64,000 nt of DNA, taken from positions 8,680,001-8,744,000 of the forward strand of contig JBHGNT010000011.1 in assembly GCA_043228905.1 (NCBI GenBank), read 5' to 3'. Both the position numbers and the translations under genes were made by a program. How positions within the stretch are numbered: position 1 is the first letter of the stretch; each line of letters begins with the position of its first letter. This DNA is from Azolla caroliniana (taxonomy: Eukaryota; Plantae; Polypodiophyta). The notes beneath the pieces are model-generated. The model worked only from the letters and a program-made list of their open reading frames with translations. It was not told the DNA's origin and did not search any database. Below are positions 1 through 64,000 of this stretch, in pieces.

Positions 1-1491
1 ATGAATGTTACAAATGGTCAATTGATTGAATGGATGCTAGTAAGTTGAAGGATAAGTTCATGTATTGGAAATCACAATCTTGGCCATTTTATGTACGTTT
101 GAAGGTTGTACAATGTATTATGGAACCTATGATATTATATTACTTGCCATTGCTGCCATGGACAAAGAAGGCTTTGCATTCTATTTTGCAACCTCTTTGA
201 TATTTGTTGTGGAAGAAGAGGGATAAGATGGGAATCACTTGGGTTGCATGGAATCATCTAGCAACTCCTAAGCGCTTGGGGGGGGCTAGAATATTGAACT
301 TATCTAAGCATATGATGGCTCGTAGATTTTCATTATTACAAGACATTTGTTTAAACTCACAACCATGGATATCTATTGTTCAATATTTCATTGAGAACAA
401 GGGTTTAACACATGGGAGGACAACAATTAAGGCTTCATGGTGGCAATTACTAAATGGATGTATTTCACTTAGGATTCCAAGCTCTACATGTGTTCAACAC
501 TTGGTTACCTCATGGCAAGAAGCACTCTTGTTATGTGTATGGAAACCATCGTCTAGTAGAGAGCATTGTAATTCTTTGCAAAAAAAGTTACTTGTGTCTC
601 CTTGGTTATTATGTTGGCCAAGAAAGGAGAGATTGTGCTCTCAATTTAATCGTTTGTTTTGTTTGGGGGTCAAAGAGGTGGGAGATATAGTTGAGGCTCC
701 ATCTCAAAGATTTTTGGAGTTTGTGGAAACGCAACAATTATTACGAATTCCGCCTAATTATGGGTTTATTTGGCAACAACTACAAAATATCCCATTGTTG
801 CAAGGTCCCTTACCTCTACAAATAGGAGAACAATCGTGGATTTATTGGTGTTTAAAGGGACAAACATCGTTGTTACAAGTGACTACTAATCTTTTGTATC
901 ATTGCTCTGTTGAGTCTCTTGGCTGGTTATCATCTAAGGCTGAAGAAGAATGGAGATTACACAAATCTGATCATGGGTGGTGGCAAATCTTACAACATAG
1001 TTGGCATTCTAAATTGCCACTTGTAGCAAAGGTCTTCATTTGGAGAGTTTTAATTGGAGGATTGCCTTTGGGATTAGCTCTAAAGCGTCGTGGACTAGCA
1101 ACGAGTAATTGCTTTTTTTGCACTATTCAAATGGAAGATAGTACTCATTGATTTATACAATGTCCGATTGCTTCTCAGATTTGGAGTTAAATTTCTCAAA
1201 TTTGGCAAGTTTTATCACGATGTTATTTGACACCTAGACAATGGGTGTTTGCACAATTTACACAGGTGGACCCAAAGTCAAAGATGAAGCTCTTTTTTCT
1301 ATTTCTGAGATATTGGGGATTGTATCATAATTGGAATATGTGCAATGCTTTTGTATTTGATGGTAGACATGGAGTGAAAGCATAACTACGAAAGTTAAAG
1401 GGAGTACTAATGTGGCCATTTTCTTTATTGGAGCAAGTGAAAATCCTTTCCTCAGTGGAGTGTTCATCGTGCCTATTGGCAATTCAACATG

Positions 1492-1494
<3 letters not shown>
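1..1494 (+). mobile_element. L1-clade LINE, degenerate 3' part of ORF2 (post-RT region plus zf-RVT zinc-binding domain)
   Basis: ORF 204-1151: FLW..WVAW..PKRLGG motif and KVFIWRVLIGGLPL...CFFC....EDSTH*FIQC (zf-RVT); internal stops. Confidence 0.8.

Positions 1495-1556
<62 letters not shown>
1495..1556. repeat. (CT)n microsatellite
   Basis: about 31 perfect CT units. Confidence 0.95.
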
Positions 1557-1559
<3 letters not shown>

Positions 1560-4500
1560 GAACTCATGCATAACATGAGTTATGCTATACTTATCTTAGT
1601 CTTAAACTCTAGTTAAAAAGACTTTGATTAATATCTAGATATTGTATTGTGATCGTGATTAATATCTAATCACTCTTTGATCTTGCTTAATCACTCTATT
1701 CTATAACACGTTATCAGCACGATTAGCCTCTACCATAGTAATTAACTATTCTCTTATATAAATCTACCTTATTGTTACCATTAGCATGACTTCTCAAGCT
1801 CTACAAATAGAGAAATGCTTATTCCCGCCACTTGCGTTGGATGGGTCCAATTATATGACTTGGATGGTTCATGTCGAATGCCATCTCACAAAGAAAGATA
1901 TCCTTCATACAATAAGTGATAATTTTAATGATGCGGAGAACTCAAATACTAGGAAGAATGCAGCGGAAGAATTCATCTTCATTCTTCATCACCTTGATCT
2001 AAGCCTTCAAAATCAATACTTCTCCATCAAGAATCCATCAACTCTCTGGAAGCAACTCAAAGCCCGCTTTGATCATCAACGAATTGTTCTTGCCCCCAAC
2101 ACTTTGCATGAATGGAATCAACTTCGTTTTCAAGATTTCAAGACAGTTGTTGAATATAATTCATCACTATTTGTTATCGTTTCTAAACTTAAATTTTGTG
2201 GTCATGATAATCTTGCTCAAGAGGCGAATCTAATCAACAAAACGTTAACTACTTTTCATCCCTCAAATTTTAATCTTTCCAAACAATATCGTAATCGTGA
2301 TTTTAAAACCTATGCTGAACTTTTATCTGCACTTCTTGTCACTAAGCAACACCACCAAGTTCTCCTCAAGAACGACAAACTTCATCCAATAAGTCAACCT
2401 GCGGCTCCTCTACAATTCAAGGATTTGACACATGTCGAGAGTAATTATTCTAGACGACAACATCATCACCAACATCCATATGTACAAAGTCAAGGAAGAG
2501 GAAGAGGAGGAAGAAATCAACAAAGGAAACAATATCCCACAAGTAATCAAGTCAATCCAATGCATCATCAATCAAAGTCAAGTCAAGATAAGCCTTCATC
2601 GAATTCATGTCTTCGATTTGGTTCACGAGGGCATTGGGCAAATACTTGCCGAACTTCTAAGTTTCATGTTGATCTTTACCAGAAGTATGGCAAGCAAGGT
2701 CAAGATATGAAACCAGAGGCTAATATGGTAGTAGAATCATCAACGATCTCACCATCAATTCCAATCTTGGAATATAGTTTTATGGATCATCCCTTGGAAT
2801 TTGACCCCGAAGCCAACATGTTTGAAGCTCATATGATTGATTTGCATACAAGAAGTTTTCTTTGTCTTATTGATTGTGCCTCAACACACACTATTCTATG
2901 TCATAAAGAATTCTTTCATCATATTAAAGATCAAGCCCCTTCGACATCAAGACTATTGTTGGTTCTTGTATTGGACAAGGAAGAGGCCCCGCCAGTATCC
3001 AACTTCCAAGTGGTGTTTGCTTAGAAATACATGATGCTATCTATGCACCTACCTCACTGAGAAATTTTATTGCATTTGCAGATGTGCGACACAATGGATA
3101 CCACCTCATGACATGGGAACAAGATGGGAAAGAGACAATGCGAGTAGTCAAGCACCTGTCAAATACTACCCAAGTTATTGATGAGTTAGAAGTCCTTCAT
3201 TTGCCCACTACTCCAATATTTCTTCAAATGTCAATACCGATATAATGGATCTTTGGCATGATAGACTAGGTCATCTTGGCCATACAATGATTAGGAGAAT
3301 GATCAATAATGTTCAAGATCTACCTTTAAAAGTTGGAATACTTGAATCGAGTTAAAACTCGTTTTTGTGTTCCATGCGCACAAGGAAAGTTGGTGATTCT
3401 TCCTTCCTTGCACAAGGAATCGTATGAGTCACCAAAAATTTTGGAGCATATACATGGTGATATCCATGGACCATTGCACCCTCCTTTTGAACCATTTTAT
3501 TACTTCATGGGAGTTAAAGATGCTTCATCGCGTTTTTCTCACGTCACACTTCTTTCTACTCGCAATATGGCATTGCCTCGACTCCTCATCCTTATCATCA
3601 ATTTGCGCGCTCAATTTCCAGATTTTCCAATTAAGTCGATTCGGATGGACAACGCTGCTGATTTTACATCAACAACCTTTATTTGCTATTGCGAATCTAT
3701 CGGTATTAATTTTGAAGTTTCAACTCATGTTCACACTCAAAATGGTATGGTTGAATCTTTGATTAAACAAATTCAAGTAATTGTGCGGCCAATTCTTCTC
3801 AAATCAAATTTGCCTAGTTCAACATGGGGACATGCAGTACTTCATGCATCGCAACTTCTCCGACTACGGCCATCATCATATCATGTTTACTCTCCCCATC
3901 AACTCATGATAGGTTTTTGACCTTCTGTTTCTCATTTACGACTATTTGGTTGTGCAATTTATGTTCCTATTTCTCCACATTACCGTAGGAAACTTGGTCC
4001 TCAACATCATCTCGGAATTTATGTGGGATTCAACTCTCCTTCAATCATCCGCTATCTCGAACCTACAACTGGCGATTTATTTACAACTCGCTTTGCCGAT
4101 TGCCAATTTGATGAATCAACTTTCGCGATTTTAGGGGAAGATAACTGGAAAAGAGAAACATCGGGAAAGATTGATCAAAGTCTAATGTTTAATTGGCCCA
4201 AGGATAAACCAGTGCCACTAGATCCTTATACTGGAGAGGGGGAGAAAGAGTTCAACGAATATTACATCTACAAAGTATTGCCAACAATGCACCAGATGCT
4301 TTTGTTGACACTTTCAATATGAAGGTCTCCAACATTAATCCTGCTATGAATGTGTCTGCTTGAATTTTGATTGGCGAATCACCGGCACATGTTGTAGAAT
4401 CTCAAAGGAAGCGTGGGCGACCTATTGGAGCAAAGGATAAACAATTAAGAAAGTGAAAACCAACAACTGAGACTGAGATTGAAGTTCCTATAGTATCAAA

Positions 4501-6500
4501 TAGGATAATTAGTGAAGAGTCTCCAATTGCTAATTATACTAATTCTAAGTTAATAACACGACAAGAGGTTAATGATATCTTCATTTTCTATGTTGCAATA
4601 ACTTTTGTGAATGAATGTGATCCTCAAACTATTCAAGAAGCAAAAGCATCCCCTTTTTGGGATAAGTGGAAAGAAGTTATTTAAGTTGAGCTAAATAGTC
4701 TTCTCAAACGAGGAGTTTTTGGTAAAATTCAAGAGACGCCTATTGGTCATACACCTGTTGGCTATCATTGGGTTTTTGTGCGGAAGCATAATGATAAAGG
4801 AGAAGTTATCCATTATAAGGCAAGGTTTGTTGCTCAAGGTTTCACACAATGATTTGGTATTGATTATACCGATACATATTCTCCGGTTATGGATGCAACG
4901 AATTTTCGTTGGTTGATTCATTTCACTATTCAACGAAGTCTTCATATGCGTCTCATGGATGTGGTTATAGCCTATCTTTATGGTGATTTGGATAAAGATA
5001 TATACATGAAGATACCTGAAGAACTTTGCAAATCTATGCAACTTGGAAAATTTCTCAATCCATCGATCAAGTTATGTAAGTCACTTTATGGACTTAAACA
5101 AGCCGGTGGTATGTGGTATCAACATCTTTCTCAATATCTTCTTTCTCATGGATTTAAGAATGATGATATTTGTCCTTGTATATTTATCAAGCATTATCTC
5201 AAAGAATTTGTCATCATCGCTATTTATGTTGATGATCTCAATATTATTGGAACATCCAATGTTATTGAAGATGTTGTTGCTATGCTTAGATGCCAATTTG
5301 AAATGAAAGACCTCGGTTTAACTACATTCTGCTTGGGTCTTCAGATCGAGCACCTATCTAATGGAATTCTTCTTCATCAAAGCTCTTATATCCATAAAAT
5401 ATTAAAACGGTTTTCTATGGATCAAGCTCATTCTATTAGAACTCCTATGGTTGTGTGCTCTCTAGATCCTTCTCGTGACCCATTTCGGCCAAGATCTTCT
5501 AACGAGTCAGCATTGGGACCACAATATCCTTACATGGTTGTTGTTGGTGCTCTTATGTACTTGGCCAATTGTACATGTCTGAACATTTCGTTCACTGTCA
5601 ATTTGTTGGCTCGATATAGTCACAATCCTACCAGAAGATACTAGATTGGAATTAAGCAGATTTTTTTATATTTACGAGGCACTCAAGATATGGGTCTTTT
5701 CTTTACCAACGATTCTATGCACGGTCAATTGACTGGTTATTCTGACGTTGGGTTTTTATCTGACCCTCACGTTGGCAAATCACAAATAGGATATGTTTTC
5801 CTTGTTGGTGGCACAACGATCTCTTGGCGATCAACAAAGTAAACATTGGCTGCAACATCTTCAAATCATGCTGAGATATTGGCATTACATGAAGCAAGCC
5901 GAGAATGCCTATGGTTACAACGCTTAATTGGGCATATTGAAAGTTCTTGTGGTTTTATCGGCCCATCATTACCAACAGTTATCTATGAAGATAATTATGC
6001 TTGTATTAATCAATTCAAGAAAGGCTTTATTAAAGGTGATCGAATCAAACATATTTCTCCCAAGTTTTTCTTTACTCATGAGCTTAATGATAATTATATC
6101 AACATACAACCTATTCACTCAAGCAAGAACTTGGCGGATATTTTTACCAAAAGTTTACCTCCATCAAAACATTGGGTAAACATTCCTTCTCTTGGACTCA
6201 GACAATTATCATATGTGATGAGCTAAACCAATGATGATGAGATAAGGGGGAGTGTTATGAACTCATGCATAACATGATTTATGCTATATTTATCTTAGTC
6301 TTAAACTCTAGTTAACAAGACTTCATGATGTAAATAGTATGCATGCATCTCATCTTGTGAGTCATAAAACTTATGTATCTCAATCATTTTAAAGATATAG
6401 AGAAGAGCATAGCCTATTAGCTCTATCTAGATATTGTATTGTGATCTTGATTAATATCTAATCACTCTTTGATCTTACTTAATCACTCTATTCTATAACA
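1554..6500 (+). mobile_element. Ty1/copia LTR retrotransposon, Bianca-like, full-length but degenerate
   Basis: 5' LTR ~1554-1708 (internally deleted), 3' LTR 6253-6500 (TG..CA), PBS 1709-1722, PPT GATAAGGGGGAG 6241-6252. Gag 1786+, protease CLIDCASTHTIL, integrase 3333-3920, RT YVDD 4889-5644, RNase H ATSSNHAEILALHEASRE / IKGDRIKHISPKFF (Bianca signature). Several frameshifts and stops. Confidence 0.9.
1709..1722 (+). promoter_or_regulatory. Primer-binding site complementary to half-tRNA-Ile
   Basis: CGTTATCAGCACGA directly after the LTR CA; complementary to the anticodon-arm region of plant tRNA-Ile(AAU/IAU) as I recall it. Confidence 0.75.
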
Positions 6501-6711
6501 CTGTCCCTTTTTTTTCTTTTTCAAAACATTTCATTTACTTTACTTTTTCTTTTTCCCTTTTGTTTTAGATGACCAATATTAGACGGCTCTGATTGTCTCG
6601 GATTTCCGAGATGAGTTCAGGTCTGTCCAAGCCCTAGATTCAGGGACTCTCACTATTTAATGTTTCTGTATCGAATAGTGACAACTCCGCTCAAGAGTGG
6701 TTGGCTGGCTA

Positions 6712-7675
6712 GAGATAGATAGATAGATAGATATATAGATAGATTATATTATCGTCTTCGGAGGTCAAATATGACCTATGAGACCAAAAATATTACATTT
6801 CACGTGATACATGTGAAAGTGAGTAGTCACTCTCGATGTTGAAGAACTTTACCAATGAATGTTGCAATCGAGAGTGCACATTGTGGTTGTGAGAGGAATT
6901 CATGCAAAGATTAGGCTCGATCGAAGAGATGTGGAAAACATGGTCGAATATGATCAAAGGCAGAGCATTGTATCAAAGTGTGATACTCTGACTCGCGAAC
7001 TTGTTTAGGGCAAAGTGTGTATAGCCGACCACTCTCATCACTTGTGCCCCAACGCCTTGTTTCACATCGCAATGCATGTGAGCTAAGTCGCATGGAAGCA
7101 ATGGTTCGAATGGCAGATAACGGTATGGGCTCTAACATGTATCGATGTGTACGATTTCCCCGTTCCGCAAAGAATATGGTTTTGTAGTTAGGTGCAACAT
7201 GTGTAGTATATGTGTGAAGCGCGAGCCTCCACATTTGTCCCATGTCATGATACATTGGCGTTGCAAAAAGGCCTCATTTACAGAGGAATCTAATGATGCA
7301 TCATGAAGCAAGTGTCTCGCATCCCATCTACCAAACCATTTTTCTATATCTTGCATCCAACCGGAACACAAAATTTTGCTTTTATGCATCTTTTGGATCT
7401 TTTTGCTTGCTTCCCACGCAATTCTAGGAAGTCGATGTGAGGGACTTTTTTGAACCTTAAGCATGTATTCAACAACCCTTTCCATGGCCATGATCTCAAT
7501 GGGAAGCGATCTCGTCTCAAGGAGGACGAGGGTGTAGGGCGTTTGTTTCTTAACTTGTAGAAACTTGGTAAGAAAATGCTTTTGGACATTTTCAAACTCT
7601 TTCCACATAGATTTAGGGATGCTACGGCCCCATACTTCCACCCCATAGAGAAGAACTGGTGTCACCAAAGATATT
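6712..7675 (-). mobile_element. RTE-X-like LINE, 5'-truncated (subfamily with (TATC)n tail)
   Basis: ORFs 7132-7713 and 6911-7255: PVLLYGVEVWG, RLSSHALRCETRRW...LC..VRESEYHTLIQC (RTE-X-type C-terminal CCHC); 3' hairpin 6754-6784; (GATA)n on the + strand 6712-6743. Confidence 0.78.
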
Positions 7676-8394
7676 TCTTGAGAGAGAGAGAGAGAGGACA
7701 CTTTCTTGGTCAAACAACAACGTGGTTTTTGTTATGTTATGTTATGTACCCTTCCAAAGTAATCATCTTGTTGAGGGAGGAATCAACAGCTTCTTCTTGC
7801 TCAATCCAGTGTGAGCCTTACTACTTATACAGATCTACATATTTTGCAGATACTGTTGATTTCCCCTCACCAACCACAACACAAGGTCCTCATCCCTGCT
7901 CCTGCTCCTGCTCTTCTAATGTGTATGTGTGCGTGTGTGTGTACACATACATACATGACTCTATCCAGAATAGTGTCTCCCTTTCTTTCTTTCTTTATAC
8001 ATATGTATGTACTCCCTACCTACCTAGCTCTGCCCATCCTTCCTATCCATCATCCCATGACGATGAAAACAACATCTAAGAGGTTGTCGTTTATATGTAT
8101 TCATGCAGCGTTGCAAAGCGGCCTTGATATGTTGTTGATTGTGTTTACTGATGCCACATTATTCAGCCTGTTGGATGTCGGTCGGCACATGGCTCACTAC
8201 AGCTGCTATTTGTATGGAAACTATCAAAACAGAAGAACCTCCTCCTAATGATGTGTATGAAGATGAAGATGAAGATGTTGTTGTTGGAGTCTCTAATTCA
8301 TTGACAAGAAGTAATGATGATGTGGTGGTGGTGATGGAAGATGATGTGTGGGGTCCGGTCCAACGGGAAGTATTATTCATGGAAGATGATGTGT

Positions 8395-8425
<31 letters not shown>

Positions 8426-8463
8426 TATTGAGGGAGGGAGAGAGGGGGGGGGGAAGTTTTTTC

Positions 8464-8650
8464 TATAAGGTTGTCCCTCCTTATGGGGGAGGCGGTTGGA
8501 AAGCCGAAATCCCGAACTCGGCTGAGAGGCCGAAATGAGTCGGCTAGTCGAAATCGGCCGAAAAGCTAAAATGAGTCGACTGGCCGAAATCGGCCAAGAA
8601 GCTGAAACGAGACTCAACCGAATCGAATGGAAGTTCAGATGATTTGAAGA

Positions 8651-8690
<40 letters not shown>

Positions 8691-11600
8691 GGTTATATAG
8701 AGGGTGAATGATCAGCGTGACAAAGTGAACTAAGAAGCGCGAGAGCTGTGAGTAGCGAAGTGAGAGAGAGTGAGTGTGAAGCTAAGAACAGAATCAGGTT
8801 GTGCAACAGAGAAAAACACTAAGTGTTGTGGTTGCGTGCAAGAGGAAGAAGAGAAAGAGAGAAGAACCAAAAGAAAAGGAATCAGTCTCAAACCCTAGAA
8901 ATGGTTTCAGGCAACGACCTGTGGTGCCTGTGCTTCCAAACTTGGTATTGTCATTCTAATAAATACTCTCTTGCTCTATTGTGAGTCGTGATTCCTCTCA
9001 GTTTTGACATTACTCTGTTTCTTGAGACTCTCCCTCGACAAGCCAGGGAGCTTTGTAATCTAGTGGCTGTATACGCGCACCTTATAGTGGAAATTTTGTT
9101 GACATTGAGCCTTGTGGTTTTTTCCCAACAGTCGGTTTCCACGTAAATCATGTGTATCTGTCTTTAGTGTTTGTGGTTTTAGATCTAAAGTTACTGTGTT
9201 ATCTCTTGTCATATCCATTTCAATCTGGTGTCAAAGCGAGGTTCTAGATGGAAGGAAGTATGACTGAATTTCCAGGGATGATAATTATGAACTCCCATAA
9301 CTATGCCATGCTGACTAGAAGATCAAGATGGAGGATCTTCTAATAGTGAAAGGGATTTCCAAAGATGATAGTTCTAAACTCCCATAACTATGTTGACTGG
9401 AAGATCAAGATGGAGGATCTTCTAATAGTTAAAGACTTGTATGAGCCGATAGATAGGAAGGATATACCAATTGGGGTACAATAGACATTTGGTTAAGTGT
9501 GTGCCCACATAAGTGCACCATTCTATTAAGTGCGTTTTTTTTTATAGAGGTCAGATAAAAAAAAATTACATTGTTTCATGACGAAATTAAATTAAACCAA
9601 ATTGAAACTATGTTCCAAACATTCAGAAACAACAAAAGGAGTTTTTGTGTCTATGTCTATGTGCATGTCTATGTGTGTGTGTGTGTGTGTGTGTGTCATA
9701 TATTCTACGTGTGCGTGTGTGTGTGTGTTTAAGATTACAAGTCTGTGCTTTTGATTCTTGATTAAAGAACGTAATCAAAGAAGGGCAAACAGTTCTTGAT
9801 GATTGTGAATAGTCAAGTTTTTGCAGCGATTGGTCGTGAACGCGAGCTCTCCTTCTCCATGTGCAACAAAACTTCCATCTATTGTCCTTCTCTTTTCTTG
9901 TGCCTGTGCCACGTGTGTGCGTGCTCTTTTCTTGCATGAAAAAAGCCTCTTTCCCTCCCTCTCTCTCTGTGCATCTTGTTTTCTTTCAAAGATGACAGAA
10001 GTTGCAGCCTGTGACTTCTCCATTGCTCCCTCACTCTCTTTTCTTATCTCCTCCATTTGCACTTCGATTCCTCAAACATATCACCACTAGGAAGAAAACG
10101 CAAGAAAAAACTCATTGCATCCAAGGAAGTTCATTAGTTTTGTTGCATAATGGATGTATTCCTAAGACGTAGCAAAACGGCGAAAACTAAAGGCAATCTA
10201 GAATCGAGAAAGAAACTGAAGAGTATGTATGTTGAAACCAGAAACATTTCAGGTCAATTATATCACATAAATTGATCACTTTTCTTATCAAGAATTGTAC
10301 AATTAGAGCACAGAAGGAAAATATTTCAGAAAACCCTAAAAATTTCCAAATTTCGCTAAAATGTTTTAGAAAACCCCTAAGTGTGCAGCTCGATTAAGTG
10401 CGCATTTCTTCCTTGCATTCAATGTGCGCTCTTAACCGAATGTCTATTGTTACTAATAGAATCTAAGTGGAAAACTCTAAATAGAAAGGCAGTGGCAACC
10501 AAAAGACAGTGTGTAGACATTCGCATCCTACAACATGTAGCAAGTGACATGAATGCCTACGAGTTGTGGCATAAATTTTCTGCCTTTTATGAAAGGAAAA
10601 TGCCCTAAATAAAACTTCCCTACTAAGAAAAATAATGAGGCTAAAGTACGTAGCTAGCAAGAGCATTGTAGTGCACATCAGTACTTTCATGGGTCTAGTA
10701 AACCATTTAGCATCAGTGAAGTTCCCATTAGATGATGTTATGCAAACCATACTCCTACTATGTACTCTACCGGACAGTTGGGATTATCTAATAGTGTCAC
10801 TTAGTACCTCATGTAAAGAAGACAACCTATCTTTACAAGTAGTAAAGACAAGCATTCTAAAAGAAGAGACAAGAAGAAAGGATAAAAGTGTCTTGTCTCA
10901 ATCGGAAGCTAATGTGACACAAGAACTTAGTAGAAGAAGAAGCAAACATAGAAGTCCTAAAAATAGAGATAAGTCTTATGCTTGGTCGAAATCTAGAGGA
11001 AGACCTACATGCTTCTATTATGGGAAGCCTGGTCATTTCCCAAAAGAATTGTCGACACCTTAGGAAGGATAAAGGCATGGTTGATGAGGTCGAACCCAAG
11101 AAAATTTCTGATGACAAAAACACCTCAGCCATTGCAACCAATGAAGAAGAGATGTTATTTATTTGTGAACAAGCTAAGCTAGTGTGAACCTTGCAAACGT
11201 TGAGTGCTCTTGGGTAGTTGATTCCAATGCATCATTCCACCTAACTCCCAAAAGAGATGTTTCTCATCTTACATAGCCAATGAATATGGCTACGTAAAGA
11301 TGGGAAATGACGGTGAATGCAAGATTGTGGGCATAGGAAATGTGTGGTTGTTAACATCTACTAGCTGCAAGTTAATGTTGAAGGATGTACACCATGTTCC
11401 GGATGTCAGATTGAATCTGATATCGGTGGGACGATTAGACGATGAAGGCTACAACGATGGTTTTCATAATGGTGCATGGAAGTTTTGTAGAGGGAGCCTA
11501 ATTGTGGCTCGAGCTCAAAAGTAGAACACATTGTATGTAATGCATGCCCCATCACACCCGTGGTGGACAGTACCTTGTTACATTTATTGATGACTTCAGT

Positions 11601-12095
11601 AGAAAGTTGCGGGCTTTCATGTTGGTGTCTAAAGACCAAGTGTTGTCGGTCTTTAAAGAGTTTCATGCAAGGGCAAAAAGGGAATCTGGACAGAAGTTGA
11701 GTTGTCCAAACAAATAATGGTGGTGAGTATAGAGGCCAATTCGAGATGTATTGCAAGACTGAAGGCATCAAACTTGAGTATACAATGCCGAAGTAACCTG
11801 AGTTGAATGGTCTAACAGAGAGAATGAATCATACCATAATGGAAAGGGTAAGAAGCATGTTGTCCCATGCAAAATTGCCGAAGTCGTATTGGGCTGAGGC
11901 AATCTTGATAGTTGTCTACCTTATAAACAAGTCTCCCTCAGTGCCTCTGAAGGGGGATGTCCCACAAAGGGTTTGGACAGGAAGTCTGAGTGTGTCTTAC
12001 CAGCATTTTAGGGTGTTTGGAGGCTTAGCTTACATGCATGTTGCTAAAGATCAGAGGTCAAAGCTGGACAACAAGTTCATGCCTTGCATATTCTT
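8464..12095 (+). mobile_element. Degenerate Ty1/copia (Tork-like, family C), truncated after integrase
   Basis: LTR-like ~8464-9222, mutated iMet PBS TGGTGTCAAAGCGA 9226-9239, gag from 9248 with a tandem duplication of its start, gag 10635-11063, protease WVVDSNAS, integrase 11803+; homologous to 53053-55585. Confidence 0.82.
9479..10449. mobile_element. Non-autonomous Tc1/mariner-like DNA transposon (MITE) inserted in copia gag
   Basis: Terminal inverted repeats CAATAGACATT(T/C)GGTTAAG at both ends, TA flanks; the gag frame (PIGV|LIESKWK) resumes either side. Confidence 0.75.
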
Positions 12096-12097
12096 GA

Positions 12098-12962
12098 GAG
12101 AACGTCCCTTGTCATTCCATCCCTATTGTCGGCACCACCGCCTCCCTCCACCGAAACAGGCTCTTCACACTATATGTAACATGACTAGAAGCTCGTCCAA
12201 GGCGGAGACTACAAGCTCCACTACTATTTATTGGCTTCTCCGCATCTATCCAACTTCGGAACCATCGGACCAGGAACAACATGATGATCCATATCCACAA
12301 CAGGATTCAGAAAACCTCCCAGACTCGAGAAGGTGCTTGCAGATCCTGAAATGCAACCCCTCCCGTCCCCCTACTGGTGAGCACCTAAGCTTTGATTGAT
12401 TAGACATGCCCAACTCGAATTTGGTGGCCAAGCCTCCACTACTAGATTTTGGTGGTTGTGCAATTGGGGGATCGTCACCTACCATTGCTGCCGTGACTGC
12501 TCTCTACCCAAGAACACCACTCGGCATTTTCTTTGATGAAGCAGAAAACCAAAGAAAAACCAAACGCTCTCGGATGTCAGGTTTCAAAGCAACTTAACGT
12601 GGCGTAGAAGCAATAAAGAAAATAAGGGAACGTGAGGTACATCGCCTACAAGCCATGGCTAGGGCACTCTATACACTGAAACCATGGGTCACACCTACAC
12701 CAAACCCCTTTGACCTCCCATTTCTTTTCGCGAGGCTTGGGTGGAAATGAAATTAGGCTTAGTGCAAAGTCACTTCCTTTTATCGAGTATACCACGTTTT
12801 GTACACCACTAGAACTCTTTTAGTTTAAGTTCTATTTTTACTTTATTTTATTTTAGTTTTGATGATTGGATAAATACCAATTTTGTTGTAAACCAACTGT
12901 CTCATGGGCCAATTTTGGCCTTAAGAAGACGTTAATATATCTTTCTTTCTCTCTCTCTCTCT
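12098..12962 (+). mobile_element. Retroposed element ending in the RTE-X-like 3' hairpin and (TTTC)/(TC)n tail
   Basis: 12899-12941 GTCTCATGGGCCAATTTTGGCCTTAAGAAGACGTTAATATATC then TTTCTTTC(TC)n, the same terminus as the other LINE copies; the upstream body has no recognisable RT motif. Confidence 0.55.
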
Positions 12963-14417
12963 CTTTCTACCCACTCTGCCGCGTCCAACAGGTTCTTTCT
13001 TTTGCATTTAATGAAATCCCCCCCCAACCACAACCCCCACCCCAATTGCAATATGTACATATAATATGGGGGTAGGTAGGTATATATATATATATTTAGA
13101 AAAAGGGGAGGGGGGCACGGACCACGGCCTCACATGCTCTATTGAGAGTAACAAGGTATGTGCATACATACATACATACATACATACATACATACGTATG
13201 AACTAAGCACCATCCAACCCAATCACATGCTCTTTCTGTTAATGTGATTAAAATAGTTGTACAAACTATTAGTTATCAACCCAATTTTTTACCACAATTA
13301 TTACATTACATCTTTGTTATACATATACTACAACACACTTCTCTTAAACTGCATACCACATAGGCATATCAAAGTAACTACCTCATTATCTCTAAAAATT
13401 CCCGCACAACCACATCATTCTAAACATTATTGCAAGTTAATCCCTCCATACCCTCTTTGATAAGGACTAAAGAGTCAAGTTGGGAACCCTTATTCAAATT
13501 CCTCCGTGCATAGTTGAATGAAAACCATTTCTCTTTGCCCATTTACTAAATTATATAACTCTAGGATTGAGCCACATATTTTAGACAAAGAATGGCCAAT
13601 CATGGTTGCTCTATTGTTGCTCAGCATCATGGGCATCTCCACTCTTAAAGATTGAAAAGGGAATAATGAACTACATAAAATCCTTGCACACTTTTTACTC
13701 CACATCAGTGTTCTCAAACCTATTAATAAACACAGCCAACATGTTTTTCATTTAAATTTGCATGTTTTGCAATACAAAATTTGTTGATTACAAAACTGAT
13801 AAAGTATGGGAAGTGGAACAAAATTTGACTTTACATCCAGCTAAGACATTAAATGCACAGAAGGTGAACACACAATTTAAGCATCAATTAATTTCTATAT
13901 AGGAAGTCTTCCGTGTTGGGTTGTTTCCCCAACATTGAGCAAGAATGTTTAACATGCCATATAGAAGAATGTCCAAAAAGAAACCCCAACAGTAACCATC
14001 AGCAAAGAAAGAAGTGTTCTGGATTATCCAGATGCATTATGTTGCAATTCTGGAAGACAAAATATAAGATTCATACAGAAATAGTTGAAGCCTAGTTCTG
14101 GACACTGATTATCATTATTTCAGAGTTTTCTTAGCAATGCCATGATGGAGATCTGTGTATCAAGCACATTATTTATTCTGTCTTTAATAAGTGAGCACAC
14201 GTACAAATTGTTGCTTAAAAAGTTAATAAAACAAATCCTGATGCCATGCCATCTCCGCTAAAGCTTTACAAGTTTCAACCAAAGCAATCTCGAAATGTGT
14301 TTCCCTCTTCAACACCAGGCAGTACATCCATACGATTCATCACTTAAACCTTCTCAATATACACATAGCCAATTTCAGCTTATAGAGTATGGCACACAGT
14401 ACAAATCAAATCAATTT

Positions 14418-14496
14418 TCAATTAGCTCAGACAGTTGTAGCTTAGTAAGGTTCTAAGATAGCCATATCAACTAGCTCAGACAGTTGTAGCTTAGTA
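14418..14496. repeat. 30-bp direct repeat pair downstream of the GTF3C1 stop
   Basis: TCAA(T/C)TAGCTCAGACAGTTGTAGCTTAGTA at 14418-14447 and 14467-14496. Confidence 0.8.
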
Positions 14497-14886
14497 TGTA
14501 CGAAGCCCAGAAAATTGTTCCCGACTCATGGGTAACATCTTCACCTTTCATAAAATTGTCTCAAGCAGACGTACTTACTGTCCATGATACATCAAATAAA
14601 CAAAGTTCCTTAAATACTAAATTACAATGAACCAAAGCTAAACTTTTCTCCTTGCCTGGAAGATCAGGGGGTGTGTTAGATAGGGTTTGGTTCAGCATGC
14701 CTTCTAGATAGATAGATAGCAAGAGAGAGAGAGAGAACACATCTGATTTTGAGCAAGCTTCATACAAGGCTCCTTAATATACAGAAATTTGTATAGTCAC
14801 AAATGGAGATCATGCTTCAGCAAGAAGGCTCATACATGATAAAGACATTGTATCTGCCTTAACAGGTTCCAAACAAACCTCGTATG

Positions 14887-15072
14887 TTATAATAATGAGC
14901 TACTTGCTGGGTTAGCAAAATAATGTTTCGTATGGACAAGCTTTCTTTTGTTAGCCTTCTCAAGAAGTATCCCCAGAATAAGGAATGGAGGTTCCACAGA
15001 ATCACCCTGTATTCTCGTTCGAACAAATAAATGGCCATCTAGTATCAGTAACTGAAGTAGTTTTTGACAGCT
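14887..15072 (-). CDS. GTF3C1: GTF3C1-like exon 17 (stop codon)
   Basis: CAG acceptor, SCQKLLQLLILDGHL...KHYFANPASSSLL-TAA. Confidence 0.88.
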   Translation of the reverse strand, partial: SCQKLLQLLILDGHLFVRTRIQGDSVEPPFLILGILLEKANKRKLVHTKHYFANPASSSLL

Positions 15073-18000
15073 CTGGCAGGAGAAAGAGAACACCAAGAAA
15101 ACTTTATCAGATTTCAATATATTTATAAAAACTAAGCATGCCAATAATTTAAAGTGAACGTAGCTGTTGAGAGGCACAATTAATCAAGTTAATAACTTGC
15201 GAGTAACTTAATCATTCAATGCATGAATAGACTGGTCTGTAGGGAAAGGGAAAGGGAGGTTTAGTAAATGCCTCATATTGCTTATATATTCTCAGATCTT
15301 GATTTTGAGATGCTTATAAGAATCATGTTAAACAAAGAAAGAACAAAAAAGCTTAGTTACATTCTACGTTCTCGTGAAGTATTCACTTCACAAATAGCAA
15401 TTCTAACGAAAAGAAGAAATGTTTGATTTTGAAATTGGTTTAGCTCTGTAGGTGCAAAGATTCCAACACACTCAGCACGACATGAAAACATCAGCAAAGA
15501 GAGAATTTGGGAGCAGCTAGTAAGTTAATGCCAGTTCAACAGAAAAACGGCGGAAGGATCATTCAACGCTGACATGATGGGGTGAATGATGCAGGAGCAG
15601 AGGGCTGCTAACCAATTGGAAAACAAGTTAACTCTTGTTGTCCTGTGGTATTCCAGAAGGCCAGACACAAACGGTGATGATATCACTAAGTTTCTGTAAA
15701 CCTATGAATACGGAGAGCACGGGGGCACATTATGACTCAGTGATAACACTAGAGGTGAAGGCCAAGGTATCAAAGCTGCAAGAAACATTCGGGCTTGCTG
15801 AAGTGAATTTCTCACATAATTGCTAAGAGAGTTCAAGGAAAGATTTAATAAGATCTCAGCAAGAGATCAGAAGTCGCTTCAATCTGAGAAGGTAAAGTTC
15901 TCTGTCCAAGCGTCAGACATATCTGTCCGAAGGAAAGTCACAATTTTTCTTGAAGATCAAACAAGTGTCACTGGACTAGTATCTGACTGGGGCCAAATTC
16001 CGGAAGCATGTAGATTGCTCTGAACAAGGGCGACTAAAATAAAGGAGGTTAAAGACTCCAAGAGCAATGAGGCGGTTCTAAAAGATTGGGTGTCAGATGT
16101 GTAAAGAATCTAACTCTAGTAGAGTTGAGTATTCAGAAGCGTAGTGTGTTTGTGTGAGAGTGGGTGAATAAGCAAGAGAAGAAATCAGAGAGAATAACCA
16201 GAAAATAATAAGAAAATACACAGTAGGGGGATGACAGCTTATGCACTGAAGAGAGCTATATTAATTAACTAGAGATTATCAACTAAACTAAATGGCCAAA
16301 GGGGGTTTTATATACAAGTCCTCAAAGGACTGCCCTATTAAATGTGTTGGTGGAATCTAACCAAGATATCCACTTGAGTACGATTTTGTCATAAGAATAT
16401 CTAATATTCTTTTACCACACTAACACTCGACAACTACATGGATTACAATAAAGTGTACTCTCACACACTCGACAACTACACGGATTACAATAAAGTGTGC
16501 TCACACACTTTTTCACACATCGTCCTTTTCTTCATAAGCACATGTTCACACAAGTTGAGCTTGATTCTCAACACGCCCCCTCAAGGTCAATTGTGTGTCC
16601 TCTTAAGCTTGGTTGTCTTAGTGTAGTTGAAGACCCAACTGCAGTTGGTCAGACTACTAGACCGTGGTTTTTCCATTGTTCCAATGTACTCGATCTTGAT
16701 CTACCAATGTCGATCTTGCCAATCCAAAATTTCGAGCTTCAAAAATTCCAGGCTTTGGAAAGTCTTCCTCTAACTTGCCGGGTCAAGTCAGATTAGATAT
16801 GTTGGCCTTACTCTGTCGATGCCAGTCTCACTCTTCCTCTTGTATTGTGCTGATTCTCCATGTTTTCCTTCGTCTTTTGTACTTTTACTCTCCCCCAAGC
16901 TCAACATATCGAGTGGTCTAAGGCCTAGATCCACTGAGAATTGCCGTAGCTTGTCGAGACCTAGCGCCTTAGTGAAAATATCAACCACTTGCATGTTGGT
17001 GCCAACGTATTAGAGGTCAATGTCGTTGGCCAATATACGCTCACAGATGTAATGATAGTGCACCTCTATGTGCTTAGTCCGGGCGTGAAACACCGGATTC
17101 TTTGCAAGCTGGATGTTGCTGAGATTATCGCAGTGGATCAATATTGGCTTGTTCACCAATTCGTTGAGGTCTTTCAGCAGTCTTTTAAGCCATACAGCTT
17201 CGCAAGCAGCTACAACTGCAGCCCTATACTCCGCCTCGGTGCTCGATAGAGCGACTGTTGGTTGTTTCTTGCTGCTCCAAGAGACTGCTCCACTACCGAG
17301 TGAAAACATAAATCCCGAAGTGGATCGCCTATCAGATGCATTGCCTGCCCAATCAGCATCCGTGAAGCCTTCGAGTCGAAGTGGTGCTCCACACTTATAG
17401 AAGATACCATAATTAAGTGTTCCACTAATATAACGTAACACTCGCTTAGCACAATCCATGTGAGTGTGGCGGGGGGTTTCCATGAACTGGCTAAGAACCC
17501 CGACCGGATACCTGAGGTCTGGTTGGGTAATAGTTAGGTAGATAAGACTCCCAATTATTTGGCGATACTGTGTGGGCTCGCAGAATTTTCCAGAATCTGT
17601 AGTTAGCTTCATATTTCGATCAAGGGGTATCGAGATGGACTTACACTCGGTCATTCCGAACTTGTAGAGCAAGTTCAACACATAGTGTCGTTGTGAGAGT
17701 AGGAACCCTTCTAGAGTTTGAATGACCTCGATGCCGAGAAAATAATGTAAGTCATTCAGATCCTTCATCTCGAACTTTTGTAAAAGCAGCTTTTTAATCT
17801 TTTGTATCTCAGTGAGGCTTTCTCCACTGATGACAAGGTCATCGACATACAAGATTAAGATGGGGTTTTTCGGATTGTTCTGAACATACAACGAGTTATC
17901 AGATTTTGACATCCGGAAGCCAATGTCATGAAGATATGATGTGATCTTTGAATGCCATGCTCTTGGGGCTTGCTTCAATCCATAGAGCAGCTTCTTCAAT

Positions 18001-21000
18001 CAGCAAATTGCATGTGGATGTTTGTTTGATTCGAAGCCAGGTGGTTGCATCATGTAAACTTCCTCCTCGAGCTCACCTTGGAGGAATGCGTTCTTCACAT
18101 CCATTTGATGCAAGTGCCATCCTTTCGCTGCTGCGAGAGCAATTACTGTCCTCATAGTGGTCATTTTTGCCACTGGGGCAAATGTCTCCTCATAGTCTAT
18201 GCCATGGGTTTGAGCATACCCTTTGGCGACTAGCCGAGCCTTGAACCGATTGACCTTGCCATCCGTATTATGCTTTATCTTGAACACCCAGCGGCAACCA
18301 ATTGGCTTTTTCTTGATTTCAGAGGATGGGACTAAATCCCAAGTATCATTGTCAAACAACGCACGCATCTCCTCCCTCATTGCCTTGATCCACCGGGGAT
18401 CTTGGGCAGCTTCTTTGTAAGTCTCGGGTTCTTGGTCTGCTGCGACCTTCATCATGAATGCATAGTGGTGGGCCATGTACTCATTGTACCCGAACCTAAC
18501 TATCGGGCTCTTTTGTCGGTTCGATTGACGGAGTTTTCCTTAAGTCATTTCAGGGGCCTTCTTCATTTCATACTTGCTGTGGACTGATCGGGGTGAATGA
18601 TCTGAGTCTTCACTGGATGTCATGTCCTTGGCCTCTTGCTCAGGCATCTTGCCCTTTTTATTCTTTCTACGGGTGTAGCACAAAGGTGACAGCACATCAG
18701 AGGTTTCTTCATGCTGTGCAAGACTCTGATTGCTGGATGACACCTCAGGTTCAGTCAGCTGGAGTGTGGGCAGACTCTCTGCTGGTTCTCCACCCATAAT
18801 GGTCATTAGCATCTCTTCTTCTTCACTCTGAGAATCTGCTCCAGATCTGCTTGTTTCGAGCACGGTGGGGGTCACTGATGTTGGGCCATACCATGATGTC
18901 ACCTCATCAAATACCACATCTCAGCTTACTCGTGACTGTCGAGTGATGGGGTTAAAACACTTGTAACCCTTTTGCTCAAGTGAGTAACCAACGAGGATCA
19001 TCTTCTCCGATTTTGGGTCAAGCTTTCTCCGCTTCTCATCGGGGACATGCACAAATGCAATGCTGCCAAAAACCTTCAAGTGCGAAAGGTCTGGCTTTGT
19101 CCCAAAATACTTCTCGTGAGGGGTGATGTCATGGACACCCTCGGTTCTGCACCTATTGATGAGATACACAGCCGTAACTGCTGCCTCTGCCAAATAGATC
19201 TTGGGCATCTTCTTCTCATGCAGCATGGCGCGGGCCATCTCAAGAATTGTACGATTCATCCACTCGGCAACACCGTTTTGCTGTGGTGTGTACGGGCAAG
19301 AGAATTCCCAGCGAATCCCCTTCTCTTCTAGAAAGGCCTTGAACTTGGTTGAGAAGTATTCTTGGCCACCATCAGACCGTAAGCATCGAATCTTGCAATT
19401 CGTCTCATTTTCCACGCAATTCTTTAACTTGAGAAAGTGGGAGAAGACCTCACTTTTCGACTTCATTGGGCATATCCAGGTATGCCGCGAATAGTCGTCA
19501 ATTAAGGTAACGAAGTACCTACACCCACCGATTGTCGTTGTATGAGCTGGGCCCCATACATCTTAGTGGATGACGTCCAGCAAGCCTTTACTCACATTTC
19601 TTTCGCTTACGAATGGATGCCTATGTTGCTTGCCTAGTTGGCACGCCTCACATACATTATTAGGATGTTTCGAAGTAAATTTTGGCAATCCGTGCACAGC
19701 CCCTTTTGTTTGCATTGATCGGAGTTTACCGAATTAAACTGTTGTGGACCTCGTCCACCTCTTCCTCGGCCATTCCTCCCCCGATTTCCACGACCACGAC
19801 CGTGACCTCGACCGAGATCATCATGTGTATATAGCATCTGCCCATCAGATGCCGTGCTTTTCGACCGTGTATGGTTCTCCTCAACCACTAGCATGGATTG
19901 CAAGTCGAAAAAGCTTGGGGGGTTCTCCCTTGTTGTTATGGCAGTTCGAAATGAGCCATATGTTTGTGCGAGGCTGCCAAGCCAAATATGCACCATCTCG
20001 TCGTCATCAACTGTGACATTGATGGAGCCAAGTGAATTGCATAAGTCTTTGATTGGGAGGATGTAGTCCGTCACGGACATATCCCCCTGCCGAATATTGT
20101 TCAACTCCTGCTGGAGTTGAAGTTTTCTCACTGTGGTTGAAGCCGCGAAAATCTTCTTCAAGGTTTTCCACGCTTTTGTTCGGGATTTCCCATCACGAAT
20201 ATAGTTTAACATGTGATCTTGCACACACATTGCCAAACAATACTTCACCCTACCGGCGCCTTGTTGCCATGTGGGGTAGTTGGGATTTGTACTATCGGGG
20301 GCTGTTTCTTCAGCTCCCTCGATATAACTCCAATACCCTTGCCCAACTAGGTATGGATGCATCTTATATTCCCAAGATGCATAGTTGTGCCTGTCCAACT
20401 TCTCTGCTGGAAGTGCGCTACCCATCTGTGCATTCATTTTTCTGATTTAGCTTGATTCGTATGATCCTGTTAACGTGAGCCTCTTGCTGTGCAAAACTGC
20501 AGCAATGATAGCAAGTTTTAAAACAGCGTCCCTAGCTGCTCAGACAGTTTCAATGGTAGAGCTCAGTGAAGGATCTCTAACCCTCACGCTCTAATACCAT
20601 GTAAAGAATCTAACTCTAGTAGAGTTGAGTATTCAGAAGCGTAGTGTGTTTGTGTGAGAGTGGGTGAATAAGCAAGAGAAGAAATCAGAGAGAATAACCA
20701 GAAAATAATAAGAAAATACACAATAGGGGGATGACAGCTTATGCACTGAAGAGAGCTATATTAATTAACTAGAGATTATCAACTAAACTAAATGGCCAAA
20801 GGGGGTTTTATATACAAGTCCTCAAGGGACTGCCCTATTAAATGTGTTGGTGGAATCTAACCAAGATATCCACTTGAGTACGATTTTGTCATAAAAATAT
20901 CTAATATTCTTCGACCACACTAACACTCGACAACTACATGGATTACAATAAAGTGTACTCTCACACACTCGACAACTACACGGATTACAATAAAGTGTGC

Positions 21001-24000
21001 TCACACACTTTTTCACACATCGTCCTTTTCTTCATAAGCACATGTTCACACAAGTTGAGCTTGATTCTCAACAAGATGCAACTACCCGAGCAAGAGGAGG
21101 CTGATGCCATACAAGATGATTTGATCAAATGTATAAAGGATTTAAAAATTGAGAGTGCTGAGAACACAAAAAGACAATTTTACAGAAAGGCATAGTGAAA
21201 CTTTTATGCGTTAGTGTAGATGTCTACCAAAGGTCCACCAACACCAAAATCAAACTCAACCCACTCAGCCAAAAAAACAGTTTTCCATGGCATTCAAGAA
21301 CATTCTTCACATTTAGTTGGACCAACTACCTCAACCATTGATGAGTGGCTAGTAAACAGCAGTGCTACTGTACACAGTTCTTATGAAAAATTTATTTGGA
21401 ATGATACCAAACCCAGCTCCTCCCAAATCTCCATAGGAGGTGCCTCAAGCCATGAGGCTTCACATGTGGGTGATGTGTTTATTAACACTTTTTCTAATTA
21501 CGAACCTGCTATTTTTCAAGATGTGCTACATGTGCCTCACATCTGTCATTTTACTTTTGGTCTGCTTTAATAATTCTGTTTTGGAAATCATTGACACGAA
21601 CAGCCCACAAAATGTAGGTGGTGGCACAAGAAGGGGGTTTACACAGCCTCAAACATTCCCAGTCCCTTGGAAAAATCCAAATCTCATCTTCTACAATTAC
21701 TTAAAGACTGATACCTTGGTGGCACAAGAAGATATCATGTCGTCGCATGCTTTGTTTGGTCATCCAGATTCTCAGCTACGACTCTCCTCAAAATCTGTCC
21801 TCTTCACAGCTAGTTGAGGGTCTTCCTCATTTCAGAACTCCCAATACCCTATGTGTTTGTTGTCTTCATGGCAAGTAACATCAAGAGCCTTTCCCAAATC
21901 AAGCCACTCACTATGCAATATCTTTCTTGGAGTTAGTGCAAATTGTTTTTTTGTAGTCCAACAAAGAACACAACTCTTGGTGGTGCATGCATGTTGTTTC
22001 ATAATTATCATTGATGACTTCTGACATAAAGTTTGGGTTTACTTGCTTGTAAAAAAATCCCAAGCCTTCCCAAAATTTCAAGTATGGGTAGCTTTTGTCG
22101 AGATCAAGAAATCAAAGAAAGTCCAAAAGATCAGGTTCAACAATTGTGGAGAGTTTGTCTCACAAACTTTCCACAATTTTTGCTCTCAACAAGCCATTTC
22201 TAACCAATTTTCTAAACCCACTATCAATTTTAGGTTTCCATGCATATGAAGATAAGTCAAACTAACCGTTGGATTAAGCACATCCACTTGCTCAATGATC
22301 GAATCCTGGAAAGCAGCAATGTGGCATTAGCATGTTTAAAATTTTACACAGTGAGAATGTATTGGATTTAATGAAAAAGTGTAAATCTGATTTTCGAACA
22401 CACAATGGTTACAAAGAAAGATATTGAATAAACTTCACATACCTCCAGAATACCAGGGTTGAGCATCACAATTCCCATTATCCTCCTGTTTAAGGCGGCT
22501 CGCATGTTAGCATTTTCTCTTCCGTCTGCTTCAAGCCAAGGATAGATTGGGACCATTTCTGTAGGGTCATCTTCCCCTGGACAATAATGTTGTATTTAAG
22601 ACCTTAACACATACTCCAATAAAAAATTTATTCAAGCAAGAAAAAAATAAAAAACCTGATTTTGGCATATGCAAAAAGTATTTGTCACAGTTCAGTGCAG
22701 ATACAACTCGCACATGATCAAATGCCATGACCTAACAACAAGAAACAATTGGTGATTATAAATTACGATGGCAGCTTTGTCGTACATGAATAAATTCCAT
22801 GCACAATAAATATGTAGAAAATTCATTGAATCTTCACCGTCATGATAGATTGGATTAACTTCCAGTTGGATATTGTGATATAACATATTTTCATATAAGT
22901 CAGTATTTTTATATGGGAGCACAAGTGTTTTTCTGTAGTGTATAGGATTTTGGTTTCCATGTCAAAAACTATCCATGTGGTGTACCAGTATATCTTGGCA
23001 TTTATCCATGTCCCAGCCAACCCATAGTAATCTGCTTGATGTTAGAAATAAAACAAAGTAGGTGATAGAAGGTGAAAAAGAGTTCAAGAGACTCTAGAAA
23101 TCCATTCTATAGAATATTCAGCCCATCATTCTACATGGCACACAAAGGTGTACAAGAAACAATACACTATCATTGACCACACATTTTAGAACCTGGAAAC
23201 ATGTTTGAAATCCCACACATATAGTATGTCCTTATTCGAGTTGATGAAGAGGCTATTTGGTATATGTGAAGTCAGTCTAATAATAAAGAACAATATGAAA
23301 TGATAAAGTATTAATGGAGAAAGAAACTTGAAGGGATATAAACTTAGAGGCGTTTTTCAAAAGTAAAAAAAGCAAGAAAAATGAAAAAGAAAATGAAAAA
23401 AAGATGCAGAAAAAGCAAGGCAGAGAAAAAAGCTCATAACTTCATCTCATATCCAAATTTCAAAAGAAAATATTTGTGGCAAAGAGAGCTTTTTTGTATG
23501 ACAAACTTGGGATTAAAGCAGAAATAGTGGTATAAAGTAACACCTCACATAAACTCAAGGATATGTGTTGAGAATGATTAAAAGTCATAACGGCTAGTTA
23601 GCTCCAACAGCTAGTTAGCCCAACGACCAGATCTTGGCCTTTATAAAGAGGAACCTTCTCCTCATGTAAAAATGAGCGATCTCTGTATTTTCTCCCTCCT
23701 GTTGTGACATACCAAAGTATATTACTGAACAGATGTGCCTTCTCATTTTTTAATTTGGTATCAGAGCATAGATCCGCCCCTCTGCAAAACCTAGATCAGC
23801 CCTCTGCAATGTTGGGGCCTGTCCACTCAAGTGGAGCCCACAATGTTAAGTCGGCTAAACGCCGAATACAACTTAAAACTAATTAGTTACATTTAAATAT
23901 ATATATATATATATGTATGTATGTATGTTTCCTCTTTTTCTTTTTGTATGTTTTTGGGCGTGTGTCTTTTTTGTTTTGTTTTGTTCAGGTGTGAAAACAT

Positions 24001-27000
24001 ATTCGAAAAAGGACGTTGCCCTACAAGGCTGAGGGAAGAGGGGCAGACGCAGAAAAAAAACGGTTACAACAAAAAGAGAGTGCAGAAAAAAGAAAAAAAA
24101 AAACAGAGAATATAGAAGTGTGATACAATCTGATTTTGTGAGTGAAAAACAGAGAGTAAACTGAGAGGGAAGTCTTCGAGAAAGACAGAGAAAAATAGAG
24201 AAAAACGAAGTGCATAAGAAAACATATCTAAGAGGCTGAAAACAGAGATTCGACAAAAAGAGGTGTGTAAGAAGACACAAGAAATCAGAAGTGAACAAGT
24301 GAACAAGTGTGAGAGCTCGAGAACAAGGTGATCGAGAACGAGAACTCGTTGCAAGTGTAAAGACGGAGATCTAGTGAGGTGTTGTTTGGACCACAACAAC
24401 TCTTCCGTTTGCTCGTAACAGGTTTACTTGTTTGTGTTTCTTTTGGGTTTTTCTTTTGGTCGTTTATCTTATTTGGTAGGGTGAACATTGTATCCAAGGC
24501 GGTAGCCTTGAAATATAAGTGCATATCTCTAGAGTAAACTCTTGAGGCTATATACGCCTTGTACACTCAGAAATTAGTGAATTTGTTTTGGAACCTAAGG
24601 TTCCCGTGGTTTTTCCCAATTTTTGGGTTTTCCACGTTAAAATTTGGTGTACTCTCTTTTTGTGTTGTGGTGTTGTTTATTTCGATTCTTGAGTTGGTAT
24701 TACGAATCATCCCGATTCCGCTCCATATCCCTATCAAGTGGTATCAGAGCGAGGTTCATACCCTCCGCAAAGACTTGGAATATGGATGAATCATTAGGGG
24801 GGATGATTAAATTAACGGGATCCAACTACTCCATTTGGAGATCTAAAATGAGAGACATGTTGGTGTGTAAAGACATGTATCTACCCGTACTACATGGTCA
24901 AAGCAAACCTGAAGACATAAATGCATCAACTTGGGATGCAATGCATCTAAAAACAACATCATATATACGTTGTTTCATAGACATGAGTCTATATAACAAT
25001 TTTGTAGATGAAACCAAGGCACACGAACTATGGGGGAAAATAGAAACCATGTTTCAGACTAAAAATGCCTTGAATAGGGTCTCGGTGTTTAGGAAACTTG
25101 TAAGACTTAGATACCAAGATGGCTCTAGTATGGCAGAGCATCTTAACACTTTTCAAGGACTTGTAAGTCAAACAATCTCCCTAGAAATACCTTTAGCACA
25201 TGAGGTGTTGACTCTTTTGTTGTTAGGCTCTCTCCCAGATAGTTGGGAAACCCTTGTCGTGACGCTTGGGACCGCAACACAATATAAGGAGCTAACATTG
25301 GATTCGCTCAAATCGAATCTTTTGCATGAAGAAGCACGACGAAAGGAGCGTGAATCTAATAATGAGGAAGCCTTGCTCATAGAAAAGAATCCTGATAGGG
25401 GAAGACGCCATACTCGGGGTCCACAAGGTCATAGAAATAATGATGAGGGGAGGTCAAAATCTAGAGGTAGGAAAGACTTCAAGAAAGACTTCACGTGTCG
25501 TTATTGTGGTGGTCCAAACCATTATGAGAGAGACTGTTGGAAGAAAAAGAAAGACCAAAAGAAAGGAACCACCGACAATAAGAGCAATGACCCCACTACA
25601 GCCACTTGTGATGGCGACATTGTCATTGCATGTGATGATGCGTGTGTTAGCTTAGCATGCCAACAAACTGATTGGATTATTGACTCGGGAGCCTCGTATC
25701 ACATTACTCCATATCGAGAGATGTTCTCGACATATGTCGGTGGTGACTTTGGTAAAGTCAAGATGGCGAACCACGGCATAACAGAGGTTGTTGGCATGGG
25801 AAATATAATTCTAACCACGGACACGGGTTGCAAACTAGTATTAAATGATGTTAGGCATGTACCGGACATTCGGCTGAATATTATTTCAGCCGGTAAGCTT
25901 GATGATGAGGGTTACACAAATTCCTTCGGTGAAGGAAAATGGAAGCTCATAAAAGGCTCGCTAGTATTAGCAAGATGCCTAAAACAGAATTCTCTCTACG
26001 TAATGCGTGCTATGGTGTCCAATGGGGAGGTGAATGTAGCCGATAAGGAAGTTCCCATTGAATTGTGGCACAAGAGACTTGGGCACATGAGTCAAAAAGG
26101 ACTCGAGGTGCTAGCTAGAAAGAACATCCTACCTGAGATAAGAGGTATGCACTTAGAAACTTGTGTTGATTGCTTGGCCGGCAAACAACACAGAGTTGCC
26201 TTTCAACATCTGCCCCCAAAAAGAAAATCTCAGCCATTGGAATTGGTGCACACGGACTTGTGCTATATGAAAGATAGAACTCTTGGGGGAGCATTGTACT
26301 TTGCCACATTTATCGATGACTTCTCGAGGAAGTTGTGGTGCTTTGCATTAAAGACTAAAGATCAAGTGTTTGAAATCTTTAGGAACTTTCATGTAAGTGT
26401 GGAAAGAGAAACAGGAAGAAAGCTAAAATGTATCTGTGCCGATAACGGCGGTGAATATCAGGGACGATTTGAGGAATATTGTCATGAGCATGGTATTAGA
26501 CTAGAGAGAAGTGTCCCGAAAACACCTCAGCACAATGGCGTGGCTGAGAGGATGAATAGGACAATTTGTGAACGGATAAGATGCATGCTATCCCATTCAA
26601 AATTACCGAAATCTTTTTGGGGTGAAGCAATGAGGACTGCCGTTGACCTCATTAATCTGTCCCCATCAATCCCTTTGGATGGTGATGTACCCGAAAGGGT
26701 TTGGACAGGTAAGGAGGTGTCATACAAACACTTAAGAGTGTTTGGTTGCAAGGCTTATGTCCACATCCCAAAAGATGAAAGATCCAAGCTTGATGACAAA
26801 TGCAAACCATGCATATTTTTGGGATACGGCCATGAGGAATTCGGCTATAGACTTTATGACCCAATAGAGAAAAAGGTCATTAGAAGCAGGGATGTGGTAT
26901 TCCTTGAGGATCAGACCTTACAAGATCCGGAGCCGAATGAAATGCCGAATCTCACCCCTGATTTTTCAGTCACTGAACACCCAATGCCTGCCCCAGACAC

Positions 27001-30000
27001 ACAAGGTCATGGGGGAGATACCGAGGAGTATGATGATATGGCTGATGATGCAGCCAACGATGATGACGGGCAATATCATGACCATCATACTCTAGGTGAC
27101 AATTCAGCAGCTCCTCCGGAAGAAGAAGAGGTTAGAAGGTCTATGAGACAAAGAAGACCTTCTACTAGATACAGCCCACATGAATATGTGATGCTTTCAG
27201 ATGGAGGAGAGCCAGAAAGCTTTAGAGAAGCTATGGCAAATGATCATAAGGAGGAATGGCTTGACGCCATGAATGATGAGATGAAGTCTTTGCTAGACAA
27301 TCACACTTATGATCTTGTAAAGCTGCCTAAGGGCAAGAGAGCGCTGAAAAACAAATGGGTTTACAGGCTCAAGACTGAGGAACATTGCTCACAACCAAGA
27401 TACAAGGCAAGATTGGTTGTGAAAGGGTTCAGCCAGAAAAAGGGAATTGATTTCGAGGAGATTTTCTCACCAGTGGTGAAGATGTCCTCGATCAGAGTTG
27501 TACTTGGGATCGCAGCTAGTCTCGATCTGGAAGTTGAGCAGCTTGATGTAAAAACCGCCTTCCTCCATGGCGATTTGGAAGAAGAGATTTACATGGATCA
27601 ACCCGAAGGATTCAAAGTCAAAGGTAAGGAAAACCTGGTATGCAAGTTAAATAAGAGCTTGTATGGCCTAAAACAAGCTCCTAGACTTTGGTACAAAAAG
27701 TTTGACTCTTTTATGCTGAACCATGGGTATAATAGAACAAACACAGACCATTGTGTGTTTGCTAAGAAATTCCCAGATGGGGATTTTGTCATTTTGCTCC
27801 TGTATGTTGATGATATGTTGATCGTTGGTCAAGACACCAACAAGATTGAGAATCTGAAAAAGGAACTCAGCAAATCTTTTGCAATGAAAGACTTGGGACC
27901 AGCCAAGCAAATCCTTGGGATGAAGATAACCAGGGACAGGGCAAATAAAAGACTTTGGCTATCTCAAGAAAAGTACATTGAGAAGGTACTTGAGAGATTC
28001 AACATGGCTAAGAGTAAACCGGTCAACACTCCACTCGCGGGCCACTTTAAACTTAGCTCAGCTCAATGCCCTACGAGTGATGAAGAGCAAGAAGAAATGA
28101 CACAAATACCATATGCCTCTGCAGTCGGCAGTTTAATGTATGCTATGGTATGCACGAGGCCGGACATTGCTCACGCAGTTGGTGTAGTGAGCCGTTTCCT
28201 CTCAAACCCTGGAAAAGATCATTGGGAAGCAGTGAAATGGATCTTGCGATATCTGAGGGGTACCTCAAGAGTCTGTCTAAAATTTGGTGAGAACCAAACT
28301 ATATTAGATGGATATACAGATGCCGATATGGCTGGTGATGTTGACTCCAGAAAGTCTACATCTGGTTACCTAATGATCTTTGCAGGGGGAGCAGTCTCTT
28401 GGCAATCGAGATTGCAAAAATGTGTGGCATTATCCACAACGGAGGCCGAGTATATTGCTGTCACAGAAGCTAGTAAGGAATTGTTATGGCTAAAGAAATT
28501 CCTACAAGAGTTGGGGCTGACTCAAGAAAAATACATCTTGTATTGTGACAGCCAAAGTGCTATACACTTAAGTAAGAACTCTTCCTTTCATTCCAAGTCA
28601 AAACACATAGATGTTAGATACCATTGGATTAGAGATGTGCTTGAAGAAAAGCAAATGCACATTGCAAAGATTCACACAAATGAGAATGGTTCTGACATGA
28701 TGACAAAATGTTTGTCAAGGGAGAAGCTTGAAGTTTGCAAACAAAAGGCAAACCTAGTTGTGCCTCCCACTTGAGATGGAGGGGGAGAATTGTTGGGGCC
28801 TGTCCACTCAAGTGGAGCCCACAATGTTAAGTCGGCTAAACGCCGAATACAACTTAAAACTAATTAGTTACATTTAAATATATATATATATATATGTATG
28901 TATGTATGTTTCCTCTTTTTCTTTTTGTATGTTTTTGGGCGTGTGTCTTTTTTGTTTTGTTTTGTTCAGGTGTGAAAACATATTCGAAAAAGGACGTTGC
29001 CCTACAAGGCTGAGGGAAGAGGGGCAGACGCAGAAAAAAAACGGTTACAACAAAAAGAGAGTGCAGAAAAAAGAAAAAAAAAAACAGAGAATATAGAAGT
29101 GTGATACAATCTGATTTTGTGAGTGAAAAACAGAGAGTAAACTGAGAGGGAAGTCTTCGAGAAAGACAGAGAAAAATAGAGAAAAACGAAGTGCATAAGA
29201 AAACATATCTAAGAGGCTGAAAACAGAGATTCGACAAAAAGAGGTGTGTAAGAAGACACAAGAAATCAGAAGTGAACAAGTGAACAAGTGTGAGAGCTCG
29301 AGAACAAGGTGATCGAGAACGAGAACTCGTTGCAAGTGTAAAGACGGAGATCTAGTGAGGTGTTGTTTGGACCACAACAACTCTTCCGTTTGCTCGTAAC
29401 AGGTTTACTTGTTTGTGTTTCTTTTGGGTTTTTCTTTTGGTCGTTTATCTTATTTGGTAGGGTGAACATTGTATCCAAGGCGGTAGCCTTGAAATATAAG
29501 TGCATATCTCTAGAGTAAACTCTTGAGGCTATATACGCCTTGTACACTCAGAAATTAGTGAATTTGTTTTGGAACCTAAGGTTCCCGTGGTTTTTCCCAA
29601 TTTTTGGGTTTTCCACGTTAAAATTTGGTGTACTCTCTTTTTGTGTTGTGGTGTTGTTTATTTCGATTCTTGAGTTGGTATTACGAATCATCCCGATTCC
29701 GCTCCATATCCCTATCATGCAAAACCCTAAATCCACCCTTTTGCTGGTTGACAGAGATTGGAACAGCACTGTCCTAGCATCCAAGAGAGGAAAGGGGGTA
29801 TTTTTGCTTTTGGGATGACATTGCTATGTGATTGAGAGGTGACTTGAGAAAAGAAGTCCGAAGAGAAGAGCAGAGATAGGCTAAGTTGAGAAGATGGATG
29901 AGGTGTTCTCAAAATTGAACGAAAATGAGGTGAAAACATTGGTGAAAACATTGGTGAAATACATGAAGCAGGCTGAGATTGCAGAATCTGGAGGTGTGAC

Positions 30001-33000
30001 AGGAACACAACCACCACCCCGACTTGAACTCCTCCCAGTTGAGTTCAAACTCGATGGACCAGCCACATACTTGAGCTGGTCACGTCGGATTATAGGTGCC
30101 TTGGCAAGGAGAAGGCTTGACGGCTACCTAACTGGAGTAGAAAGAAAGAAAGAAAGATATATTAACGTCTTTTAAGAGGCCAAAATGGCCTATAAGACCG
30201 AATAAGAGATTACATCTTAAATGTTTTCTCGTCTTTGAGAACAAATCAAAATAAAGTAAATATTACACAATAAATATAAAAGTAAATAAGATGAAGAGAA
30301 AAGAGACGAGAGAATCTGGTTTTTGGCACATGCGAGATTCTCAAGTTAGGTGTATTGTAGCCTTTGTCTCCGAAAGATCTCTATCATAGGTAGAGAAAGA
30401 ACATCCTGTCAAAACGAGCAATGAATGGAAAGCATGGAGAGCTACCCACGCGTCTTTGTACAAGTGGCTTCTCAACTCCATGGTTCCATAAATCGCCACA
30501 ACTGTTAATGGAATTTTAAGTGTGAAGGAGATATGGGAGAAATTGCAAAAGACGTATGCTGGGTGGGGAAACAACATGAGAGTATTTCAAATCGAGCAAG
30601 AGATAGATGCAGTTTGGCAAGGAGATAGGATGATTGATGAATATGCCATAGAGCTGGAGCGTCTATGGGCAAAATATGATCATTTCTCACATGTGACAGT
30701 GTGCAATGATCCTCAATGTAAGAGCAAGGAAATTTCTATTCAAAGAAGAACCATGCAATTTTGAAACATCTCAACCTGTCGTTTGATCAAAGAAGGGCGG
30801 TTCTTCTAGCCAAGGCTAAAATTCCCACACTTGATGAGGCAATTGCGACTATGATACAAGAGGAGAGTAGAATGAAGCTGCTCTCTGACACTACCGGACT
30901 TCCAGGGGTATGATTGGCACTAATGGTGTCAAATTCAAGCGGAAGTGAAAATCGAAAATGCTACAATTGTGGTGAAGCTGGTCATTTAGAGAATGCTTGC
31001 CCTAAACCAGCTAAGGAGAGAGAATATGGAGGACATGGACAAACTAAAGGTCGTGGTCGATGGGGTCAAAGAGGTGCAATAGGAGGTCACCAAGCAAACC
31101 TGATGGTAGCAAAAGAACAGGAAGGAACTAAGGTGGTGTTCACTGAAGAGGATCAAGCTCTCTTAGAAATACTTAGGAGAAAGCAAAGAGCTGTAGATGA
31201 TACTTCATTCATGTCAAGAGGTAACATTGCCACCTATGCTTATTCAGCCACAAGTACTAGCAACACAAATACTCTTGCCTCTACACCAAAATGGATAATT
31301 GATTCTGGTGCATCTAGGCATGTGATGGGTAATGCTAGTGAATTCTCCTTGTATACTAACTTAGCAATGCCAGAAAGCATTCAAATTGCTGATGGTACAA
31401 CACAACCTATAGTGGGTATAGGTATAGTAAAATGTACTAACTCTATGACATTGTCTAATGTGTTGCATGCTCCTTCTTTCCCAATAAACCTATTATCCAA
31501 AAGTTCTATCATACACCAACTAAAATGTGTTGTTTCTTTTGATATTCCCAAGGTCATATTCTAGGAGAAAGGGACAAGTCGGAGACTTGGGACTGGCACA
31601 TGGCATAGTGGACTATGGTATTTGGATCATCAAGGGCTGGATTCAGCATTAGCATCTATGGTAAAGGGAACAGATGTAAGGGGATCTAAAATGAGTTATG
31701 AGGAGTTGTTGATACTTTACCACCAACGTATGGGACATACCTCTTATGGCGTTTTGAGTCAAATGTATCCACACCTTTTTGAAAAGGCTGACAAAACAAA
31801 ACTTGTTTGTGACGCATGTGAATTTAGTTAGCTTACTAAAAGCTCATATGCTAGTTCAGGTCATAGGAGTTCCCATGCATTTGATGTAATACACTCTGAT
31901 GTTTGGGACCATGTTCCACAAATTCTATTAATGGATATCGATATTTTGTCTCTTTCATTGACTGCTTCTCTCATGTGACTTGGTTATCTTTTATGAGGAA
32001 AAAGAATGAAGTATTTGCTGGTTTTAAAGATTTTCATAGAGCAGTTCAAACTCAATATGGTGCAATTGTAAAAGTGTTGAGGTCTGATAATGGAACAAAG
32101 TATGCTAACATCACATTTAGGGCATACCTCTCAAATCAAGGAATACAACATCAAACTACATGCCCATATACACCAGAACAAAATGGAGTAGCAGAGAGGA
32201 AGAATAGACATCTTCTAGAGGTAACAAGAAGCATGATGATTTCTATGAATGTCCCAAAGCAGTTGTGGGGACTGGCAGTTTTGACGGCTACTACATTGAT
32301 CAATAGAATGCCCTCTAGAGTATTGGAGTGGAAATTGTTGTAAGCGAGGAGGGTCGTCTGTGCGGAAGATCAAGGAGCATTCGATTCTTTTCTGCAGTAC
32401 CTGCGTATGAGAGATTGTAGGTCGTTGCACAGAGAGAGAGAGAGAGAGAGAGACAAAGAGGCACAAAAGAGTCTTTGTTTCATAAAGCAAATAATACAAC
32501 AACTAACCTCACAAAGAGGTTACAAGGTCACTATATATAGTGACCGACTTAGGGCAACTACCCTTTATGCTAATTACATAAATGGCCAAAACGGGATAGT
32601 GTGAATACGTCCATTATACACATGTATTCGACACTCCCCCGTAATGGGCGTATACATGGGTTATCTAAGATTACAGGTATAGACTTAGGTTCTCGGACAT
32701 ATCAGCTTTGTTCGAGTCGGCAGGGTCCGAAGGCAGAAGACCGAACTGGTCGGGTCGGAACAGTTGAAGCCGATCATTAAGGAACTGATGTCGGTTGTCG
32801 GGAACCATCCTGCTCTGTGTCCGGCTCTAACCGGACTGGTTCGTCGTTACGCCCATCTGATGCCGAAGAGACCGAAAGCGGTCTGCCGAAAGACACTTGG
32901 TCATTCCATCTGCGACATTGTCGGTTGTGGATATTTTCTCTAGACCGATTTTCCCTGAAATGACGCAGTCCCGAACGAAGTGATATCGAACGTCGATATG

Positions 33001-36000
33001 TTTGGAGGCGTTGTGGTGAACCGGATTTTTCGACAAGGCAACAGCACCTTGACTGTCGCTGTAGACAACTGGAGCCGAGTCATGGTCGACTTGTCGAAAC
33101 GTGTGCGCCAGCCGACCGAGCCACAAGGCTTCTTTTGCCGCGTCGGACGCAGCTACATATTCTGCTTCGGTCGTTGAGGTCGCTGTGCACTCCTGAAGTT
33201 TCGACTTCCACGAGATTGCTCCATTGCCGAATTTGAAGCAGTATCCGGTTGTTGATTTCCGACTGTCTATACAGCCGGCGAAGTCCGAGTCGGTGTAACC
33301 GACTACGCCTGAGGTTCGGTTCGGACCGAAAAGAATGCCATGGTCTTTTGTGCCAGCCAGATATCTGAACACATGCTTGACTGCGTTCCAATGCGATCGG
33401 CCAGGATTGTGCATAAATCTGCTAACGACTCCTACGGCATGAGAGATATCAGGCCGTGTCGCGACCATCAGGTACATAAGGGAGCCGACTGCCGGTGCAT
33501 ACGGTACCGACTTCATATCTTCCCCCTCCGAACCGGATGTCGGGCAGTCTCGCTGAGAGAGCCGAAGATTCATGGGGAGCGGGGTTGAAGCAGATTTGGC
33601 TGATTGCATGTTGAAGCGTTCCAAGACACGTCCGATATAGTCGGTCTGAGACAAAAAAAGATGTCGTTTATCGCGATGCCGACTAATCTTCATGCCAAGG
33701 ATGTGTCGTGCCGGACCGAGGTCCTTCATGGCAAACTTCAACCGCAGTTGCCGAACGAGATCGGCAAGTTCGCCCGCGTGGCGTCCAGAAATTAGCATGT
33801 CGTCCACGTAAATGATGAGGAAGATGGGTGATCCATCTTGAGCTGTGTTGGTGAAGAGACAATGGTCCTCATCGCTTTTTGAGAAGCCGATCGATTGGAT
33901 GAAGTCGTCGAACTTCTTGTACCATTGTCGCGGTGCCTGTTTGAGGCCGTATAGACTCTTCCTGAGTCGGCAGACTAGATGTTCTTGGCCGGTGGCCACG
34001 AAGCCTTTTGGCTGCTCCATATAAATTTCCTCGTCAAGATCACCATGGAGGAATGTTGTTTTGACATCTAGCTGAATCAGCTCCAAGTTGTCGGCTGCCA
34101 CTACGCCGAGTAGGAAACGAAGGGTAGTCATTTTCACCACTGGTGAAAAAATCTCGTCGAAGTCGACGCCATATTCTTGTCGGAAGCCCTTCGCAACTAA
34201 TCTGGCCTTGTACTTTGGGGTGGTCGAATCAGACGTCTCTTTTAGTCGATAGACCCACTTGCAAGGAAGAGCACGTCGGTTCCTAGGTAATTCGACCAGA
34301 TCCCAAGTCTTGTTTGCCCGAATGGAGTGCATTTCCGACTCCATCGCCAGATGCCAGGTGGCGGAATCGACAGATGTCGATGCTTCTTCGTAAGACGTCG
34401 GTTCGCCGGCGTCGGTGAAGAAAATTCCAGGAGAATACCTCTCCGGAGGTTGCGACAGTCTCTCGGATCGTCGAGGCATGATTGGACTGGTCGCATCGGG
34501 TATCGAGGTCGGATGGTCCGAAACCGAATCATTCGGCTGTGCCGAGTCAGAGTTGTCCGAGTCGGTAGTGTAAGGTTCAGCTACCCGTGAAGCTGACCGT
34601 GTGTTGTGAGCGGGGCCTTCATGAAGGGTCGGCACATCGGAAAATGTTACCCTTCGGACTTCGATCGGTTTTTCGACTGATGGAGTCATAGCCGACTCGT
34701 TGAACACAACGTCCGAACTTCGAACGATTTGTCTGCGTTCGGGGTCCCAGAGTCGGTATCCCATTTCGCCGTCGGATCCATATCCAAGGAAAATGCATTT
34801 CCTGGACCGAGGTGCAAGTTTTCGGCGATCATCTTTCGGAATAAGGGCGTACGCCTCGCATCCGAAGATCCTCAGCTTGTCGTAATTCGGCTTACTGCCG
34901 ATCCATAGTTCCTGAGGAATTTGAAGTCCTAGAGGTCTACTTGGCGACATATTGATTATGTGTACTGCCGTGAGTAGAGCCTCTGCCCAGAAGCCATCCG
35001 ACAGTCCGGAGTGTTGGAGCATGGAAACTATCCGTTCTTGGATTGTCCGATTCATGCGTTCGGCAATCCCGTTTTGCTCCGGGCTGTGTGGTGCCGTAAA
35101 TTCACGTCGGATGCCGCGTTGTCGGCAGAATTTGACGAATTCTTCGGATTTAAACTCTCCCCCATTGTCTGTCCGAAAGCATTTCAGCTTTCGGTCGGTT
35201 TGATTTTCTACCATAGCGAGCCAGTCGGTGAAGATCGAGAAGACACGATCTTTAGTGCGAATTGGATAAGCCCACACCTTTCGAGTCGAGTCGTCAATAA
35301 AAGTGACGAAGTAAGAGGCACCGCCTAGAGACTGATGCGGCATTGGGCCACAGACGTCCGAATGGACTAAATCGAGAGGTCTCGTTTCTCTTGGTGCGGA
35401 TGTCGGGTGTGATGCGGCTGCTTGTTTGCCATACTGGCAATGCTCGCAGAATTGATGGTCCGAGAAGGAGAGTTTGGGGATGTATCCGGCTCTGGATAGG
35501 TGCGTGATGCCAGCCTTGCTGAGGTGTCCTAATCTTCGGTGCCATAGTGATGACACAGGAATATCCACCAAAAACAGGTTACCCTCTCTGAGCGTAACAT
35601 GTAACGGATACAGGGAGTGTATCTTGGGTCCTCTAGCAAGCAGGAGGTTCCCCCTGTGGAGTGTCCACCCTCCCGAAGAAAAACCGGCACGAATGCCGTC
35701 TTCATCTAGTTGTCCGACTGAGATCAATGGCCTTGAGAGCTCGGGTACATGTCGGACATTGTGGAGTACAAGTGTAGAGCCACCTGCAAGGTTGAGCTCT
35801 ACTGTGCCGATTCCGATGATGTCACAGTGTTGTGAGTTGCCGACCCGAACTGAGTCGGAGTGACGGATCGTATATTGCCGAAATTGGGATCGATGAGGAG
35901 TCACGTGAAATGACGCACCCGAATCCAAGAGCCATGTGCTCGATTCTTCAGTCGTGAGCAGAACTTCTGAGCCGACTGGATTTTCGATTGATAGTATGTT

Positions 36001-39000
36001 CGGGTCGTCTGGTAGCACATCAGCTGAGAAGCTGACGTAATTGATCTCCTCATGCCGGCCACTCTTCTTGTTGTTCTTGTTCTTGAGTGCGCGGCAGTCG
36101 GCTTTGATGTGTCCAGGTTTCTTGCAATAGTTGCAGATTCGGTTATCCCGTGACTGGCTCCGTCTTCGCTGATTGTTCGGCGGTCGTGAGGAATCTCTTC
36201 CTCGTATGTTCGATCGGTCTGTCGAACCTTGTACTACGTAAGCGTCGTCTGTTGAGTCTTTGGCGAAAGACTTTCTCCGAGCTGCTTCGGTCAGGATTGC
36301 GCTCGTGACTTCGGAGTATTTAACAGCCGTGATTGACGCGTTGCACACGGTTGTGACGAAAGTTTCCCAAGATGAGGGAAGGCTGCTCATGAGTATCATT
36401 GCTCTGAGTTCATCCTCGATTGCCGTCCCCTGTGACGAGATTTGGGAGCTTATGCTTTCGTACTCATTGAGGTGTGCTTGGACCGAATCGGATTCTTTCA
36501 TCCGCAAGTTGTAGAGGCGCCGGATCAGAAACATCTTCGTTGCGGCGACCTTCTTTTCGTAAGTGTCCGACAGTGTTTTCCACAGTTCGAATGCTGTCGT
36601 ACACGATTGCACCGTAAAGTATACCGATTCCGATAGGTGCATCCGAATCGTGGCGCGGACGATTCTGTCCAGCTTCTGCCACTCAGTTGGTTTGTATCCT
36701 TCTGGAGGTTCTTCATTTTCGATGGGATCGATTTGCCCCTTGACTATGAGATAGTCCTGCATTTGTTCCTTCCAGAAGTTGAAGTTCGATCCATCGAACT
36801 TTCGTAGACTCATTTCTGACGAGCCTGATGTTGATGCCATCAAATTCGGTTTCGGTTGACGAAGCTCGGTTCGGAGTTGACTGTGAACCTTGTTGGAGTG
36901 CAGCCGGTTGGCTCACCCGATATCGTTCTAGTCGGATTTGAACCCGAGTCGGTTCGGCTTCGGAACTTGCTCGAATTGACTCCGGTAACTTGAGGGACAG
37001 AACCGACTGGTCTTCCCGAGTGTTGCCGAGTCGGAGTGAGTCCGGTTCGCTTCGGATATATGTGCCGAATACCGATTATTGAAACCGATTATCTGGACCG
37101 ATTCTGCTTCGGGTGGCTGCAGCGACGAGAGAGACAGATCCAACTGATCCTCTCGAATGTCGATCAGCCGGATGAAGCACGAATTGGGGTTGTTGTCTTG
37201 AGACCGATCTGCACCGAGTGGTTACAACGAGCAGCGTTTGGTGACCTCTTCGGATGCCGTTTAACCGAATGGAGCACGATCGTGTCAATGATGCACAAGG
37301 GGATTTCACCTCGAGCGGTTACGATCACAAGGAACAGAGTACAACCTGAAGGCTTACTCCAAGCAAGAGGATCTAACGCGATGAGGTGCAAACCTCGTTT
37401 TTGTTCTTCTTCTCTCTTTCTTCGAATGACGCGAATACTGTGCAGGCCGAGATGAAGTGAAGAACCGAATGTTGTGCAGGCGGTGATGACGGCCGAACCT
37501 TCGCTCTGATACCAGATGTTGTAAGCGAGGAGGGTCGTCTGTGCGGAAGATCAAGGAGCATTCGATTCTTTTCTGCAGTACCTGCGTATGAGAGATTGTA
37601 GGTCGTTGCACAGAGAGAGAGAGAGAGAGAGAGACAAAGAGGCACAAAAGAGTCTTTGTTTCATAAAGCAAATAATACAACAACTAACCTCACAAAGAGG
37701 TTACAAGGTCACTATATATAGTGACCAACTTAGGGCAACTACCCTTTATGCTAATTACATAAATGGCCAAAACGGGATAGTGTGAATACGTCCATTATAC
37801 ACATGTATTCGACAGAAATCTCCATGTGAGTTATTGCAAGGCAATAACTTTGGAATCCTTCCTTTGAAGGTGTTTGGATGTGTGTGTTTTGTAAAGGACA
37901 ATAGACCATCTGTAGGAAAACTTGATCCTAAAGCTGTGAAATGTGTATTTGTGGGATACTCTGCCACACAAAAGGCTAAGTTTGCTGGAGTCCAGTAGAG
38001 AAGAGATTATTTGTGAGCATGGATATGCATTTCAAAGAGTCAAAGCCATGTTACAAACAAGAGGTAACTTCACCCTTTGATGACTTAATTGAGACTGAAA
38101 ATATGAGGGCATAGGAGATAAGGAAGAAGAAGGAAAAGAAGATGAGGAACCTATATGTGTTGGGACTCAAGCTGAGGGGGAGCTAAAGGTGTATACAAGG
38201 AAGAGAAGGAAAAAAGAAGGAAATATGAACATGTCTTCAGTGCCACATGTGCCATCAAGTTCCATGTCCCGACCTGCCTCGACTTCTGAAATACCTACAG
38301 AACTCCCAAACCCAGAAATCACAGGTGATATGATTTCCTCTCCTTCTCCTATAGAGATTAGGAGGATCTCTCGCAGTAATGCCAGATTCCTTCCTGATCA
38401 TTATGGTTTTCCTCATGATATTGCTCAGTTTATCTCTTATTCTAACATATCAGCTACACATAGAGCATTCATTGCATCATTAGACTCTGTCACTTTACCC
38501 AAGTGTTGGCAGGTTGCTAAAGAAGATCCAAAATGGAAAGCAGACATGCAAGAAGAACTCGGAGCTCTTAAGAAGAACAAAATTTGGGAGATTGTGTCAC
38601 TACCACCAAGAAAGAAAGCAGTTGGGTGCAAATGGGTGTTTACAATAAAACAGACCCCAGAGGTAAAAATAGATCGATACAAGGCACGATTGGTGGCTAA
38701 AGGATATAGTCAAACATATGGCATTGACTATGATGAGAATTTTGCACCTGTGGAGAAGATGAGCACTATTAGAACTCTTATTTCCTTAGCAGTGAATAAG
38801 GATTGGAAATTACATCAATTAGATGTAAAAAATGCATTCCTTCATGGAGAGTTGATTGAGGAAGTGTACATAGATGCCCCCCCAAGTTTCGGTACAATTC
38901 AAACAGTAGGTAAGGTTTGCAGACTAAGGACGTCACTTTATGGACTAAAGCAATCTCCTCGAGCAGGTTAAGAAGGGCTATGGTGGGTATGGGATACCAA

Positions 39001-42000
39001 CAGACCAATGCAAACCATACAGTGTTTTTACAACACAAGGAGCATACTACATTACTTGCGATGTATGTGGATGATATAATTATCACAAGTAACGATGAAG
39101 AAGAAATTGTGCAATTGAAGGTGAAATTGGCTAAAGAGTTTGATGTGAAGGATCTAGGATTGCTACGATACTTTCTTGGAATTGAGGTAGCTCATGGAGT
39201 AGGAGTTGTTCTATCTCAGCGAAAATATGTATTAGATCTTCTCACAGAAATTGGAATGTTGGGTTGTAGGCCCATAGCTTCTCCAATCGACCAAAAGATC
39301 AAGCTGACTGAACTTGCAGGAGAGAAAGTTGATCGTGAAAGGTATCAAAGATTGGTAGGTCGACTAATTTACTTGACTCATACCCGTCCAAATATTTCAT
39401 TTGCAGTAAGTGTGGTAAGTCGTTACATGCATGATCCGAGGAAAGATCATATGGATGCAGTGTACCATATTTTGAGATATCTCAAAGGTGCCCCGGGGAA
39501 GGGATTGATCTTTAGAAAACATGGTCATTTTAACATTGAGGGCTATTGTGATTCTGATTGAGCCAGTTGTGCTGATGATAGGAAATCCACATCAGGATAC
39601 TACATGTTTGTTGGGAGCAATCTGGTCTCTTGGAAGAGTAAGAAACGGGTAGTAGTAGCAAGGTCAACAGCTGAAGCAGAGTATAGAGCTATTGTTGTAA
39701 GAGTTGCGGAGATGTTATGGCTGAGAACTCTCCCAGTAGAACTAAAGGTGAATCAAAAAAATCAGATGATGTTGTGGTGTGACAATAAGTCAGCAATCAG
39801 CATTGCCAACAATCCGTACAGCATGATAGGACCAAACACATCGAAATCGACAGATTCTTTATCAAGGAGAAGCTTGATAATGGAATATTAAAATTGGGTC
39901 ATGTTTCTATTGAACATCAAGTAGAATATTGTCTTACAAAGGGACTTGGGCCAGTAAGTCTTACTAGATTGTGTGACAAGATGGGCTTAGTGGATATTTT
40001 TCGCCCATCTTGAGGGGGAGTGTTGAGAATGATTAAAAGTCATAACGGCTAGCCCAACGGCTAGTTAGCCCAATGGCCAGATCTTGGCGTTTATAAAGAG
40101 GAACCTTCTCCTCATGTAAAAATGAGCGATCTCTGTATTTTCTCCCTCTTGTTGTGACATACCAATGTATATTACTGAACAGATGGGCCTTCTCATTTTT
40201 TAATTATATGTAAAAAGAAAAGAAAAAAGCAAGAATTGTAAAGAAACGAGTGTGATTCTATGCAAAAGATGGACCATGGCTTATCACATTAGACATCCCT
40301 AGTTACATTCCCATCATGCAGCATGTCTGCAATCGTGCTCTCAGCGGAATAGATTAAGGATGTGTGCTATGTGTGTGTGTGAAAGAGGAGAGAAGAGAGA
40401 CACAAGATAGATAGATAGGAAAATGAGGTACTCAAGATGGATGTCTGTATTAATAAGTGGAGAACAATTACAAGGATATGAACATTACAAAGGAGATTAA
40501 CCAACATTTTACAAAGTCGGAGGGTGGTTTATATAAGATCACCCTCTCTCTACACTCTCTCACTAAAACGCCCACTCTCTCTCTAGAACCTTGGGGAATG
40601 TGAAGACTCATTAGTTATGGGGAATATGGAACTCATTAGTTACGTGTCATAGAATATGATTCTATGACACATAGTTAATGCGTAGAAAGTAGTGGTGACT
40701 TTTGAAAGAAGGAAGAATAGGAAGGCTAGAAGAAGTGAGAGGAGTCTTAGTAGAAGAAAGAGAGAAGAAGAAAGAAAGAAAGAAAGAAAGATATATTAAC
40801 GTCTTTTAAGAGGCCAAAATGGCCTATAAGACCGAATAAGAGATTACATCTTAAATGTTTTCTCGTCTTTGAGAACAAATCAAAATAAAGTAAATATTAC
40901 ACAGTAAATATAAAAGTAAATAAGATGAAAAGAAAAGAGACTCTGGTTTTTGGCACATGCGAGATTCTCAAGTTAGGTATATTGTAGTTTTTGTCTCCGA
41001 AAGATCTCTATCATAGGTCGATCCAGAATGGAAATGTCTCCAAAGCGAGGGAAGCACCTACGATGGCGGGAGATAATGGCTTTTATTTGTCGATGACAAG
41101 GGTGTCGAGGTCGTGGTCCATGGGGCCAGGGCCTACGTGCACGGCAAATTGCCATTGCCCGATCAATCGTAACCCCTTTGTTATATCCTGGTCTGGATCC
41201 CATTTCTGTATCCTGGGGTTGACTTCTAGCATTAGGAGTGATGGAGCTAAAGAAAGTTGTGATTGTTATTTGTGGATGAGCTTGTGTGGTTGTATTCTTC
41301 AATAACTTGTCCCGATGTCTCTTGAGCTCTCGCAAGAAAAGTCCTAGGCATCGTTGGTCCTCATATTCCATTACCTTGCGTAGTGGGCCAAAGCCTTGTT
41401 TAAAGAGGCAATGGTATCTCCCTCTGATTTCATAAAAGACACTACAATGACAAACATAGTGTTCTTCGGATTCCACTCCTTGATGACACAATTGGCAAAT
41501 TCTCTCTTCTAGAGGTAGTCGTGTATATCTGCCCACCTCAATCTGTAGCTGATGTGATGAAGTTCGCAGCTGCCCTATCACACTACGCAGGGTTAACAAT
41601 TGGAAGAAGGGTTGTTATTTTAAGAGTTCAAGAAGATTGTATTGTTTTCCTAATTGTATATTGAAGTATTCTTTTCTCTTCTTCTTCTTCTTCTCTTCTC
41701 TATCATTTTTCTATCTCTCCATCAGTATACACCAGCCAATTTCTTATGATGTTCATGGATGATTTTGCCATATTTCACTACAGTGTGGATCTAGTTTTGA
41801 GTACAATAAAACTGAATAAGTGCCATATTTCATAGACGGAAGTTCGGGTGTTTAGATTCATCGCATCAAAGGAAGATTCTTGTATGAATCCAGTTAAGTT
41901 CAAAGGCCTTCTACAGAAACCATTACCATGACCTTGAATAAATGCAATGTATCCACTCTTAAAAATAATTGTTTCCATGTTTCCTATTCTTTTGCCTGAC

Positions 42001-45000
42001 CTCTTCAACCTTTTCAAGGGGATTTATGTGGAAACTGGTTCCCTTGAATTCAAGTTCACACAGTTAAAGATTAATTAATAGCTTGAAGAATTCAGTCACT
42101 TAGTAAAGGAATTCAGCATCGAATTCTACCTCTCTAGCAAGTCCAAGAGCATGTAACTTGCGTGCAAGTGATTCTGCAACTTCAATAGTCACTTTTCCTG
42201 AACAAATAAAAAATCTTGTTAGGATTTATCTCTTCAAATCATGAAATAAAGGATTTCTATTAGAAGAATTATGAATCCTTGCAGTCATACATTGTGTTTC
42301 GAGTTGCATGCATACATACATGGGAAAGGATAAATCCCAGTTCCCATTGAGTCTTCTTTTATCTTGAGTTACATTTTATTGGACTGAAAAAATACAGATT
42401 TCTGCTTTTTTCTATAAATTATATTGTATAACTCAATTCTTATGCAACATCATAAGAGGTATACCAAATAAAGTTTTCAAACATGATCAGGATATTAACC
42501 TATACAATCCTAGTACATTGAAAACAAACAACTCTTCGAGAGAACAGTAAGATTTTACCTCCAACTGCATTTACTTCTATGGTATCCCCAATCCTTATCC
42601 CCTCTTCACCTGCATCTAGAATTGCAACATGAACTTGTTCCAGCATAGGCACTTTCATATCATCATATTCTTCATAAATGTCAATAGAATGCCAATCTAA
42701 ACTCTCTGATCTAATGTGATCCTGTGAATCACATTTATCTTCTCTCACAGGATTAAGAAACTGAGGATTGTTTGAAATCAAACTCTTCACTTGGACTAGC
42801 TCAGAGCTCCCAGGTACATTTCCTTCATGAGAACCTTCTGCGGGTGAAAAGTTGTAAAACTCTAATACAGCAAACTTGCTAGTATTCCTTGTGAGAATAC
42901 TTTCAAGAGACATTACTGCAGTGTGAGCTTTGACTTCAATACCCGGAAAACCTCTCTCTCTCCGCTGACCAAAGCCACCTTCTTCACATGTTGAACCAGT
43001 TCTAATTTTTGTTGCATGTGAATCTTCCGATGTAAATAAATCCCTCTTGCGTTTTCGCGTGGTCTCATCTTGATCTTTTTCACCGATCCCCTTTTGAGGT
43101 AGAAATGGTTCAATGGAAAGTCCACCAGATAATACATTGGAAAAAAGATGGAACAGCTCACCCCACTGTGGTTCAGGTCCTAAAGTCACCCAATCTTCAT
43201 CTAAATGTGATTTCATATTTTTGAGCCACAATTCAAATGTTTTAGAGTCGTAACTAGTAGTAAGGGCAAATGGAGATGAAGCTGAATTTTGATAGAATTT
43301 TGGCGAGAGCACAAAAGCATGGCATTGGTTCCCGACAGCCTACATACATCATAAATATCCACAGATAAAGCAATAAAACATTTTACAACAATTTTATTGA
43401 CAATTTCCTATTTACATTTCATAGCTTAGAGAAAGTGCTTAAAAACAATTCATTCTTAAAAAAATTCATAGGTTAGAGAAAGCATACCACCATAGACTGG
43501 TCCTTAAGAAAATTGAAAGCCATGAAAACATCAGCTTCCTTACATCGACGCAATGCATCCACTAAAACTTGTGATACTTCGGACTCCACAGCTGAGTTTA
43601 GAAAAACTAATTTTATCAGCTCTACAGCCACTGCTGCACCCACAGAGTTTTGTACCCTCTCACCACTACCAAAATCTTTCAACATGATTGGTCTTTGCAT
43701 TTTCTTCCGAACATTAAAACGATTCGGTCTGGTTCTAGCAGTAACAGAACTTTTCGTATTAGCAACAGTGTATACATTTGTTAAGTTCCCTCCCATTGTG
43801 TCATCTAAATCTTGCAGGACATTTTCTCTAAAGCCTTTATCATGACAAGTGTTATTGCCTGTCGCTGGAATCGAAAGTCTCACATCACTAGCCTCAAACC
43901 TATGAGGATCTATAATATTCGGAAAACTTTGCTGGCCAAATTGTGAGCTCCTTAGATTTAGGGAGGAAGTATCCGCACTTTTCTTCAAAGAGGTTGATCG
44001 TGCTGCAATCTTGCATCGAATAATATGATTGATAGCAGCATTAAGTGAAGGATCCTCAAAATCATCCCAGGCATAAACTTTACAAGCAGATGCTACTCCC
44101 AAATTTTCTTCACCCATAGAGTTGCCTGAGTCATTGTCTAATCCCTGACCCTCAGCATGGAAACGAAGATATTTTGTGTATCGTGTTGCAAGCAGGTTAG
44201 AGAGTGCCATCATAGCCTTCCGAACGGCAGGAATCATCTTAAGAACAACGCTTCTCCTGCTACATGTTTTTGGGGGTGCTGGTAACCCTGGTATTGTATT
44301 CCACTCCACACGATTGTATCTTGCACCTAGAATTGCTCTTTGTCTTGTATAACATGCAACAAGAACCCTAGAAAAGAAAAAAGAGAAGGAAATTTTTACA
44401 AATATAAAAAGTGGCAGAAAGCATGCTCATTTGTCATAAAATTTGGGCAGCTCACCTGTCTGCTGCATCTGTCCACATATATTTCTTCTTTCGAAAGGGA
44501 CGAAATTTTCTAAGTACAATCTGCGGGACAGAATTTGGCTGCACATCTTTTGAATCATTAATACCTGCAGGATTTCCTGTATCTTTGCTTTTCCCCGCTG
44601 AAGCTGATTCCTTTCCTCTGACAGATTGATGTTCTTCACAATGTCTTTTTGTAATTTCTAGCCTAACAGATTCTGTGTTACCATCAGTTGATGCTGGGCG
44701 TTTCTTTGCCATATTTCTAGGTCCTAATGCTATGTTTATCTGTGATGAGTTCAGAGAATCATCTTTTGAAATTTGGCTCTCCTGCAGTTTAATTCTTTGA
44801 TTCTTTTCATATGAAACTCCCAAAACCTGTCATAGGAAAGTCACCGAGTTTAAATGTAGTACACAGCCTGAACAAAATCTTTGAATAGAAACATCATATC
44901 TATCCCCTTTACTTTGCTAGCCAAGATTCAAATTCCAATTTACAAAGTACTTTTGTGTTCAAAATGATTTTGAAGAGATATTTATCTATTGGTGTGCAAG

Positions 45001-48000
45001 AACCAGGCAGGATATGGGATAGTTATGAGCACTTTTAGGATTTATTGTGTCAGACCTCTGCTCACATAGTATTGACTTGGAGCGAAAGAAACTTTCCCAA
45101 TGGGTGTTATTACGTTATCAAATGATCACCATTCAGGTTAAATTAAGCAATTATCATAGGCCTCAAAATAATCAGCAAATAAAATCCATAATAGCATGAA
45201 AAAAAACTACATTAACATCTCTTAAGAGGACAAAATAGCTTATAAAATTAGAGAACACGATTACATCATAAAATGTCTTCTCTTCTTTCATAATAAAAAA
45301 CCAAAATAAATACAACTAAGCATATGATAATACAATCTACATATCTAAGAACTTGATTCTAAATTAAGATAGACTTCTTTGAAAAATCTCCATTATGGGC
45401 CACTCCAAGTAGAGAGGCATCTGAAGTGAGGAAGCACCTCAGTTCGGGTAATAACGGCCTTTAATTCTCGGTGATGAGGATGAATAAACCATGATCCAGA
45501 TGGCAGTGGCCTAATTGCACTAAACACGTCCATTTCTTGGTTCATTGTAACCCATTTCAAGTGTCCTGGTCAAGAATCCACTTATGTAGTCCTTGTCTCA
45601 TTTGGAGGATGTATGATATGGCCCCAGAAACTCGTGATTATTCTTTACTGATCAGTTGTTGTGGTTCTAATGTTGTCCTTCAAGCAAGAACAGTCCCAAG
45701 CACCATTAGTCGTCATATTCCATCATCTTGCATAAGCAGGCCAAAGCGTTGTTTGAAGAGACAATTGTATCTCCCTCTTATTTCGTAAATCACACAACAC
45801 AGGGCCAAACATAGCGTACTTCCAATTCCAACCCCCCATGTCACCTTGGCATATTTCGTTCTTCCATAGGTTTGTACACATATCTTCCTATCCAATTTCT
45901 AACTAATGTGCAAAGGTCCCCAGTTGCTCTATCACATTAAGAAGTGACAGACAGCAAGCCCTTCTTAATCCCAGGAACAAACCAAACTGGGTCTTGTGTT
46001 AGCTCTTGACCATTTGCCATGGCCACTTGAACAACACCACGTCCTTCGATGTTGCAGGCATGGTTGGTGCCCAGGTAAAACTTCCCAAAATTGCCTGCAG
46101 AAAATGAGAGAAAGCACTCCTTAGAAAGAGTGCAATGAAAAGAGGCACTAGACTCAATTATCCAAGTCTACATGACAGAATCTTGTACATCTAATAACGC
46201 ATTTACTATAGCTGTATTGGTAATTTTAATTTCTGCAGCACACTATGTCCTCCCTGTCAAGAATCTCCTCGATGATGATTCCAAGTGCTATATTTGCCTT
46301 CTCCCTCTCTTTTCCTTTGTTATTGTCCACATCATGTGTCTTTCCTAATGTATCTTTCTGATTCTTCTTCCTTCTTTCAAGCTCTTGTTTGTAAAATCCA
46401 CAATCAGGCTTTTTATGCCCTTTACAGCCACACTGAAAGCAAGTGATTTCTTTCCCCCTACTTTTGCTTCTAGACCTTTACATTGACACATTCTTTGTTG
46501 CAGCTCTCCCTCTTGTTATGTTGGCAGAACTAGAAGGCCTTGAACTCGGTTGAGTAGTATTATTGGCCACCATCAGACCGTAAGCATCGACTCTTGCGAT
46601 TTGTCTCATTTTCCACACAATTCTTTAACTTGAGAAAGTGGGAGAAGACCTCACTTTTCAACTTCACCGGGCATATCCAGGTATGCCGCGAATAGTTGTC
46701 AATGAAGGTAACGAAGTACCTACACCCACCAATTGTCATTGTTTGAGCTGGGCCCCATACATCTGAGTGGATGACGTCCAGCAAGCCTTTACTCACATTT
46801 CTTTCACTTAGGAATGGATGCCCGCCTATGTTGCTTGCCTAGTTGGCACGCCTCACATACATTATCAAGATGTTTCAAAATAAATCGTGGCAATCCGTGC
46901 ACAGCCCCTTTTGTTTGCATTGATCGGAGTTTACCAAGGTTTACATGGCCAACCCTTTTGTACCACAACTCAATATCAGACTCCATCTTGAGTCCCTTTG
47001 CATAATTTGCTATGTTCACCTCTGTCGCATCAAGAATAAACATGTGACCTTCTCTTCTTGTATGAGCGATAAGTTGGCCTCTATCCTCGATGAAGCAACC
47101 TTGCTGGTTGAATCGCACTTGCATTCCTTGTTCGACCCTAAACCCTAAACCGAGACCAAATTCTTTGTGATTGTCGGCACATGCAATACATCCTTCATGT
47201 AGCCCTTGTTGTCGTGATTGTTAAGGGCCACATCTCCAATGTGCTCAATCATGTGTGTGGAGTCATCATCGGTCTCCACCACGCCGGGTCTCTCGGGTTC
47301 CCTCAAATTCATGAACCATTCTTGATGACTTGTCATGTGATTTGAGGCACCTGAGTCCATGAACCATACATCATCAGGTTGGGAAACACTTGTTATCATG
47401 CTATTCGCCCGGTGTCACATAACAAACATCGGCGCTTTGTTTTCTAGGTCAGCCATCACAGCATAGTTTGTTTGTTGCCGGGGTGAGGCAGCTGAGTCAT
47501 TCTTCTTCTTCCGACACTCGGCTTCAAAGTGGCCAGGCTTTCCACAATACCAGCACTCGGTTTGCTGGTTCTGCCTGGTTGATGCAGGCTCGTGCAAGCT
47601 CCCCTTTTTGCCGGAATTCCCTCGGCTGTTTCGGCCTTCTTGCTGCCTGGAATTAAAGTGTTGTGGACCTCATCCACCTCTTCCTCGGCCATTCCTCCCC
47701 CGATTTCCACGACCACGACCGTGACCTCGACCGAGATCATCATGTGTATATAGCATCTCTGCCCATCAAATGCCGTGCTTTTCGACCGTGTATGGTTCTC
47801 CTCAACCATTAGCATGGATTGCAAGTCGAAAAAGCTTGGGGGGTTCTCCCTTGTTGTTATGGCAGTTCGAAATGAGCCATATTTTTGTGCGAGGCCGCCA
47901 AGCCAAATATGCACCATCTCGTCATCATAAACTGCGACATTGATGGAGCCAAGTGAATCGCATAAATCTTTGATCTGGAGGATGTAGTCCGTCACGGACA

Positions 48001-51000
48001 TATCCCCCTGCCGAATATTGTTCAACTCCTGCCGGAGTTGAAGTTTTCTCGCTGTGGTTGAAGCCGCGAAAATCTTCTTCAAGTTTTTCCACGCTTTTGT
48101 TCGGGATTTCCCATCACGAATATAGTTTAACATGTGATCTTGCACACACGTTGCCAAACAATACATCACCCTACCGGCGCCTTGTTGCCATGTGGGGTAG
48201 TTGGGATTTGTACTATCGGGGGCTGTTTCTTCAGCTCCCTCGATATAACTCCAATACCCTTGCCCAACTAGGTATGGATGCATCTTATATTCCCAAGATG
48301 CATAGTTGTGCCTGTCCAACTTCTCTGCTGGAAGTGCGCTACCCATCTGTGCATTCATTTTTCTGATTTAGCTTGATTCATATGATCCTGTTAACGTGAG
48401 CCTCTTGCTGTGCAAAACTGCAGCAATGATAGCAAGTTTTAAAACAGCGTCTATAGCTGCTCAAACAGTTACAATGGTAGAGCTCAGTGAAGGATCTATA
48501 ACCCTCACGTTCTAATACCATGTAAAGAATCTAACTATAGTAGAGTTAAGTATTCAGGAGCGTAGTGTGTGTGTGAGAGAGAGAAAGAGTGAATGTATAA
48601 GCAAGAAAGAAACAAACAAAGATATATTAACGTCTTTTAAGAGGCCAAAATCGCCTATAAGACCAAATAAGAGATTACATCTTAAGTGTTGTCTCGTCTT
48701 TGAGAACAAATCAAAATAAAATAAATATTACACAGTAAATATAAAAGTAAATAGCATGAACAGAAAAGAAAAGAGGGAATCTGGTTTTGGCACATGTGAG
48801 ATCCTCAAGTTAGGTATATTGTAGCTTTTGTCTTCGAAAGATCTCTAGCATAGGTCGATCCAGAATGGAAATGTCTCCGAAGCAACGGAAGCCCCTACAA
48901 TGGCGGGAGATAATGGCTTTTATCTGTCGATGACAAGGGTGTCGAGGTCGTGGTCCATGGGGCCGGGGCCTACGTGCACGGCAAATTGTCATTGCCCGAT
49001 CAATTGTAACCCCTTAGTTATATCCTGGTCTGGATTCCATTTCTGTATCCTGGGGTTGACTTCTAGCATTAGGAGTGATGGGGCTAAAGAAGGTTGTGAT
49101 TGTTCTTTGTGGATGAGCTTGTGTGGCTGTATTCTTCAACAACTTTTCCCGATGTCTCTTGAGCTCTCGCAAGAAAAGTCCTAGGCATCATTGGTCCTCA
49201 TATTCCATTACCTTGCGTAGTGGGCCAAAGCCTTGTTTAAAGAGGCAATGGTATCTCCCTCTGATTTCATAGAAGACAGTACAATGACAAACATAGTGTT
49301 CTTCAGATTCCACTCCTTGATGACATGATTGGCAAATTCTCTCTTCTAGAGGTAGTCGTGTATATCTGCCTACCTCAATTTGTAGCTGATGTAATGAAGT
49401 TCGCAGCTGCCCTATCACACTACGCAGCGCATAGGATAGATGTATGTCCATGTAAGGTGTCCTAATGACAAATCTATCCTTCGATGTATGTAAGAAGTGT
49501 GTCTTATAGTGGGCCATCTTTGTATCAAGTAGTATTTTGGGGTTGATCTATGTTATCTAGTTTTCCAAGTTAATAATATCAGTTCGGATCACTCTATTCT
49601 TTTCCACATTGGTCATATTGAGATTGGGACAGTCCAAGCTATATTGGAACGGGGGCAGTGCATTTATACTCATGCCATGTGACTCGAACCATTGCTGCAT
49701 TTCAGCATACCAACAATGACTGTCTCCATTTTCAGCCAGTTGTCTTGATGACATAAGTGCCAACCTTGGGTACCTTCGTTTAGGGAGCTCCCAAAGACGT
49801 TGGATAAATGTCACTGATCGGAACAATGCCTCGGTTATTATAGGTGCTGCTCCCATCTCTTCCCGGATTATATGGTGGGGCACCGATGCTTTGCTCCTTA
49901 TCATGCGAGCAATCATTGACACTAAAGGTCTCTCTAAATCTTTCCAATGATTTGCCTTGTTAAGACTCGGCCCCCATGTTTCTACTCCATAGAGAAGAGT
50001 TGGTGTGACAAGTGTATCAAATAACCATAGCTTAGTCCGTGGCTCTTGAAACTGCAAATGTGCACATTGTCTCTCGAGAGCACCAAGGGCTTCATATCCA
50101 CGAGAAAGTCGGGCACAAGCGGCCTCCTGTAAGGAGAACCTAGGTCCTATAAATGTTACTCCTAGGTATGTGTAGGAGCGTGTGTATTCCACCTTTTCCT
50201 CTCCCAAGAAGAATTCTGGTTCTGATCTTGTTACCCATGCTTGGGTGGTGTTAAACACCATCACTTTAGTTTTATTCATGTTGATAGACAAACCTTTGTC
50301 CGTACAAAATAGTTTTAAGGCATTTAGATGCCTTTGTAGTCCCTCCGGAGAGTCAGAAATCAGCACAATATCATCAGCATATAGTAATATCTGTATAGCT
50401 ATACCTGCTATGTGCGCTCCGAAACCACCAAATCTCTCTATGTATTGTGATATCTCATCTATATAGAGACCGAAGAGTGTGGGGGGATAGTGGGCGTCCT
50501 TGCTTCACGCGAATTGTGCTAGCCACCGCCTCTAACAAGCCCTTAGGAGACCGAAGTTTTCCTGACACAGATTCATAGAGTGCATAGATTCCCCATTGCA
50601 TATCTATAGGAACACCAAGGGCTTCTAGCCGATGCATAAGCCGACCACGTGGCAGTGTCAAAGGCTTTTCGGAAATCCACAAAGCAGCAATAAATCCTCT
50701 TATTGTGGGCTCTGCCCTCCTCAATAAGGGCCCGGAGGGTGAATATGTGATCCAAAGTTGTGAACCCCTTCCGAAATCCTGCCTGTCCAATTGAACGACA
50801 GCCATTTTGCTCTGCCCATATACTCAATTCTAATTCTAGAATCGTGCCATATAGTTTAGCCATGTAATGGCCAATCATGATTGTCCTATAGTTGCTTGGC
50901 ATCATGGGGTCTCCACTCTTGAGGATTGGCACAATGGTATGCTGAGTCCATCTAGTAGGAAAACCTTCACACATGGCTCTATTAAAGATGTGTGCTAGCA

Positions 51001-54000
51001 ATGGGAGCAACTTGTCACGGGCATAGATAAAGTGTTCACCCACCAATCCGTCATGATCTTGGGCCTTCCCAAATTGTAGCCAATCAATGGCATTTCTTAC
51101 ATTTTGTGGTGTAAAGAAGGTTGATTTATGTGGGCGTGAGGCATTCGGGTGGGGAAGAGGAGGTTGCCCCGGGATATCATATAGGACCTTTGCATATTCA
51201 TGCCACACCTGAGGTGAGGTCAGTTGTGTGGTGAGCTGCCTCTCATTAAACATTTTCCATGCTCTTTTACTCTCTCGTCCTAGAAACAAGCGATACAAAT
51301 GATCTTCAAATTTAGCCAAATATAATCTCTTCTTCTTCCTTACGAGGCGTTGGAAGGTTGCTCTCGCTTGGTTGTGTGTATAAATGCCCCTACGCATGAC
51401 CATATGGAATTGCAACGGCTCTCTACGGACAGATGTCGGATATTTTGAAGATACATTTAAAAACACAGATATTGCTATATATACAGAGACTCACCAATGC
51501 ATGGCTAGCAAACTCCCCGAGGTACAAGGATATAGATGGGAGTCAATATGTCGCCCCCAACCTCGGACACGAGGAAGCACTAGCGGTTCGGGCGGAGTGG
51601 CTGTGCTATACAAAGAGGAGCTCCATGGTAGAGTGCATGTTGTCCATAAGGATGTGGATGGACGCTACATGTGGATATGCATAAAAAGAGGAGATCTTCG
51701 GGAGCTATATATTGCAATTAGCTACTTTCCACCTGCCTACTCAAGGTTTTGCACCTCTAGGTGAATTACCATATCTACCTCTATATGATGATATCATAAG
51801 ATTTGCTACTATGGGGGACATAATACTATTAGGAGATTTTAATGCACGAGCCAAGGATGAACAAACAACTATGTTTAACACCAACGAGGTTGTTTATGGA
51901 GAAGTTATGGTAGAAGAGGTTGGTCTAAAGAGAAAAGCTCAAGATATGAGTGCTATAACTGAATATGGAAAACACTTTCTAGCCTTGGGAAGCGCGCATG
52001 GATTTGTGATATATAATGGCTTGACACAATGACCTAGATCAGATGCTTTGACATGTTGGAACCCAAAAGGGGGTGCAAGCACAGTCGATTATCTAATGGG
52101 ACCTCCATCTCTTATACCTGAAATAAAAGTGTTCACTATGTTGGGAAGACCCTATTGGCTTGGCAGTTGATCATGCATATCTACGCTTTGAGGTAAAGGA
52201 TGGATGCACAAAGGATGTATATGCTAAGGAGAGTGGGCTGGCTAAGTATCTATTCACTCGCGAGACAATTGATGTCTATAGTTGTGTATACAATGGCATG
52301 CTAGATTTGGATCCTTTCTCACCCCTTGAAGAAGTTACCTAAGGTTTATCCAAATCATTGCATAAAGCAGCCACAAATGCCTTCCCTCACACAACGGCCA
52401 ATCCCCCCAAACTTGGTAGAGTAATACAAAATATTTGGTATGATGAGGAATGTCGTGATACAAGGATATGCTTGCAGCGTGATTCCAACGCCTCGTAAGG
52501 AAGAAGAAGAGATTGTATTTGGCTAAATTTGAAGATTATTTGTATCACTTGTTTCTAGGAAAAGAAAGTAAAAGAGCATGGAAAATGTTTAATGAGAGTC
52601 AACCTACCACACAACTGACCTCACCTCAGGTGTGGCATGAATATGCAAAGGTTCTATATGATATACCGGAGCAACCTCCTCTTCCCCACCCACATGGCTC
52701 ATTCCCACATGAATCAACCTTTTTAACTGCACAAAATGTAAGAAATGCCATTGATCGGCTACAATTTGGGAAGGCCCAAGATGATGATGGATTGGTGGGT
52801 GAGTACTTTATCTATGCCCGTGACACCTTGCTGCCATTGTTATCACACATCTTTAATAGAGCCATGTGTGAAGGTTTCCCTACTAGATGGACTCAGCATA
52901 CCATTGTGCCAATCCTCAAGAGTGGAGACCCCATGATGCCAAGCAACTTTAGGACAATCATGATTGGCCATTACTTGGCTAAACTATATGACTCAATTCA
53001 AGAATCAGAATTGAGTATATGGGTAGAGTGGAATGGCTGCCATTCAGTTGAATAGCGAAGCGCTGTGTAGAGAGAGAATGAGTGAGAGAACAGCGCCATA
53101 GCTGTGTGAGCTTAGACGCCAAGAGCCCTGTGTGGCTGATACACTCTGCACAAAGAGAGTGTTGTATACTGTCCCCTTTGTATTCTCCATTGTATAGCAG
53201 ATCTCTGTTCCCGTGGTTTTTCCCCATTTAGGGTTTTCACATAAAACTATGTATTCTATGCATTTGCTGTTTTCTGTTCTTCCGCGTTATTGTGTATTTC
53301 ACATTCGGTCTTCCTCACGAATCGCAAGGATCAAATTGCATCAATCTGGTATCAGAGCGAAGGTTAAAGATGGAAGGAGGTGTGAGTGGCTTCCCAGGTA
53401 TGATAGTTCTAAACTCTCAGAACTATGCAGATTGGAAGATAAAGATGGAAGACCTTCTCACAGTCAAAGACCTGTACGAGCCAATCGACAAAGCAGAAAT
53501 ACCCACGGGGGTATTAGGGTCTGAATGGAAACGTCTGAACAAAAAGGCGGTGGCCACCATCAGACAGTGTGTCGATGTAAGTGTCCTTCAGCATGTGGCG
53601 AACTATACAAATGCCTATGAGATGTGGCAAAAGCTATCGGGTCTATATGAGAGGAAGAATGCCCTCAACAAAACATCTTTGATGAGAAAGATTGTGAGGC
53701 TCAAATACAGGGACAGAGAAAGCATAGTGCAACACGTAATCACATTCATGGGGTATGTGAACCAACTTGCAGCGACCAAGTTTCCCCTTGAGGATGCAAT
53801 GCAGGCCATCCTGCTACTGTGTACCCTGCCGGACAGCTGGGAGAATCTAGTGGTGACTCTCAACACTTCATGTCAAGAAGAGAACTTGTCTCTACAAGCG
53901 GTAAAGACAAGCATCTTGAATGAAGAGACAAGGACAAGAGTATCTTGTCCCAGTCGGAGTCAAACTTGACTCAACAAACCGGCCGGCAACGGAAGAAACC

Positions 54001-57000
54001 GGCAAAGAAGTCTGCAAAGGAGGGATAAATCCCATGCCAGATCCAAGTCCAGAGATAAGCTCACATGCTTTTACTGTGGAAAGCCTCAACACTTCCAGAA
54101 GGACTGTCGACACCTCAAGAAGGACAAGGGTGTCGGTAGTTATGTCGAACCCAAGAAGATTCCTGATGAAAAGGACACATCCATTGTAGCTACGAGTGCA
54201 TAGGAGATCGTGTTCATCTGTGAGTAGGCAAGCATGAATCTTGCAAGTGAAGAGGGTTCCTGGGTAATCGACTCGGGTGCATCTTTCCATATAACTCCGT
54301 CGAGAGAGTGTTTCTCAACTTACACAGCCGAGGATCATGGCTATGTAAAGATGGGAGATAATGGGGAATGCAAGATAGCCGGCATTGGGAGTGTAAGCTT
54401 GTTGACGTCGACAGGTTGTCGACTAACCCTGAGGGAAGTTCGACATGTCCCTGATATCATATTGAATCTGATATCGACTGGAAGGTTGGATGACGAAGGC
54501 TTCCGAAACGGCAAGTGGAAGTTCTGCCGAGGAAACCTCATAGTGGCCAGAGCATAGAAAGAGGGCACACTGTATATGATGCATGCGCGACTATGCAAGT
54601 CTGAAGTGAATGTGGCAGCCAACTTGAGTGGAGAGTTATGGCATAAGAGGCTTGGCCACATGAGTGAAAAAGGAATGCACATCCTGGCCGACCAGAAACT
54701 TCTCCCAGAAGTGAAAGGAGTACACTTGGAGAAGTGTGTTGATTGCTTAGTCGAAAAGCAGAACAGAGCAGCATTCCACTCAAGACCACCGAGAAGAAGA
54801 GAGGTGCTACTAGAACTAGTACACACAGATGTGTGCTATGTAGATGCTCCATCGCATCGAGGTGGACAATACTTCGTGACGTCCATTGATGACTACAGTC
54901 GAAAGTAGTGGGCTTTTATACTAAAGTCGAAGGACCAAGTACTATCGTTTTTCAAGGAGTTCCAAGCTAGAGCCGAAAGAGAGTCGGGTCGGAAGTTGAA
55001 GGCTGTCCAAACCGGCAATGTTGGCTAATATAAAGGGCAGTTCGAGGAATACTGCAAGGCCCAAGTTATTTGAATCGAATACACAATGCCGAAGATCCCT
55101 GAGTTGAACGGGCTTGCAAAGAGGATGAATCGAACGATTATGGAGAGAGTAAGGAGCACGTTGTCGCATGCTAAGCTGCTGCAATCTTATTGGGCTGAGG
55201 CGATGTATACAGTTGTTTATCTGATCAACAGGTCTCCCTCAATGCCATTGAAAGGTGATGTCCCACAAAGGGTGTGGACAGGAAAGGATGTCTCCTACTG
55301 ACACCTGAGGGTGTTCGGATGTTTAGTGTATATGCATGTGGCTAAGGATCATAGGTCAAAGCTCAATAGTAAGTCGAAACCATGCATATTCATGGGATAC
55401 TCGGAGGATGAGTTCGGCTCAGGTTATGGGACTTAGTTGATAAGAAAGTAGTGAGGAGTTGGGATGTAGTCTTCTTGGAAGACAAGACGATGGAGGACTA
55501 GAAGAAACAAAAGTTGGAATCAACTTCCCAGTCGACTCCCACTACTACCGACTTAAGGCCAAGTGAACCGACACAGTCGACAACTTATGCAATGAAAATA
55601 ACCAAAAATTAATAAAATACACAGTATGGGGATGACAACTTATGCACTGAAGAAAGAAAGAAAGAAAGAAAGAAGAAGAAAGATATATTATCGTCTTTTA
55701 AGAGGCCAAAATGTCCTATAAGACCAAATAAGAGATTACATCTTGAGTGTTGTCTCGTCTTTGAGAACAAATCAAATCAAATAAATACTACCCAGTAAAT
55801 CTAAAAGTAAATAAGATGAAAAGAGAAGAAACGAGGGAATTTGGCTTTTGGCACATGTGAGATTCTCAAGTTAGGTATATTGTAGCTTTTGTCTTCGAAA
55901 GATCTCTAGAATAGGTCGATCCAGAATGATCATGCGTAGGGTCTCATAGGCCATATATCGTCATGCGGTTCTCTTCTCTGTAATAATGACCTTGTCATCT
56001 CTAGATACGGCCCATTTGCCTTCCTTTCTTGCATCAAGCACTCGTCGCATGTTTTCTTTGCAGTGTGCCACTTGGGCTGGAGTGAGATCGTCGTCTAAGT
56101 ATATCTTTTCACCCTTGAGTGCCTTTCTTTTAGAGAGGAAAGCTTTTTTCTTGTCAATATCCATGAAGCGGATGATAAGGGCTTTAGCTCTACACTCATC
56201 TCTTCCCACCCTCCACACCGAAGCAAAAGGAATATCTGATGCTCCAATCTTTGTTCCGAGATTCTTGGCATCTTCTTGTGGACTTCCTTTTTCGGCCCAA
56301 CCAACCACTCGTACATGCAACGCACGAGCTTTCCTCTTGGCTTCTTCTTCTAATGTAGGATTCATCATTGTCGTCCTATCCATGGATGTTCCTTTTTGCT
56401 TTTTCACTACCTCTATCCAAGGAGCATTTGCTTTAATTTCGTTTTGGGCGTGCTCAGCTTGAGCTTTGGCATGTTTGGCCATGTCTGCCCATGTTTGCAT
56501 TTCCTTAGTGACATTGGCTTTCACTGTAGAGATGCATCTTTCCACTGCTTCTTGTCCTTTTTCTAAATCCACTTTTATAGCTCCTAACTCAACCTTACTT
56601 GAGGATATTTCATCCTTAAGGTATTGTGTCATGTCATCCTTGAGCTCTAAGTGTGAATTCTTCACAAGGTTTATTATGTCTTTCAGCATCTCTTCTAATA
56701 ATTCAATCTTGAGAGAGGCATACAGCTCTGTTTTCTGTTTCTCTATCTCTTTTTTCATTTCTTCTTTTAGTGCTATTACTATATCCTCTCTAATAGATTG
56801 ATCTCTTGCGCAATCAAATGGGGTAATAGATCATGTTTCCCATTTTCGACATCAAATGGAATGTCGAATGGGGCCTGCGTTCTGGGTGCCTTGTGCACCC
56901 TTCTAACGCTATTTGAGGTGCTTCCATCCCGTCCTTTTCGTCTATGGTATCTTCTTGGGGTCTTCCATGGATCCGGACCCTTGTCGTGCGTGTTAAGATC

Positions 57001-60000
57001 CATCTTTTCATTTTCTATCCATTCAAACTCCATGGTGTCTTAGGACAGCAGGTATAGGGTATGAAATGCTGAGGGCAAATGAAACAATATAGATTCCAGG
57101 AATTTCTATTGGCCAGAAAACACAGAGGAACAGATTTGGTGGAAAATGCAGGGAATCAGATTTGGCAGAGAACGCAGAGGATCAGGCATTGCAGAAAATG
57201 TAGAGGACTGACATTGCAGAAAACGCAGAGGATTAGACATTGCAGAGAACACACAGGGCAGTCATTGCAGAAAATGCAGAGGCAAATACAGAGCCTAAAC
57301 CCTAAACACAGAGACAGAGAGAAAGAAAGAAAAAAAGATATATTAACGTCTCTTAAGAGGCCAAAATAGCCTATAAGACCAAATAAAAGATTACATCTTG
57401 AGTGTTGTCTCGTCTTTGAGAACAAATCAAAATAAAATAAATCAACTAAAGATCATCAATTGAACACAATGGGCCAAGGGAGTTTTATTTACAAGTCCTG
57501 AAGGGACTGCCACATTAAATGTGGTTGGTGGAGTCTACTCATAGATATCCACTCGAGTACGATTCTGTCATAAGAATATCTAATATTCTTTGACCACATT
57601 TACACTTGACAACTAACTAGATATCACGATCTAGTTCTTTGTGTAACTAGATGGTTCACACAGATGACAATAAAGTGTGCTCACGTACTTTTTAACACAT
57701 TGTGCTTTTCTTCATAAGCACATGTTCACACGAGTTGAGCTTGATTCTCAACAATTTCCAATTGTGGAGGCATAACGTAGTGACTTGACAAACCTTGTGT
57801 GACCTCTCTGGATATGTATGGATCCAATTCAAGGATTCCATTATAATACACATTACCCAGAAAAATAAACCCACTATGATTTGCATTTCTGAAATGAATG
57901 CATCACAATATAGACACAAGTTTAATCAACAATGTTGGACGCCTGTTTGATGATCACACTGAAATAAACAGCAATGCAATTAGTACTAGCACACAGGGTA
58001 TACACTACATTGTCTCAATATTCAAGTTTTTGAATCTTAATGATGTAGCAAGCATTTACATTTATTTGAAGCAATGCAGTAATTTATAATGACAGAAAAC
58101 ATCACCTGATCAAGGGAAAGATTCAGTTCTCGGGCAATTCTCACACATTCTTCGTATGGAAGCCGCCTGTTGTCATGGAAACCAATCCGCTCGTGAAGTT
58201 TCCTTCGCTGCTCCATGCTCATAACTCTTAAGGATGACCACGATCGAGCCCCAAAGAGCTTATATATGTTATTGACATTAAAAATAAAATAAAAAAGACG
58301 AGGAGAATTCACCAAATCATTAGAAAATTTCACACAAGAAAGTAGGGAAAAACAATTATTGTGAATGACATCAACTGGTAATGTTATACCTCTGGTACTG
58401 TTGAACCGGGAAAAATACGCCTTGCAATTTGAGATTGTGATCCACGATAGAAATACTCTAAACTCTTCCAATATTGTTCCAAGTTTTCTTTTGATAAGAG
58501 TTTAAAATAATGTCTAGGAGAGGGGCCAAGATTCAAAACGTGGGCAGATATTGATGATGGTGGCTCAACAGCTGGTTCATCAATATAAGGATTCAACTCT
58601 AGTGCATAGGCTACCCCAGCTTGTGCAGACTCTTGCATGTGATCTCTAGCAACCGAAGGTATCATAACAATCCTGAGCAACTTGAAAGAATATTCACGTT
58701 TTAGCAGGTCAAAAGATAGTGAAAACGTCTAGAACTTAGGAAATTTAAGCATACAAGAGACAACATGCATATTATTCATAATACCATAAATCAGCTACCT
58801 TCAATCGTCGGAGAATATCTACAAGCCAAGCAAGGCGCCCACTTGCATTTAAATCTAGTAATGTTTCAGATTCCTTTCGAGGAAGGTCAGATAATCTCAT
58901 TCCACGCCTACAGCGCTCAGCAAGTCCTTTAATATGTTTGGCTGAACCAATGACCTGCAAGAAGAGTTCCAATGGCATGGACTGTACTGCAACAAGCAAT
59001 GAAAAACTACCCCCATCACTATTGATCTCCATAGATGCATCATGTTCCTCCAAATTAGCATTTTTATCAGTTAAACCAGAAGTATAAAGCCACAAAAACT
59101 GATGAAGCATTCGACATCGGACAAGCTTCGCAGAAATGAAACCATTATCTTGTAAAGTATCTCCTTTGTCCACAATTTCAGGCTTAGGCATTCTCTGCAC
59201 TCCATTTAAAGTAGGAATTTCTTCATCTGTCTTTGGTTTTCTCCAACGGCTTGAGCTTTGGTGGCGCACCAGCATGTCGAAAGCCCGTTGATGCTCATAG
59301 ATTTCAGTCATAATATCTGGCGATATGTCAATAGATGGTAAAAGCACCACGTCCACTGTGCGAATTTGCCCATAATTTGACACACCAGGAAGGCTCACTA
59401 GCATACATTTGCAACGTCCTTCCCTCTGCAGTTTCTGCAGGTTACGTACCACAGTCTTCCTATCAAGAATGGTGTTTTTGCGATCTTCAAGCTCTTCCAA
59501 CCACTTATGCAGTTCACTCCGAAGGATAAACTTCTCCTTCTGTTTTGAAAATGGAAAATGGAAAGAATTGAAAGTCTTTAAAACCTAACAGTTCCTTTTC
59601 TTTAAATGGAGAACTGAAAACAAACTAGAGATTATGTCCATAAGATGACAAAATGATAGAAAGGGGATGTTCTCTATTAACAGTTGCAATTCCGGGAACT
59701 GACATGAGTTTCCTATTATTGTAAGTTACAAACATAGATATTCTCTGTCATTTTCCTCATATTTCCATATAATTTCTTGATCTTTTCTTCTGAATTCCAG
59801 CCCAGTGATCTAAATTTTCTAATAGTAAAAAACAGATACTAGGCTTTGGCAGTCTTCTAGACTTGAAATATGTAACTCATAAATAAATGTACATGATTGC
59901 ACACACCTCTAGTCTTTCCATAATCCATATTTCCCGTTGCGTATGAGCAGTTGACAATGCCACAGTACGCTGGCTACATTTTGAAAATGCAATGGGCAAA

Positions 60001-62948
60001 GAGTCCTGGTATACAGTATGCTGTCCTCCAGGAGCTGCAAACCTGATAGGGACTGGAGAATCGTCACCTTCTACTGATGTATCCACCTCTCTGTAAGGGA
60101 CCAACTCCAATCCCATTACCAGAGATTTATCATCAATTAGTTTATCTGACTCATCAGCATGCCACATATTTTCTGGAAAACGTTGTGAATCATCAGACAT
60201 AGATATGACTGCTTCTGTTTTATACTTTCCCATAAATGGCACCTGAGGCCCTTGCTTTTGTATATTTTCTTCACTATAATCAACATCAGCTTGAAGATTG
60301 CTGGAGTCTTCAGGGGCCCATACTCGGTATTGTGTAGAACGTTTGTAATTTTCCACTTGTAAACGTAAGCCATGATTTGGAATCATATCAGTTAACCGGA
60401 AATAGTTTTTCCTGTTACTGATACCAAGACGACTGAAAATCTGCAATAAAATAGAATATCTTTTTATTAACTAAAATGTAGGATATGTATAATATGGTCT
60501 TTGATTTGCAATCCACCTCAGTAACTGCCACTCCATCTGATCCTCTTTGCTTGATGCTATCATAAATTTGGCGGTTCATAGAAAGCTCAACTACTTGCTC
60601 TGTAATTTGTCCACGTTTTGTACCTTTCGAACTTGGTTCTAGGCCCATTTCATCAGTATTCATAGTGTGAGTTTTCGAAGTGAAGGGTTTTGCATCAAAA
60701 GGCTTCAGAAGACGTATGCAGGGTAGCACCTACACAAAAAAGAGGGAGAAATTTTAACACAAAGGTACCAACTACAAAAGAAACTTTATTCAATACAATC
60801 TAAAGTTAGTAATACCTTGTTCTCCACTTTTGCATCAAAAACCTCAACCATTCCGGCTGTAACCAACCTACCAAGTATCTGCAGGAAAACATTAGTAGCT
60901 ATCAGTGATTTATGTTCACAAAACATTTCATTATAAAATAATGCAACGTGTATTACCCTTCGCCATGCACGATGCCCAGATGTGAATCGATAGCCCAAGC
61001 TCACCTTAAGGTCTGAAATTACTAATACCTTATTATCTGTCTCTTCCAATTTCTTGCAAATTGATTTTAGTGCAGGCAGGTCATCGTTAATAAGAACATC
61101 TTTTACACAACACACTTGGCTTGCTTCTCCTTCAGTAACAGTTGTACCATCATCATAATCATGAGTTGCTATAAAACTATTCTGAATATCAAATCTTTGC
61201 TGAAATCCAAGTTTCATATCTTTGGCAAATCTTTTCAGATGGATAAGATTTGTAGCAATAGGGCGTTCACCCCTATATATCGATGATTGTCTCACTACCA
61301 AACCTCGTGTTTCCAGACTTTTTATTATGTAAAACAACTTATTGCCACTGATGCCAAATTCTTTACCAATCTGATACTGAGTAACTCCATTGGCTCTGTA
61401 TATGAATGTTTCAGCTCTTAAGAGAGGCAAACATAAGAACAAACTTTCATAGATACAAGTCAAGGAATTGATTTCAGAGTGCACATTCACAAATAAAATT
61501 GCAAATAACCTAACAGCTATTAGACTGAATGCTCTTTTTTTAGTGTCTTTTACAAATTAATCTTTATAAATATATAATAGGCAGCTTTCCCTTGCTACTT
61601 GATTTTCACCGGTAACATGAACATTTTTAGACTACCATCCTATGGGCCACCATTAACAACTTTATATGCTATGAGATTACTCAGGCCTCCTAGAGAGGTG
61701 TTGTGAATGTTATTCTTGGATATGTGTTGTATGTAACCTTCCATACCGAGGTCTTATGATTGTTACTCTTAGATATGTGTAGCATCATTTATATGCCACC
61801 TTTTCTAATTTGAAGAATTTCTGTTCTGATTTTCTCAAATGTAAGACTTCGAAAGATCTCTAGCATAGTCGATCCAAAATGGAGAGATCTTTGAAGCAAG
61901 GGAAGCACCTGTGATGGCAGGAGATAATGGCCTTTATCTGTCAATGACAAGAATGGTGAGATTGTGGTCCAGAACGCGGGGGCCAACATGCATGACAAAT
62001 AAGAGACATCCTTGTATCACCTTCACGGTGTTGGTCACCTTGTCTCATACTCCTCTTGGGGCCCAAATCTTCTCTGATACCAACTCCGCATACATAAATA
62101 TCCCACTGAATACTTTTAGGTACCAATTGTTTGCATTAGTTTGAAATATGTAAGTCTATCATGTGAGTGCAACATAAGATATCTGGTATATACCTTTCCA
62201 TATATTTATTATATATGGAAGGGTATCATATAAAAAAGTTATTAAAAATTGAAAAAGGGCACATTCAATTTATGAAAATTTACATACAAAGGGGCTTTTA
62301 AACTAGGCCGTGAATGTACATGATGCAGAGGATATACATGTAGTGAATCCCTCAAATCTAAGTTACACGAAGGGATAGTTATTTCCTTGCTTTGTTTTAA
62401 CCCTTATATAATAAAGTTCTAAGAATGTTGAATACCTCCATGTTTCATAGCTCGAATTAGAGTTTACCTGGCTTTCCCAAGCCGTTCAAGGATCAGGCGT
62501 TGTATAGTTGAAAGTTTGGCATCACAGTGCCGAAGATCACATGCACCAAGAAAGCTCTCACGCACATCCTCAGATGCAATAATCGTAATATTCATTTTCT
62601 CGGCATCCTGAAAATCTTGAATGGATGGATCCGTGCATACAAAAGCACCACAATTAGGTTTCTCAAATCTCAAGCAAGCAGTTGAGAGAAGAAGCTTCCA
62701 TAGAACCTGCTTCAATAAATGATCGAGTGGTGGAGATGGCGAAGAAAGAGTAGGGCTTTGTAGAAGATTCCATAAATTTCCCAAAGGACACCCTGCCCAA
62801 ATGGTATGCATATTTCCTCTCTCAACTTCTATGTCCATTGATGGACAAATAAAAACAGAGTAGAAAATCGAATAAAAGAGAGATCTCGCTTACCTTCTGG
62901 GCCTTCCGCAGCAATTTCTTGCAAAGCCACAGAAATTAGGGCATCCAT
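14887..62948 (-). CDS. GTF3C1: TFIIIC B-block-binding subunit (general transcription factor IIIC polypeptide 1 / Tfc3-like), 17 exons, CDS 5349 nt, about 1782 aa
   Basis: Exons read by hand, all GT-AG and phase-consistent: 62894-62948, 62468-62792, 60957-61395, 60816-60878, 60517-60729, 59907-60440, 58799-59539, 58390-58680, 58106-58258, 44456-44826, 43488-44367, 42559-43339, 42130-42197, 22656-22731, 22443-22576, 22267-22305, 14887-15072. Motifs typical of plant TFIIIC-1: N-term MDALISVALQEIAAEGPEG; B-block winged helix LERLGKARANGVTQYQIGKEFGISGNKLFYIIKSLETRGL; DRKTVVRNLQKL; NGFISAKLVRCRMLHQFLW; PIYPWLEADG..RRIMGIVMLNPGILE; C-term HYFANP. Confidence 0.93.
16100..21073 (-). mobile_element. 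Ty1/copia LTR retrotransposon (family B, copy 1), internally deleted, in GTF3C1 intron 16
   Basis: 474-bp LTRs 16100-16573 and 20600-21073 (about 5 differences by eye), TSD AGATG, iMet-type PBS (TGGTATTAGAGC on -) next to 20600, PPT next to 16573. Gag 19634-20437, integrase 18921-19466, RT/RH 17010-18476. Zinc knuckle and protease missing. Confidence 0.95.
21074..22230 (+). mobile_element. Old degenerate copia pol fragment (host of family-B copy 1; probably continues left to about 15650-16099)
   Basis: Protease-like EWLVNSSAT, GAG-pre-integrase HALFGH, integrase IIDDF*HKVWVY..KKSQAF..KIRFNNCGEF. Confidence 0.65.
22267..22305 (-). CDS. GTF3C1: GTF3C1-like exon 16 (39-nt micro-exon)
   Basis: CAG acceptor, DSIIEQVDVLNPT, donor GTTAGT. 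Confidence 0.82.
22443..22576 (-). CDS. GTF3C1: GTF3C1-like exon 15
   Basis: CAG acceptor, EDDPTEMVPIYPWLEADG...NPGILE, donor GTATGT. Confidence 0.88.
22656..22731 (-). CDS. GTF3C1: GTF3C1-like exon 14
   Basis: TAG acceptor, VMAFDHVRVVSALNCDKYFLHMPKS (cf. plant VNAYDSVRVVD..SKYFL motif), donor GTTTTT. Confidence 0.8.
23810..29717 (+). mobile_element. Intact Ty1/copia LTR retrotransposon (Tork/Tnt1-like, family E)
   Basis: 927-bp LTRs 23810-24736 and 28791-29717, no difference seen; TSD TGCAA; PBS TGGTATCAGAGC at 24739; PPT GATGGAGGGGGAGAA; single uninterrupted ORF. Confidence 0.97.
24782..28774 (+). CDS. Copia gag-pol polyprotein (Gag, CCHC, PR, IN, RT, RNase H), 1330 aa
   Basis: MDESLGGMIKLTGSNYSIW; CRYCGGPNHYERDC; WIIDSGAS; WHKRLGH; ADNGGEY; LYVDDM; KHIDVRYHW. 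Confidence 0.96.
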   Translation: MDESLGGMIKLTGSNYSIWRSKMRDMLVCKDMYLPVLHGQSKPEDINASTWDAMHLKTTSYIRCFIDMSLYNNFVDETKAHELWGKIETMFQTKNALNRVSVFRKLVRLRYQDGSSMAEHLNTFQGLVSQTISLEIPLAHEVLTLLLLGSLPDSWETLVVTLGTATQYKELTLDSLKSNLLHEEARRKERESNNEEALLIEKNPDRGRRHTRGPQGHRNNDEGRSKSRGRKDFKKDFTCRYCGGPNHYERDCWKKKKDQKKGTTDNKSNDPTTATCDGDIVIACDDACVSLACQQTDWIIDSGASYHITPYREMFSTYVGGDFGKVKMANHGITEVVGMGNIILTTDTGCKLVLNDVRHVPDIRLNIISAGKLDDEGYTNSFGEGKWKLIKGSLVLARCLKQNSLYVMRAMVSNGEVNVADKEVPIELWHKRLGHMSQKGLEVLARKNILPEIRGMHLETCVDCLAGKQHRVAFQHLPPKRKSQPLELVHTDLCYMKDRTLGGALYFATFIDDFSRKLWCFALKTKDQVFEIFRNFHVSVERETGRKLKCICADNGGEYQGRFEEYCHEHGIRLERSVPKTPQHNGVAERMNRTICERIRCMLSHSKLPKSFWGEAMRTAVDLINLSPSIPLDGDVPERVWTGKEVSYKHLRVFGCKAYVHIPKDERSKLDDKCKPCIFLGYGHEEFGYRLYDPIEKKVIRSRDVVFLEDQTLQDPEPNEMPNLTPDFSVTEHPMPAPDTQGHGGDTEEYDDMADDAANDDDGQYHDHHTLGDNSAAPPEEEEVRRSMRQRRPSTRYSPHEYVMLSDGGEPESFREAMANDHKEEWLDAMNDEMKSLLDNHTYDLVKLPKGKRALKNKWVYRLKTEEHCSQPRYKARLVVKGFSQKKGIDFEEIFSPVVKMSSIRVVLGIAASLDLEVEQLDVKTAFLHGDLEEEIYMDQPEGFKVKGKENLVCKLNKSLYGLKQAPRLWYKKFDSFMLNHGYNRTNTDHCVFAKKFPDGDFVILLLYVDDMLIVGQDTNKIENLKKELSKSFAMKDLGPAKQILGMKITRDRANKRLWLSQEKYIEKVLERFNMAKSKPVNTPLAGHFKLSSAQCPTSDEEQEEMTQIPYASAVGSLMYAMVCTRPDIAHAVGVVSRFLSNPGKDHWEAVKWILRYLRGTSRVCLKFGENQTILDGYTDADMAGDVDSRKSTSGYLMIFAGGAVSWQSRLQKCVALSTTEAEYIAVTEASKELLWLKKFLQELGLTQEKYILYCDSQSAIHLSKNSSFHSKSKHIDVRYHWIRDVLEEKQMHIAKIHTNENGSDMMTKCLSREKLEVCKQKANLVVPPT
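30142..30389 (-). mobile_element. RTE-X-like LINE 3' end (~250 bp) inserted in family-D gag
   Basis: (GAAA)n + GATATATTAACGTCTTTTAAGAGGCCAAAATGGCCTATAAGACC; GTAGA duplicated on both sides; gag frame TGV|EKEHPVK resumes. Confidence 0.88.
32336..37814 (-). mobile_element. Intact GC-rich Ty1/copia LTR retrotransposon (family F) inserted in family-D integrase
   Basis: 298-bp LTRs 32336-32633 and 37517-37814 (one G/A difference seen), TSD GAAAT, PBS TGGTATCAGAGCGA (-) 37501-37514, PPT next to 32633; intact ORF. Confidence 0.97.
32827..36843 (-). CDS. Copia gag-pol polyprotein, 1338 aa
   Basis: KFDGSNFNFWK; CNYCKKPGHIKADC; WLLDSGAS; WHRRLGH; TDNGGEF; IYVDDM; KHIDVRYHF. Confidence 0.96.
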   Translation of the reverse strand: MMASTSGSSEMSLRKFDGSNFNFWKEQMQDYLIVKGQIDPIENEEPPEGYKPTEWQKLDRIVRATIRMHLSESVYFTVQSCTTAFELWKTLSDTYEKKVAATKMFLIRRLYNLRMKESDSVQAHLNEYESISSQISSQGTAIEDELRAMILMSSLPSSWETFVTTVCNASITAVKYSEVTSAILTEAARRKSFAKDSTDDAYVVQGSTDRSNIRGRDSSRPPNNQRRRSQSRDNRICNYCKKPGHIKADCRALKNKNNKKSGRHEEINYVSFSADVLPDDPNILSIENPVGSEVLLTTEESSTWLLDSGASFHVTPHRSQFRQYTIRHSDSVRVGNSQHCDIIGIGTVELNLAGGSTLVLHNVRHVPELSRPLISVGQLDEDGIRAGFSSGGWTLHRGNLLLARGPKIHSLYPLHVTLREGNLFLVDIPVSSLWHRRLGHLSKAGITHLSRAGYIPKLSFSDHQFCEHCQYGKQAAASHPTSAPRETRPLDLVHSDVCGPMPHQSLGGASYFVTFIDDSTRKVWAYPIRTKDRVFSIFTDWLAMVENQTDRKLKCFRTDNGGEFKSEEFVKFCRQRGIRREFTAPHSPEQNGIAERMNRTIQERIVSMLQHSGLSDGFWAEALLTAVHIINMSPSRPLGLQIPQELWIGSKPNYDKLRIFGCEAYALIPKDDRRKLAPRSRKCIFLGYGSDGEMGYRLWDPERRQIVRSSDVVFNESAMTPSVEKPIEVRRVTFSDVPTLHEGPAHNTRSASRVAEPYTTDSDNSDSAQPNDSVSDHPTSIPDATSPIMPRRSERLSQPPERYSPGIFFTDAGEPTSYEEASTSVDSATWHLAMESEMHSIRANKTWDLVELPRNRRALPCKWVYRLKETSDSTTPKYKARLVAKGFRQEYGVDFDEIFSPVVKMTTLRFLLGVVAADNLELIQLDVKTTFLHGDLDEEIYMEQPKGFVATGQEHLVCRLRKSLYGLKQAPRQWYKKFDDFIQSIGFSKSDEDHCLFTNTAQDGSPIFLIIYVDDMLISGRHAGELADLVRQLRLKFAMKDLGPARHILGMKISRHRDKRHLFLSQTDYIGRVLERFNMQSAKSASTPLPMNLRLSQRDCPTSGSEGEDMKSVPYAPAVGSLMYLMVATRPDISHAVGVVSRFMHNPGRSHWNAVKHVFRYLAGTKDHGILFGPNRTSGVVGYTDSDFAGCIDSRKSTTGYCFKFGNGAISWKSKLQECTATSTTEAEYVAASDAAKEALWLGRLAHTFRQVDHDSAPVVYSDSQGAVALSKNPVHHNASKHIDVRYHFVRDCVISGKIGLEKISTTDNVADGMTKCLSADRFRSLRHQMGVTTNQSG
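40767..41590 (-). mobile_element. RTE-X-like LINE, 5'-truncated (~820 bp)
   Basis: ORF 40973-41599 LRTSSHQLQIEVGRY..ERICQLC..VESEEHYVCHC..RRQKLQYT; conserved 3' hairpin and (TTTC)n tail. Confidence 0.88.
42130..42197 (-). CDS. GTF3C1: GTF3C1-like exon 13
   Basis: CAG acceptor, KVTIEVAESLARKLHALGLARE, donor GTAGAA; phase fits both neighbours. Confidence 0.8.
42559..43339 (-). CDS. GTF3C1: GTF3C1-like exon 12
   Basis: TAG acceptor, AVGNQCHAFVLSPKFYQNSASSPF...EVNAVG, donor GTAAAA. Confidence 0.87.
43488..44367 (-). CDS. GTF3C1: GTF3C1-like exon 11
   Basis: TAG acceptor, VLVACYTRQRAILGA...GLPAPPKTCSRR...AFNFLKDQSMV, donor GTATGC. Confidence 0.88.
44456..44826 (-). CDS. GTF3C1: GTF3C1-like exon 10
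   Basis: CAG acceptor, VLGVSYEKNQR...YMWTDAADR, donor GTGAG. Confidence 0.87.
45205..45950 (-). mobile_element. Older diverged RTE-X-like LINE 3' fragment
   Basis: YEIRGRYNCLFKQRFG; degenerate terminus ATTAACATCTCTTAAGAGGACAAAATAGCTTATAA. Confidence 0.65.
46080..46530 (-). mobile_element. Old copia gag/protease fragment
   Basis: Minus strand reads CFQCGCKGHKKPDC (CCHC knuckle) and WIIESSASFHCT (protease). Confidence 0.65.
48608..51387 (-). mobile_element. RTE-X-like LINE, RT through 3' end
   Basis: PSNYRTIMIG, QAGFRKG..DHIFTL, FVDFRKAFD, LLYADDIVL, YTYLGV, LLYGVETWG, C-terminal CCHC, 3' hairpin and tail; frameshifted. Confidence 0.9.
51388..53050 (+). mobile_element. RTE-X-like LINE, APE endonuclease and start of RT, head-to-head with the previous copy
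   Basis: LRMTIWNCNG, YTETH, GSGGVAVL, YFPP, ILLGDFNAR, STVDY, DHAYL (APE motifs), followed by sequence duplicating 50788-51355 in inverted orientation. Confidence 0.88.
53053..55585 (+). mobile_element. Ty1/copia family C copy 2 (partial LTR, PBS, gag-PR-IN), degenerate and truncated
   Basis: PBS TGGTATCAGAGCGA 53347-53360, gag MEGGVSGFPGMIVLNSQNYADWK from 53370, WVIDSGAS, WHKRLGH, integrase; many stops. Confidence 0.88.
55961..56758 (-). CDS. LINE ORF1p-like protein (coiled coil + RRM + CTD); N-terminal part in ORF 56779-57033 across a frameshift
   Basis: Heptad-rich N-half, then KRKARALHVRVVGWAE..WRVGR..ALIIRF..LKGEKIYLDDDLT..ARKEGKWA, the L1-ORF1/Transposase_22-type pattern. Confidence 0.72.
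   Translation of the reverse strand: MKKEIEKQKTELYASLKIELLEEMLKDIINLVKNSHLELKDDMTQYLKDEISSSKVELGAIKVDLEKGQEAVERCISTVKANVTKEMQTWADMAKHAKAQAEHAQNEIKANAPWIEVVKKQKGTSMDRTTMMNPTLEEEAKRKARALHVRVVGWAEKGSPQEDAKNLGTKIGASDIPFASVWRVGRDECRAKALIIRFMDIDKKKAFLSKRKALKGEKIYLDDDLTPAQVAHCKENMRRVLDARKEGKWAVSRDDKVIITEKRTA
57120..57285 (-). repeat. Degenerate ~24-bp tandem monomers in the LINE 5'UTR
   Basis: Repeated CCTCTGCRTTTTCTGCAATG-like units on the minus strand. Confidence 0.7.
57321..57440 (-). mobile_element. Short RTE-X-like LINE 3' end (~110 bp) directly upstream of the ORF1-only element
   Basis: GAAAGAAAGAAAAAAAGATATATTAACGTCTCTTAAGAGGCCAAAATAGCCTATAAGACC. Confidence 0.85.
58106..58258 (-). CDS. GTF3C1: GTF3C1-like exon 9
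   Basis: AAG acceptor, LFGARSWSSLRVMS...IARELNLSLDQ, donor GTGATG. Confidence 0.85.
58390..58680 (-). CDS. GTF3C1: GTF3C1-like exon 8
   Basis: AAG acceptor, LLRIV...YALELNPYIDEP...FPGSTVPE, donor GTATAA. Confidence 0.87.
58799..59539 (-). CDS. GTF3C1: GTF3C1-like exon 7
   Basis: CAG acceptor, KEKFILRSELHKWLEELE...DILRRLK, donor GTAGCT. Confidence 0.9.
59907..60440 (-). CDS. GTF3C1: GTF3C1-like exon 6
   Basis: CAG acceptor, IFSRLGISNRKNY...REIWIMERLE, donor GTGTGT. Confidence 0.87.
60517..60729 (-). CDS. GTF3C1: GTF3C1-like exon 5
   Basis: TAG acceptor, VLPCIRLLKPF...GSDGVAVTE, donor GTGGAT. Confidence 0.85.
60816..60878 (-). CDS. GTF3C1: GTF3C1-like exon 4
   Basis: CAG acceptor, ILGRLVTAGMVEVFDAKVENK, donor GTATTA. 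Confidence 0.88.
60957..61395 (-). CDS. GTF3C1: GTF3C1-like exon 3 (B-block_TFIIIC domain)
   Basis: CAG acceptor, ANGVTQYQIGKEFG...GHRAWRR, donor GTAATA. Confidence 0.9.
61800..62050 (-). mobile_element. Old RTE-X-like LINE C-terminal fragment in GTF3C1 intron 2
   Basis: CTTCGAAAGATCTCTAGCATAGTCGATCC...GATGGCAGGAGATAATGGC matches the family ORF2 end (MLEIFR). Confidence 0.6.
62468..62792 (-). CDS. GTF3C1: GTF3C1-like exon 2
   Basis: CAG acceptor, CPLGNLWNLL...LERLGKAR, donor GTAAAC. Confidence 0.88.
62894..62948 (-). CDS. GTF3C1: GTF3C1-like exon 1 (start codon)
   Basis: ATG at 62948, MDALISVALQEIAAEGPE-G, donor GTAAG. Confidence 0.85.
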
Positions 62949-63285
62949 GACGAGCTCAAGAGGAAAATTGAGCTTCCATGCCAATGTACCGAGAGAGGGC
63001 ACCACTAACTGACACACTAATGCTAAATATGAGAAGAGAATAAAAGAATTAGTAGAAGTATGTATAAAAAAGTACTTGAGCATCTCTACTAACTAGTAGT
63101 AGTTAGTGGTGGTGGTGGTGGTGGTGGTAGTCCTGCTGCATATACATACATATGTTAATTAATTAATAATACACATACACCCCACCCCCCAACTACTCTA
63201 GTCTTATTCTACGCATGTATGTACTATGTATGTTTAGGCATATGTACATACATCACCGTGGTGTCTAAATACCACCAAAAATTGA

Positions 63286-64000
63286 AGAGGGCAAGTGAGG
63301 GAATCACGGAGAGGGACAGTGCAGGTCGCTCAGCCGAGGGCACATGCAATTTGCCCCGTCCGATGTGGGGGAAAAAAACACGTGAAGAAATCGTCACTTA
63401 TTGGGGAGCCCGACTAGGAGCCCCGCTGTCTGACAACCTTTGTAACTAGGAGCCCCGTTATCTGACAACCTTTGTAACTAGGAGTCCGACTCTGTCAAAA
63501 GGAGCCCCGCTCATTATTAATGAGCACTGATTATAAAACCCTTGAATCACTCATTTTGAACCTATTTTGAAAAGAGAGTTTTAGGGTATTTGGAGGGAAG
63601 AATCAAAGAGGAGCACCACTTTCCACCAAAATCAGAGAGGCACAACACTTTCCACCTGAATCCAAGAGGAGCACCACTTTCCGCTAGTGAGCACTTCCCA
63701 ACCACCTACATTCGATCTGCAAAATGAAGGCAATAATAGGTATGTATTTTCATGGTTACTTTTATGTTTTACATCGTTTAGGGTTTCTTTTCATTTACAT
63801 TTGATCACATGGTTCCATATTCTAACATGGTGAGAGACTTAATTGTTCCATTTTTCAAATGTATCATATAAATACATTGTTATAATTTCAGCATCAATAT
63901 GAAGAAATGTTGAGGAGGAGCCTAATACTCTATTGTGACCCGTTGAATAATCCACCGACAGTCAACTTGAAGACATTGGGTGATTTGGATCCGATTCAAC
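63286..64000. mobile_element. Probable DNA-transposon end (Mutator/hAT-like subterminal repeats), runs off the window
   Basis: Repeats GGAGCCCCG(C/T)T(G/A)TCTGACAACCTTTGTAACTA x2 plus further GGAGCCC units (63404-63512), GAGCACCACTTTCC-like units (63610-63700), GGGCACATGCAATTTGCCC hairpin; no partner TIR visible. Confidence 0.4.

Follow-up and report, generated by a model that had tools for sequence, protein, structure and literature searches.

In four LINE families of Azolla caroliniana, ORF1 and ORF2 lie in one frame with a single stop codon between them, and a stretch that starts 6 nt past this ORF1 stop complements the terminal hairpin's 5' strand in the same element. The predicted duplex comprises 13-17 bases counted from stop+7 or stop+9 and joins sites 3.3-3.9 kb apart. 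Comparison of the sequences indicates that this junction-to-tail complementarity is real and under selection, and the duplex very probably forms in vivo. On balance, we favor the reading that the predicted duplex is a helix that would stimulate readthrough of the ORF1 stop, giving an ORF1-ORF2 fusion.

The pairing was noticed in a first-pass annotation of the window, by which we mean the whole 64,000-nt stretch of DNA analyzed here. The motif that opens ORF2, ATGGCCTATGAGACC, does lie at 55954-55940 (minus strand) as annotated; the arm GGTCTTATAGGCCAT matches exactly at both 30199-30185 and 40833-40819 and with one substitution at 55725-55711; and the two pair over 15/15 nt with one G-U. Within the window, GGTCTTATAGGCCAT has 7 matches at <=2 mismatches where 0.36 are expected, and 0/100 shuffles reach 7. 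The copy that carries both sites (Table 1) is not full length: ORF2 nt 1-29 are joined via a 3-nt CAT to the last ~55 nt of ORF2. This deletion junction occurs once in the genome, and the copy was therefore rejected as a non-autonomous family. The plus-strand piece at 51388, annotated as truncated at the edge of the motif, does have its edge there (the junction falls at the motif's 3' edge), but it represents the 5' end, in inverted orientation, of a copy that spans 48604-53050 and also carries a 570-600 nt duplication. For a clustering of 5' truncations at the 5' site there are only two cases, this one at window 51388 and one contig that starts at stop+15 of family C. Short tandem units and, near the 5' end, telomere-like TTTAGGG words are found at window 57253-57120 (minus strand) and in family A 5' UTRs.

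Table 1. Features of the window that belong to the LINE families described here.
Feature	Position	Strand	Remarks
Family A LINE copy with internal deletion	55649..57253	-	5' UTR, ORF1, ORF2 nt 1-29 joined to the end of ORF2, then 3' UTR and microsatellite tail; decayed and present once
ORF1	55961..57033	-	Coiled coil then RRM-CTD like human L1 ORF1p (profile matches 2ldy, 2yko); frameshift near 56830 here
ORF1 stop TGA	55961..55963	-	Same frame as ORF2; GCA-TGA-CGA-TAT-ATG fits xxA-stop-CGx-xxx-xxG, a readthrough pattern (PMC3159437)
5' site	55940..55954	-	Stop+7 to +21, complementary to 3' arm; core in all duplex families +9 to +21
Deletion junction	55926..55928	-	CAT microhomology; ~3.6 kb of ORF2 gone
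ORF2 stop TAA	55871..55873	-	
3' arm	55711..55725	-	Terminal hairpin 5' strand and 5'-site partner; one substitution in this copy
Terminal hairpin	55693..55725	-	Two stems and internal loop; kept with compensatory changes in distant relatives
(CTTT)n microsatellite tail	55649..55682	-	
Family A 3' arm	30185..30199	-	In 5'-truncated copy 30139-30394
Family A 3' arm	40819..40833	-	In 5'-truncated copy 40773-41589
Family A copy with 5' inversion	48604..53050		48604-51390 (-) and 51388-53050 (+); junction at ORF2 nt 14-16; arm 48664-48650
Family A 3' arm	57366..57380	-	In short 3' fragment 57314-57442
Family B 3' arm	6771..6785	-	31% ORF2 identity with family A; GTG opens its own 5' site
Family C-type 3' arm	12898..12912	+	Changes matched by family C 5' site

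Elsewhere in the window lie two copia-type LTR elements, at 23810-29717 and 32336-37814, with intact polyprotein frames of 1377 and 1361 aa; their LTR pairs are 100% and 99.7% identical, marking both as very recent insertions. Exon-like ORFs at 42500-44426 and 58037-61556 (minus strand) resemble a host gene, with repeats in its introns, and are presumably winged-helix B-block (TFIIIC subunit-like) segments. A fragment of the C-terminus of an L1-type LINE ORF2 (zf-RVT), from a different clade, lies at 201-1151 (plus strand).

The elements combine the AP endonuclease and reverse transcriptase that define APE-type LINEs: RVT_1 was found in 6/6 ORF2 proteins and Exo_endo_phos in 5/6, family A falling below the Pfam threshold but showing 47% identity to family C. 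A profile of 15 ORF1s matches human L1 ORF1p chains 2ldy (E 5e-4) and 2yko (E 3e-3), a modest likeness, and a Pfam search of the same 15 returned no ORF1 family. One of the aligned ORF1s matches CBFB_NFYA (E 2e-6); the apparent source is the N-terminal extension of L255 (L255:293-1579), which would then be a segment captured from a host gene for NF-YA. As for LINEs generally, there are 5'-truncated copies that are anchored at the 3' end and carry a simple-repeat tail. From the likeness of their proteins, we tentatively place these LINEs in the RTEX (RTE-X) clade. Two ORFs, an AP endonuclease with reverse transcriptase and a microsatellite tail are features shared with RTEX, including the tails of green algal RTEX (PMC3747384), although two ORFs with such a tail are not specific to that clade.

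Families B (window 6771-6785), C (12898-12912 type) and E were each followed to full-length copies in this genome. ORF2 is 47% identical between A and C, 31% between A and B and between B and C, and about 30-55%, in pieces, between E and B. The site at 6769-6785 had been read as a divergent subfamily whose arm pairs over 17 nt with the family A start. That match exists, but it joins two separate families; family B has its own 5' site, beginning with GTG, which pairs over 17 nt with its own arm, and in each of the four families the 5' site pairs with the family's own arm. The annotation had also cautioned that the ORF2 start was seen in one copy only, and had held that full-length copies lacking the motif there would make it a local inversion artifact. 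All 20 of 20 fetched family A stretches carry the motif, and 47 full-length copies across four families keep both sites, which removes that explanation. L037, of family A, has an intact ORF2 of 1231 aa with the arm 3.85 kb downstream. Among 70 fetched stretches of the four families, the 47 copies with both sites pair at 13/13 (28 copies) or 12/13 (19 copies) positions over +9..+21, and 9 further copies have the junction and no arm within 3.2-4.4 kb; because the copies surveyed were the best matches, this sample favors young ones. Family C has a fixed U-U mismatch in the duplex core, and 9/20 of its fetched stretches encode an ORF2 of 1247-1248 aa, making for many intact young copies. A degenerate pattern for the junction matches this genome 760 times against 1 for a reversed control, a figure that is not a copy number, since some of the matches listed are 3' ends read on the other strand. 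L034/L007 and window 45180-45940 were set aside as extra families, being old decayed copies without close relatives; L173 proved to be family C, and the nearest copies of L272 in this genome are family E. L141:600-1090 (minus strand) is a chimera in which a family A 5' part is joined to a family E ORF2 just inside the endonuclease. Relatives of these LINEs are also found in the ferns Pteridium aquilinum and Adiantum nelumboides.

A metagenome scan for relatives kept 79 loci out of 413, of which 29 reach the ORF2 N-terminus; four were dropped, L250 because it starts inside ORF2 and L242, L281 and L284 because their 5' parts are broken or unrelated. All 25 usable junctions have a single in-frame stop between ORF1 and ORF2, in the contexts UGA-CGR (10), UAG-CAA (10), UAG-GGG (4) and UAG-GAA (1). 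Over the 30 junctions compared in all, 29 are UGA-CGR, UAG-CAA or UAG-G, and the remaining one is a decayed copy with UAA-CAA. Readthrough types I-III of Firth et al. (2011) cover the UAG-CAA, UGA-CGR and UAG-G contexts (PMC3159437). One UAG-CAA junction reads exactly CAA-UAG-CAA-UUA, and several others are without the UYA half. Several rows are near-identical, so the tree resolves them into about a dozen lineages. The upstream ORFs align as ORF1 homologues, weakly in a GC-rich group, and the upstream frame is short in L235, L238, L283 and L305 (contig end or decay). The retention of one frame across a stop in a leaky context points to readthrough, and judging from these junctions ORF2 is likely to be made in that way.

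Restart offers another route to ORF2: ribosomes would end ORF1 and reinitiate 6 nt on at AUG or GUG, with the duplex masking or presenting the codon, as the first-pass annotation proposed and as in SART1/L1 coupling. All four families of this genome do have ATG or GTG at +7..+9 (AUG in A and E, GUG in B and C), which makes restart possible there; the homologous proteins P0005, P0006, P0008 and P0009 were called from the same place, and SART1 coupling requires structure downstream of the stop-start site (PMC5972666). Across the 30 junctions, however, the codon at stop+7..+9 is ATG in 9, GAG in 4, GTG in 3, ACG in 3 and another in 11 (including GCG, CCG and GGG). The non-ATG codons extend to duplex elements with intact ORF2, namely GTG in L083 and L159, ACG in L279 and GAG in L276, and L244 is a further related element whose ORF2 is intact without a start codon there. 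No Met precedes the endonuclease anchor residue in 10/30, one lies only 2-3 codons before it in another 10/30, and one is at codon 3 or 4 in the last 10/30; the conserved ORF2 start codon near the ORF1 stop that is a hallmark of termination-reinitiation is thus missing from this set. Restart would require neither the kept frame nor the readthrough contexts, and arm pairing explains U+8 and G+9, the latter being present in 26/30 junctions, as it is in the tobravirus-group pattern, with four TMV-type rows as the exceptions. We consider restart quite unlikely. What survives of the earlier proposal, besides a long-range duplex and its predicted exclusion of the 3' hairpin, is the link between ORF2 synthesis and the 3' end; that the duplex serves to hide an ORF2 AUG is not supported, ATG being found at the site in only 9/30.

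One TMV-type junction pattern was searched in this genome and gave 0 matches. Of 7,986 long candidates searched for natural ORF1-ORF2 fusion proteins, a weak test, one matched; it is a gene model from Adiantum whose domains are unrelated. Two contigs from runs presumed to be RNA cover the stop of family C; that no joint is listed in them at that point speaks neither for nor against readthrough. The viral contigs collection held no relatives of these LINEs.

When the tail arm was scanned along whole elements (3,779-4,943 positions), its best complement lay at stop+7 in 9/14, namely L037, L159, L246, L083, L220, L279, L239, L276 and, weakly, L235, whose pairing is partial only; the stop+7 duplex is absent from L237, L256, L258, L291 and L307. 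The duplex core begins after an 8-nt spacer, as in viral readthrough helices. Changes on both sides, at +10, +13, +17 and +21, compensate one another across families, which is the inter-site covariation that the first-pass annotation had called for. In 7 distinct rows, 89/91 cells are paired against 83.9 with the arms permuted (fraction 0.002), and with L235 and L237 added the count is 109/117 against 104.1 (0.006); the permutation takes no account of relatedness, and the rows belong to two clades. The 7 rows contain 6 G-U and 0 A-C pairs, the pattern expected of pairing in the sense-strand RNA (9 rows: 9 G-U, 1 A-C). Third-position identity over codons 1-7 is raised both in B/E/L276 (0.76 against 0.41) and in the C clade (0.93 against 0.70), and is not raised just past the stop in the TMV-type pair.

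Other comparisons gave a weaker signal. Cognate pairs are not always the best in a swap matrix, L239 scoring better with the family E arm, and when 40-nt windows were folded with a long tail, family A was equalled or beaten by 15/200 control windows. Such folding is noisy, with GC-rich elements high by chance, and was replaced by the helix scans. A functionless origin by chance, by an old inversion or by copying of the tail into the junction at the DNA level could draw on the relatedness of the rows and on L237, which has no match. It is nevertheless highly improbable that any of these accounts for a complement that ranks first in the element, that is kept with both-side changes across proteins 31-47% identical, with G-U but not A-C, and that coincides with raised third-position conservation. 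Within family C-type elements (L159, L167, L246, L244, L248), the 5' site has a second partner of 10-13 bp at ~stop+420, inside an insertion in the endonuclease domain, and this partner pairs the base that mismatches the tail arm; with a partner ~420 nt downstream, the 5' site of family C may not need the tail.

Elements with and without the duplex both keep the terminal hairpin, with compensatory changes, and it is therefore probably the older structure. Hairpin and duplex use the same strand, and the folding energies of both states predict, as the first-pass annotation had suggested, that they are mutually exclusive. Cofolding of the two sites is 11.5-21 kcal/mol more stable than two separate folds in 7/7 duplex elements, against a gain of 0.6-4.6 kcal/mol in 4 elements without the duplex, both figures omitting the cost of closing a 3.5-kb loop. 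The local region +7..+48 folds weakly in 6/6 duplex elements tested (z 0 to +1.2). The shared, covarying strand would also suit a duplex that acts in reverse transcription or RNP assembly only, keeping the 3' hairpin closed until ORF2p arrives, in the manner of Ty1 CYC, and leaving readthrough unchanged; the ORF2p of stringent LINEs binds a 3' stem-loop (PMC4176376). A masking strand could sit anywhere, yet it sits exactly at the readthrough-helix position in both clades, and we regard this restricted role as improbable.

Relatives without the duplex differ in what lies at the site. Three of them, the GC-rich L291, L305 and L307, are predicted to fold into a local hairpin from +7/+8 (z -4.4, -3.8 and -2.1), and no 42-nt window elsewhere in any of these elements scores better. 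A helix ~8 nt past the stop is predicted as a long-range duplex in 9/14 and as a local hairpin in 3, and is absent in L237, L256, L258 and L300, the last having no stem at the site. Both TMV-type-context lineages tested, L256 (UAG-CAA-UCA) and L258 (UAG-CAA-UUC), are without the duplex; L264 has a modest local stem, and its 3' end is not identifiable. A clear exception is L237, whose ORF2 is intact and whose stop reads UGA-CGG but which has no duplex (about 8-9/13) and no strong local stem, although its arm, like that of L249, pairs 13/13 with the 5' site found in its sister L238; L237 may truly have lost the duplex or may be a chimeric assembly. A reverse transcriptase tree of the fetched elements, midpoint-rooted for drawing, places the duplex in two well-supported clades, one of which the TMV-type lineages join at an open fork, a layout that fits one gain with losses as well as two gains.

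These relatives bear on a further possibility, that stop context alone gives readthrough and the duplex folds the 3' end beside the ORF1 stop against nonsense-mediated decay, or circularizes the RNA for packaging. The RNA does extend 3.4-3.9 kb past the ORF1 stop, and a poly(A) tail folded near a stop suppresses nonsense-mediated decay in human cells (PMC2689704). This account leaves unexplained the fixed 8-nt spacer and the fact that L291, L305 and L307 have their local hairpins at that very position, and the TMV-context lineages do without the duplex despite equally long downstream RNA. It is unlikely as the whole explanation, and protection from decay can act together with a readthrough helix.

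The nearest known systems are viral. The first-pass annotation compared the pairing with Ty1 CYC5/CYC3 and flavivirus cyclization; tombusvirus readthrough is closer. There, Cimino et al. (2011) found that a 3.5-kb pairing is needed for readthrough and proposed the same three benefits (PMC3234231). As in the PRTE-DRTE interaction of CIRV, an in-frame stop precedes the polymerase and the pairing reaches the 3' end over ~3.5 kb; the pairing excludes a replication structure, which here is a matter of prediction and covariation; and 3'-end quality control and cis preference were proposed, as we propose here (PMC3234231, PMC5893793). The two differ in architecture: the tombusvirus 5' partner is a short bulge in a large local stem-loop that pairs with a 3' hairpin loop over 6-7 nt (PMC3234231, PMC5893793), whereas the LINEs have no strong local stem, the 13-17 bp duplex is itself the predicted helix, and the host element encodes an endonuclease-reverse transcriptase. 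The LINE switch would thus work like PRTE-DRTE and, having no large local stem-loop, stand outside that class. The type II cassettes of tobra-, peclu-, furo-, pomo- and alphaviruses share the stop context, a 12+ bp stem, the 8-nt spacer and compensatory changes, the tobravirus group showing xxA-stop-CGx-xxx-xxG followed by a 12+ bp stem after an 8-nt spacer; their loops are about 100-150 nt, against 3.3-3.9 kb in the LINEs, where the 3' strand is part of the terminal hairpin (PMC3159437).

Among non-LTR elements, readthrough was suggested by Guerin et al. (2017) for ORF2 of Paramecium Group 3, from consensus sequences; these elements also have ORF1 and ORF2 in one frame, but form a ciliate-specific clade, and the available portions of the paper are silent on stop context, RNA structure and long-range pairing (PMC5405496). 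SART1 and mammalian L1 likewise express ORF2 from a bicistronic RNA, with downstream structure required in SART1, but they do so across an overlapping stop-start or a 63-nt spacer and as separate proteins, with no 3'-end pairing described in the text available (PMC5972666). The stringent LINEs ZfL2-1 and ZfL2-2 have a similar conserved terminal stem-loop before a microsatellite tail, for which the accessible part of the source describes no second distant partner (PMC4176376); binding by ORF2p is presumed for the LINEs here. The reviews, as far as their available sections go, name restart, frameshifting and 2A skipping for non-LTR ORF2, and not readthrough or 3'-end pairing (PMC5972666, PMC5009743), and the portions of PMC11203168 and PMC3747384 at hand contain nothing on readthrough or junction-tail pairing. 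In a literature search whose coverage was thin for subscription papers and Repbase Reports, we found no report of readthrough in RTEX or of junction-to-tail pairing in a LINE. LINE readthrough has thus been suggested once in print, for Paramecium, and junction-to-tail pairing appears to be new. The present analysis contributes the covariation across four families and other species, the finding that the codon at the site is often no start codon, and the alternatives of a local hairpin or a TMV-type context.

We propose the following sequence of events. Most ribosomes would stop at the end of ORF1 and yield ORF1p. On a complete RNA, the duplex would form ~8 nt past the stop and raise readthrough. 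A ribosome that reads through would unwind the duplex, allowing the 3' hairpin to refold just as the new endonuclease-reverse transcriptase appears, and the new enzyme would bind the refolded hairpin in cis; this handing over of the hairpin to ORF2p is a tentative part of the model. The net effect would be threefold: the RNA would be tested for an intact 3' end, the enzyme would prefer its template in cis, and translation would be kept apart from reverse transcription. Taken as a whole, the scheme is one that we put forward as a possibility: the 3' strand of a readthrough helix would have shifted to the terminal recognition hairpin, so that one switch licenses the fusion on complete RNAs only and then passes the same RNA on to the newly made enzyme. 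This would give LINEs a structural mechanism for cis preference, convergent with tombusviruses, and relatives would exchange a local hairpin, a long-range duplex and a TMV-type signal that needs no structure.

How LINEs make ORF2p, and how ORF2p comes to act in cis, are long-standing questions, and the answers studied are restart (L1, SART1), frameshifting and 2A skipping. The natural compensatory variants at both sites can guide the design of mutants. If the model is true, the ORF2 of these families has been mis-annotated as a separate protein, and a single kilobase-range switch would explain the ORF1:ORF2 ratio, template quality control and cis preference.
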